DNA of 40,277 nt from Patescibacteria group bacterium (GTDB lineage Bacteria > Patescibacteriota > Minisyncoccia > UBA6257 > JAAZHW01): the NCBI GenBank assembly GCA_022711075.1, contig JAKLFS010000001.1, forward strand, positions 3,859 to 44,135, written 5' to 3'. A program made the position numbers and the translations under genes. The notes beneath the pieces were generated by a model. It was given only the letters and a program-made list of their open reading frames with translations. It searched no databases and was not told the origin of the DNA. Numbering within the stretch: the first letter of the stretch is position 1; each line of letters opens with the position of its first letter. Shown here piece by piece: positions 1 to 40,277 of the stretch.

Positions 1-1834
1 CCAAACGGAAACGGCCATTATGGACGAGCTGGCCCATATTCCAGCCGGCTATTCCTATTTAAAATTCGGAGATAACAGATTAAACCCAGAACATCCGCCG
101 CTAACCAAAGACCTTTCGGCCATCCCCCTTCTTTTCACTAAATTAAATTTTCCCCTTGATTCTTCGGCCTGGCAAACCGACGTCAACGGACAATGGAATG
201 TCGGCACAAAATTTCTCTATGAGATTGGAAATAATGCGGAAAAAATAATTAACCTCGCTCGCATCGGACCAATGCTGCTGACGATTCTAACGGGATTGGT
301 TTTTTACCTTTTTTGCAAAAAAAGATTGGGAAGCTGGTGGGCATTATTACCGCTCTTTCTTTTCAGTCTTTCCCCTTTAGTTTTAGCTCACGGCCATTAC
401 GTAACAACGGATTTGGCCGCAGCTTTTGGCACGATTATCGCCTTATGGTCTTTTGCTAATTACCTGAAAAACCCGAATAAAAAAACCTTGATTATTGCCG
501 GACTTTGCTTTGGCCTGGCCCAGCTTTGCAAATTCTCCCTTTTGCTGCTTATCCCGCTTTTTGCCGTCCTGGCCTTAATCTTTTACGCGATTAAGCTTTG
601 GCAAAACTGGCCGGAGATCGCCTTTTATCAAAGGAAAAAGGAAGCTTGGAGCCGATTTTTTAAAGCTGTAGGGGGGCTAATCGCTATCTTGGCCGTTGGT
701 TATTTACTGGTTTATTTGGTTTACTTGCCGCAAAATATCAATTATCCCAAAGAAAAACAAAAGACTGATACCGAAACTTTACTGGCTTCTTTTGCCGGCG
801 GTCCGGATCCTGATTGGCAAACTTGCAAATCCTGGTCCGGTTCCCTTGGCCGCCAAATCCGCTGCTTAGCCAACATCGATATTTGGATGACAACGCAACC
901 GGTTTTCAAACCTTTGGCCCAATACGCCTTAGGCGCCTTAATGGTTACCCAAAGGTCGTCAGCTGGAAACACCGGTTATTTTCTGGGTCAGGTTTCAGCC
1001 GGCGGCTGGCACAATTATTTCCCAACGGTCTTCGCCATCAAAGAACCAATACCCTCCTTGCTGCTGCTTTTAATTGCTCTTGGTTCTGGCTTTGTCCGAT
1101 TAGTAAAATCAATTTCCGAAAAATCTCGCTGGCCGCGATTCTGTGGTTGGGTCTGGCAGCATTTTTCCGAGTTCAGCGCGATTTGTTTCGTAATTTTCTA
1201 TTGGGCCACTTCTTTGAGAAGCCCACTCAATATCGGCTTCCGCCATTTGTTGCCAACGCTGCCCTTAACTTATTTCCTCGTTGGCTACGAAATAAAAAAA
1301 TGGTGGTGCGGAGAATATCGACAATTCTTCACAAACCGCTGGGCTGAAATAAAATATTATTTTAAAAAATTCGGCGGGCTTCTTTTAAAAACAACAGTCG
1401 TCGGAATCTTGCTGCTCTGGTACTTGGCGGAAACTATTTCCATCGCTCCCAATTTTATCGCTTATTTCAACGAGTTAGTCGGCGGCGCCCAAAACGGCTA
1501 TAAATACGTTGTTGATTCTAATCTAGACTGGGGCCAGGATCTGAAAAAATTAGCAGCCTTTGTAAAAGAAAATAAAATCAATAAAATAAAAGTTGATTAT
1601 TTCGGCGGCGGTAGCCCTCAATATTATTTAGGAGAAAAATTTGAGCCTTGGTCCTCCAGCAAAGGCCGGCCCGAAGCCAATTCTTGGCTGGCAGTTTCCC
1701 TGACCTTTCTCCAAAACAGCCAGGGCCAGCCGGTTCCCGGCTTTGACCGAAAAACAGAAGACAGCTATTCCTGGCTCCAAGGAGAAAAACCATTCAGCCG
1801 TATCGGCTATTCCATCTTTATTTACAAATTTTAA
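1..1834 (+). CDS. GT-C fold glycosyltransferase, PMT/ArnT-like (GT39/83-type) polytopic membrane protein; 5' end probably cut by the window edge
   Basis: ORF 20..1834, and the frame stays open back to nt 2. The first-loop motif DELAHIPAGYSYL...NPEHPPLTK and many hydrophobic helices are typical of lipid-phosphate-sugar dependent transferases. Confidence 0.7.
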   Translation, partial: QTETAIMDELAHIPAGYSYLKFGDNRLNPEHPPLTKDLSAIPLLFTKLNFPLDSSAWQTDVNGQWNVGTKFLYEIGNNAEKIINLARIGPMLLTILTGLVFYLFCKKRLGSWWALLPLFLFSLSPLVLAHGHYVTTDLAAAFGTIIALWSFANYLKNPNKKTLIIAGLCFGLAQLCKFSLLLLIPLFAVLALIFYAIKLWQNWPEIAFYQRKKEAWSRFFKAVGGLIAILAVGYLLVYLVYLPQNINYPKEKQKTDTETLLASFAGGPDPDWQTCKSWSGSLGRQIRCLANIDIWMTTQPVFKPLAQYALGALMVTQRSSAGNTGYFLGQVSAGGWHNYFPTVFAIKEPIPSLLLLLIALGSGFVRLVKSISEKSRWPRFCGWVWQHFSEFSAICFVIFYWATSLRSPLNIGFRHLLPTLPLTYFLVGYEIKKWWCGEYRQFFTNRWAEIKYYFKKFGGLLLKTTVVGILLLWYLAETISIAPNFIAYFNELVGGAQNGYKYVVDSNLDWGQDLKKLAAFVKENKINKIKVDYFGGGSPQYYLGEKFEPWSSSKGRPEANSWLAVSLTFLQNSQGQPVPGFDRKTEDSYSWLQGEKPFSRIGYSIFIYKF

Positions 1835-1857
1835 AAGAATCGCGATTTCTCAGAACT

Positions 1858-1886
1858 AAAAATTCCACCCGAGGTGGAATTTTTAG
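1858..1886. terminator. Bidirectional intrinsic terminator (12-bp stem aaaaattccacc / ggtggaattttt)
   Basis: Perfect hairpin 1858-1869/1873-1884 followed by a T-run, 24 nt after the glycosyltransferase stop. Confidence 0.7.
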
Positions 1887-2016
1887 TTGCTTTGCCTTTT
1901 AAGATATATACCTGTTAATTAAAAGTGGGTGGCCTCAATCAAATCCCCTAAAAGACTGATGCTTTTGGCCTCCCTGGTAGAAATTACTTGACCAGGTATC
2001 TTATAAAAGCAAAGCT
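1858..2016 (-). ncRNA. Candidate structured small RNA (about 160 nt); alternatively a MITE-like palindromic element at 1889-2015
   Basis: An extended -10 (TGTTATAAT, 2023-2031 on the minus strand) lies just upstream. An imperfect 18-19 nt closing inverted repeat (1889-1906 / 1997-2015) encloses hairpins at 1973-1996 and 1950-1966. The element ends at the 1858-1886 terminator. No ORF longer than about 10 aa. Confidence 0.3.
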
Positions 2017-2022
2017 ACTATT

Positions 2023-2055
2023 ATTATAACAATAAAAAAAATAAAGTTATCCACA
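2023..2055 (-). promoter_or_regulatory. Extended -10 promoter (TGTTATAAT) with a perfect DnaA-box 9-mer (TTATCCACA, 2047-2055) overlapping the -35 position
   Basis: Read directly. The -10 hexamer is at 2023-2028 and the 17-nt spacer puts the -35 at 2046-2051, inside the box. Confidence 0.4.
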
Positions 2056-2100
2056 ATAAACTAAACTAGAGCGAAAATTGACTAAATTGTCTAAAAAATA

Positions 2101-2131
2101 TAAAAAGGGCGGCTCAAACCGCCCTCTTTTT
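2101..2131 (-). terminator. Intrinsic terminator downstream of ndk (agggcgg-ctcaaa-ccgccct), usable on both strands
   Basis: 7-bp GC-rich stem at 2106-2112/2119-2125, flanked by A-runs and T-runs, 18 nt after the ndk stop. Confidence 0.75.
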
Positions 2132-2148
2132 GAAGCTGTCAAGTCCAA

Positions 2149-2760
2149 CTATTCCAAAATCCCGTCTAAATTCACATCGTAAAGAATAGCGTCAAAGGAA
2201 TTTTTATAATTGACGATCTCTTTAGGTTCAAACCACACTTTGATTTCATAATCAGCCTCTTCGATGTTGGCAGAGGCATGAATCAAATTTCGCACCGCCC
2301 TACCGGCATCTCCATAATCAGCCAAAGAATAAGAATCAATCGTATAATCTCCTCTGATGGTTCCGACGTCCGATTGCAAAGGTTCCGTAGAACCAACCAG
2401 CTTTCTCGTAATAGCGACGGCGTGATTTCCTTCTAAAACCATGGCAATAACCGGACCGGCGGATAAAAATGTTACCAGCCGATCAATAATCTTTTTCCCC
2501 AACAGTTTCGGCTCTTCTGTTACCTCAATGCCTGATTTTTTCTTTCCCTCAATGGAACGAAATCCTAAGGCCTCAATTTCCGCCTCATTTTTAACATAGT
2601 GCCGATAAGCCTGATCGGGAGTTGGCAATAAAAATTTCAGAGCCACCAATTTCAGTCCCACCCTTTCAAAACGACTCAAGATCTCTCCGGCCAAAGCCCT
2701 TTGAATACCGTCGGGCTTGATTAAAACCAGTGTTTTTTCTTCTTTAGGATTTTTGGTCAT
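2149..2760 (-). CDS. ndk: Nucleoside diphosphate kinase, long form (203 aa) with internal insertions
   Basis: LVLIKPDG...RFERVGLKLVALKF, GPVIAMVLEG, GTIRGDY, and the catalytic-His motif NLIHAS. Confidence 0.9.
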   Translation of the reverse strand: MTKNPKEEKTLVLIKPDGIQRALAGEILSRFERVGLKLVALKFLLPTPDQAYRHYVKNEAEIEALGFRSIEGKKKSGIEVTEEPKLLGKKIIDRLVTFLSAGPVIAMVLEGNHAVAITRKLVGSTEPLQSDVGTIRGDYTIDSYSLADYGDAGRAVRNLIHASANIEEADYEIKVWFEPKEIVNYKNSFDAILYDVNLDGILE

Positions 2761-2766
2761 AAAAAA

Positions 2767-4293
2767 CTACGGTAATTTTTTTATCTTTAAATTCAGATTG
2801 AATTCGACCCCGTTTTTTTGTTGAATAATGGAGGCTAAAGGAATGTCCACGTCGGAAAAATACTCGGTTGCTTCGGCTAATTTATTTTTGAAACTCAGCA
2901 TTTTTTCCTGCGTATTCACCCAGCCCGACAAAGAGACGAGAAAGTCGCTGGATTTCACGAGCATTCTTTGAACTTGAACATCCGGTCCAGCTGCCTGCCA
3001 GGCGCGGAAAAAACCGGACCAGTCTTTGGTATTGCTTTGCGCCGCAATTGCTTGACCCACCACGCTATTAAAATTTTTAGCGCTTGTTTCTAATTCGGTT
3101 AATTTCTGACTATCAATTTTCAAATTCAAATTACCGGAGCTCTCGGCTAACGACTTTTCGGTTACGTTGAAAAAGGTCTTGACGCCGAAAGAAACCGCTA
3201 TCAGAAGAATTAAAGTGGTGAAAATTATTTTTGTCCAAAGATTCAGGAAACTCAAAGTCCGGCGGCGGCGATACTCTTCTTCTGTCCCCACGGTCATCAA
3301 ACTGACGCTCACGTCATCAACGCGGGAAATCAATCCTCTAAGAGCCGCGCCGGCAGCGGCATAAAAATTCGGAGAATATTCCAATTTGGAAAAACTTGGC
3401 AAAACCTCCAAGCGAAACTGCTCCTTGATAATTTTTACCAGTTCTTCCTGATAGCCGGGCGTAAAAAGAAAAACTCCGCTCACTCCTTCCTGAAAACGGT
3501 TAAGATAAAAAGTGATTACTTTTCTCAACTCTTCGGTGAAAATCTTCAAAAGGCCCTCCTGGCTGAGCGCCGAATTGGCTGAACTGGAGCTGATTCCCAG
3601 GGACTGCATTGATTCGCGCCAGCTTTGGCAATAACTGAACTGCAAACCCGCCTTTTTAACCACTGAGAAATCTAATCCGTCAGAAGATAAAAAGGCGATT
3701 AAATAGCTTTTACTCTCGTCTAATAAGTTATTTTCATTAAACAGCCGCCACAAACCAAAGGCGTTGAACTCAACGGCCAAAGGAATAAAGTCGGTCTCCC
3801 CTAAAATTTTTAAGTAAGGATCAACTATTTCCTTTTTGGCAAAAACGGAATTAATCCGATATTTGAAAGAATCGTGCGAAATAATATCGCCCATTAACTC
3901 CCAATCGGAATAAGACTCCTCAAATTTAATCGGAGAAAGCATTTTTAAATTCAACTCTACGGCAGCCGCCAGTTCCACCGCCTCCACCTGCGGCAAATCA
4001 AAAACTTTATGATAAACCGTACCGCTTTCCAAAGAAACAATCAAATAAAGGTGTTTAATTTTCCTTAAAGCCGGCGAGTGACGAAGACTGTCTAAGATCG
4101 GTTTTAAGGCTTCTGGCTTCTGCAAAACACCCTCCACCACCGTTCCTTCCGGTAATTCCGCTTCGAAAGTGGCTAAGATTTTTTTTGACGCATCCGGAGC
4201 AAACAACAAAAAATTCAAATTACCGTCCCGGAAGGAAAGGCCGCCAATATATTCTTTAGTAATGAAATATCTGGAGAAATCTTTTACATTCAT
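2767..4293 (-). CDS. PilM-like actin-fold domain fused through one TM helix to a PilN/PilO-like extracytoplasmic domain
   Basis: PilM-like segment (...LPQVEAVELAAAVELNLKMLSPIKFEESYSDWELM...), TM IIFTTLILLIAVSFGV, and a C-terminal 130 aa with the PilN-like pattern VSLSGWVNTQEKMLSFKNKLAEATEYFSDVDIP. Last pilus gene of locus 1. Confidence 0.55.
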   Translation of the reverse strand: MNVKDFSRYFITKEYIGGLSFRDGNLNFLLFAPDASKKILATFEAELPEGTVVEGVLQKPEALKPILDSLRHSPALRKIKHLYLIVSLESGTVYHKVFDLPQVEAVELAAAVELNLKMLSPIKFEESYSDWELMGDIISHDSFKYRINSVFAKKEIVDPYLKILGETDFIPLAVEFNAFGLWRLFNENNLLDESKSYLIAFLSSDGLDFSVVKKAGLQFSYCQSWRESMQSLGISSSSANSALSQEGLLKIFTEELRKVITFYLNRFQEGVSGVFLFTPGYQEELVKIIKEQFRLEVLPSFSKLEYSPNFYAAAGAALRGLISRVDDVSVSLMTVGTEEEYRRRRTLSFLNLWTKIIFTTLILLIAVSFGVKTFFNVTEKSLAESSGNLNLKIDSQKLTELETSAKNFNSVVGQAIAAQSNTKDWSGFFRAWQAAGPDVQVQRMLVKSSDFLVSLSGWVNTQEKMLSFKNKLAEATEYFSDVDIPLASIIQQKNGVEFNLNLKIKKLP

Positions 4294-4303
4294 GATTCAT
4301 TTA

Positions 4304-4726
4304 TCAAATCTCCGTTAAGGAAATTAGGGAAACAACTGCTGTTTCGGGATTGATACTCACGACAGCCTGATATTTCTTTTGCCGCAAGAGAACCGTACCC
4401 ACACTGTTAATCGTCGCCTGATTATTGAGAAGGTCGTTGTTAATTGTCACGCTTACCTGCGTCCGCGTACCGGCTGTAAAAACATATTGCGTGCTATCCA
4501 AATCCTTATCTCTCACGAGCCGGAGAATGGCATCGTCTATTCCGGCTTTAGCGCCAAGCAAAGCTTCCTGCGCCAACCTGCTGCCATTACTTGATGAATT
4601 GGCCCAATAAGCCACAAAAGCAATGGCTATGCCCAATTCCATAATAATCAAGCCTATCATAATTACCAGCGGCAGCATAGTGATGCCCTTACTTTTTGTT
4701 TTTCTGACTAACATATGATTTTTCAT
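4304..4726 (-). CDS. PilX-like / pseudopilin-like small protein with an N-terminal hydrophobic helix (no Glu5)
   Basis: KSKGITMLPLVIMIGLIIMELGIAIAF, then AQEALLGAKAGIDDAI (PilX_N-like). The start overlaps the upstream stop (TAATG). Confidence 0.45.
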   Translation of the reverse strand: MKNHMLVRKTKSKGITMLPLVIMIGLIIMELGIAIAFVAYWANSSSNGSRLAQEALLGAKAGIDDAILRLVRDKDLDSTQYVFTAGTRTQVSVTINNDLLNNQATINSVGTVLLRQKKYQAVVSINPETAVVSLISLTEI

Positions 4727-7566
4727 TAAGGTGAGTAACCAATGATAACGCTATAAACATTGGGGCTATCGCTTAACCCGGCCGTCAGGTAAATACGGTA
4801 ACGGAAATAACGTCGCTGGTTATGATCAGCGAACCTTAAGGGTATTGCCTTGCCCGGATCGGCTGGACCATAATATCCGGTTTCCGTACCGTCGCTTCCC
4901 AAAAAAGGAGCGCCGCCTCCGGCTGAATTACCCCAGAGCAATCCACCGGCACAAGTAGGGTAATCGGTTGCTCCATTTGGGCAATTGGAAGAAGCGAAAG
5001 TAAAACGTACGTGTCCGCCATTCAATTGACCATTCCAAAGAATGGTATTGAAGATGGCGTTGCTGTTAACGTCAAAGGTGGACGATTCCAGATATCCGCT
5101 CGGAATAAAAATTTCCGTCGTTGTGCTGCTTTCATTAGTATAACTGGAAGAAATATTATCGTTAAAAGCATAGGCCCGATAACAATAGGTGGTGTTTTGC
5201 AGCAACGCCTCATCAGAATAACTGGTAACATTGGCAACAGTGGTATGTACCGGCAGGAATCCGGAGCAAGTCGTAGTGGCTCTTTCTATTTTAAAACCTG
5301 TTTCATTGTTGGAATTGTCAGTCCAAGTCAAATCAATTTGAGAGGAGCTGTTGGCGGTGGCCAAAAAATTGGACGGTGCGGGCAAGGTCGTGGTGGCAAA
5401 AACTTCAGAATAATTGGAATCGCCGTCGTTATTGTAAGGATAAACCCGATAATAATAAGTCGTACCGTCGGACAAACCGCTATCACTGTGGCTCGTAACA
5501 TTCGCGTCTTTGGTTGCCAATGAAGAATATGTTCCTCCGCTGCCTGTTTTTTTGTCTATCCTAAAACCGGTTTCATTGCCGGAATTATCATTCCAATGAA
5601 GGTCAATCTGCTCCGCCGAAATAATAGAGGCATTCAAGCCAGAAACGGCACAGGGCAAAGTTGGCTTAACCGAAACGACTGTCGCATAGCTGGAATCGGC
5701 ATCGGCCGTATAAGCCCGAACGCGATAGCAATAACTATCGTAACTGAGTCCGCTGCAAGTTAAAGTCGTGTCGGAATAAACAATGGCATTAGCGCCAGCC
5801 GTGCCAATCTGCGAAAAGCCGGCCGAACAACTGCCGATAGCCCTTTCTATTTTAAATCCCGCCTCGCCAATGGAATTGTCAACCCAGTTGATCACCAGAG
5901 AAGTCGGAGCAATTGTCTCAAAAGTTGTACCGCTGGGAGCCGACAAGCTGGTCGTAGCAGTAGCCAAAGCCGAACACGCTTCGCCGTCGTTATTATAGGC
6001 GCAAACGATGTAGCAATATTTTGTTCCTTCACCTAAATTAATATCGGAAGCGCTGATAACATTGGAACCTACACTTTGGACAAGAGGGCTGGAAACATCG
6101 CAAGCGGAACCAGCTGCGCGCCTGAGGTGAAAACCGGTCTCGCTGGAAGAATTATCAGTCCAAGAAAGATTTATCTGGGTAGAAGAAGTTGCCGAAGCAA
6201 CGGCTGCTAAACTGGACGGTGCCGCTGGCGGATTAGTGGTCGTACAACTGGCAGTACCGGAATATGAAGATTCAATAAAACTATTATAAGCTTTGGCCTT
6301 ATAACAATAGGTGGTGTTGGACGTCAAGCCGGTATCGGAATAACTCGTTGCCTCAGCTTCGGCATCAGCGAAATAAACAAAACCGGAACAGGTTGAAGTC
6401 GTTCGCTCTAATTTAAAACCCGTTTCGTTAATGGAATTATCCGACCAAAAAAGATTGATCTTATCCCCTCCCTGGGTAGAACAATTCAAGCTGGCAGGCG
6501 CAGGCAAAACCGTTATGGCCGATGCCGTGTTGGAATAATCGGAATGATTGCCTGAATAATAAGCCCTGATCCGATAACAATATCTTGTCCCGTCAGCCAA
6601 GCCACTGTCATTAAACGAAACGGCGCCGGCGCCAGCAGCAGAAATCAGGCTGAAGGCCGGAGAACCGGAACAATCGCTGTTAGAGGCTCTTTCAATTTCG
6701 AATCCTTCCTCGCCCAAAGAATTATCAGACCAAGAAAGGTTGATTTGAGATTGGGACACACCAGTGACAATTAAACCGTCAGGAGCGGTAAGGACCGTAG
6801 AACAACTATCTTCGGCGGTATAGCTGGAATAGGTGCCAGAATTATGATAAGCCCGAACCCGAAAGGAAACAGTCCGCCCCTGCTGCAGAGCGCCAGTGTC
6901 ATAAGTCACGGTATTAGCCGAAACAGTATCGTAAACGCCGTAGCTTCCACCACTGTATTTATATTCAATCTTATAACCGGTTTCCGCTGAAGAATGATCA
7001 GCCCAGTTAACCGTTGCCTTAGCATCATTGCCGGTTGTCCAGCAAGAAACATCCAAACCGGTTGGCGCGGTAAAAGCAGTGGTCGCACCCCAGGTTGAAG
7101 AAAAGGGACTGCAAACATCCGGACCGGCAGCGCACCAACCAGTAAAACCCGAACTCGTTCCGCAAAGTTGGCCACTACAGGAATAACAGCCGCTCTTACA
7201 GCCTTTCACTTCATAACTGTAATAAGTGCCCGGATTTAATCCGGAATGATCATAAGAAGTGCTCGTGGCGTTGATATTAAGCGCCGAACCCGAAACGCCA
7301 ACCAAATTATAATAATTAGTGGACGACACACTGCTCCAAGTCGGCCTCAGCATAGTTTCCGTTGCTCCTGTCAACCAGGTCAAATCTAAAGGAGTATCGG
7401 GCTCGGAACAAGCTGCCGAACAATCCGTGTCAAGATTGCAATCACATAAGGGCATCGCCTTGACCCTCTGAATCTGACCGAAAAATATCGGAACAATAAT
7501 CACGGCAAAGATAAAACCCGAGATAATGAAAGTTAAAATGTTTTTTTCTCTGAAAATTATCTTCAT
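4726..7566 (-). CDS. Large (946 aa) Cys-rich surface protein: N-terminal signal/anchor, one degenerate plus seven clear FN3 units, and a C-terminal 129-aa domain of unknown type
   Basis: Recurrent unit ...L(S/T/F/H)W.DNS..E.GF.IER....C.G......A..T.Y.D.GL...T.YCYR..AY.......S... about 93 aa long; N-terminal TM ILTFIISGFIFAVIIVPIFF. Confidence 0.85.
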   Translation of the reverse strand: MKIIFREKNILTFIISGFIFAVIIVPIFFGQIQRVKAMPLCDCNLDTDCSAACSEPDTPLDLTWLTGATETMLRPTWSSVSSTNYYNLVGVSGSALNINATSTSYDHSGLNPGTYYSYEVKGCKSGCYSCSGQLCGTSSGFTGWCAAGPDVCSPFSSTWGATTAFTAPTGLDVSCWTTGNDAKATVNWADHSSAETGYKIEYKYSGGSYGVYDTVSANTVTYDTGALQQGRTVSFRVRAYHNSGTYSSYTAEDSCSTVLTAPDGLIVTGVSQSQINLSWSDNSLGEEGFEIERASNSDCSGSPAFSLISAAGAGAVSFNDSGLADGTRYCYRIRAYYSGNHSDYSNTASAITVLPAPASLNCSTQGGDKINLFWSDNSINETGFKLERTTSTCSGFVYFADAEAEATSYSDTGLTSNTTYCYKAKAYNSFIESSYSGTASCTTTNPPAAPSSLAAVASATSSTQINLSWTDNSSSETGFHLRRAAGSACDVSSPLVQSVGSNVISASDINLGEGTKYCYIVCAYNNDGEACSALATATTSLSAPSGTTFETIAPTSLVINWVDNSIGEAGFKIERAIGSCSAGFSQIGTAGANAIVYSDTTLTCSGLSYDSYCYRVRAYTADADSSYATVVSVKPTLPCAVSGLNASIISAEQIDLHWNDNSGNETGFRIDKKTGSGGTYSSLATKDANVTSHSDSGLSDGTTYYYRVYPYNNDGDSNYSEVFATTTLPAPSNFLATANSSSQIDLTWTDNSNNETGFKIERATTTCSGFLPVHTTVANVTSYSDEALLQNTTYCYRAYAFNDNISSSYTNESSTTTEIFIPSGYLESSTFDVNSNAIFNTILWNGQLNGGHVRFTFASSNCPNGATDYPTCAGGLLWGNSAGGGAPFLGSDGTETGYYGPADPGKAIPLRFADHNQRRYFRYRIYLTAGLSDSPNVYSVIIGYSP
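5116..7074 (-). repeat. Seven tandem FN3-encoding units, period about 272-286 bp
   Basis: DNA landmarks of the GF.IER segment recur at about 5284, 5560, 5846, 6124, 6408, 6692 and 6964. Confidence 0.8.
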
Positions 7567-7583
7567 TCTTTTTTAAAATAATT

Positions 7584-8237
7584 TTACATATCCACTTTAA
7601 TGGCGTTATTTTCAATAATAATGGGGGCGGAGGTGGCCGCATATGTGCCGCTGCTCACGGTATAGGGACCGGCACCGATATTACCGGATTGCCAATTGAA
7701 ATCTTTAAAATAAGCGGAAGTAGTCCGCATCAAATACTCGGAAATTGTAAAATTAGTATCAATGTTGGGCCAGGAAACAATCGCTGTTATTTTCTGCGCT
7801 GACGGATCTTCGCTAGTGCCGCTATAAGCAACGATCGCCCCTTCGCTGTTACGCGAAACATTTTCAATATTAAAATAATGGGTATAGATGATGCCGTCAA
7901 TGGTGGTCGTCGCCACCCCGCTTTGCATTTGCCAACTACCGTCAGAAAGAATGATTTGATAATTGACGGAAGCGCCTTTGCTTCCCGGACAAGAGCCTGA
8001 CGGCGGACAATAAATATTGAACCAATTGCTTTCGCCGATTGTTCTTACGGCTTCCAGGTCTTGCTGAGCCAAAGCCGTAGCCGTATTCGTCTGTTTCGTC
8101 TTTTCGCTGGCAATCAAGCTTGTGCCGATGGTTGAGGCCACGCCACCGATAACGACTCCGGCCATTACCACGGCGATTAAAATCTCTGCCAAAACCTGAC
8201 CGCCTTGATTAAGAAAAAAAGGGTTTTTAGTATGCAT
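7584..8237 (-). CDS. Minor type IV pilin-like protein (class III signal: ...NQGG|QVLAEILIAVVMAG, Glu5 present)
   Basis: Prepilin-like N-terminus. The ATG at 8237 is preferred; ATG 8264 and TTG 8279 are alternatives. Confidence 0.6.
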   Translation of the reverse strand: MHTKNPFFLNQGGQVLAEILIAVVMAGVVIGGVASTIGTSLIASEKTKQTNTATALAQQDLEAVRTIGESNWFNIYCPPSGSCPGSKGASVNYQIILSDGSWQMQSGVATTTIDGIIYTHYFNIENVSRNSEGAIVAYSGTSEDPSAQKITAIVSWPNIDTNFTISEYLMRTTSAYFKDFNWQSGNIGAGPYTVSSGTYAATSAPIIIENNAIKVDM

Positions 8238-8349
8238 TTTTGCGCCTCCCCAAAACTTCCTCATATGATTATTATACAAAAAAATAAGTCAATTCGCCAA
8301 TTAGCAGATCGGCCAAAAACGACGCCCCTAAGATTCGGGTTAATCACCC

Positions 8350-8847
8350 TTAATAATTTACTTGGCCAAGGGAATTGATAGAAATAGAGCGGGTTAAATC
8401 GGAATTAGCCACTGATTGCAAAATAATTGTCGTCGTGGCAACTGGCCGGCCGCTAATCCTTTGAAAAACAATGTCTTTGGTGCTGCTCGCTGCCGGATCA
8501 AGAAAACGCACCTGGTTAGATAAATAAACGGTTTCAACAGAAACGTCAACTCCATAAGAGCTGCCGCGAAAAAGCGCATAATATTCCTCGCCGCTGGCCG
8601 AATTCACAAAATGCACTCCCCAATCAGTCGGACCCTGACCGGAAACGGCTTCGCCGCTAATCGCCCTGTTTTGCGCTTGTCTTAAATAAGCTGTAATTTT
8701 TTCCGCCTCAGAAGTAATGTTGGCCGATTTGCGATAACCGCCCAAATAAGAGACGCCCACAACGCCTAAGACGGTTAAAATCGCCATAGAAAGAATAACT
8801 TCTATCAGGGTGAATCCCCAGCTTTTAGTGAATTTGGAATTTTTCAT
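8350..8847 (-). CDS. Minor pilin, GspH/FimT-like
   Basis: Canonical KSWG|FTLIEVILSMAIL prepilin motif. The ATG at 8847 is preferred over the TTG at 8886, which overlaps pilC. Confidence 0.75.
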   Translation of the reverse strand: MKNSKFTKSWGFTLIEVILSMAILTVLGVVGVSYLGGYRKSANITSEAEKITAYLRQAQNRAISGEAVSGQGPTDWGVHFVNSASGEEYYALFRGSSYGVDVSVETVYLSNQVRFLDPAASSTKDIVFQRISGRPVATTTIILQSVANSDLTRSISINSLGQVNY

Positions 8848-8860
8848 TTTGAGCCTGCCA

Positions 8861-10078
8861 TTATCCTCCTCCCATTTGACCGACAAATTGATACATCGGC
8901 ATAATTACCGCCAAAGCAATGCCGCCGACCACAACGCCAATAAACAAAAGCATCACCGGCTCAAAAACCGCCATCATTGACTTGATGGAATTGTCGATTT
9001 CCGTTTGGTAAAAGTCCGATAAACTGGACAAAACCTCTTCGGTGTGGCCGGCCTTCTCACCGATTGAAATCAAAGTGCGAATGGTCTGCGGAAAAATCTC
9101 CTCTTCCCGAAAAGCTTCTCCGAGGGTCATGCCACGAACGATCTTTTCCCGCGCAACGCGCAACAAAGCCTGCTTCATCTCTTCATTGCCGACCGTCGTA
9201 GCGGTAATTTCCAAATTTTCCAGAATCGGCAAACCGGACCGCATCAACGAACCGAAAGTATTCCCAAAACGCTGGTAAGCAATTTTTTTCAAGATATCGC
9301 TCACCAAAGGAATCTTGTAGATCAAACGGCTAAAAATAAGTCGGCCCGCCTTAGTCAAGCGGAAAAATATTATCAAGGCCACTATAATGACAGCTAAGGC
9401 GCCAAAAAGCCATAAGCCATTGGCCTGAAAAAAGAAAGAAACATTAAAAATAAACTTAGTCACAACCGGAATTTTCATATCGCTCTCCATAAACATGGAA
9501 GCCATTCTCGGAATAACAAAAGTAACCAGCATGATTAAAATCGCTAAGGAAGCGGAAATCAATAAGGCGGGGTAAGTTAAGGCTGAACGCACGCGCGAAT
9601 TCAATTCCCTTTCGGCCCCCAAAGAAGTGCTCAAATTGGCGAAAACCTGCTCCAGATTGCCCGAGGCCTCACCCGCCTTAATCAAATTGATGAAAACCGG
9701 AGAAAAAATCCTTGGATAGTTGGCGAAAGTGGTATAAAACGGCTTGCCGGCTTCCAAATTTTTTCTGATTTCCATTAGCAGGGCCCGAACCGCCGGTTTT
9801 TTGAAATCGGCGATTAAAATGTCAATGGCCTTAAAAATATCAGTGCCGACTTTAAGCATCAAAGACAAGTATTTAGTCAAAAAAAGCTTGTCCACGGTGG
9901 AAATCGGCGAACCTAAAACCCCCTTCAATTTTGATTTGGAAGTTTTGATGGCGCTCAATTTGATCGGGGTTAAACCCTGATTTTTTAAAAAATCCAGAAC
10001 CGCGGCGGAATCTTGAAAATCTCCGTCACCCTCAACTGTTTTTCCCTCTTTGTTGTAAGCCGTATAATGAAATAGCAT
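8861..10078 (-). CDS. pilC: Type IV pilus platform protein PilC (GspF family), copy 1
   Basis: 405 aa. The N-terminus MLFHYTAYNKEGKTVEG, a duplicated GspF-type domain and three TM segments are typical of PilC/GspF. Confidence 0.9.
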   Translation of the reverse strand: MLFHYTAYNKEGKTVEGDGDFQDSAAVLDFLKNQGLTPIKLSAIKTSKSKLKGVLGSPISTVDKLFLTKYLSLMLKVGTDIFKAIDILIADFKKPAVRALLMEIRKNLEAGKPFYTTFANYPRIFSPVFINLIKAGEASGNLEQVFANLSTSLGAERELNSRVRSALTYPALLISASLAILIMLVTFVIPRMASMFMESDMKIPVVTKFIFNVSFFFQANGLWLFGALAVIIVALIIFFRLTKAGRLIFSRLIYKIPLVSDILKKIAYQRFGNTFGSLMRSGLPILENLEITATTVGNEEMKQALLRVAREKIVRGMTLGEAFREEEIFPQTIRTLISIGEKAGHTEEVLSSLSDFYQTEIDNSIKSMMAVFEPVMLLFIGVVVGGIALAVIMPMYQFVGQMGGG

Positions 10079-10114
10079 AGGGATATTCTTTATTATATTT
10101 TATAACATTATTTA

Positions 10115-11353
10115 CTATTGAGAAAGTAGATATTGGCGTTGAAGCTCCGACGCCGAAAGCGCCCGGTTATAGAGAAGCAGCTGGTCAATTTTTTCACCCG
10201 GGATAGAATCAACGCAAGTTGGAAGATAAATACCCACTCCCATCCAAGAAATTGTTCCGTAATTCCCTCCGGCCGTTAGAGACTTTTGCCCCGACACACT
10301 GGAATCCACATAGAGCTTGGCCAGTAAATTCGGCTTGTCAAAAACGAAAGAAAGCTGATGCCAAGTATTAAGAGAAGGAAGTGATGAATAATTAAAATCA
10401 TTGTTATCACCAGCTACCGTCCTTAAAGAAACGCCCGTACGCATATTCCAAATACTACACATACCGCAACCGGAAACATTCACTGCGGCCAAATGAACTC
10501 GGGACGTACCACTAGAAACAGTGACATAATTCCACCAGGAAAGAGTAAAACGCGAACTAGGCAAATTAGAAATGACTGTTGGCAAGGTAGCAGTGTATAC
10601 TCCGGCATTTTGATTAGTGCAACCAGCGGAAATACTACTATCCATCTCCACTGCCTTACCAATTTTACCATCAACCCAATTAACTAAATTTCTGACTTCC
10701 AGATTGGTTCCGTTGCCGCTGGTGTCAGAAGCAACGCTGCCGCTTCCCTCGTCAAAAGACCAAGAACCGACCGGCTTCAAAGAACTGGCATAAAGATTGG
10801 ACCCAATTTCATATAAATACGGATCTGGGCCCCCATCAATTTTTGATTGAGGATCAGTACCGTTCAAACCGTAATATTTTGATTCAAACCAAGCGGTTAA
10901 AGTATAGGTGCCAGAAGAATCGCAACTATACGTATAAAAAAGGTTGTCGCTCAAAGAGTTTTTCGGGTCAAGGGGCAAATGCGAAAAAAGGGACGCGGTC
11001 GCCAAAGAATCAAAGTTAATCGGAATCCAACCAGTACCATCAGTTTTCGTAACCGCCTCAGTTGCCGCTTGAACCCAACTGACGCCGCTGGGCAAATTAT
11101 CATTGGAAAGAGCGCTACCGGCAGGAAGGGAGGCGTAAATTTTTGTTCCGTCGCAAACACCCAAACTCAATCCGGAAGAATGCGCCATTTGCAAGGCCAA
11201 ATAAATGGAATTTAAATCTGCAATTCTTTGACCATCGCGGCTTTTTCTAAGAGACTCGGCCGGATTGATTGCCACGAGCGTAATAGTGGTAAGAACGCCT
11301 ATGATTACCAGAACCACAAACAGTTCCATTAAAGTAAAGCCCTGCTGTTTCAT
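10115..11353 (-). CDS. Modular type IV pilin: pilin module (paralog of 13684..14334) fused to a C-terminal LamG/concanavalin-A-like lectin-type module
   Basis: MKQQG|FTLMELFVVLVIIG. The pilin core shares motifs with the 216-aa pilin. The C-terminal region WSFDEGSGSVASDTSGNG...W.DGKIGKA...LLLYNRALSASEL carries a LamG_3-type signature. Confidence 0.8.
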   Translation of the reverse strand: MKQQGFTLMELFVVLVIIGVLTTITLVAINPAESLRKSRDGQRIADLNSIYLALQMAHSSGLSLGVCDGTKIYASLPAGSALSNDNLPSGVSWVQAATEAVTKTDGTGWIPINFDSLATASLFSHLPLDPKNSLSDNLFYTYSCDSSGTYTLTAWFESKYYGLNGTDPQSKIDGGPDPYLYEIGSNLYASSLKPVGSWSFDEGSGSVASDTSGNGTNLEVRNLVNWVDGKIGKAVEMDSSISAGCTNQNAGVYTATLPTVISNLPSSRFTLSWWNYVTVSSGTSRVHLAAVNVSGCGMCSIWNMRTGVSLRTVAGDNNDFNYSSLPSLNTWHQLSFVFDKPNLLAKLYVDSSVSGQKSLTAGGNYGTISWMGVGIYLPTCVDSIPGEKIDQLLLYNRALSASELQRQYLLSQ

Positions 11354-11355
11354 AA

Positions 11356-13068
11356 TTATTCCCGGATTACCCTTAACACCTCTTCCAACGTAGTCAGACC
11401 CAACTCAGCTTTTCTGAGCCCATCTTCAAACATGGAAATCATTCCTTTCTGCCTGGCCAAAGCTCTTAATTTATCCAAAGTAAAATCAGGCTGATTGACC
11501 AAACGCCGCATATCCTCGTCAAAATCCAAAACTTCATAAATGGCCAACTGACCGCGATAACCGGTAAACCCACAAGTCGCGCAACCGACCCCTTTATAAA
11601 GAGTTCGCGGTAAAACGGGATTTTCCAAACCGGTAAATTCTTTTAGTTGCCTTTCCAAGGCCTTAGCCACTTCCGGCGTCACTTCCTGAGACTGAATGCA
11701 ATCGCGGCAAAGGCGGCGCAACAATCTTTGCGCCACGACGGTATTTAAAACCGCCGAAACCAAAAAAGCCGGAATTTTCATGTCAATCAATCGCGGAATG
11801 GCTGTCGGGGCGTCATTGGTATGCAAAGACGAAAGCACAAGGTGGCCGGTTAAAGCCGAGTGCACGGAAATTTCCGCCGTTTCTTCATCGCGGATTTCAC
11901 CGACCATAATGATATTGGGGTCTTGACGCAAAATCGCCCGCAGCCCGGTGGCGAAAGTGATTCCCGCCTGAGGATTAATCTGCGTCTGATTAACATACCG
12001 AATATCGTATTCAATCGGGTCTTCAGTCGTGACGATGTTGACATCCGGACGATTAAGCATGTTGATGATGGAATAAAGCGTCGTGGTTTTACCCGAACCG
12101 GTCGGACCGGTAACCAAAAGCATGCCATAAGTTTTTTTAATGCTTTCTTCTATAATATGCGCCGTATCCGGCAGCATCCCCAATTCAGCTAAACTCATCG
12201 GTTTAGCCGTTGCCCGCAACAAACGCATTTCCACTTTTTCACCGTAAAAAGTCGGCATTAAGGAAACACGGATATCCATCGCCTCGCCCAAGGCCTCATA
12301 ACGAAAACGTCCATCTTGCGGTTTGCGATGCTCATCAATTTTTAAACTGGCCAAAAGCTTAATGCGCGCCACAATCGCCGGCTGAATTTCTTTGGCAATC
12401 CTGATAATTTCGTGCAGAACGCCGTCAATGCGAAAACGGATTAAAAGCGTGTCTTGCAAAATTTCAATGTGGATATCCGAAGAATTCAAAGAAATGGCGT
12501 AAGCCAATATGGTATCGACCATATTGATTACCGGCAACTCATTGGCAATCTCCTGTTCGCCCACCATTTTCAATCGGCTGGAAGCAATCACACTCTCCTC
12601 AATGGCCTTCTGGAAATCTTCAACGATTTCCTTTCCGTAAAGGGAAAAAACGTAATTGAGATCCTTGGGCGTGGTTAAATATATTTTCACCGCCGAACCG
12701 GTGTATTTTTCCACAAAACCGATGGTTTCCAAATCGCTCGGATCTTCCATGGCCAAAGAAATACGGCCGGCCTCATCTTTATCAAAAACCGCCACCCGTT
12801 TAGTCCGGGCCACTTCTTCGGGAATTAAACTCAGAATAGCCTTCTTAATCGGCCGACCGCGTAATTTGACGAGCGGCGTTTTAAAAAAATCCGTATAAAG
12901 TTGGTAAAGATAATCTTCGGAAATAAAGCCGCGGGAAATAAAAATAGCCGCTGCATCTTGCCCGGTTCTTTTTGCTTCTTCCAAAACGGCATTGAAATCA
13001 TTTTCGGAAACCAAATGGCTCCCGACTAACAATTCTTTTAATTTTTCCAGCGGCAAATGCACGGCCAT
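11356..13068 (-). CDS. pilB: Type IV pilus assembly ATPase PilB (GspE family), copy 1
   Basis: Walker A GPTGSGKTTT, Asp/His boxes, the tetracysteine CRDC...CATC, and a GspE_N-like N-terminus. Confidence 0.92.
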   Translation of the reverse strand: MAVHLPLEKLKELLVGSHLVSENDFNAVLEEAKRTGQDAAAIFISRGFISEDYLYQLYTDFFKTPLVKLRGRPIKKAILSLIPEEVARTKRVAVFDKDEAGRISLAMEDPSDLETIGFVEKYTGSAVKIYLTTPKDLNYVFSLYGKEIVEDFQKAIEESVIASSRLKMVGEQEIANELPVINMVDTILAYAISLNSSDIHIEILQDTLLIRFRIDGVLHEIIRIAKEIQPAIVARIKLLASLKIDEHRKPQDGRFRYEALGEAMDIRVSLMPTFYGEKVEMRLLRATAKPMSLAELGMLPDTAHIIEESIKKTYGMLLVTGPTGSGKTTTLYSIINMLNRPDVNIVTTEDPIEYDIRYVNQTQINPQAGITFATGLRAILRQDPNIIMVGEIRDEETAEISVHSALTGHLVLSSLHTNDAPTAIPRLIDMKIPAFLVSAVLNTVVAQRLLRRLCRDCIQSQEVTPEVAKALERQLKEFTGLENPVLPRTLYKGVGCATCGFTGYRGQLAIYEVLDFDEDMRRLVNQPDFTLDKLRALARQKGMISMFEDGLRKAELGLTTLEEVLRVIRE

Positions 13069-13080
13069 GCGAATATTTGT

Positions 13081-13680
13081 TTAAAACTTTAACGAATTTA
13101 TTATGGGCCAACTCAATATCGTCTGGCCAAAAACAAGAATCAGAAAAGCGGCAATCGGCCACAAATAACGCAGAGAAAAAAGTTCACCGAATTTCCATTT
13201 TTTAAAAATAAGACCCAGCAGATAAAAAACAATGGCGCAAAGTAAAATCGCGAAAACGTAGAACAGCCACAAAGGATGACCCACTACTATTATACCATAA
13301 AAAATCAAACCCGGCTCATCTTCATGAAATAACCGGTTTTGGAAGCGACGATTAATGATTTTGGCAACGAAATAAAATAATAAAGCGATGAAAAGACTGA
13401 AGGCAAAAGGCCAAACGAACCGGTAGCCGACGTAACCGATAAAATAGCTTAAAGGAGTATGCGGCGGCAAAAGCCCTTGGGAAAGAGGATTATGACTCCA
13501 AACATAATATTGACCGAACACCAACAAACCGACTTTAACTGTCTGGAGTATTAAAACAACAATAACAGCGGGCCTTAGCAAATTCTTGGACTTAAACAAT
13601 CCGAGAATCAGGCCCGCTGTTATTAATAAATACGCAAACGGTAACAGTTGGACAAACCAATCAATCGCAATCATGCTCAA
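13081..13680 (-). CDS. Polytopic (about 5-6 TM) membrane protein of unknown function embedded between the pilin and pilB
   Basis: ORF with five or more long hydrophobic segments, 3-nt and 12-nt gaps to its neighbours, and no motif I recognise (no GxGD prepilin-peptidase motif). Confidence 0.6.
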   Translation of the reverse strand: MSMIAIDWFVQLLPFAYLLITAGLILGLFKSKNLLRPAVIVVLILQTVKVGLLVFGQYYVWSHNPLSQGLLPPHTPLSYFIGYVGYRFVWPFAFSLFIALLFYFVAKIINRRFQNRLFHEDEPGLIFYGIIVVGHPLWLFYVFAILLCAIVFYLLGLIFKKWKFGELFSLRYLWPIAAFLILVFGQTILSWPIINSLKF

Positions 13681-13683
13681 TCC

Positions 13684-14334
13684 TTAGGGGAAAGTATAAA
13701 ATCCAGTGGATGAAGTGCCAACCAAATTCAAGCCCGGCGCATTGCCCACTTCATAAAGCGAAGTACAATTGCCGCCATCTTTAGAAACAACATCGCCCTC
13801 ACCACTGAGCTTGTAATAGACACTTTCCATCTGAGCATCAATCTCGTAAGTGGTGCTCGTAGCATTACAAGCATAAGTGTAGTACAAATTGCTGGTTTGC
13901 GTGGTAGAAGTGGCGTTAGTCGGATCTATGGGCAAAGCTGAAAGCGGAGAACCGGAAGAAATGCTGTCAAAGTTCACTGGAATCCAGCCAGTACCATTAG
14001 TCAAACGGGGATTGGTCGCGGCAACTTGCGTGGTTCGAGTATAGCCATCTCCTCCCACCTGGCTAGTCGCAGTCATGCCGCCAATACCAACAGAATAATA
14101 AATCTTAAGTGGGCAGTCACTAGCCGGCGTAATTGCCATAGACGGATTAGCCCTGTCCGTTAAATACAGGTTCATGGCTGTCCGCAAAGCACCCAAATCC
14201 GAGACCCTTTTGGTATCACGGGTTTTTCTTAAAATTTCTCCCGGGTTGATGGTCACGATAACGATGCTCATTAAAAGCGCCAAAATGGCAATCACAACAA
14301 GCAATTCCACTAATGTAAATCCTTTTTTCTTCAT
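13684..14334 (-). CDS. Type IV pilin, candidate major pilin of locus 1
   Basis: MKKKG|FTLVELLVVIAILALL with Glu5; Ser/Thr-rich C-terminal half; first structural gene after the regulator. Confidence 0.85.
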   Translation of the reverse strand: MKKKGFTLVELLVVIAILALLMSIVIVTINPGEILRKTRDTKRVSDLGALRTAMNLYLTDRANPSMAITPASDCPLKIYYSVGIGGMTATSQVGGDGYTRTTQVAATNPRLTNGTGWIPVNFDSISSGSPLSALPIDPTNATSTTQTSNLYYTYACNATSTTYEIDAQMESVYYKLSGEGDVVSKDGGNCTSLYEVGNAPGLNLVGTSSTGFYTFP

Positions 14335-14368
14335 AAAGAATATGCTCTTTATTTTTATTCTGTGCGCG

Positions 14369-14396
14369 ATTTTACGACCTTTGTTTATTTCTACAA
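14369..14396 (-). promoter_or_regulatory. Candidate sigma70-type promoter for the locus 1 pilin (TTGTAG-16-TAAAAT)
   Basis: -35 at 14391-14396 and -10 at 14369-14374 (minus-strand sense). Confidence 0.4.
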
Positions 14397-14399
14397 ATC

Positions 14400-14786
14400 C
14401 TACTTGGTTAAATGAAGGAATTCTTTGACCTTCTCAATTAAATCGTCAATGGATATCTTGGCTTTAACGAAATATTCTACTGCCCCCAATTCCTTGCCCC
14501 TCTGAATATCGCTCGTTTGTCCTAAATTGGAAATGATAATTACCGGCATATCTTTTAGCTGCGGATCAGTTGATATTTTTTCCAAGACTTCAAATCCGCT
14601 CTTTTTCGGCAGAATCAAATCCAATAAAATCAGGGAGGGGCGGTTGGCCGTTAAATCTTTAAGGGCCTCCTCTCCGTCCCGTGCCAAAGTAACGTCAATA
14701 TTTTCGCGTTGCAACCGGACTTTCAACAAATTAGACAAAAAGGGGTCGTCTTCCACCAAGAGAATTTTTAACGCATTTCCATCCAT
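14400..14786 (-). CDS. Stand-alone CheY-like response regulator receiver domain
   Basis: ILLVEDDPFL...LILLDLILPKKSGFEVL...IIISN...KA, with no output domain. The ATG at 14786 is preferred over the GTG at 14798, which would sit at the predicted TSS. Confidence 0.85.
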   Translation of the reverse strand: MDGNALKILLVEDDPFLSNLLKVRLQRENIDVTLARDGEEALKDLTANRPSLILLDLILPKKSGFEVLEKISTDPQLKDMPVIIISNLGQTSDIQRGKELGAVEYFVKAKISIDDLIEKVKEFLHLTK

Positions 14787-14803
14787 AAATTGTTTCACTT
14801 TTA

Positions 14804-14849
14804 ATTATAATACAATAGAGACCTTTATAAAATAAGTGACTGTGGATAA
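14804..14849 (-). promoter_or_regulatory. TATAAT -10 (14804-14809) for the regulator/pilin operon, with a perfect DnaA-box 9-mer (14841-14849, TGTGGATAA on the plus strand) upstream
   Basis: Read directly from the sequence. Confidence 0.45.
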
Positions 14850-14856
14850 CAACCAA

Positions 14857-14897
14857 CGAAAAACCGCTTTCTCCAAATCAGCTTAATTAAAGCGGTT
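14857..14897 (-). terminator. Intrinsic terminator after the 16S transcription unit (AACCGCUUU-18 nt loop-AAAGCGGUU + UUUUCG)
   Basis: 9-bp stem at 14862-14870/14889-14897 followed by a U-run in minus-strand sense. Confidence 0.6.
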
Positions 14898-14949
14898 AAA
14901 CCCATAACAACCAATTGTAATAAAAATTAGCGACTCTAACGGGCTTATT

Positions 14950-14974
14950 CAACTCCTTTTTCATTGTTTCGTGC
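14950..14974 (-). other. Pre-16S processing stem, 3' (trailer) strand
   Basis: 25 nt complementary (23/25) to 16616-16640; the two segments bracket the whole 16S. Confidence 0.75.
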
Positions 14975-15073
14975 TTGCCCCAGAGTTTTTAACTAAGGGG
15001 ACTTGAGATTTCTCTTGAAACAAGAGAAATCGACCTAGGAACTCTCCGACTGTACGTCGGAAAGAAAAATTCC

Positions 15074-16594
<1,521 letters not shown>

Positions 16595-16615
16595 AAAAAA
16601 TAAACTTGAATGATC

Positions 16616-16640
16616 GCACGAAACAATGAAAAAATAGTTG
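16616..16640 (-). other. Pre-16S processing stem, 5' (leader) strand
   Basis: Complementary to 14950-14974. Confidence 0.75.
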
Positions 16641-16659
16641 ATTATATAGTGTGTGGAAA

Positions 16660-16671
16660 TTTTCAAAGAAC
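16660..16671 (-). promoter_or_regulatory. boxA-like antitermination motif in the rRNA leader (GTTCTTTGAAAA, 9/12 to GCTCTTTAACAA)
   Basis: Lies between the leader hairpin and the processing stem, the same order as boxB-boxA in E. coli rrn leaders. Confidence 0.3.
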
Positions 16672-16696
16672 TTCGGAACAACTGGCCTCTGATAAG

Positions 16697-16757
16697 AAAC
16701 CAGTGACTGGCAGCGAATTATTTATTTAAAAATAATTTCATTGCTGGTCACTGGTCT
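16697..16757. other. Long imperfect hairpin (about 24 pairing positions) in the 16S leader region
   Basis: ccagtgac (16700-16707) pairs with gtcactgg (16747-16754), and the AT-rich inner stem 16716-16723 pairs with 16730-16737. Three non-Watson-Crick positions are G-U only in the plus-strand transcript. Confidence 0.5.
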
Positions 16758-16816
16758 CCTAAATAAAAATTTAAGAAAGTTTTGATGATTATTAATTTTG
16801 CATAAGCCTCTAGAGT

Positions 16817-16844
16817 ATTTTAGCCATTACAAACTATTTGTCAA
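16817..16844 (-). promoter_or_regulatory. 16S promoter P2 (TTGACA-16-TAAAAT)
   Basis: -35 at 16839-16844 and -10 at 16817-16822 in minus-strand sense. Confidence 0.65.
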
Positions 16845-16869
16845 TTTCTGTCCTTAATTAACTATACCC

Positions 16870-16899
16870 AGTTTACTTCATTTATAAGCGGCTTGTCAA
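16870..16899 (-). promoter_or_regulatory. 16S promoter P1 (TTGACA-18-TAAACT); the -35 lies inside a 15-nt palindrome
   Basis: -35 at 16894-16899 and -10 at 16870-16875; palindrome CGGCTTGTCAAGCCG at 16889-16903. Confidence 0.45.
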
Positions 16900-16964
16900 G
16901 CCGGCTGAAACAATGGGCCAAGATTAACATTTTAGTAAAAATATGCTACAATAACACAATCAAA

Positions 16965-17579
16965 ATGAAGAAAAGGAAAAAAACAATTAAATTCTGGCTT
17001 TTGATTATTATCCCCCTGTTCATTCTAATCGGCGGCGCTTTGTTTTTCATTCAAAAAACCAACGGCAACTTACAAGAAGATTTAAACACTACCGGAAATA
17101 AAATTTCCAATTTAATTAACCAGATAAATTTGCTGGCTTCGCAAAGCAACGATCAATTAGGGCTAATTCAAGCTAAACAAAAAGGCGGCGATGTGAAAGC
17201 GGCTTTAGATTTGGTCATTATAGAAAAAGAACATAATCGTCAGATTAACGAATCCTCCATCCAGCTGACCGAAGAATTAAAAAAGCTGACCCAATTATTA
17301 TTAAAGGTTTCCGATGTTGCTGAACAAGAAAAAATTGAGACTGCCATTCAATATCAAGTCAACGCTATCAGCCACTTATTGAATTACGGGGCCGGCGTGG
17401 ATGCCTTGCTCCAAGAATTGGCGCTGCAATATGAATCCGCTTTGGATAATAGAACGTATGAACCGAAAGAAAATATTGACGAGCTTTACGCCTTAATCCA
17501 ACAAGAGATCGCAACAGCCAACACTAATAGCCAAAAATTCTTAGAATCTTTGGCAGAAGTAAAAAATGAAGAAAACTAA
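16965..17579 (+). CDS. Membrane-anchored, predicted helical/coiled-coil protein of unknown function
   Basis: MKKRKKTIKFWLLIIIPLFILIGG, then a Q/E/L-rich sequence. The ATG at 16965 is preferred over the TTG at 16893. An extended -10 (TGCTACAAT, 16944-16952) lies 12 nt upstream. Overlaps gpmI by 14 nt. Confidence 0.6.
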   Translation: MKKRKKTIKFWLLIIIPLFILIGGALFFIQKTNGNLQEDLNTTGNKISNLINQINLLASQSNDQLGLIQAKQKGGDVKAALDLVIIEKEHNRQINESSIQLTEELKKLTQLLLKVSDVAEQEKIETAIQYQVNAISHLLNYGAGVDALLQELALQYESALDNRTYEPKENIDELYALIQQEIATANTNSQKFLESLAEVKNEEN

Positions 17580-19155
17580 TGTTTTAATAATCCTTGATGG
17601 CTGGGGCATAGGGCCGCACGATGACACTAACCCGATTTATCGCAGCCAAAAGCCGACCATTGATTATTTCCAAAAAAATTATCCGATGATGAGCCTGCAA
17701 GCCGCTGGCATTGCCGTAGGTTTGCCTTGGGGCGAGCCGGGAAACAGCGAAGTCGGACACCTGACCCTGGGCGCCGGAAGGGTCATCTACCAGCACTATC
17801 CCCGCATTAGTTTGGCCGTTCGCAACGGCGAATTCTTCAAAAACACGGCTTTCAACGAAGCCTTTGATTATGAAAAGAAAACTAATGGCAGCATCCATAT
17901 CTTGGGACTGCTTTCCAGCGGCAATGTCCATTCGTCTTATGAACATCTGCAGGCCTTAATTAAAATGGCTTCTTTAAAGAGGGCAAAAAATGTTTATTTC
18001 CATCTTTTCACTGATGGCCGCGATTCGGGGCCGCAATCCGGACGCGACTTAACGAAAAAATTCCTGGAAGATTTAAAAAAAGCCGGGGTCGGACAATTGG
18101 CCAGCTTGAGCGGACGCTACTATGCTTTGGATCGCACAAAAAACTGGCAGAACACAAAACAAATTTACGACCTGCTCACCCAGGGAAAAGCTAAAATTGA
18201 ACCAAACATTGATAAAATCTTCGATCTCTATTACGGCCGCAAACTTTCCGACTCCTACATTGAACCGACGCTCATCGCCGATCCGCAAAAGCCCGAAGAA
18301 TTTCCGCTCGTCAAAGACGGTGATAGCTTAATCTTTTTCGATTTCCGCGAAGACAGCATCCGCCAAATGGTGGCGCCGTTTGCCCTCAAAGATTTTCCGG
18401 AATTTGAACGGCTCCCCTTTCCCAACCTGAAAATCACTACCATGACCGAATATGACACAAACTTTGACGTCAGCGTCGCCTTCAAGCCGCAAAAAATAGA
18501 AAAAACGCTAACCACGGTTCTTAATGAAAGAGAATTAAAACAATTGAAAATAGCGGAAACAGAAAAATATTACCATCTGACCTTTTTCTTCAACGGCTTA
18601 ACTGATAAAATTTTCTCTAATGAATTCCGCATCATGCTTCCCTCCAAAGAAACTCCCCGCCCCGACGAAGCGCCGGAAATGCGCGCTTTGGAGATAACCG
18701 ACAGATTGATTCTGGCGCTCCAGGAAAAAACCTATGATTTTATCGCCATCAATTATGCCAACCCCGATACCATGGCCCACACCGGAAACTATCAAGCCAC
18801 CGTCAAAGCAATTGAAATAATTGACGACCAGTTAAAACAAGTTTACAAAGTGGCCAAAGAAACCGGCGCCACCCTGGTCATTACCTCGGATCACGGCAAT
18901 GCCGAAAAATTGTATGATACGGCCACCGGCGAAATAGAAACCAACCACAACGGTAATCCCGTTCCGTTTTATCTGATTGACGAAAAATTCAAATTGGCAA
19001 AAGAAAGAAACGAGGAAGAAATTTACGCCTTGGAACGGACGACCGATGGAGTAATCTGTGACGTCGCGCCGACCATTTTAGAATTAATGAACATCCCCAT
19101 TCCCGAAGAAATGTCCGGAAAAAGTCTCATCAAATATCTGAACTTGGAAAAATAA
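17566..19155 (+). CDS. gpmI: 2,3-bisphosphoglycerate-independent phosphoglycerate mutase
   Basis: LIILDGWG..., NSEVGHLTLGAGR, FTDGRD, and TSDHGNAE motifs; 529 aa. Confidence 0.92.
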   Translation: MKKTNVLIILDGWGIGPHDDTNPIYRSQKPTIDYFQKNYPMMSLQAAGIAVGLPWGEPGNSEVGHLTLGAGRVIYQHYPRISLAVRNGEFFKNTAFNEAFDYEKKTNGSIHILGLLSSGNVHSSYEHLQALIKMASLKRAKNVYFHLFTDGRDSGPQSGRDLTKKFLEDLKKAGVGQLASLSGRYYALDRTKNWQNTKQIYDLLTQGKAKIEPNIDKIFDLYYGRKLSDSYIEPTLIADPQKPEEFPLVKDGDSLIFFDFREDSIRQMVAPFALKDFPEFERLPFPNLKITTMTEYDTNFDVSVAFKPQKIEKTLTTVLNERELKQLKIAETEKYYHLTFFFNGLTDKIFSNEFRIMLPSKETPRPDEAPEMRALEITDRLILALQEKTYDFIAINYANPDTMAHTGNYQATVKAIEIIDDQLKQVYKVAKETGATLVITSDHGNAEKLYDTATGEIETNHNGNPVPFYLIDEKFKLAKERNEEEIYALERTTDGVICDVAPTILELMNIPIPEEMSGKSLIKYLNLEK

Positions 19156-19158
19156 AAT

Positions 19159-21585
19159 ATGAAATACAACTGTGATAAAATAGAAAAAAAATGGATGCAA
19201 GAATGGAGCAAAAACAACTACGCCGATTGGAAACCAACGGAGAACGCTAAAAAGAAAAAGAAATATGTTTTGGATATGTTCCCTTACCCGTCTGGCGACG
19301 GCCTTCATGTCGGTCACGTGGAAAATTACGCGGCCACCGATATTTACAGCCGCTACTCTCGGATGAAAGGGTTCAACGTCTTACATCCGATGGGCTGGGA
19401 TGCTTTTGGCTTGCCGGCAGAAAATTACGCCATCAAAACCAAACAACATCCAGCTCAAGTCGTGGAAAAAAACATCAAAGTTTTCCGCAGGCAAATTGAA
19501 CGCCTGGGCTTATCTTATGACTGGAACAGAAAAATCAATACCACTGACCCGAAATATTATAAATGGACGCAATGGATATTTTTACAACTTTTTAAACACG
19601 GTTTGGCTTATGAAAAAGAGGCGCCGATTAACTGGTGCCCGTCCTGTAAAACCGGATTGGCTAATGAAGAGGTGGTGGAGGGAAAATGCGACCGTTGCGG
19701 CACACCGGTAGAAAGAAAAAAATTGAAACAATGGTGGTTGAAAATCACCGCTTACGCCGAAAGGCTCTTAAGCGGATTGGACCAATTAGATTGGCCAAAT
19801 AGCATCAAAGAAATGCAAAAAAATTGGATTGGCCGATCCGAAGGCAGTTTAATAAAATTCAAGCTTAAAAGCGGAGACGTGAACATCGGTGAAATTGAAG
19901 TTTTCACAACCCGAGCCGATACTCTTTTCGGCGCCACTTATTTGGTGCTCTCGCCGGAACACCCCATTATTAATATCCTGAAAAATCATGCTGACAATGC
20001 TAAGGAAATTGACAGATATATTAACGAAGCTCGGCAGAAATCCGATATGGAACGCATGGACCCGACCAAAACAAAAACCGGCGTAGAAATAAAAAACATC
20101 CAAGCCATCAACCCGGCTAACAACCAACTACTTCCTCTTTGGATCTCCGATTATGTCTTGGTTCATTATGGAACCGGCGCCATTATGGCTGTGCCGGCTC
20201 ATGATGAACGTGATTTCGAATTCGCCAAAAAATTCGGCTTAAAAATAATTGAGGTTATCAGCCCTGACCAAAAAGAACATCAGCTTAACGCCGCTTACAC
20301 CGGACCGGGATACTTGCTTAACTCCGGACCCTTTAACGGCTTGGACAGTGAAATAGCCCAGGATAAAATCAGCCTGTTCATTGGAGCGAAAAAATCAGTA
20401 TTCTATAAAATGCGCGATTGGGTTTTTTCCCGGCAACGCTATTGGGGAGAACCGATCCCCATTATCAAATGCCCGAAATGCGGTAATGTCCCGCTTTCTG
20501 AAAAAGACCTCCCCTTGACCCTACCTAAAGTTAAATCATACGAACCGTCTGGTACCGGAGAATCGCCGCTCGCCGCCATCAGCTCTTGGGTAAATGTCAA
20601 ATGCCCAAAATGCGGCGGTCCGGCTAAACGCGAGACCAACACTATGCCGCAATGGGCTGGCTCTTGCTGGTATTACTTGAGATACATTGACCCCAAAAAC
20701 AGCAAACAACTCGTTGACCCCAAAAAAGAAAAAAAATGGATGCCTGTTGATTTGTATATGGGAGGCGCAGAACATGCAGTGCTCCACCTTCTTTATGCCC
20801 GCTTTTGGCATAAATTCCTTAATGACAGCGGCGTTGTTTCCACCGACGAGCCGTTTCAAAAACTGATTAATCAGGGTACAATTTTGGGCGCCAACAACGA
20901 AAAAATGTCCAAATCGCGCGGCAACGCGGTTAATCCCGATGATATTGTCAAACAATACGGCGCCGATGCCCTGAGACTCTATGAAATGTTTATGGGCCCG
21001 CTCCAAGCGGCCAAGCCCTGGAACACCGAAGGCATTAACGGCGTTTCCCGATTCTTAAACCGCATTTGGAATTTATTCTCAGCTCAAATAAAAATAAACG
21101 GCGGAGAAAAAAACAATCCGACAACTGCCAAGACTATTAACCAGACAATCAAAAAAGTTACGGAAGACCTAGAAAATCTGGATTACAATACCGCCATCAG
21201 CGCTCTAATGGAATGCCTCAATGCCCTAACGGCTAAAGAGGGAGTAAAAATAAAAAAATCCCACTTGGAAGATTTCCTCCGGCTGCTGGCGCCGCTGGCC
21301 CCCTTTATAACAGAAGAACTCTGGCATCAAATGGGGCACAAAACTTCCGTTCACAAAGAAAGGTGGCCAAAATATAACAAAAAAATGTTAAGAGAAAAAG
21401 AGTTTGATTTGATCATTCAAATCAACGGAAAAGTCCGCGATAAAGTAAAGGCAATGGTTGATATCAATCAAGGCGAAGCGGAGAGAATGGCCCTTAATCG
21501 AGAAAAAATAAAAAAAATATTAACCGGCAACCATCCTAAAAAGATAATCTATATCCCGAATCGCCTCATTAATATCGTAATTTAG
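19159..21585 (+). CDS. leuS: Leucyl-tRNA synthetase
   Basis: HVGH (HIGH) motif, KMSKS, the CP1 editing region and zinc-finger cysteines; 808 aa. Confidence 0.95.
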   Translation: MKYNCDKIEKKWMQEWSKNNYADWKPTENAKKKKKYVLDMFPYPSGDGLHVGHVENYAATDIYSRYSRMKGFNVLHPMGWDAFGLPAENYAIKTKQHPAQVVEKNIKVFRRQIERLGLSYDWNRKINTTDPKYYKWTQWIFLQLFKHGLAYEKEAPINWCPSCKTGLANEEVVEGKCDRCGTPVERKKLKQWWLKITAYAERLLSGLDQLDWPNSIKEMQKNWIGRSEGSLIKFKLKSGDVNIGEIEVFTTRADTLFGATYLVLSPEHPIINILKNHADNAKEIDRYINEARQKSDMERMDPTKTKTGVEIKNIQAINPANNQLLPLWISDYVLVHYGTGAIMAVPAHDERDFEFAKKFGLKIIEVISPDQKEHQLNAAYTGPGYLLNSGPFNGLDSEIAQDKISLFIGAKKSVFYKMRDWVFSRQRYWGEPIPIIKCPKCGNVPLSEKDLPLTLPKVKSYEPSGTGESPLAAISSWVNVKCPKCGGPAKRETNTMPQWAGSCWYYLRYIDPKNSKQLVDPKKEKKWMPVDLYMGGAEHAVLHLLYARFWHKFLNDSGVVSTDEPFQKLINQGTILGANNEKMSKSRGNAVNPDDIVKQYGADALRLYEMFMGPLQAAKPWNTEGINGVSRFLNRIWNLFSAQIKINGGEKNNPTTAKTINQTIKKVTEDLENLDYNTAISALMECLNALTAKEGVKIKKSHLEDFLRLLAPLAPFITEELWHQMGHKTSVHKERWPKYNKKMLREKEFDLIIQINGKVRDKVKAMVDINQGEAERMALNREKIKKILTGNHPKKIIYIPNRLINIVI

Positions 21586-21595
21586 CTCAGGTAAT

Positions 21596-21625
21596 AAAAA
21601 GACCCGCCTCAGGCGGGTCTTTTTA
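21596..21625. terminator. Bidirectional intrinsic terminator shared by the convergent leuS and folD genes
   Basis: gacccgcc-tcag-ggcgggtc stem at 21601-21620, flanked by A-runs and T-runs. Confidence 0.8.
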
Positions 21626-22450
21626 TTCTTTTTCTTTGTTCATTAAATCCCGAAGGTTTTGAAAGAGCGCCGCAACCAATAGCGGCCCAGTACCGCCGGG
21701 AGTCGGCGTGATTAAGCTACTGCGCTTTTTTACTTTTTCAAAATCCACATCGCCTTTGATTTTTCCGTTTTTTAGACCGTAACCGAAATCAATCACCACC
21801 GCCCCCTTTTTAATCATTTTTTTTGTAATTAAGCCCGGCTCTCCAACGCCCGAAATTAGAATATCGGCTTTTTTTGCTATTTTTTCCGGCTGTTTGGTAA
21901 ATTCATTTATAATAAAAACGGTTGCTTTTTCTTGTGTCAACCAATTAGCCACTGTCAAACCAACTAATCGGCCAGCGCCGAAAACAGCACAAACTTTTCC
22001 TTGAGGATTAATGCCGTACTTTTCCAGAATGATTTTTACGACTTCGGCAGCTGGCGGAATTATTTTGAAGCGTCCGGTCAAAAAAGCGCCAAAACTCCTT
22101 TCATTCAATAAATCCGGGTCCTTCTCAACGGGAATGGCGTTTAGTAAATACTGAACATTAAATTTTTTAGGCAACGGCAACTGAATGATAACGCCCTTAA
22201 TGAAATCGCGCCTCACAATTTCTCCTATTTTAGCTCTCAAAAATTTATTGGAAACATCGGAAGTAAAGTTAAAATGCAAAAACTCAATACCCAAAACGCC
22301 GGCCACCCGAGACTTCTCTTTGATAAAACTGGAACTGGCCGGATTGTCTCCGACCGAAATAACCGCCAAAGCGGTTTTTCGGACGGCAAAAAAAGGCTTT
22401 AAATCATCGAGAACCTCTCTCGCTAAATTTTTACCATCGACAATGACCAT
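21623..22450 (-). CDS. folD: Bifunctional methylenetetrahydrofolate dehydrogenase/cyclohydrolase
   Basis: 275 aa; VIIQLPLP, GAGRLVG (Rossmann) and TPTPGGTGP motifs. Confidence 0.9.
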   Translation of the reverse strand: MVIVDGKNLAREVLDDLKPFFAVRKTALAVISVGDNPASSSFIKEKSRVAGVLGIEFLHFNFTSDVSNKFLRAKIGEIVRRDFIKGVIIQLPLPKKFNVQYLLNAIPVEKDPDLLNERSFGAFLTGRFKIIPPAAEVVKIILEKYGINPQGKVCAVFGAGRLVGLTVANWLTQEKATVFIINEFTKQPEKIAKKADILISGVGEPGLITKKMIKKGAVVIDFGYGLKNGKIKGDVDFEKVKKRSSLITPTPGGTGPLLVAALFQNLRDLMNKEKE

Positions 22451-22461
22451 AATCTAAAAAT

Positions 22462-22923
22462 TTAACGGTAAGTTAAACTGGTTACGGTGCCGTTGGTAAA
22501 AATTAGTTGCCGAACATCAAATTCATCCAAGCGCTTTTTCCAGTCTAAATCGGAAAGGCTAATTTCCCAATAATGGCCGCCGGCGTTAACGTAATTATCA
22601 ATTGAAGCAACCAAAACCGTATTGCCCGTTTCTTGAAACCCGATTTGGATATTTCCCGCCTCCGCGATTAAAAGCAGGGCATCTCGCAAGTTTAATCCTT
22701 GACCGGCCACCTCGCCTTCAAAAATACGTTTTTGGCCATTACCGTAATCTAAAATAACCTTTGCCACTTTCGAATTTTGCGCGAAATCTTTCGCCCTACT
22801 ATTCAATCGGCTGTTTAGCAGGAGAAAATAAGAATCAAAAATCAAACTGGCGATAAAAAGCAAAATAACCAGCGTTAAAATCGTTCGGAAGAGACCGTGG
22901 GAAATTTCACTGTTTTTTTGCAT
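22462..22923 (-). CDS. Membrane-anchored protein with a DUF4430-like (transcobalamin-like) domain
   Basis: N-terminal TM, then ...LNLRDALLLIAEAG...VASIDNYVNAGGHYWEISL...; the ATG at 22923 is preferred over the TTG at 22941. Confidence 0.5.
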   Translation of the reverse strand: MQKNSEISHGLFRTILTLVILLFIASLIFDSYFLLLNSRLNSRAKDFAQNSKVAKVILDYGNGQKRIFEGEVAGQGLNLRDALLLIAEAGNIQIGFQETGNTVLVASIDNYVNAGGHYWEISLSDLDWKKRLDEFDVRQLIFTNGTVTSLTYR

Positions 22924-22959
22924 ATTATGACTGAAACACAAAAGCCGACTATTTTTTAT

Positions 22960-23874
22960 TTAAACGTTAAATAAAGAAAAATAAAAGTTCGTTAGTGTTT
23001 GACCGAAAAAGAAAACGGCCAAAACGCCCAGAGCTAAAAAGGGGCCAAAGGGAACGGCATCCTTCAATTTCTTTTTCGTCGCAAGAACAATGATTAGAGA
23101 AACGAAGGCGCCAATTATAAAAGAAAGACCCAAACCGATTAAACCGGCGCCAAGACCAAGCATTAAACCGATTAAAATCGCCAGCTTAACGTCGCCGAAA
23201 CCCATTGCCTTGCCGCGGCTAAAAGCATAAATTAAAAAAAGGATGATGGACAAAATAAATGCTCCTGCCAAAGCTGAGGTTAAAACGTTAAAATGAATGT
23301 TGACCACGTCAGCATAGGGACCCAAAAAATTCAAGCCGTGCACGGGAAATAAACTGCCTCGCGTTAGGCTCAAAAAATAAAAACTCAAATTGGCCAGCAG
23401 AGAAATAGCGATGGCCGGAAAAACTATTTTATCAGGCAAAAGATAATGACGCAGATCAATTATTGATAAGGCGATGAGAACGGCTGCGTAAAAAAGCCAA
23501 ATAAGAATGACTGCGACTACCCAAAAATTTGTCCGCGGATCGGAAAAAAAATAATGAGCGAAAAAATTAAAATCAAGAATGCGCCAGGTTACGCCCGCAA
23601 AGATTAAAGCCGTCAGCCCCTCCACCAGCGGATACTGCCAAATAAGCTTCTTGCGACAATAACGACAGCGACCACGCAAAAAAATAAAGCTTAGGATTGG
23701 AATAAGCTCAAACCATTTCAACTGTTGGCCGCAACGCAAACAGTGGGAACGACCCCTGACGATTTTTATAACCTGAGTATCTTCCGCGGGGTTCCAGCGC
23801 AAAGTAAGGACATTGATAAAGCTGCCCACCACCAAGCCCAGAAGCCCCGCAAAGATAATAAGAAGATAAGACAT
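22960..23874 (-). CDS. pilD: Prepilin peptidase / N-methyltransferase (A24 family)
   Basis: GSFINVL, CLRCGQQL...CRYCRKKL and GFGDVKL motifs; multi-TM. Confidence 0.9.
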   Translation of the reverse strand: MSYLLIIFAGLLGLVVGSFINVLTLRWNPAEDTQVIKIVRGRSHCLRCGQQLKWFELIPILSFIFLRGRCRYCRKKLIWQYPLVEGLTALIFAGVTWRILDFNFFAHYFFSDPRTNFWVVAVILIWLFYAAVLIALSIIDLRHYLLPDKIVFPAIAISLLANLSFYFLSLTRGSLFPVHGLNFLGPYADVVNIHFNVLTSALAGAFILSIILFLIYAFSRGKAMGFGDVKLAILIGLMLGLGAGLIGLGLSFIIGAFVSLIIVLATKKKLKDAVPFGPFLALGVLAVFFFGQTLTNFYFSLFNV

Positions 23875-23897
23875 GCGATTTTTACGCTAAATTGCTT

Positions 23898-24377
23898 TTA
23901 GAATTGAACGCAATAAACGCCGTCAGCTCCGCAGTCGATTCCAAAATCGCAAGAGCCGGAACTGGTTCCCTGAGCGCTATCTTTAAGCGCCTGATTGCCC
24001 GTATCTTCCAAGGTCGCTGCCACGACATAATTCTGGCCGAGGTTGCAATCTTGATAATAGTAAGAAATTCCGTTATCGTCAGTCGCCAAAGGATCCTGAG
24101 GCACCTGATTCAAGCCGATCCCCGCTCCGGTAATTGAGGCCGTCAAAGCCGTCCATTTTTGGCTGGCGCTGCCAGCGGGCGCAGTGGGATAAGAAGAATT
24201 ACGAGTATAATAAATCTCCAAAGCGTTTTGCACCTGTTTCAGATCGGAAACCCTTCTGGCATCCCTGCCCCTTGAACGAAATTGGCTAAGACCAACTAAA
24301 ATCAAAGAAGATAAAATTCCGATAATAGCCACAACTATCAACATTTCGATTAAAGTAAAACCCTTTTGTTTTTTCAT
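23898..24377 (-). CDS. pilA: Type IV pilin, candidate major pilin of locus 2
   Basis: MKKQKG|FTLIEMLIVVAIIGIL with Glu5; C-terminal cysteines. Confidence 0.85.
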   Translation of the reverse strand: MKKQKGFTLIEMLIVVAIIGILSSLILVGLSQFRSRGRDARRVSDLKQVQNALEIYYTRNSSYPTAPAGSASQKWTALTASITGAGIGLNQVPQDPLATDDNGISYYYQDCNLGQNYVVAATLEDTGNQALKDSAQGTSSGSCDFGIDCGADGVYCVQF

Positions 24378-24459
24378 AATTAATATGTATTAAACGACCT
24401 TTTTATTCTGCAAATAAGATCCGGGAAATAATTTGCCCTTCGTCTTATTCAAAAATTAA

Positions 24460-25671
24460 CTAAAAGACCGAGGCCAAGTTATAAATTGGCAAAAGTACGG
24501 CCCCGACGAACAAGCCAATGAATAATCCCAGAACAACGATAATAGCCGGCTGAACCATTTCCACCAAATTGTTAATGGAATTCTGGACCTCCTCATTGTA
24601 GAAAGAGGAAACTTTATCCAGCAAAGTGTCTAACTGCCCGGAAGTTTCGCCGATCGCCACCATTTGCGTCACGAGCGGCGGGAAATATTCGGGATAACGA
24701 CTGAGGCTGGCGGAAATCGTTCCGCCCCGTCTGATTTCCTCGGCCGTCTCATTCAAAACTCTGCGATACACTTGATTACTGACTACGCGCGCGGAAATTT
24801 CCAAGGAATCGGTCACCGATATTCCACCCTTCAAAAGCACGCTGGTCGAGGTCGCAAAACGGGTAATGGCCGTCTTCTTAATCAAGGTGCCGAACAGGGG
24901 AATGCCCACTGTTAATTCATCCCAAACCGGCTTTCCTTCGTCGCTTCTGAAATAACGAACAGCGACAACAACGGCCACAACTAAAACGATTAAAAGCGCC
25001 CAGCCCCAAGAAGACATAAAAGTACCAAGCCCCATCAAAACTCTGGTCAGAAATGGCAATTGCACATTCACTTCGGAAAAAATAGAACGCATCTGCGGCA
25101 TTACCACCGTTAAGATTAAAATCATCACCGCAATAAAAATTCCTATGACGAAAACCGGATAAATCATCGCGCTTTTAACACGACTGGATAAGCGCATTTC
25201 TTTTTCCAGATAATCAGCCATAAAGAGCAGGGTTTCTTCCAAGCGACCGGAAACTTCAGCGGAACGCACCATGTTCACGTAAAAATCGGAAAAGACTTTA
25301 GGATGCTTGGAAAGCGCTTGGGAAAAGTACAATCCCCCGTCAACATCGGTATAGACATCGAAAATCACGTCTTTCAGCGCCGGCGTGGAAATCTGTTTGT
25401 GCAAAGTTTTCAAAGAATCGGATAAGGCCACTTTGGCCGAAAGCAAAGTGCTTAATTGTCTGGTAAAAAGCATCAGCTCCTTTGGTTTGACTTTCTGGAA
25501 AAGACCGGAAAATTTGCCCCAAACATTCTTTTTCTCTAATGATTCCAGCGACAAAAGGTAAAGCTTGTTCTCCTGCAAAATTTTGATAGCCAAATCCCGG
25601 CTGGCGGCCTCCACCATGCCGGCTTGCGTTTCACCTAATTCATTTCTTGCGCTGTAACGGAATTTTGCCAT
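24460..25671 (-). CDS. pilC: Type IV pilus platform protein PilC (GspF family), copy 2
   Basis: MAKFRYSARNELGETQAG, duplicated GspF domains and three TM segments. Confidence 0.9.
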   Translation of the reverse strand: MAKFRYSARNELGETQAGMVEAASRDLAIKILQENKLYLLSLESLEKKNVWGKFSGLFQKVKPKELMLFTRQLSTLLSAKVALSDSLKTLHKQISTPALKDVIFDVYTDVDGGLYFSQALSKHPKVFSDFYVNMVRSAEVSGRLEETLLFMADYLEKEMRLSSRVKSAMIYPVFVIGIFIAVMILILTVVMPQMRSIFSEVNVQLPFLTRVLMGLGTFMSSWGWALLIVLVVAVVVAVRYFRSDEGKPVWDELTVGIPLFGTLIKKTAITRFATSTSVLLKGGISVTDSLEISARVVSNQVYRRVLNETAEEIRRGGTISASLSRYPEYFPPLVTQMVAIGETSGQLDTLLDKVSSFYNEEVQNSINNLVEMVQPAIIVVLGLFIGLFVGAVLLPIYNLASVF

Positions 25672-25677
25672 AGTTAT

Positions 25678-26754
25678 TTATCTCGCCAGCAAACTGCCCA
25701 ATTCCGCCGGATTCAACGAATACATTTGGGCACTTTCCAAAGAAATTTCTCCTTGGCGCACTAAGGCGGCCAGCGAACGATTTAAAGAAATCATTTTTTC
25801 TTGGATTCCGGTCTCAATCACCAGATCAATCTGATAAATTTTGTCCTCGCGAATCAGATTGCGAATAGCAGAATTGGTAATCATCACCTCGCAGGCAGGA
25901 ATGCGGCCGCCGGAAAGCCGCGGGATTAACCGCTGAGAAACAATGCCAACTAAAGTGGAGGCAATTTGAGATTTGATCTGGTTCTGCTGACCAGCCGGAA
26001 AACTGTCAATGATCCGATCCAAAGTTTGAGAAGCGGAATTAGTATGCAAAGTGGAAAACACCAAGTGACCGGTTTCGGCAGCCGTAATCGCTGTTTGAAT
26101 TGTTTCCGCATCGCGCATCTCGCCGATCATGATGACATCAGGATCCTGTCTTAAAACCGAACGTAAAGCCCGATGAAAACTCGGAGTATCGCTGGCCACT
26201 TCTCTTTGATCAATAATGCAACGGTCTTGATTAAAAACGTATTCAATCGGGTCTTCAATAGTAATAATATGGCTAGTCCGCTTATGATTTATCTCATCAA
26301 CCATGGCTGCCAAGCTCGTTGATTTTCCATGGCCAGCCGGACCAACCACAATCACAAACCCCTGCGACGGCTTAGTAAAATCATGGAGCACTGGCGGCAT
26401 ATTCAATTCTTCCAATGTTTTAATTCTAAAAGATATGAGACGCAAAGCGGCGGCCATATTCCCTCTCTGGAAATAAACGTTGACGCGAAAACGAGCTTTA
26501 TCGGTATAAGAATAAGAAAAATCCAATTCGCGATCTTTTAGAAATTGTTCCCGTCGCTGCTCCGGCACCAAAGCATAAACCATCCCCTCCACTACTTCTT
26601 TGGTAAAAACGTCTTCTTTGACTAAAGTCGTCAAACGTCCGTCGATTCTTAGAGTCGGCCGGCGGCCAACGGCAAAATGCAAATCCGAGGCATTTTCTTT
26701 AGCGGCCAAGGCCAATAATCCGTCTAACTTTTCTTTATAAAATGTGTTGTCCAT
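25678..26754 (-). CDS. pilT: Twitching-motility retraction ATPase PilT
   Basis: 358 aa; ASDLHF..., Walker A GPAGHGKST, and short PilT-type architecture without a GspE N-domain. Confidence 0.92.
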   Translation of the reverse strand: MDNTFYKEKLDGLLALAAKENASDLHFAVGRRPTLRIDGRLTTLVKEDVFTKEVVEGMVYALVPEQRREQFLKDRELDFSYSYTDKARFRVNVYFQRGNMAAALRLISFRIKTLEELNMPPVLHDFTKPSQGFVIVVGPAGHGKSTSLAAMVDEINHKRTSHIITIEDPIEYVFNQDRCIIDQREVASDTPSFHRALRSVLRQDPDVIMIGEMRDAETIQTAITAAETGHLVFSTLHTNSASQTLDRIIDSFPAGQQNQIKSQIASTLVGIVSQRLIPRLSGGRIPACEVMITNSAIRNLIREDKIYQIDLVIETGIQEKMISLNRSLAALVRQGEISLESAQMYSLNPAELGSLLAR

Positions 26755-26797
26755 AGTCTGTTATGATAATATTTTTTATTCGTCTAATTTTATTTAA

Positions 26798-28552
26798 TTA
26801 AACTGTTTCCTTTAAAATTTCGTCGATGGAGACCACGCCGTCCAAGGCCTTGATTAATCCGTCCTGCCGCAAAGTAATCATCCCCTGCTTTTTAGCCACT
26901 AACGTCAGGTTGCTTTCCGTCGGGTCCTTTAAAATCGCTTCGGCTAATTCCGGAGTCATTTCCAGCATTTCAAAGATTCCAATCCTGCCTTTAGTGCCTT
27001 TGTAATTGCAAGCTTCGCAACCTTGCGGCAGATATATTTCTATCGGCTCTTTAACGGCTAATTTTTCTTTGAGGGCCGTTGGCAATCCGGATAATATTTT
27101 TTTAATCTCCTCCAATAAACTGCCCGAGGCTATCACTTTCTTTTTGCAATTATCGCAAAGGCGGCCGACCAATCTTTGGCTCATCATCAAAATCAAAGAC
27201 GAAGGCAGAAGAAAAGGCTCAACCTTCATATCAATCAAGCGCGACACCACTCCGATGGCATCATTGGTATGCAGAGTGGAAAGAACTAAGTGACCAGTCA
27301 ACGCCGCATGCACTGCCAAGGCCGCTGTTTCATTGTCGCGGATTTCACCAACCATAATGATATCCGGATCCTGCCGCACAATCTGCCTTAATCCCGAAGC
27401 AAAATCATAGCCGATTTCCGGTTTAACCTGAGACTGATTGATTCCCTCCATGAAATATTCCACCGGGTCTTCCAAACTAACGACATTAACGTCTTCTTTG
27501 TTCAAAGTGCCAAGGATGGCATAAAGAGACGTAGTTTTACCAGAACCTGTCGGGCCAGTGGCTAAAATCATCCCGAAGGGCTTATCCATCGCCGTTTTCA
27601 AAAGCTTCAAATGATAGTCCCTAACTCCCAAATCGGAAATCGTTTTCAAGCCAACGGAAGCATCAAGCAAGCGAATCGCCACTTTCTCGCCAACGGCAGT
27701 CGGGAAAGTGGAAACACGGAAATCGATTTCTTTGTTGTCAATTAAAGTGCGGAAGCGGCCATCCTGAGGCACTCGCGACTCATCGATTTTCAATTCCGAA
27801 AGAATTTTAATGCGGGAAACTATCGGCGCCTGCAATTCCAAGGGCAAATTCAAAACATTCTTCAAATCACCGTCAATCCGAAAACGCACCCTGAGCCGAG
27901 AACGTTGCGGTTCAATATGGATATCCGAAGCCCGCTCCGCCGCCGCTTGATGCAAAATCGTGGAAACCAATTTAATAACCGGAGCTTCTTCGGCAATCAG
28001 ACCGCTCGCTTCTTCAATTTTCACTATGCGCTGTTGCGGCAACAGATAAGACGATTTGCTCTGCCGCTTAAATATATCCAAAGCCTCAGTCACTTCTTTC
28101 ACGCGCGTATCAAAAGTCCGGTAGCCTCGTGATAAATCATATAAAGCCGTTGGCGTGATAAGATAAATGCCGATATTAACTTTTTTCTGTTTGGCGATAA
28201 ATCTTAATACTTCTTGCGCCCGAACGTCATCGGGTTGCAGCATGCCCACCAAAACTGTATCCTTATCTCGGGCAAAGGCCACTAATTTATGCGTTTTAGC
28301 CACTTCCTCGGGAATAAAATTCAAAATTTCCGGAGCAACTGCCTCATCTTTTTTAAAAGTTTTAAGAGGGACCTTAAAAAATTCGCTTTTCGCTTGGCCG
28401 AGCTCTTCTTCGGAAACTATCCTCTTTTCGTTGATAATATCTTCGACGGGTCGGTTTAAACTTTCGGCCTCTTTTAAAACACTATCGGCAATAGCCGAAG
28501 TAATTTTCCCGTTTTTAAGCAAAGTATCAATGAGACTTTTATTGGAAATCAT
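26798..28552 (-). CDS. pilB: Type IV pilus assembly ATPase PilB (GspE family), copy 2
   Basis: Walker A GPTGSGKTTS, the tetracysteine CDNC...CEAC, and a GspE_N-like N-terminus. Confidence 0.92.
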   Translation of the reverse strand: MISNKSLIDTLLKNGKITSAIADSVLKEAESLNRPVEDIINEKRIVSEEELGQAKSEFFKVPLKTFKKDEAVAPEILNFIPEEVAKTHKLVAFARDKDTVLVGMLQPDDVRAQEVLRFIAKQKKVNIGIYLITPTALYDLSRGYRTFDTRVKEVTEALDIFKRQSKSSYLLPQQRIVKIEEASGLIAEEAPVIKLVSTILHQAAAERASDIHIEPQRSRLRVRFRIDGDLKNVLNLPLELQAPIVSRIKILSELKIDESRVPQDGRFRTLIDNKEIDFRVSTFPTAVGEKVAIRLLDASVGLKTISDLGVRDYHLKLLKTAMDKPFGMILATGPTGSGKTTSLYAILGTLNKEDVNVVSLEDPVEYFMEGINQSQVKPEIGYDFASGLRQIVRQDPDIIMVGEIRDNETAALAVHAALTGHLVLSTLHTNDAIGVVSRLIDMKVEPFLLPSSLILMMSQRLVGRLCDNCKKKVIASGSLLEEIKKILSGLPTALKEKLAVKEPIEIYLPQGCEACNYKGTKGRIGIFEMLEMTPELAEAILKDPTESNLTLVAKKQGMITLRQDGLIKALDGVVSIDEILKETV

Positions 28553-28643
28553 AAAAAATTATTTTAATTTATAAGCCGGGCGCCGCTCCGCCGAACCGAA
28601 CCCTATTTCTAAATTTGGCGCGCCTCCTGTTCCAGCGAAATCT

Positions 28644-28982
28644 TTAAAACGGAATGAACGGATTGGGTCGACCCAAACTTCCGATATCAACGGGGTCGGC
28701 ATAGGAATGAAGGGATTGATAAATTGAATTTTCCAGGACTGTTGCCGGATCAAACTTTAGATTGATGATTCCGCCGGTTACGTCTTTTTGCAAGTCAGCC
28801 TGCAACAAAGAAAGATCGCTGCTTTGACCGAAAATCAAACCAACGATCTTGCTCAAAATCCCGCCCGAAGAAGCGCTCGGCGCAAAAAACACAAAATAAA
28901 TGACAATAATGGCCACAATCAAAACACCGATAAATATGTAGAGCCATGTTCTTTTCTTTGGTTTTTCTTCAAGTGTTTCCAT
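28644..28982 (-). CDS. Small membrane-anchored protein, possibly PilP-like (C-terminal GRPNPFIPF)
   Basis: One TM (WLYIFIGVLIVAIIVIYFVFF), a position after pilO, and a C-terminal R-x-NPF motif reminiscent of the RDPF motif in PilP-type proteins. Confidence 0.4.
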   Translation of the reverse strand: METLEEKPKKRTWLYIFIGVLIVAIIVIYFVFFAPSASSGGILSKIVGLIFGQSSDLSLLQADLQKDVTGGIINLKFDPATVLENSIYQSLHSYADPVDIGSLGRPNPFIPF

Positions 28983-28993
28983 GATATTTTTAC

Positions 28994-29575
28994 TTATTGA
29001 TAATAAACATTAAGGATAACTCTGAAATTGAAGAGGCCGGAATTCTTCTGGCTATCGGTTGTGGAGCCGGCAAAAGCGATATTAACGATATCCATTAAAC
29101 GAATGTCGCTTTCAACGGCATTAAGCCAAGTCTTCAATGATTCGTAATTACCCGTAAGTCCGAGGGTTAGGCGCAAAGTTTTATAGCTCTGAACTATATT
29201 CTGCGCGCTTTTCTTGGAACTGGGAGTTGAAACTCCGACATTTTCAAAATTAATACTCTGCAAGGACAGGCCGCTTTGCGTGGTAATCGTCTCCAATTGC
29301 GCCAATAAATTTTGAATCTCGGCGCCGCGAGGAATGCTTAAAGAAATCGTCTGACTCACGCTGATCAGACTCTTATACTGGTCAATGATGGATTTCGCAA
29401 TCTGAACAGCCTGATACTGTGTATCATATTGGGATTTTTCCTCGTTGATTTTCTTATTTAAATCTCCCACCTCTTTGAAAGCCGGCCAGGTCCAAACAAA
29501 AATTACTACCAGCGCCAAAATCAAAACGACGAGGGACAAAGTTAAACTAATATTTCTTTTGGCTGTATATTTCAT
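28994..29575 (-). CDS. pilO: PilO-like pilus alignment protein
   Basis: N-terminal TM plus coiled coil plus an alpha/beta C-terminal domain; third gene in the pilM-N-O order. Confidence 0.55.
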   Translation of the reverse strand: MKYTAKRNISLTLSLVVLILALVVIFVWTWPAFKEVGDLNKKINEEKSQYDTQYQAVQIAKSIIDQYKSLISVSQTISLSIPRGAEIQNLLAQLETITTQSGLSLQSINFENVGVSTPSSKKSAQNIVQSYKTLRLTLGLTGNYESLKTWLNAVESDIRLMDIVNIAFAGSTTDSQKNSGLFNFRVILNVYYQ

Positions 29576-29593
29576 AGTGGACCCGATCGGAGA

Positions 29594-30142
29594 TTACTGG
29601 AAATTTTTTAAAACCAGCGACGATTTGAAAAATATTTCCATGGAGAAAGTCGTTTTGCCTGCGCCTTGACGAAGGTCGGATAAAGTAACGCTATCGAAAT
29701 CGGAAGTTCTTTGAAAGGCCAAAAGCTGCTGAGCAATCGCCTGTAAATTCTGGCCATAACCATCCATTTGGAGGCGATTTTCGTTAAAATCGTAACTAAA
29801 GTTTGTAAAAGCAACCTGCGGATGCGTAGTTAATTCCAGCCTTTCAAAAATCTGCGAGGGATAGATGTGTTTTTCCAGTAGCGTCCGCAAATTAACCAGC
29901 TGCGAATAAAAAGCCACTACCCCCTCTCTATCCTGAGTGGGAATTTCCTTTTCCAGACCCTTAATTTTATTCTCTAAATCAGCTGATTGACGATCCAAAA
30001 CTCCGATGTAAACATAGTGAATCAAAAGATAAAGGACTAAAGCGATGATAAAAATAATAATGGAAAAACGCAAAAATTTTCCCAGCCAGCCGCTCGGCTT
30101 TTTTTCCGGACCGAATGATTCCATTAATTGAAAATCAGGCAT
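29594..30142 (-). CDS. pilN: PilN-like pilus alignment protein
   Basis: Cytoplasmic N-terminus, a single TM (FSIIIFIIALVLYLLI), a coiled coil, and a position after pilM. Confidence 0.55.
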   Translation of the reverse strand: MPDFQLMESFGPEKKPSGWLGKFLRFSIIIFIIALVLYLLIHYVYIGVLDRQSADLENKIKGLEKEIPTQDREGVVAFYSQLVNLRTLLEKHIYPSQIFERLELTTHPQVAFTNFSYDFNENRLQMDGYGQNLQAIAQQLLAFQRTSDFDSVTLSDLRQGAGKTTFSMEIFFKSSLVLKNFQ

Positions 30143-30172
30143 AAGAACTTAATTTTTATGGCTTATATCTAT

Positions 30173-30214
30173 ATTATACACTTTTTTAATAGGCAACCCA
30201 AGGAGTTATCCACA
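30173..30214 (-). promoter_or_regulatory. Internal promoter between pilM and pilN (TTGGGT-17-TATAAT) with a perfect DnaA-box 9-mer (30206-30214) 4 nt upstream of the -35
   Basis: -10 at 30173-30178 and -35 at 30196-30201 (minus-strand sense); TTATCCACA on the plus strand at 30206-30214. Confidence 0.45.
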
Positions 30215-30256
30215 TTAGAGCGCCGATTTTCAAGGCCAAGCAGATTTCATCTTTAT

Positions 30257-31300
30257 TTAGTATATTCCCCGCAGCGCCAGACCGGTGGCCACAGCCAAAG
30301 ACGGCCCGATCTCTTTCAATAATGGCTCTAAAAATTGCTGATAAGAGATGTTCGCAAACGGCCAAGCGCGCTTAACGCTCAATTCTAATTGCTGAGACAA
30401 ATATTTTTCTAACCCCGGTAAATTTGCCGTACCGCCGGCCAAGATTACGTTCTTGATGTCAACGCCGGTCTTTTCTTTGTAAATATTGAGGGAGCGGGAA
30501 ATTTCATTGCCGAAATAATCAATAACCGGAAGCATCAGGTTAACCACTTCCGTTTCTTGCGGCTCAACATTAAAACCCTTCACCCTTTTAAATTCTTCGG
30601 CCCGCTCCTTGGAAACACCCAAACCCTGCGCGATCACGTGAGTAATTTCCGAACCGGCCGTAGTCAAATTCTCATTGCTCACCAAATAGCCGTTTTCCAC
30701 AATCGCCACATTGGTGGATTGAGCGCCCACGTCCAAAATCAAAGCCGGAGACTTATCCTGACCCAAAAGCGATCGGGCCAAAGACACGCTTTCCAATTCA
30801 AAGGCAACCACGTCTAAGCCAACACCCTTGGCAATTCTTTGATAGCGCTGGATTAAATCCTTGGGAATGGCGATTAAAAGAATTCGGCTGGAAACGTTTT
30901 TGGCCAGGCGATTTCCCTCATTGATAATCGCCCAATCAATAGTCAAATCCTCCAGGGGCAAAGGAATGTATTTTTTCGCCTCAAAAGGAATGGCGCGGCT
31001 TATTTCTTTCTCATCAGTAAGAGGTATGTCAAAAATCGTCACAAAGCTGGAAAAAATAGGCAAAGAAATAACGGCCCGTTTAGTATGCGGTTTAAAGCTT
31101 TTTAAAAGCTTTTTAAGCAGATCGACGGTCGTTTCCTCTACAATCTTGAAATAACTTGATTGAATGGCGGCATTTGGCCTATCCAAATAACCGTAGGTCT
31201 CCAAAATACCGTAATTGTCCAAAACAATTTCGCTGCCGGACTTTGACAGTTCCACTATTTTAATATTGCTGGTTCCGATATCAACGCCCAAAGATCGCAT
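30257..31300 (-). CDS. pilM: PilM, actin-like pilus assembly ATPase-fold protein
   Basis: MRSLGVDIGTSNIKIVEL..., AIPFEAKKYIPLPLEDLTIDW, and GGTANLPGL. Confidence 0.85.
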   Translation of the reverse strand: MRSLGVDIGTSNIKIVELSKSGSEIVLDNYGILETYGYLDRPNAAIQSSYFKIVEETTVDLLKKLLKSFKPHTKRAVISLPIFSSFVTIFDIPLTDEKEISRAIPFEAKKYIPLPLEDLTIDWAIINEGNRLAKNVSSRILLIAIPKDLIQRYQRIAKGVGLDVVAFELESVSLARSLLGQDKSPALILDVGAQSTNVAIVENGYLVSNENLTTAGSEITHVIAQGLGVSKERAEEFKRVKGFNVEPQETEVVNLMLPVIDYFGNEISRSLNIYKEKTGVDIKNVILAGGTANLPGLEKYLSQQLELSVKRAWPFANISYQQFLEPLLKEIGPSLAVATGLALRGIY

Positions 31301-31303
31301 AAA

Positions 31304-31367
31304 TTTAACTAAGACGAAAATTGTACTATAATAGACTTATTATACGATATTTTCTGATTAGCCACAA
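31304..31367. promoter_or_regulatory. Back-to-back divergent promoters: comF (TTTAAC-17-TATAAT, plus strand) and pilM (TTGTGG-17-TATAAT, minus strand)
   Basis: Plus-strand -35 at 31304-31309 and -10 at 31327-31332; minus-strand -10 at 31339-31344 and -35 at 31362-31367. Confidence 0.5.
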
Positions 31368-31379
31368 CATTTCCCAACT

Positions 31380-32099
31380 ATGTTTCAGAAAATAGAAAAC
31401 TTTGTTTTAGATTGTGTTTTTCCCACCTATTGCTTGGGTTGCGGCCGATTTTTGAAAAGCGAAGCAAAAACCCATCTCTGCCCGGATTGCCGGAATAAAA
31501 TCTCCGTTAATTCCGGCCTTTTCTGCCCTATTTGCTTCAAAAGAATAGCGGCGGGAAATTTTAACAAGTGCCGGCACTCCGCCAAAGCTTCTTCTTTGGA
31601 TTTTTTGGGAATTGCCGTCAGCTATGAAAATCCACTCGTTCGAGAATTAATCCACAAATATAAATATGGCTTCGCCAAAGAAATCAGCCAGACCCTGTCG
31701 GAAATTTTGATTCGTTACTGGGAAAAGACTTGCCCGGACGATTTAAAAAGATATTGTCTGGTCGCCGTTCCACTTCACCGTCAGAGATTCAACTGGCGGG
31801 GCTTCAACCAATCGGAAGAGCTCGCCAAAATTTTAAGCCAGAGACTTTCCCTTCCCCTGAACAATAATTGCCTTATCCGCCGAAAGAAAACTGCCAGTCA
31901 GGCGGAAATAAAAGATTTCCAGGAAAGAAAAAATAACTTGCAAAATGCCTTCAGCCTCAAAAATCAGGGGCCGTTAGAAAATAAAAACATCATCCTCCTG
32001 GATGACGTCTTCACTTCCGGCGCCACCATGGAGGCGGCGGCCGCGGCCTTAAAATCCGGCGGCGCAAAAAGAATTATCGGACTGGCCATCGCCAAATAA
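31380..32099 (+). CDS. comF: ComF family competence protein (zinc-finger N-terminus plus phosphoribosyltransferase domain)
   Basis: CLGCG...CPDC...CPIC cysteine pairs and the PRTase motif IILLDDVFTSGATM. Confidence 0.85.
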   Translation: MFQKIENFVLDCVFPTYCLGCGRFLKSEAKTHLCPDCRNKISVNSGLFCPICFKRIAAGNFNKCRHSAKASSLDFLGIAVSYENPLVRELIHKYKYGFAKEISQTLSEILIRYWEKTCPDDLKRYCLVAVPLHRQRFNWRGFNQSEELAKILSQRLSLPLNNNCLIRRKKTASQAEIKDFQERKNNLQNAFSLKNQGPLENKNIILLDDVFTSGATMEAAAAALKSGGAKRIIGLAIAK

Positions 32100-32103
32100 A
32101 TGA

Positions 32104-32898
32104 TCAGGATGCCGTCTTCCAATAAATATTGCGCAAATAGCGGAGATCCAGATATTCCAAAGACTCAAAATCAAAATCGCTTTGAAGAAGATAGAAAAGG
32201 GCTGCCTTGGTTCTAGTTAGATCTTCCTGATTTAAATAAACCTGCCACCCGGCCGAAGTCTGAATGATCAAACCGGTAGTGGTGATTTGCACGCTATTCA
32301 AATGAAAACGCTCGGCCAAACTATTCCAAATGAAAATTAAATCGTCAAAAGACCCGTGCGTCAAAATCTTGTCGCCCAAACTATAAAGGCGGCCGGAATT
32401 ATCTTGAATCAAAAATATTACATTGCCTTCGGTTTGCGGCGAGGCAACGAAAACCACGCCCTGCTCATCAAAATAAAAACAATTCTGCTCTTCATTGCCT
32501 AAACATAAAATCCCCTTGCTCTGCCGTTCGTGCAGATTAAAAACAAGAGATTTATTTTTAAAGTCTTTGTGCAAAGAAAAATCTTTGATAACCGGATTTT
32601 TAAAAACTAAATCGCTAAAATCTTTGGCGAAAAGAAAAATAAGATTATTCCTGAAATTAATAAACCCTAAAATCCGCTGGGAAGACAAATATTGATTCAC
32701 CTCTTCTTCTAATTGTACCGCTTTGGCAAAATGAGCGCCGGTAATTTCCACTTTTTTTACGGCTAACCAACCGGAAAGAAAAATTACATAAAATATGCCA
32801 AAGGCGGCCGCCAAAATAATGAGAAAAATCAAAACAGACCGCCGTCTCCTTCTCCGGCTTTTATCAACTCTCACTTGACGCGAACGCCAACCCCTCAT
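32104..32898 (-). CDS. ftsQ: FtsQ/DivIB-like cell division protein (POTRA)
   Basis: Arg-rich N-terminus, a single TM, then VKKVEITGAHF... typical of the POTRA start. Confidence 0.7.
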   Translation of the reverse strand: MRGWRSRQVRVDKSRRRRRRSVLIFLIILAAAFGIFYVIFLSGWLAVKKVEITGAHFAKAVQLEEEVNQYLSSQRILGFINFRNNLIFLFAKDFSDLVFKNPVIKDFSLHKDFKNKSLVFNLHERQSKGILCLGNEEQNCFYFDEQGVVFVASPQTEGNVIFLIQDNSGRLYSLGDKILTHGSFDDLIFIWNSLAERFHLNSVQITTTGLIIQTSAGWQVYLNQEDLTRTKAALFYLLQSDFDFESLEYLDLRYLRNIYWKTAS

Positions 32899-34131
32899 TT
32901 ATTTTAAATACGGTTTCAAAACTTTTGGAATCTCAATGGAGCCGTCTTTTTGCTGATAATTCTCAATGATAGCCACTAAAATCCGGCCGATGGCAAAGGC
33001 TGTCCCGTTCAAAGTGTGGACAAATTTTTGACCGTCCTTACTTTTATATTTGATGTTCAATCTCCGACTCTGGAAATCCGTGCAATTGCTGTTGGAATGG
33101 GTTTCTTTGTATTGGTCTTGGCTGGGCAGCCAGGCCTCAAGGTCGTAACTGGAAGCAGAAGGGTTGTACATATCACCAGTGCAGATGCGGAGAACGCGAT
33201 AAGGAATTTTCAAATCCTGCATTAATTCCTCCTCCATTTGCAAAATCAAGGCCTGCTCTTTGGCGGAATCTTCAGGTTTAGCAAAAATGAACATTTCCAA
33301 CTTCTCAAAATAATGAACCCGCAAAATCCCTTTGGTGTCTTTACCGTAAGAGCCGGCTTCGCGCCGGAAACACGGAGAAAAAGCGATATACCGCAAAGGC
33401 AACTCTGCCTCTTCAAAAACTTCGTCCTGATGCATTGGACCAATCGCCTGTTCGGCAGTGCCGATTAAAAACAAATCGTCTTCGGGAAAATAATAACGTT
33501 CTTCCCAGTCTTTGGGCGAATCAATCGCGCCCATACCCTGCATGGATTTTTTAGAAACCAGGGCCGGCGGCACAACGGGAATAAATCCGTACTCCGATAA
33601 TTTGCGCAATGTAAATTGCACTAAGGCATATTCTATTAAGACCGCGTTTCCCTTTAAATAACCGAAACGCGTGCCAATGGCCTTGGCTGCTCTTTTTACG
33701 TCTATCCATTTATCTTCCGTCAAGGTCAAATAATCTTTCGGCTCAAAAGAAAATTTCGGCTTCTTCCCGACTTCCCGTAAAACTTTATTTCCGGTTTCAT
33801 CCAAGCCAACCGGAACATCAGCCAAAGGAACATTGGGCACCAAATAAAGCATCGCCTCCAACTCCGCCTGAAACGGCTCCTGCTGTTTTTCCAGCTCCCT
33901 GATTCTTTCTTTCATAGATTTGGCTTTTTCCAATTCGTCTTGGCTGAAATTTCTGTTTTTGGACAACCTGTTTTGCTCGGCGCGCAAAAACTCCACTTCA
34001 GACATTACCGAGCGCCACTCTTTATCCAAGGCCAAAATTTTATCAACCTCGACCTTAGCTCTGCGATTTTTTATTGTTTCCCGAAATAAATCGGGGTTTT
34101 CTCTGATTTGTTTTAATAAATCTGTTAGCAT
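32899..34131 (-). CDS. serS: Seryl-tRNA synthetase
   Basis: N-terminal coiled-coil arm and class II motifs (FRRE..., GTAFAIGR); 410 aa. Confidence 0.95.
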   Translation of the reverse strand: MLTDLLKQIRENPDLFRETIKNRRAKVEVDKILALDKEWRSVMSEVEFLRAEQNRLSKNRNFSQDELEKAKSMKERIRELEKQQEPFQAELEAMLYLVPNVPLADVPVGLDETGNKVLREVGKKPKFSFEPKDYLTLTEDKWIDVKRAAKAIGTRFGYLKGNAVLIEYALVQFTLRKLSEYGFIPVVPPALVSKKSMQGMGAIDSPKDWEERYYFPEDDLFLIGTAEQAIGPMHQDEVFEEAELPLRYIAFSPCFRREAGSYGKDTKGILRVHYFEKLEMFIFAKPEDSAKEQALILQMEEELMQDLKIPYRVLRICTGDMYNPSASSYDLEAWLPSQDQYKETHSNSNCTDFQSRRLNIKYKSKDGQKFVHTLNGTAFAIGRILVAIIENYQQKDGSIEIPKVLKPYLK

Positions 34132-34147
34132 TTACCCTGTAAAATAA
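34130..34147. repeat. Left copy of the 18-bp imperfect inverted repeat bracketing the GIY-YIG ORF
   Basis: atttaccctgtaaaataa matches the reverse complement of 34420-34437 (attcaccctgtgaaataa) at 16/18 positions. Confidence 0.7.
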
Positions 34148-34389
34148 GATTTGAGGCGACTTTTAATAAACTTTTTTCCATAATACGTTTTTAGATACTT
34201 TTCCCTGCGCGTTGCATCTTGTTGATTCAAACAACATTCAAAATAAATTAGTTTTAATGGTTGTCTGTCTTTAGTAGATTCTACAAGGCCTTTTTGATGT
34301 TGCTCAAATCTTAATTTTATATTTTTTGTATATCCCGTATAAAATTTCTTATCTTTAAGGCTCTGGAGAATATAAACGCAGTAAAACAT
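34132..34389 (-). CDS. GIY-YIG domain-only nuclease family protein (85 aa)
   Basis: FYCVYILQS...KFYTGYTKNIKLRFEQHQ... is a GIY-YIG signature. About 29% GC by my count, against roughly 35-57% in flanking lines. Confidence 0.85.
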   Translation of the reverse strand: MFYCVYILQSLKDKKFYTGYTKNIKLRFEQHQKGLVESTKDRQPLKLIYFECCLNQQDATRREKYLKTYYGKKFIKSRLKSYFTG

Positions 34390-34419
34390 AGCAGAAATTA
34401 AATATACAAAAAATTAAAA

Positions 34420-34437
34420 TTATTTCACAGGGTGAAT
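34420..34437. repeat. Right copy of the 18-bp imperfect inverted repeat bracketing the GIY-YIG ORF
   Basis: ttatttcacagggtgaat; see the left copy. Confidence 0.7.
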
Positions 34438-34439
34438 CT

Positions 34440-35933
34440 TTATTTTTCCCGCTTCCTCATAAACGGGAAGAAAATTACTTCTTTGATGCCCTCGGCATTG
34501 GTCAAAAGTATTACCAGACGGTCAAGGCCGATTCCGATGCCGGCTGTTGGCGGCATTCCGTATTCCAAGGCTTCAACAAAATCTTTATCGTAGCGGGACG
34601 CCTCTTCATTGCCGGCTCTCCTCTTTTTTTCCTGCTCCCTGAATCTGGCGTCTTGATCAAGCGGATCGTTCAATTCGGAAAAAGCATTGCCCGCTTCCAT
34701 CCCGCCGATGGCGATCAAAAATCTCTGAACCTCTTCCTTATTTTCCGTCCGGAGCTTGGCCAAAGGAGAAAGGGCCGCGGGAAGATGAATCACAAAAGTG
34801 GGTTGAATCAAATTGGGTAGGCAAATTTTTTTGTAAACCTCGTCAATTAATTCCCACTTATCCTGTTTTTTATGTTCTTTGGTAATTTCTATTTTATGCT
34901 CTTTCATTTTTTCCAATATTTCTTTTGCCTCAGCCTTATCAGCATCTAATCCGGCGTATTTCCTAATGACTTCCTTGAATTCCAGCCTCAACCAAGGCTT
35001 TTTGAAATTCACTAAATTGCCATTAATATTGACGAGTAAAGGATTTTTCGTCTGCGAAAAAGCGTTATTCAAAATAAAAGCAAACATGTCCTCCACCAAA
35101 ATCATCAACCCTTCATAATCTTGGTAAGCCCAATAAAGCTCCAGCATCGTAAATTCCGGATTATGTGAACGGTCCATCCCTTCATTTCGGAAATTGCGGC
35201 CGATTTCGTAGATTTTTTCAAAACCAGCCACAATTAATCTTTTCAAATAAAGCTCGGGCGCTATCCGCAAATACAAATCCATATTTAAAGCGTTTAATTT
35301 TGTCTGAAACGGCTTGGCCAAAGCTCCGCCGGGCAAAGTTTGCAGGATGGGAGTTTCCACTTCTAAAAACCCGTAGGAGTTAAGGAAATCCCGAATGGCC
35401 TGAATAATTTTAGAACGCAAAACCAAACGCTTTTTAACATCATCATTGAGAATCAAATCAAGATAGCGGCGACGAAATCTCTCTTCCACATCTTTTAATC
35501 CATACCACTCGGATGGAAGCGGTCTTAAGGTTTTAGTCAGTAATTTCCAACTTTCAATAAAAAGCGAATCTTCTCCGCGCTGAGTTTTAAACAAATAACC
35601 CCCTGCCTCAATAAAATCGCCGATATCCAAAAATTCTCCAACGCGATCGAAATCCTTAAGCGAATCCTTTTTAAAAACCAGCTGGATGGACCCGCTTTCG
35701 TCTCGCAAATCAACAAAAGCGATGCCGCCCTGACCACGCATACTCATTATTCTGCCGGCTATGACAATCTTTCTTTCTTCTTTGCTCCAAGCATCAAAAT
35801 TATTCAAAGCAGCGGCGATCTCTGTGTCGCGTTTTGTCTGAGCCGGATAGCCGTCCCACCCGACTTTCTTCAAAGACTCCAGCTTTTTTATCCTTAATTT
35901 TTTTATTTTATCCTGGGTAGCCATAAAATTCAT
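34440..35933 (-). CDS. lysS: Lysyl-tRNA synthetase, class II
   Basis: OB-fold N-domain and class II motifs (FRNEG, GIGIGLDRL). ATGA overlap with the greA stop. Confidence 0.95.
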   Translation of the reverse strand: MNFMATQDKIKKLRIKKLESLKKVGWDGYPAQTKRDTEIAAALNNFDAWSKEERKIVIAGRIMSMRGQGGIAFVDLRDESGSIQLVFKKDSLKDFDRVGEFLDIGDFIEAGGYLFKTQRGEDSLFIESWKLLTKTLRPLPSEWYGLKDVEERFRRRYLDLILNDDVKKRLVLRSKIIQAIRDFLNSYGFLEVETPILQTLPGGALAKPFQTKLNALNMDLYLRIAPELYLKRLIVAGFEKIYEIGRNFRNEGMDRSHNPEFTMLELYWAYQDYEGLMILVEDMFAFILNNAFSQTKNPLLVNINGNLVNFKKPWLRLEFKEVIRKYAGLDADKAEAKEILEKMKEHKIEITKEHKKQDKWELIDEVYKKICLPNLIQPTFVIHLPAALSPLAKLRTENKEEVQRFLIAIGGMEAGNAFSELNDPLDQDARFREQEKKRRAGNEEASRYDKDFVEALEYGMPPTAGIGIGLDRLVILLTNAEGIKEVIFFPFMRKREK

Positions 35934-36394
35934 TCTACGGAAACGATTTTATACTTCATCAGCCCGGCTGGCGTTTGAACTTCCACTTCCTCGCCGATTT
36001 TCCGGCCCAAAAACGCTTTTCCCAGAGGCGATTCGTTGGAAATCAAATTTTGTTTCGGATCCGAATCATAAGAGCCGAGAATGGTAAATTCCTTGATTCC
36101 GCCGGGGCCGCTGACCCTCACTTTGGAGCCGACCGCAATCTCGCCGGATATTCCCTTGGCGCCGTTCTTAATGATTTCCGCCGAACCCAAAATGGATTCC
36201 AGTTCCAAAATCCGGTTTTCATTAGCCAATTGAATTTCTTTGGCCGCCGCATAATCGGCGTTCTCTGAAAGATCGCCATGCTCTTTGGCCCGCTTCAAAC
36301 GCTCGCCAATTTCCAGCCGCTGATTTGTCTGACGGTCTTTTAGTTCGGCCCTTAATTCCTTCTCTTTTTCGTTGGTCAGATAAACTTTATTCAT
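35930..36394 (-). CDS. greA: Transcription elongation factor GreA
   Basis: LT.E....L..EL..., DLSENADYAAAKE, and the C-terminal FKBP-like domain ISNESPLGKAFLGRKIGEEVEV. The ATG at 36394 is preferred. Confidence 0.9.
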   Translation of the reverse strand: MNKVYLTNEKEKELRAELKDRQTNQRLEIGERLKRAKEHGDLSENADYAAAKEIQLANENRILELESILGSAEIIKNGAKGISGEIAVGSKVRVSGPGGIKEFTILGSYDSDPKQNLISNESPLGKAFLGRKIGEEVEVQTPAGLMKYKIVSVE

Positions 36395-36399
36395 AAATA

Positions 36400-38334
36400 T
36401 TATAATCCTCGATTTTGATAATACCATAAAAGGCCGTCCTTGACCACTGGAATAGCGTTTAATGACCCTTCTCTGGCATTTTCAATCAGAACCAGAAGTG
36501 ATATTTTTGGTTGGTCCGCCGGAGCGAAAGCGAAAAACAAAGCATTGACCTTGGTATTCGCTTCAATCTGCGCCGTGCCGCTTTTGCCGCCGGAAGTAAA
36601 CGGCAAACCGCTCAAACTGTAACCGGTGCCCTGCGGGCTGCTGACGGTTTGAGTCATTGCCTTTTTAAGGGTCGCGACGGTTTCCGGTTTCAAGAAATTT
36701 TCCAAAAGCGCTTCGGGTTTACTCTCTTTAATTATTTCGCCGTCAGCATCGGAAATGCTCTGCAAGAGATACGGCTTCATAATCTTCCCGCCGTTAACCA
36801 AAGAATTAAGATCGATCAAAAGACGAAGCGGAGTCACCAATAAATCACCCTGGCCGATACTGACGTGATAAGTGTCGCCAATACGCCAAATGTCCCCTTT
36901 TTTATTTTCCGGACTGGGAATAAAACCGACGTCCTCATTAGTCAAATCGATACCGCTTAACTCATCAAACCCGAACTTCTTCAGATAGCTATCGATGCGG
37001 CTAATGCCCAATCCCGCAATGTCGCCAAAACCGCCGCCCAGCGTGTAAAAATAAACGTTGCTGGAACGAGCGATGGCGTCAAACATATTAACAGAGCCGT
37101 GATTTTTCCAGTCCACGAAAACAGAGGGATGATCCGGGTTATACGGATTAGGAATGCTGATGGATCCGTGAGTTTCAATTTTTTTATTCGGATCCATTAT
37201 TCCTTCCTCCAAGCCAGCGGCAGCCATAATCGGCTTAATGGTTGAACCGGGATTGTATAAACCCGTTACCGTTCTGTTAAATAACGGTTTGCTTTTGGAA
37301 TTCAATAAGGCGTTAAAATCCTCCTGAGAAATTCCCTCGCTGAAGCTATTGGCATTAAAACCCGGGTAACTGACTAAGGCCAGGACCGCGCCGCTCTTTG
37401 AATCAATGGCAATGGCCAATCCTCCCCGCTCGCCGCCCAAACCACTGATTTGGCTGCGCAATCTGTTATACAAATATTCCTGAAATTCCTTATCAATGGT
37501 CAGATACAAATTATTCCCGTTTTTGGGCTGCTCGCCGTAACTCTGTCCCAAAATTTCCATGGCCGCATTGCGTAAAATAGTTATCTGGCCGGGCTGACCC
37601 CTTAATTCTTTCTCATAAACCGCTTCTATTCCCACTTTGCCGATCCTTTCAAAATCCAACAAATCCGGATCCTTCTCCAAATCAACCGAGGAAACTCTTC
37701 CCAGATAACCGAGCAGATGGCTGAAAACAAACGGCTCCTCATACTGACGGACGTTTTGCCGAATCACCTGAACGGCAGCCGTACCGCCAAAATAGCTTTC
37801 CAAAACGATTGCCTCTTGGCTGGTCAAATCTGGCTTCAGAACCCAGCTGCGCAAAAAGAATTCCGGATTATTAATACCGGCCTCCAATTCTTGAGACGGA
37901 ATTTTTAAGGTGTCTTCAATTTTTTTAAGAACTTCCTGCCGCTTAACGGCGTCCGTGGGCAAATAATTCGGAAAAAAAATCAAATCAAAAACCGGCTTAT
38001 TATATAACAGCGGTTTTCCATTGCGGTCGTAAATTAGACCCCGCTCAGCCGGAATAGAAATATATTTCAGAGAATTCCTTTCCGCCGAAGCTTTAAAATA
38101 ATCTCCTTTAATTATCCCTAAATAGAAGACCGTTCCGATGCTAATCAGCAAAAAAAGCGAAAGCAAATAAGAAATAGAGCGAATGCCCCATCGCCCCACC
38201 TCCACCTCCAGCCTTTGGATATTTTCATCTGGTCCCAGCCGGGAAAGCGCCTCCTTATTGAAAAGCACTTCTTCCGGCTCCAAAAAATCGCTTTTCCTTT
38301 TGACTTTTCTGTATTTTCTAAAATTTAGCCGCAT
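36400..38334 (-). CDS. mrdA: Penicillin-binding protein 2 (elongasome transpeptidase)
   Basis: STIKP, SSN and KSGT motifs; N-terminal TM. The ATG at 38334 is preferred over the TTG at 38382. Confidence 0.85.
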   Translation of the reverse strand: MRLNFRKYRKVKRKSDFLEPEEVLFNKEALSRLGPDENIQRLEVEVGRWGIRSISYLLSLFLLISIGTVFYLGIIKGDYFKASAERNSLKYISIPAERGLIYDRNGKPLLYNKPVFDLIFFPNYLPTDAVKRQEVLKKIEDTLKIPSQELEAGINNPEFFLRSWVLKPDLTSQEAIVLESYFGGTAAVQVIRQNVRQYEEPFVFSHLLGYLGRVSSVDLEKDPDLLDFERIGKVGIEAVYEKELRGQPGQITILRNAAMEILGQSYGEQPKNGNNLYLTIDKEFQEYLYNRLRSQISGLGGERGGLAIAIDSKSGAVLALVSYPGFNANSFSEGISQEDFNALLNSKSKPLFNRTVTGLYNPGSTIKPIMAAAGLEEGIMDPNKKIETHGSISIPNPYNPDHPSVFVDWKNHGSVNMFDAIARSSNVYFYTLGGGFGDIAGLGISRIDSYLKKFGFDELSGIDLTNEDVGFIPSPENKKGDIWRIGDTYHVSIGQGDLLVTPLRLLIDLNSLVNGGKIMKPYLLQSISDADGEIIKESKPEALLENFLKPETVATLKKAMTQTVSSPQGTGYSLSGLPFTSGGKSGTAQIEANTKVNALFFAFAPADQPKISLLVLIENAREGSLNAIPVVKDGLLWYYQNRGL

Positions 38335-38818
38335 GCTCTTTTTTAATATTAGTCCCCAGCAAAAAAAGTCCGCCAAAAACAAACGTCAGCGCTCCATTAA
38401 TGGCCATTTCCAAAAGTTGGCGCCAACTCAAAAAATAATCAAAAAAATTATAGTGGAAAAGCAAATAGCTTAAACTGGTGTACAAAAAGTTGAAAATCGC
38501 CGTACCTAAAATACTAAAAGACAGAAGTGATAGAAAATGATGGCTCGCCACGTATTTTTTCCCTAAAAGCCAAAAAATTAAAAAGGTCAGGATGAAAACA
38601 ACAGTGTTCAGACCCCAAAAATAATCGCTCGCATCATAAACCAATCCGCCCAAAGCCGCTGAAAAAACCAGGGTGAGGAAATTGCCGGTAAATAGCAAAA
38701 TTGACAGTCCCACCAAAATCAGATTCGGCTTGACGCCAAAAATCGCCAATTTCGGCACTACGGTAATCTGCAGTAGCGCTAAAATAAAAATGAAAATAAC
38801 CGGGAGAATTTTTCTCAT
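38318..38818 (-). CDS. mreD: Rod shape-determining protein MreD
   Basis: 166 aa, five hydrophobic helices, and a position between mreC and mrdA. Confidence 0.75.
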   Translation of the reverse strand: MRKILPVIFIFILALLQITVVPKLAIFGVKPNLILVGLSILLFTGNFLTLVFSAALGGLVYDASDYFWGLNTVVFILTFLIFWLLGKKYVASHHFLSLLSFSILGTAIFNFLYTSLSYLLFHYNFFDYFLSWRQLLEMAINGALTFVFGGLFLLGTNIKKEHAAKF

Positions 38819-38839
38819 ATAATATTTTATTAAGCGGAA

Positions 38840-39643
38840 CTACCTGATTATCAAAACCTCCTCCAGCTCATTCCAATGGAAGGGTAGCCCCACCTCCACT
38901 TCCTGAAAAACTTTCCCCTCCAGATTTTTCACCCTTTTCACTTCGCCCAGATAAAGGCCGCGCGGAAACTTTTTGTCCAAACCCGAAGTAATAATGCGAT
39001 CGCCAACGGAAATATTGACTTTGGCCGGAACCAAATCCAATTGGGCCGGTTCCAAACCATTGCCCTTAAAAACCGCCTCAGTCCTGCTCTCGCCTACAAA
39101 AACTGCCGCTCGGAATTCCCCATCGCTCGCCGCCCTGATTTCGCTGCTGTCAGAAGCAACATCCCGCACCTCACCAACCAAAACTTGGCCGGCCCAGATA
39201 ACCGCCTGCCCGGCTTTGATTTCCCCACTCGTTCCCTGATTAATTGTAAAGCTTTGAGAAAAATTTAAAGGCGAACGACTGATCACATCGGCTAAGATAA
39301 AATCAAAATTCTGCCGGCTTTTTATTTTTAACGCTTCGCGCAAAGTCTCATTTTCCGCTTTTATCTCCACATAGCCGCTCAAAATTGATTTCAAAGTTTG
39401 ATTCTGAATAAGCAGTTTCTCGTTTTCTTTTTTTAAATTTTCCGAATTCAAAATGCCGCTAAAAACATCGGCAAGCGTGTCGGTAACTCTTAAAAGATAG
39501 CCGTGCACCGGATTCAAAATTTGGCCCACCCACCCTTGATTGGCTGCCGAACTTTTTTCACCCGTCACGGCAAAAAGGATGAGGCCGCAAACAATAACCG
39601 CAAGAAATAAGCTGATTTTTTTAGCCCTTTGATTTTTCCTCAT
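38840..39643 (-). CDS. mreC: Rod shape-determining protein MreC
   Basis: N-terminal TM, a coiled coil, and beta-barrel motifs (VGEV..., GLYLGEV). Confidence 0.85.
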   Translation of the reverse strand: MRKNQRAKKISLFLAVIVCGLILFAVTGEKSSAANQGWVGQILNPVHGYLLRVTDTLADVFSGILNSENLKKENEKLLIQNQTLKSILSGYVEIKAENETLREALKIKSRQNFDFILADVISRSPLNFSQSFTINQGTSGEIKAGQAVIWAGQVLVGEVRDVASDSSEIRAASDGEFRAAVFVGESRTEAVFKGNGLEPAQLDLVPAKVNISVGDRIITSGLDKKFPRGLYLGEVKRVKNLEGKVFQEVEVGLPFHWNELEEVLIIR

Positions 39644-40277
39644 AAATCAGAATGTTCTTGTATTTATCCAAATCTTCCAAAATCATCCCTGTTCCGCGAA
39701 CGACGGCCGTTAAAGGATCGTCCACCAATTGGACCGGGATCTCGCAATAATCTTCAATTAATTTATCCAGACCCCTCAGCAAACTGCCGCCGCCTGAAAG
39801 CCAGATATTTTTCACGTAGATGTCGGCTACCAATTCCGGCGGCGTCTCTTCGATAATGGAATGAATGGCTTCAATCAAAGTCTTCAACGATTTGTCCAGA
39901 GCCTTGGCAATTTCCTGGCTGCTGATTATGACTTCCTTGGGCAAACCGGTGGAAAGGTCTCGGCCGCGAATGGCTGTCTCCAATTTCTCGCTTAAGGGCT
40001 TGGCTGAACCGATGTTAATCTTCGCCTGCTCGGCTGTCGGCTCGCCTATCAACAAACGATATTCTTCCCGTACGTATTTGATGATGTCATCGTTGAATTT
40101 TTGACCGGCTATTTTCAAACTGCGCGAACGGACAATCCCGCCCAAAGAAATCACTGCCACCTCGGCCGTTCCGCCGCCGATATCCACGATGATGTTGCCG
40201 CTCGGCTCAAAAATCGGCAAACGCGACCCGACAGCCGCAGCCATCGGCTCTTCAATCAGATAAACTTGGCCGGCGCC
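39621..40277 (-). CDS. mreB: Rod shape-determining protein MreB, C-terminal part (N-terminus lies beyond the window end)
   Basis: The frame is open to the window edge (…GAGQVYLIEEPMAAAVGS…); DIGGGTAEVAVISLGG and LSGGGSLLRGLD. Confidence 0.92.
   Translation of the reverse strand, partial: GAGQVYLIEEPMAAAVGSRLPIFEPSGNIIVDIGGGTAEVAVISLGGIVRSRSLKIAGQKFNDDIIKYVREEYRLLIGEPTAEQAKINIGSAKPLSEKLETAIRGRDLSTGLPKEVIISSQEIAKALDKSLKTLIEAIHSIIEETPPELVADIYVKNIWLSGGGSLLRGLDKLIEDYCEIPVQLVDDPLTAVVRGTGMILEDLDKYKNILIYEEKSKG

Follow-up and report, generated by a model that had tools for sequence, protein, structure and literature searches.

A Sec-type FN3-array protein encoded among minor pilins of a Patescibacteria group bacterium is a candidate detached pilus-tip adhesin

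We analyzed a stretch of 40,277 nucleotides from a Patescibacteria group bacterium (hereafter the window), in which a 946-aa protein carrying an array of fibronectin type III (FN3) domains is encoded on the minus strand (Table 1). The gene is flanked upstream by a Glu5 minor pilin, W231, and downstream by a Glu5-less pilin, W140, and its stop shares TAATG with the W140 start. This position between a Glu5 minor pilin and a PilX-like protein, as well as the coupling, had been proposed in an earlier sequence-only reading and was confirmed here from ORFs and motifs. W140 had no significant Pfam match and is therefore called PilX/GspK-like from its motif and position; its homologues come after the gene for the C-terminal (CT) domain in at least 15 loci. 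The GspH-like minor pilin W178 also has a conserved gene position among loci. Genes for the PilC platform, a LamG-domain pilin, and the PilB ATPase (8861..13068) form part of the same operon as the FN3-protein gene, as does a downstream PilM/N-like gene whose position after W140 is kept in many loci. Pfam and NCBIfam scans found no PilT in this pilus cluster, which would allow a piston-like (T2SS-like) mode; PilT is encoded in a second pilus cluster of the window. The FN3 protein probably belongs to one of two type IV pilus systems present in an ultra-small, Paceibacteria-like CPR bacterium.

Table 1. Coordinates of the FN3 protein, its parts, and the surrounding pilus genes in the window
Feature	Coordinates	Strand	Details and basis
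PilM/N-like fusion protein, 508 aa	2767..4293	(-)	NCBIfam pilM, weak, E=5.5e-6
W140, Glu5-less PilX/GspK-like minor pilin	4304..4726	(-)	KG/ITMLP..., QEALLGAKAG motif; gene position
946-aa FN3 protein, ORF	4726-7566	(-)	ATG start
CT domain and stop codon	4726..5115	(-)	aa 818-946; ends ...IGYSP
Seven tandem FN3 domains U1-U7	5116..7074	(-)	aa 165-817; 91-96 aa each; Pfam PF00041, unit alignment, HMM
Degenerate FN3-like U0, six-Cys insertion, and linker	7075..7404	(-)	aa 55-164; U0 ~55-122, insertion 123-152
Mature N-terminus with four-Cys motif CxCx5Cx3C	7405..7455	(-)	aa 38-54
Sec-type signal peptide	7456..7566	(-)	aa 1-37; basic n-region, hydrophobic core ~20 aa, VKA/MP site; read from sequence
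W231, partner Glu5 minor pilin	7584..8279	(-)	prepilin motif G/QVLAE
W231 conserved "tail" F.D.NW.SG...G.I.V	7599-7730		last ~45 aa of W231; directly precedes CT in fused relatives
W178, GspH-like minor pilin	8350..8886	(-)	G/FTLIE; NCBIfam GspH / PRK10506, Pfam N_methyl + GspH, all weak
PilC platform protein	8861-10078	(-)	Pfam T2SSF
LamG-domain pilin	10115-11353	(-)	Pfam Laminin_G_3 + N_methyl
PilB ATPase	11356-13068	(-)	homology to L001 gene bearing T2SSE/MshEN
PilT, second pilus cluster	25678-26754		

The N-terminus of the 946-aa protein lacks a prepilin motif (G-x-x-x-x-E), as the sequence-only reading had noted; its "signal/anchor", however, is better read as a putative cleavable Sec signal peptide than as an anchor. 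Small residues at -3/-1 of the predicted site were kept in 10/10 orthologues read, and an AxA-type site was found at the same position in orthologues P0002-4, P0014, P0017, P0024, P0044, P0049, and P0084. The protein contains 30 Cys, including the two clusters behind the "Cys-rich stretch" of that reading: CxCx5Cx3C at 41-53, which is conserved in the nearest orthologues and replaced by a different Cys-rich pattern in farther FN3-type orthologues, and a second at 123-152. The stretch also contains a degenerate FN3 unit, U0. Thus, of the one degenerate and seven clear units previously placed in aa 165-817, the seven clear ones are there and the degenerate one lies at aa ~55-122. U0 matched Pfam fn3 weakly over aa 59-125 (E=1.4e-3, below the cut-off) and aligned to U1-U7 at 17-29% identity.

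The seven clear units bore out the FN3 fold proposed for them in a Pfam profile search (fn3 PF00041, E=5e-39, 132.8 bits vs a cut-off of 25), and an HMM built from our own unit alignment gave 7 matches in the protein. Each unit spans 273-288 bp, and a Cys pair (one Cys after ...ER, the other in YCY) is present in 5/7 units, the majority that had been described. The units are diverged (pairwise identity 20-52%), and because Tandem Repeats Finder found no tandem repeat in the DNA of the array, we agree that it is not a recent amplification. Across the full protein, Pfam and NCBIfam scans yielded FN3-type matches only, with no PilY1/PilC, protease, or other effector domain, and no LPXTG sortase motif was seen on reading the 946-aa sequence.

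A similarity search returned 2818 matches, mostly unrelated ETGF-type FN3 surface proteins of many phyla. Both the N- and C-terminal domains were shared by 11 of the 120 best matches, and every one of these 11 with readable context adjoins a W231-type pilin. The FN3 array that forms the middle module in the window's clade ranges from 2 to 10 units (2, 3, 5, 6, 7, or 10 canonical units among orthologues), so that repeat number does differ among relatives.

We next characterized the C-terminal ~130 aa. A word-indexed search with CT alone returned nothing, the query included, reflecting a limit of the index; an exhaustive profile search used instead recovered a family of 2622 clusters. The sequence-only reading could not assign this domain, and database searches gave the same result: the C-terminal 128 aa had no Pfam match even at E<=10 and no NCBIfam match, and PDB sequence searches with the CT profile and a fusion profile found no relatives. 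All genome loci with CT (35/35) were from Patescibacteria. In almost all cases CT forms the very C-terminus of its protein and closes on a conserved ...NWSP / ...GYSP, and the passengers that precede it in the ~2600 CT-bearing clusters differ widely (FN3, Kelch/propeller, LamG, GWIDF). It also occurs as the sole domain behind a signal peptide, in proteins of ~150 aa, and as 4-5 tandem copies in other proteins, a distribution typical of binding modules.

AF2 models of CT reached a pLDDT of 74 for the isolated domain and of about 84-92 when it was part of a natural pilin fusion. Foldseek searches with the natural-fusion model matched CBM6/35 (2c26, E=5e-5; 2cdo/2cdp, probability 1.0, TM about 0.5) and FVIII C2 / neuropilin b1 (probability 0.95-0.99); the best match of CT alone was weak (CBM32, E=0.085), and TM values were modest throughout (0.4-0.5). 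We predict, with moderate confidence, a CBM6/discoidin-like jelly-roll beta-sandwich, and by this fold CT may bind glycans. Because CT is a conserved, predicted beta-sandwich that closes its proteins, it was also considered as a T9SS C-terminal sorting domain (PF18962 / TIGR04183), which matched neither the window protein nor ten other CT proteins. PF18962 did appear among the 2818 FN3 matches, where all proteins with it were unrelated and came from other phyla.

The gene order around the FN3 protein is conserved in its relatives. The sequence-only reading had named two outcomes that would speak against it, a lack of such synteny and repeats that are not FN3/Ig-like, and on both points the result was in its favor. 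L001, the nearest relative, shares the order seen here, PilB-PilC-pilin-pilin-(FN3 protein)-PilX-like-PilM/N-NDK. In two more distant FN3-type orthologues, L002 and L003, just the pair of pilin and FN3 genes is kept, with a Glu5 pilin directly upstream (the two genes overlap by ATGA in L002) and other pilus genes not nearby. We then performed a CT-seeded scan of genome contigs, comprising 35 loci. The CT gene directly followed a W231-type pilin in 17/35, CT was fused to a W231-type pilin with no separate gene in 4/35, and it lay inside a ~600-aa prepilin adjoining PilC in 7/35. Two CT genes (L008, L019) were orphans away from pilus genes, and the remaining 5/35 were at contig edges or otherwise unclassifiable. 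In the reciprocal, pilin-seeded scan of 80 metagenome loci (14 not assessable), 23 pilins were fused to CT, 32 had CT in the next gene, and about 10 had no CT nearby; CT was thus fused to or next after a W231-type pilin in about 85% of 65 assessable loci. The partnership is therefore frequent rather than obligatory, given the ~15% of assessable pilins with no nearby CT and the two CT genes that stand apart.

Over both scans, the fused form was found in 27 loci, and its recurrence in 27 independent contigs makes assembly or gene-calling artefacts unlikely. The CT profile matched pilin-fused proteins with E values of 1e-28 to 1e-45, and in L006, L010, L023, L024, P0128, P0151, and others the prepilin signal and pilin helix lie on one polypeptide with CT. 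W231 aligns collinearly with the fusions L006, L024, and P0128 through its final residue, and CT begins immediately after; without exception the pilin ends in the tail motif and the partner in CT, so the split point is an exact domain boundary. The break is also exact for another module, the "GWIDF" repeat domain; other clades have short, secreted CT proteins in which it occupies the slot that the FN3 array occupies here. Fused pilins with this module show the tail, a linker, and then TNIDSxxRYAWNDxIGWIDF, and the mature N-terminus of split GWIDF-CT proteins starts exactly at ATNIDS.... Domain architecture, gene order, and the fusion/fission relationship can all be read directly from these loci. 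We also considered that tail and CT might be halves of one fold (a split-domain or donor-strand arrangement); as there are CT proteins with nothing but a signal peptide before the domain, and tandem CT copies that lack the tail, we rejected this arrangement as a requirement.

As many relatives fuse CT, with or without a middle module, to the pilin tail, we interpret the FN3 protein as what was the distal half of a modular tip pilin, now encoded separately. We favor, with reasonable though not high confidence, a role as a non-pilin subunit of the minor-pilin priming/tip complex, that is, a detached pilus-tip adhesin with an FN3 stalk. The pilus-associated stalk or adhesin suggested by the sequence-only reading is thus supported by synteny and by gene fission/fusion, and it is from such comparative genomics that physical attachment to the pilus is proposed. 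In this model, the protein would be exported by Sec, its signal peptide cut, and its Cys oxidized outside the membrane, where it would bind W231 non-covalently. W231, the GspH-like pilin, and the Glu5-less PilX-like pilin would form the complex that primes assembly on PilC/PilB, and this complex would remain at the tip as the filament grows. The eight FN3 domains, of which the first, degenerate one would carry a Cys-knot insertion, may act as a rigid, disulfide-braced spacer of about 25-30 nm, an estimate based on ~3.5 nm per FN3 domain. The spacer would project the lectin-like CT, as the presumed distal end, to bind a glycan on the surface of a host or partner cell.

The same complex could be built in the opposite orientation, with CT docked on the pilin tail and the variable N-terminal part (the Cys-rich cap and FN3 array here, GWIDF in other clades) as the distal, host-specific adhesin. 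This possibility arises because CT is conserved and the middle variable, as at the docking end of PilY1: in that protein the conserved C-terminal domain docks on minor pilins, so that the conserved end is for docking and is not adhesive. A docking role would suit a domain that is the one module common to all split proteins, their middle module changing from clade to clade, that is nearly always extreme C-terminal with a conserved ending, and whose partners have mature N-termini differing between clades, as expected of a specificity determinant. We nevertheless consider it fairly unlikely, as the fused order pilin-tail-(module)-CT puts the N-terminal end of the module beside the pilin, and as CT is the sole extra module in direct pilin-tail-CT fusions and must carry the function there. 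Tandem CT copies and CT without pilin context also fit a ligand-binding module better than a docking domain.

It is also conceivable, if quite unlikely, that the FN3 protein is cargo instead of a subunit. The PilT-less cluster would then push a Sec-exported protein through the wall or S-layer, as a T2SS pseudopilus does or as type IVb pili export TcpF/CofJ, and the protein would afterwards be released or held on its own cell surface through CT. The Sec signal peptide, as in T2SS substrates, the GspH-like and GspK-like pseudopilins of a cluster that lacks PilT, and the existence of orphan CT genes are compatible with export, and a module split from its pilin could be released. Yet the same modules are covalently part of a pilin, hence not releasable, in the 27 fused loci, the close translational coupling to both flanking pilins is suggestive of stoichiometric assembly, and no protease or other effector domain was found. 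We regard as very unlikely that CT is a general "pilus-loading tag" sending Sec-exported proteins to the tail of W231-type tip pilins; the Patescibacteria pilus would then double as a display/export device for a repertoire of surface proteins, with CT in a role comparable to the T9SS C-terminal sorting domain, and the window FN3 protein would be one client, by chance encoded in cis. Finally, since ETGF-type FN3 arrays commonly occur in unrelated surface proteins across many phyla, the protein might be a generic cell-surface FN3 protein with a coincidental pilin neighborhood. This is highly improbable in view of the full-architecture relatives, which adjoin a W231-type pilin wherever context is readable, and of the fusion of CT to such pilins in other lineages.

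The tip-adhesin reading places the FN3 protein close to PilY1/PilC of type IVa pili (Pseudomonas, Neisseria, Myxococcus), which is likewise a large non-pilin with a Sec signal peptide, encoded inside a minor-pilin operon beside a Glu5-less PilX/GspK-type pilin, has one conserved and one variable end, and has been proposed to travel at the pilus tip together with the priming complex. The "PilY1-like slot" of the sequence-only reading therefore holds for position within the operon; as the C-terminal beta-propeller (Pfam Neisseria_PilC / PilY1) was absent from every scan, the resemblance is kept as an analogy and not as homology. Where PilY1 has its beta-propeller, the conserved end of the FN3 protein is a ~130-aa predicted jelly roll and the rest an FN3 array, and, unlike for PilY1, the origin of the protein is visible as the fission of a modular pilin. 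The type IVb partners CofJ (on CofB of ETEC) and TcpF (with TcpB of V. cholerae) are also Sec-exported non-pilins from pilus operons, which depend on and bind the tip minor pilin through an N-terminal peptide; these are small, released colonization factors, in which we know of no FN3 array, CT domain, or sign of an origin by pilin fission. Bacterial glycoside hydrolases and adhesins link FN3 spacers to carbohydrate-binding modules, much as the FN3 array here stands beside a CBM-like jelly roll, whereas our protein has no catalytic domain and lies in a pilus operon. Literature searches on pilus-operon FN3 proteins and on PilY1 in CPR bacteria gave no account of this protein family.

To our knowledge, every cultivated member of the Patescibacteria lives attached to other microbes. 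Type IV pili are the prime candidates for the structures by which they find and hold the host, and we know of host-contacting parts from only one Saccharibacteria strain. CT offers a concrete and widespread host-contact candidate, absent from Pfam and lectin-like by predicted fold, carried terminally by the tip pilin or by the product of the adjacent gene. The exchangeable middle modules, such as an FN3 stalk of 2-10 units, lead to testable predictions on reach and host specificity. Moreover, related genomes keep both states and so illustrate a way from modular pilin to non-pilin tip protein: a break between two domains divides the gene, and its distal part acquires a Sec signal peptide. It is plausible that PilY1-like proteins in general arose by the same route.

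In Saccharibacteria TM7x, of the same superphylum and likewise with two pilus systems, the minor pilin PilX1 ends in a lectin/CBM-like beta-jelly-roll "absent from CDD" (PMC11623550), and PilX2, with a beta-propeller, is a proposed tip adhesin; host binding is blocked by rhamnose (PMC11623550 / PMC12206443). PilX1 and CT are likened by description, as lectin-like jelly rolls without a database family and with a proposed host-glycan role; a search seeded with the ~600-aa CT-bearing prepilin returned Paceibacteria-type pilins only (N_methyl + CarboxypepD_reg) and no named TM7x protein. Unlike the FN3 protein, PilX1 consists of one polypeptide that includes a pilin-like helix, and no FN3 stalk or split form has been described for it. 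Modular pilins are also found in Streptococcus sanguinis, where the pilus displays a vWA module carried by PilB and a lectin module carried by PilC (PMC8179133, PMC9934059). Relatives of the FN3 locus resemble these in grafting a module onto the C-terminus of a minor pilin (pilin-tail-CT, pilin-tail-GWIDF-CT), whereas the window module is on a separate Sec-exported polypeptide without a pilin moiety, and both CT and the FN3 stalk differ from the modules described in S. sanguinis.

We examined the 946-aa FN3 protein and its C-terminal ~130-aa domain (CT) against domain databases, structure models and related loci. The ORF, its length and its TAATG overlap with the gene for W140, a Glu5-less PilX/GspK-like protein, were as claimed in an earlier sequence-only reading, and the repeats are indeed FN3 domains (Pfam fn3, E = 5e-39). 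That reading had placed one degenerate and seven clear units in aa 165-817. There are eight FN3-like domains overall, but aa 165-817 holds seven units of 91-96 aa; the eighth, degenerate one lies at aa ~55-122 (weak fn3 match, E = 1.4e-3) with a six-Cys insertion directly after it. The units were described as diverged, and no DNA-level tandem repeat was detected, in line with their 20-52% inter-unit identity. The proposed N-terminal signal/anchor stands as a signal, more plausibly a cleavable Sec signal peptide than an anchor: small residues occupy -3/-1 in all 10 orthologues read (VKA↓M, AIA↓V, AEA↓I, LMA↓D, VRA↓D and others), just ahead of the first Cys motif.

CT, previously left unassigned, had no matches in Pfam, NCBIfam or PDB sequences, and no Pfam family covered it in ten members scanned. 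A CT profile (alignment A1) searched against 1.8 billion representative proteins returned 2622 clusters at E ≤ 1e-3, of which 1001 reach E ≤ 1e-10; in nearly all cases CT lies at the very C-terminus and closes with ...D(V/I)I(I/V)NWSP. This CPR domain is very widespread and has no prior description. Modeled alone with AF2, it forms a beta-sandwich (pLDDT 74); within a natural pilin fusion, the same region reaches pLDDT ~84-92. Foldseek matched the fusion-context model to CBM6/CBM35 (2c26, E = 5e-5; 2cdo/2cdp, probability 1.0, TM ~0.5), to the discoidin domains of factor VIII C2 and neuropilin b1, and to the PNGase C-terminal domain, while CT alone gave weak matches of the corresponding fold class (CBM32, APC10, CBM4). 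Based on these matches, we assign CT with moderate confidence to the galactose-binding-like jelly rolls.

CT was found in the following architectures: (a) a G↓QSLIE prepilin followed by a conserved "tail" and CT (~320-350 aa); (b) prepilin, tail, GWIDF-repeat domain and CT (~490-530 aa); (c) Sec signal peptide, GWIDF domain and CT (~280-310 aa); (d) the window type, with Sec signal peptide, Cys-rich region, FN3 array and CT; (e) a ~600-aa G↓FTLVE prepilin adjoining PilC; and (f) signal peptide and CT only, as well as large proteins with multiple CT copies. The GWIDF domain is secreted, spans ~170 aa and combines repeated (Y/W)AWND.IGWI(D/S)F motifs with conserved Cys pairs (L004-L027, L071-L115; e.g. 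L017 9470-10336); it has no Pfam family and, in most Patescibacteria loci, is what separates CT from the signal peptide (or pilin tail). The type (e) prepilin is very common (L028, L029, L031, L034-L037; e.g. L029 8669-10477) and contains a CarboxypepD_reg-like domain as well as the tail motif; CT lies near its end, with ~50 more residues behind. A search seeded with this prepilin gave 2242 proteins at E ≤ 1e-5 among 8000 candidates scored.

To compare gene arrangements, we scanned related loci from both directions. The CT-seeded scan yielded 35 genome loci, all Patescibacteria. In 17 of these, the CT gene directly follows a pilin of the type of W231, the Glu5 minor pilin adjoining the FN3 protein, and is usually followed by W140 and PilM/N; in four (L006, L010, L023, L024), CT is fused to the W231-type pilin and the separate gene is absent. 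The remainder comprised seven type (e) prepilins, two orphans (L008, L019) and five contig edges or otherwise unclassifiable loci. In the reciprocal, pilin-seeded scan, we classified the best 80 of 325 metagenome loci: CT was fused to the pilin in 23, in the next gene in 32 and absent nearby in ~10, one had an FN3-type next gene cut by the contig end, and 14 were not assessable. Among these best 80 loci, ~85% of assessable W231-type pilins thus carry CT or adjoin a CT gene.

The break point between the two forms is exact. Fused proteins are collinear with W231 to its last residue, and CT starts immediately after; the tail motif (F.QTDWSGG...G.I.) is always last in unfused pilins and always precedes CT, or module and CT, in fused ones. 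Likewise, fused pilins with GWIDF run from the tail through a short linker into TNIDSxxRYAWNDxIGWIDF, and split GWIDF proteins begin exactly ATNIDS... after the signal-peptide site. The comparative pattern says that the FN3 protein and W231 are probably two halves of what elsewhere is one modular pilin.

A full-length query returned 2818 FN3 proteins, and only 11 of the top 120 shared both the N-terminal region and CT. These orthologues and further ones recovered from loci have 2, 3, 5, 6, 7 or 10 canonical FN3 units, with three more in the closest relatives (62-68% identity) than in the window protein, making stalk length a variable trait. The closest relative locus, L001, has an identical operon order except that the LamG pilin is missing. 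The more distant FN3-type orthologues in L002 and L003 are surrounded by unrelated housekeeping genes, and a W231-type pilin still lies directly upstream (with an ATGA overlap in L002); the conserved core is therefore the pair of pilin and FN3 protein genes. Among the best 80 of 325 pilin-seeded loci, FN3-type partners occur only beside the pilins most similar to W231 (≥52% identity), and the next most similar (43-50%) are direct pilin-tail-CT fusions. One FN3-family sub-type (L009 5662-7899, L044, L046; P0122) has only three FN3 units, an N-terminal region of ~360 aa and 48 Cys in total (6.4%); at L009, L044 and L046, ~740 nt separate it from the pilin gene. All of the nearest loci elsewhere come from Patescibacteria MAGs, most of them with a Paceibacteria/Parcubacteria label.

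Pilin synteny in relatives and the FN3 identity of the repeats, the tests named with the sequence-only reading, support its pilus-linked interpretation, and a coincidental neighborhood of FN3 protein and pilin genes is essentially excluded. The protein had been placed in a PilY1-like slot; because domain scans found no propeller domain, it does not belong to the PilY1/PilC family. Nor is it a modular pilin itself, since it has no prepilin leader, though the modules grafted onto the modular pilins of relatives are homologous to it. These comparisons support a non-pilin tip-complex protein that probably originated when a modular pilin split.

In other systems, the priming/tip complex is built from GspH-like and Glu5-less pilins, the types that flank this gene pair. 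Work on modular pilins has argued that bulky C-terminal pilin modules fit only at or near the filament tip (PMC8179133). Combining these points with the two-halves pattern, we infer what lies beyond domain architecture and genomic context: the FN3 protein would be exported by Sec, cleaved and oxidized, would dock non-covalently on W231 inside the priming complex, and would be displayed at the pilus tip. Because the fusion order is pilin-tail-module-CT, the module's N-terminal end would abut the pilin, leaving CT outermost. The fold, the tandem copies and its role as sole added module in direct fusions argue for CT as the ligand-binding part, and the FN3 array would be a spacer, braced by the Cys pair that five of the seven units carry. 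The least secure part of this mechanism is its orientation: in PilY1, a conserved-end/variable-end pattern marks the docking end, so an arrangement with docking and distal ends reversed is a serious rival. We give lower weight to a T2SS-like reading of the FN3 protein as cargo, which we retain because the cluster has no PilT and the protein is predicted to be Sec-exported.

The nearest published case is Saccharibacteria TM7x, where the minor pilin PilX1 bears a jelly roll, lectin/CBM-like and "absent from CDD", and PilX2 is a proposed tip adhesin (PMC11623550); CT resembles the PilX1 jelly roll by description, and the type (e) prepilin may be the counterpart of PilX1. In literature searches, we came across no account of FN3-stalk proteins or split tip pilins encoded in pilus operons. 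The arrangement is relevant to how CPR episymbionts recognize their hosts and to where non-pilin tip proteins come from.

Window ORFs and domain scans place the pilus genes around the FN3 gene in a single closely packed string on the minus strand, from ~14.8 kb to 2.1 kb.

Genes of the two pilus clusters and their surroundings in the window
Feature	Position	Strand
Response regulator	14400-14798	minus
Prepilin, 216 aa	13684-14334	minus
Polytopic membrane protein, 199 aa, conserved	13081-13680	minus
PilB	11356-13068	minus
LamG-domain prepilin, 412 aa	10115-11353	minus
PilC	8861-10078	minus
W178, GspH-like prepilin	8350-8886	minus
W231, prepilin, G↓QVLAE	7584-8279	minus
FN3 protein, 946 aa	4726-7566	minus
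W140, 140 aa	4304-4726	minus
PilM/N-like fusion	2767-4293	minus
Nucleoside diphosphate kinase (NDK)	2149-2760	minus
PMT-family membrane glycosyltransferase	20-1834	plus
16S rRNA	15074-16597	minus
Second pilus cluster, whole	22960-31300	minus
PilM	30257-31300	minus
PilN	29594-30142	minus
PilO	28994-29575	minus
112-aa ORF (between PilO and PilB2)		minus
PilB2	26798-28552	minus
PilT-like ATPase	25678-26754	minus
PilC2	24460-25671	minus
Prepilin, 159 aa	23898-24377	minus
PilD, prepilin peptidase	22960-23874	minus

W140 and its homologues start KG↓I(A/T)(L/M)LP..., lack Glu5 and carry the motif QEAL.AA.AG..DA; W140 has no significant Pfam match, and motif and position fit a putative GspK/PilX-type cap pilin. 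The LamG prepilin, encoded between PilB and PilC, has a C-terminal Laminin_G_3 (ConA-like) domain and, given its absence from the otherwise syntenic L001, looks like a second, variable modular pilin of the operon. The 199-aa membrane protein between the first prepilin and PilB has no Pfam matches and keeps its position in at least eight related loci (including L001, L004, L006, L021, L025 and L026); from this conservation, it is a predicted uncharacterized component of the pilus cluster.

The 16S rRNA gene is bacterial and full-length (1410 bits); it is solitary, with the pilus operon on one side and housekeeping genes on the other. A search of the whole 40 kb with Rfam showed neither 23S nor 5S, which suggests that the rRNA genes are unlinked. 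The second type IV pilus gene set is complete, with separate PilM, PilN and PilO, and is the only one of the window's two clusters with a retraction ATPase; the two clusters recall the two-pilus arrangement reported for TM7x. The NDK gene ends the pilus operon in the window, L001, L007, L009, L011 and L024, and its link with the operon is thus conserved. Converging on this end is the PMT-family (dolichyl-phosphate-mannose protein mannosyltransferase-like) gene, with two such genes at the corresponding place in L001 (13638-17144); possible substrates of the enzyme are pilins or the Ser/Thr-rich FN3 protein.

Follow-up and report, generated by a model that had tools for sequence, protein, structure and literature searches.

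How CPR bacteria recognize and attach to their hosts is an open question, and almost no Paceibacterota have been cultured. The locus described here raises that question in a concrete form: what is the role of a 412-amino-acid (aa) protein, encoded in a type IV pilus gene cluster, that begins as a pilin and ends in a domain of the laminin G (LamG) type? The gene (positions 10115 to 11353, minus strand, with an ATG start) lies within a window of 40,277 nucleotides (nt), by which we mean the whole stretch of DNA that was analyzed. An earlier reading of the window, made from the sequence only, had assumed a CPR cell. This assignment holds, as the 90% clusters of the window proteins are named Candidatus Paceibacterota bacterium, and the source appears from these clusters to be an uncultured Paceibacterota (CPR) bacterium. 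DNA nearly identical to that of the window occurs in metagenomes from anaerobic digester, landfill, activated sludge, and groundwater samples, and the species representatives returned by a genome scan with a 14-sequence alignment were all distant, with no more than 42% identity.

[quoted passage not shown] The N terminus, MKQQG followed by FTLMELFVVLVIIGVLTTITLVAI, reads as a canonical class III signal, with a 5-aa leader, glycine at position -1, phenylalanine at +1, glutamate at +5, and a hydrophobic N-terminal part of helix alpha-1. Cleavage is predicted after Gly5 of the leader MKQQG (aa 1 to 5; positions 11339 to 11353, minus strand), and both N_methyl (PF07963; aa 1 to 25, 23.6 bits against a Pfam cutoff of 21.2) and TIGR02532 (25.1 bits against an NCBIfam cutoff of 16.3) match above their thresholds. 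The N terminus of the family profile also matches those of PilA, geopilin, and GspG among PDB sequences. The leader is followed by helix alpha-1 (aa 6 to 59; positions 11177 to 11338, minus strand), which is hydrophobic in its N-terminal half and is delimited by profile matches and by model helices at residues 8 to 29 and 31 to 59, and then by a globular pilin beta-sheet domain (aa 60 to 195; positions 10769 to 11176, minus strand). An AlphaFold model of the protein, built on 68 homologues, has a mean pLDDT of 90.5 and a pTM of 0.88, and places helix alpha-1 at residues 8 to 59 and the pilin beta-sheet at residues 71 to 184, with pLDDT mostly above 90.

The sequence-only reading had proposed that the first 195 or so residues are paralogous to a 216-aa pilin encoded nearby (positions 13684 to 14334, minus strand), and this is borne out by BLASTP (39% identity over aa 1 to 199, E value of 5e-41). 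All of the shared motifs that it listed are found in both proteins at the expected places: GFTL(M/V)EL at aa 5 in each and, in the 412-aa protein and the 216-aa pilin, respectively, GTGWIP(I/V)NFDS at aa 106 and 114, LP(L/I)DP.N at aa 126 and 134, L(F/Y)YTY(S/A)C at aa 138 and 150, and DGG...LYE(I/V)G at aa 173 and 186. In the 412-aa stem these take the forms GTGWIPINFDS, LPLDPKN, LFYTYSC, and DGGPDPYLYEIG. The DNA match between positions 13967 to 14001 and 11010 to 11044 (30 of 35 nt identical) was likewise recovered; it reflects protein conservation, as it encodes the conserved TDGTGWIP.NFD segment. At the DNA encoding this segment there is also a spike in depth, where many other contigs of the community match as well.

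The C-terminal half (aa 196 to 412; positions 10118 to 10768, minus strand) had been assigned to the LamG_3 type from its motifs, and the profile search agrees, with a Laminin_G_3 (PF13385) match at aa 256 to 404 (44.2 bits against a Pfam cutoff of 27.6; E value of 2.9e-11). The motifs WSFDEGSGSVASDTSGNG (aa 198), WVDGKIGKA (aa 226), and LLLYNRALSASEL (aa 392) are present in the 412-aa protein and absent from the 216-aa pilin. In the model, a beta-sandwich occupies residues 196 to 395 and is followed by a short C-terminal helix; the head begins only about 10 residues beyond the last strand of the stem, so that the two modules are joined directly. In Foldseek searches of the PDB with the model, only the C-terminal half found matches (E values of 6e-12 to 1e-9), namely, the HC-N jelly-roll of tetanus and botulinum toxins (TeNT/BoNT), the Hc binding domain of PMP1, the lectin-like domain of a trypanosome trans-sialidase, and the C-terminal domain of the arabinanase AbnA. 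The family profile recovered the same set among PDB sequences, together with the S-layer-domain protein 4qvs (E value of 4.6e-25), and also reached sialidase CBM40 modules and pentraxins. The predicted structure thus confirmed the head as a two-sheet ConA-like jelly-roll beta-sandwich. The clostridial HC-N, PMP1 Hc, AbnA, and CBM40 domains have the same fold as the head and show profile similarity to it (E values of 1e-10 to 1e-25), but none of them is carried on a pilin and their identity to the head is 12 to 20%; at this identity, binding-site residues are not transferable from the PDB matches. A GH16-like enzymatic head was ruled out, as aa 196 to 412 contain no catalytic ExDxxE motif and the 412-aa protein has no Pfam match to a glycoside hydrolase. 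With a LamG fold and no such glucanase motif, the head is therefore a noncatalytic LamG/ConA-like domain of the binding type.

The gene product is probably a minor type IV pilin of the modular kind, whose LamG head would be exposed on the pilus and attach to a surface polymer of a partner cell. The prepilin peptidase PilD would cleave off MKQQG and probably methylate Phe1, and the hydrophobic helix alpha-1 with its Glu5 would then allow the protein to enter the growing filament like any pilin. Incorporated at low stoichiometry, either at the tip or sparsely along the shaft, the 412-aa protein would cause the pilus to display the LamG head. The target of the head would be a polymer, most likely a glycan, on the surface of the cell to which the host-dependent Paceibacterota bacterium attaches. 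A PilD gene (A24_N_bact and Peptidase_A24 by Pfam; positions 22960 to 23874, minus strand), expected to provide the leader processing, lies about 12 kb from the pilin-LamG gene within a second pilus cluster of the window, which also encodes its own pilin, PilC, PilT, PilB, and PilO/N/M. The class III signal, the presence of PilD in the window, and the pilB and pilC genes on either side of the gene all speak for the prepilin N terminus that had been proposed.

Pilins of this general kind are known. Streptococcus sanguinis, to which the sequence-only reading had correctly pointed for a lectin-bearing modular pilin, has the modular minor pilin PilC, which binds sialylated glycans through its ConA-like module (Shahin et al. 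2023, PMC9934059). In common with what is proposed for the 412-aa protein, S. sanguinis PilC acts as a minor subunit of a type IV pilus, which displays its ConA-like lectin module. Its pilin moiety, however, is unusually short and is separated from the lectin by an Ig-like module, it resembles galectins, and it requires PilA for its stability, whereas the 412-aa protein has a full-size stem, a direct junction, and no Ig-like module. Neither the 60 best PDB sequence-profile matches nor the 50 best Foldseek matches include S. sanguinis PilC, and with this absence and the different order of modules, orthology to it was ruled out. Within the CPR, minor pilins of the saccharibacterium TM7x with lectin-like C-terminal domains have been linked to sugar-inhibitable host binding (PMC11623550). 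These episymbiont pilins, PilX1 and PilX2, are proposed to bind host cell wall glycans, and PilX1 resembles L-type (ConA-like) lectins (PMC11623550); they belong to another CPR class, their role is supported indirectly, by sugar inhibition and mutants, and their likeness to the 412-aa protein is one of description. Paceibacteria from methanogenic reactors, which have gene clusters rich in pilins, attach to particular methanogens (PMC9763046).

The architecture itself has been cataloged. In a survey of modular pilins in InterPro, IPR012902-PF13385 was the most frequent architecture, with 229 proteins (Raynaud 2021, PMC8179133, Dataset S1), and several of the proteins chosen to represent the 15 commonest architectures come from CPR bacteria, beginning with one from Candidatus Magasanikbacteria (PMC8179133, Fig. 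8). By its Pfam matches and model, the 412-aa protein agrees with the definition of a modular pilin given by Raynaud et al. 2021, and its architecture is identical to that of their IPR012902-PF13385 pilins, with a single Laminin_G_3 domain after the prepilin methylation motif at the N terminus. The reading as a modular pilin is therefore supported, but not the novelty that the sequence-only reading had implied, as this is already the commonest cataloged architecture (PMC8179133). The protein belongs to a known pilin-LamG class that is without experimental characterization, and the gene itself adds little that is new. The published catalog is, however, a census of domain architectures, which does not cover stem families, operon positions, head subtypes, head swapping, or archaeal counterparts.

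The family is large. A word-indexed database yielded at least 428 matches at an E value of 1e-5 or below (among 8,000 candidates scored); most of the best 120 of these 428 are 390 to 440 aa long and carry both Pfam domains, and some of the matches listed are named LamG-like jellyroll fold domain-containing protein, from Minisyncoccia, Paceibacterota, Wolfebacteria, or Liptonbacteria. An exhaustive search of 1.84 billion cluster representatives returned 11,343 matches at an E value of 1e-3 or below, 2,369 at 1e-10 or below, and 276 at 1e-30 or below, the last figure, of clusters at 50% identity, being a lower bound on family size. Most of the best 150 matches are full-length. The survey of pilin-LamG fusions that had been suggested for this gene has thus revealed hundreds of full-length relatives in Paceibacterota, and archaeal carriers as well. 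Stems of the fusion family are about 60% identical to one another, compared to 39% for the stem studied here and the local 216-aa pilin. The description of the gene as a duplicated pilin fused to a LamG module therefore stands as far as paralogy and fusion are concerned, but not as a recent local event, given an old and large family of at least 276 clusters whose stems are closer to each other than to the 216-aa pilin.

Among these relatives, outside the window, we observed swapping of heads as well as a head subtype shared with archaea. When homologues were split at the junction between stem and head, 35 of the 41 pairs with stems at least 90% identical had heads at most 50% identical, and there are sets of five and of seven distinct heads on one stem. 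As the homologue database was clustered at 90% identity, pairs that are similar throughout are missing from it; such clustering cannot, however, yield heads at 30 to 50% identity. The clearest detail comes from homologues P0004 and P0011, with stems that are 98 to 99% identical and heads that are about 30% identical. Both occupy the same locus, between transketolase and PfkB genes, in genomes that are 96% identical in DNA on both sides, and yet across about 510 nt encoding the LamG core the two are entirely dissimilar at the nucleotide level. This segment is bounded by breakpoints immediately past the conserved N-terminal head motif W-x-F/L-DEGxG...D-x-SGN and immediately ahead of the C-terminal motif LYNR-x-LS. 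Other members of the shared-stem sets are also found between transketolase and PfkB genes, and in one shared-stem pair the stem DNA is 92% identical, compared to 81% for the flanking transketolase gene. One further pair, with 99.5% identical stems, occurs at two loci in one sample and probably represents paralogues.

Across the wider family, the sequences indicate that the stem behaves as a constant adaptor and the head as an exchangeable specificity module. Replacement of heads on stems that are 95 to 100% identical points to probable selection on binding specificity. A constant stem with an exchangeable head is what would be expected of a specificity determinant. A comparable arrangement is found in PilV of the thin pili of IncI plasmids, in which the R64 shufflon undergoes site-specific inversion within the cell by the Rci recombinase. 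PilV, a minor type IV pilin, has an N-terminal part that is constant, and its partner specificity is set by alternative C-terminal segments; however, it switches within one cell, whereas the pilin-LamG proteins vary between strains and paralogues. Diversification within the cell, of the shufflon or DGR type, was ruled out for the window: tblastn returned the gene alone, with no silent LamG cassettes or extra copies, Pfam annotation of the larger open reading frames of the window identified no recombinase or reverse transcriptase, and a repeat search found no relevant inverted repeats or template/variable repeat pair. In one metagenome, assembly bubbles fall inside the head region, with 10 of the 13 listed differences synonymous. 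Diversifying selection was ruled out as their cause, as the amino acid changes match an allele at 92% identity; the bubbles represent the ordinary coexistence of two strains.

The head encoded in the window belongs to a more conserved subtype, with four cysteines (C244, C296, C299, and C380) that could form disulfides or a metal site. This subtype is recognized by the motifs CxNQxAG, GCGxCS, and CVDSIPG, which occur in 13 of 121 sequences, including some with bacterial stems only 33 to 41% identical to that of the window. Other four-cysteine heads are carried by archaeal-type pilins. P0016 has the archaeal-type pilin N terminus MKAISTVIATIMLL, and its contig encodes the archaeal ribosomal proteins L32e, L19e, and L18e as well as TFIIS. 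P0040, annotated as Candidatus Aenigmarchaeota, has an archaeal pilin gene and T2SSF/T2SSE genes as neighbors; upstream of it, across a frameshift, a stem of the archaeal type can be read. P0167 matches the archaeal Pilin_N family above the cutoff, and P0044, P0140, P0146, and P0152 have archaeal-type N termini. The window head is 58.6% identical to the head of P0016, compared to 49 to 55% for most bacterial four-cysteine heads. In a neighbor-joining tree, calculated without support values, the four-cysteine heads cluster together, separately from generic heads, and within this cluster archaeal members are intermixed with bacterial ones. The G+C content of these heads equals that of their surroundings; therefore, any transfers were not recent.

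Taken as they stand, these comparisons are suggestive of movement of pilus head modules between CPR bacteria and DPANN archaea. We propose, tentatively and with somewhat less than even confidence, that the four-cysteine subtype is a portable pilus tip module, carried on at least three unrelated Paceibacterota stems and on several DPANN-like archaeal stems, and that adhesin heads have been exchanged between ultrasmall episymbionts of both domains, perhaps for binding to host surfaces of one kind. Between bacteria and archaea the four-cysteine head retains 45 to 59% identity, in contrast to the hypervariable generic heads, and such conservation would be easier to reconcile with a conserved ligand than with a host receptor that differs from strain to strain.

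The same conservation bears on the nature of that ligand. LamG domains also have protein and lipid ligands, and a head displayed by the pilus might not be a lectin at all, instead binding a protein or another noncarbohydrate ligand, or docking another pilus or tip component. The four conserved cysteines and the 45 to 59% identity between bacterial and archaeal heads do suggest a conserved partner, and the best structural matches are the clostridial neurotoxin HC-N domain, whose own role in ligand binding is unclear, and the pentraxins. However, carbohydrate binders are also found among the matches (sialidase CBM40, the C-terminal domain of AbnA, and the trans-sialidase lectin domain), and the characterized pilin precedent, S. 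sanguinis PilC, binds glycans. In addition, a Laminin_G_3 module is reported to work as a carbohydrate-binding module (Sakka 2019). We therefore regard a noncarbohydrate ligand as unlikely, though as the most serious of the alternatives.

Whether the protein enters a pilus at all is a question that its genomic surroundings address. The ATG of the pilin-LamG gene lies 2 nt past the stop codon of pilB, the gene directly upstream (positions 11356 to 13068, minus strand), which encodes a PilB-type assembly ATPase (T2SSE and MshEN by Pfam), and a PilC-type platform protein (T2SSF by Pfam; positions 8861 to 10078, minus strand) is encoded directly downstream. The cluster begins with a response regulator, the 216-aa pilin, and a 199-aa membrane protein, which precede PilB, the pilin-LamG protein, and PilC. 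It continues with a GspH-like minor pilin (positions 8350 to 8886, minus strand; below the Pfam and NCBIfam cutoffs, with an N-terminal pilin motif present), a 231-aa pilin-like protein (positions 7584 to 8279, minus strand; recognized by reading NQGG followed by QVLAEILIAV in the sequence, with no Pfam or NCBIfam match), a 946-aa FN3-repeat protein, a 140-aa protein, a PilM-like protein, and NDK. The order of pilB, pilin-LamG gene, and pilC is kept in relatives at 92% and 78% identity. A scan of the operon for promoters and terminators gave nothing decisive.

Class III signals can also serve surface proteins outside conventional pili, as in the archaeal bindosome, in which surface binding proteins use such a signal. 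It is conceivable that the signal of the 412-aa protein provides export and anchoring only, and that the product is an unpolymerized surface binding protein, for example, for substrate capture, in a bindosome or a short pseudopilus. CPR bacteria do depend on scavenging, and many of the homologues are orphan genes, located beside metabolic genes (transketolase and PfkB) and distant from any pilus operon. Nevertheless, the stem comprises an entire pilin globular domain, has Glu5, and shares 39% identity with the pilin of the operon, and the gene is located between pilB and pilC both in the source genome and in close relatives. Moreover, a mere export tag would need no strong conservation of the stem, yet in one pair of homologues the stem DNA is more conserved than the flanking housekeeping gene (92% versus 81%). 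We consider export alone improbable.

As a component of the pilus, the 412-aa protein is best viewed as a minor subunit. In an activated-sludge metatranscriptome (n = 1), the word depth is 110.9 for a contig that spans the genes for the response regulator and the 216-aa pilin, compared to 0.2 to 9 over the fusion gene and 2 to 4 over pilB and pilC. Contig depth in a metatranscriptome is a rough and poor measure of expression, and DNA may contaminate an RNA library; even with this caveat, the values suggest that the pilus consists mainly of the 216-aa pilin, the likely major pilin by BLASTP, Pfam, and this depth, with the fusion as a minor subunit. That the 412-aa protein is instead the major subunit of a thick, LamG-decorated filament might be argued from its full-size stem with Glu5 and from the two pilus machineries in the window, but it is very improbable given that contig depth over the 216-aa pilin exceeds that over the fusion gene by a factor of 10 to 100 and that the 216-aa pilin holds the promoter-proximal place after the response regulator.

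The modular minor pilin proposed here is a concrete and expressible candidate adhesin for the attachment of a CPR bacterium to its host, and its head (aa 196 to 412) is compact, confidently modeled, and producible as a probe for the host or the ligand. The patterns across the family are more useful than the single gene. If the combination of a constant stem with an exchangeable head is true, it would provide a genomic marker of host range shifts in uncultured episymbionts, and if the sharing of a head subtype with archaeal pilins is true, it would point to an exchange of adhesins between CPR bacteria and DPANN archaea.

The LamG head is exchangeable at a fixed genomic position. At the locus where a pilin-LamG gene lies between the transketolase and PfkB genes, the LamG core has been replaced wholesale between two genomes (L002, 3406-3923, versus L004, 7525-8027), whose flanks are 96% identical. 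A second pair of loci, L022 (5775-6170) and L023, shows the same kind of head replacement, and here the stem DNA is more conserved (92%) than the adjoining transketolase gene (81%). This variable locus in L023 also carries, in that one genome, a gene for a 93-aa GIY-YIG domain (819-1100) immediately upstream of the pilin-LamG gene.

In one digester metagenome, the assembly of the window gene forks into two variants at 10244-10466 and 10616-10742, inside the head-coding region only (17 of 223 and 6 of 127 positions differ, respectively), and the DNA flanking both stretches assembles as single contigs. The listed differences are mostly synonymous, and the amino acid changes agree with the 92%-identical allele. 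This is the coexistence of two strains. For the stem, many unrelated contigs of high depth in one landfill metagenome match the DNA that encodes GTGWIP.NFD (11010-11047); depth there is 92 to 176, compared to about 5 in the adjoining sequence. The nucleotide sequence of this stem motif is conserved across many co-occurring pilin genes.

The four-cysteine subtype of head, to which that of the window gene belongs, also occurs on archaeal pilins. The head encoded at L024 5271-6338, in a gene flanked by archaeal ribosomal protein genes, is 59% identical to that of the window gene. The counterpart in an Aenigmarchaeota contig (L025, 1-935) is 50% identical; its gene is frameshifted and truncated by the contig start, and it adjoins archaeal pilus assembly genes.

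One Paceibacterota genome (L007) encodes two pilin-LamG proteins within 8 kb (10001-11251 and 17701-18801), in the neighbourhood of a GH18 gene and one for a Peptidase_S74 protein, and thus genomes can carry several such pilins. Two paralogous pilin-LamG genes from a single sample are flanked by short repeats of 60 to 220 nt (930-1370 and 5040-5200 in L020; 1160-1290, 5725-5945, and 7233-7350 in L021). The repeats, which are 69 to 90% identical and occur in both orientations, may be small elements that are mobile or that promote recombination.

The pilus operon of the window encodes a second candidate for a variable surface or adhesion component, a cysteine-rich protein of 946 aa (4726-7566, minus strand). 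It has a membrane anchor at the N-terminus, FN3 repeats, of which there are about six to seven (a 47-nt motif of repeat family D2 comes back about every 280 nt), and a C-terminal domain without assignment. The protein is conserved in L019, the 92%-identity relative; L001, the 78%-identity relative, has one 354-aa protein in the place of this one and of the adjoining 231-aa pilin-like protein. Between the major pilin gene and pilB lies the gene for a 199-aa polytopic membrane protein (13081-13680, minus strand), which has no match in Pfam or NCBIfam and is found in the same place in L001, there with 197 aa. The last gene of the operon (2149-2760, minus strand) encodes a nucleoside diphosphate kinase of 203 aa with an N-terminal extension; it holds this position in both relatives, and L021 likewise has such a gene near its pilin-LamG gene. 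Directly upstream of the operon is a complete 16S rRNA gene (15074-16597, minus strand). As the 40-kb window contains no 23S rRNA, 5S rRNA, or tRNA gene, the rRNA genes of this genome appear to be unlinked.

Apart from this operon, the window contains another type IV pilus cluster (22960-31300), which encodes PilD, a 159-aa pilin with weak ComP_DUS/T2SSG matches, PilC, PilT, PilB, a 112-aa protein, PilO, PilN, and PilM. Of the two clusters, only this one includes the retraction ATPase, PilT. With both clusters, the genome possesses two pilus machineries, in which it resembles Saccharibacteria TM7x, for which thin and thick pili have been reported.
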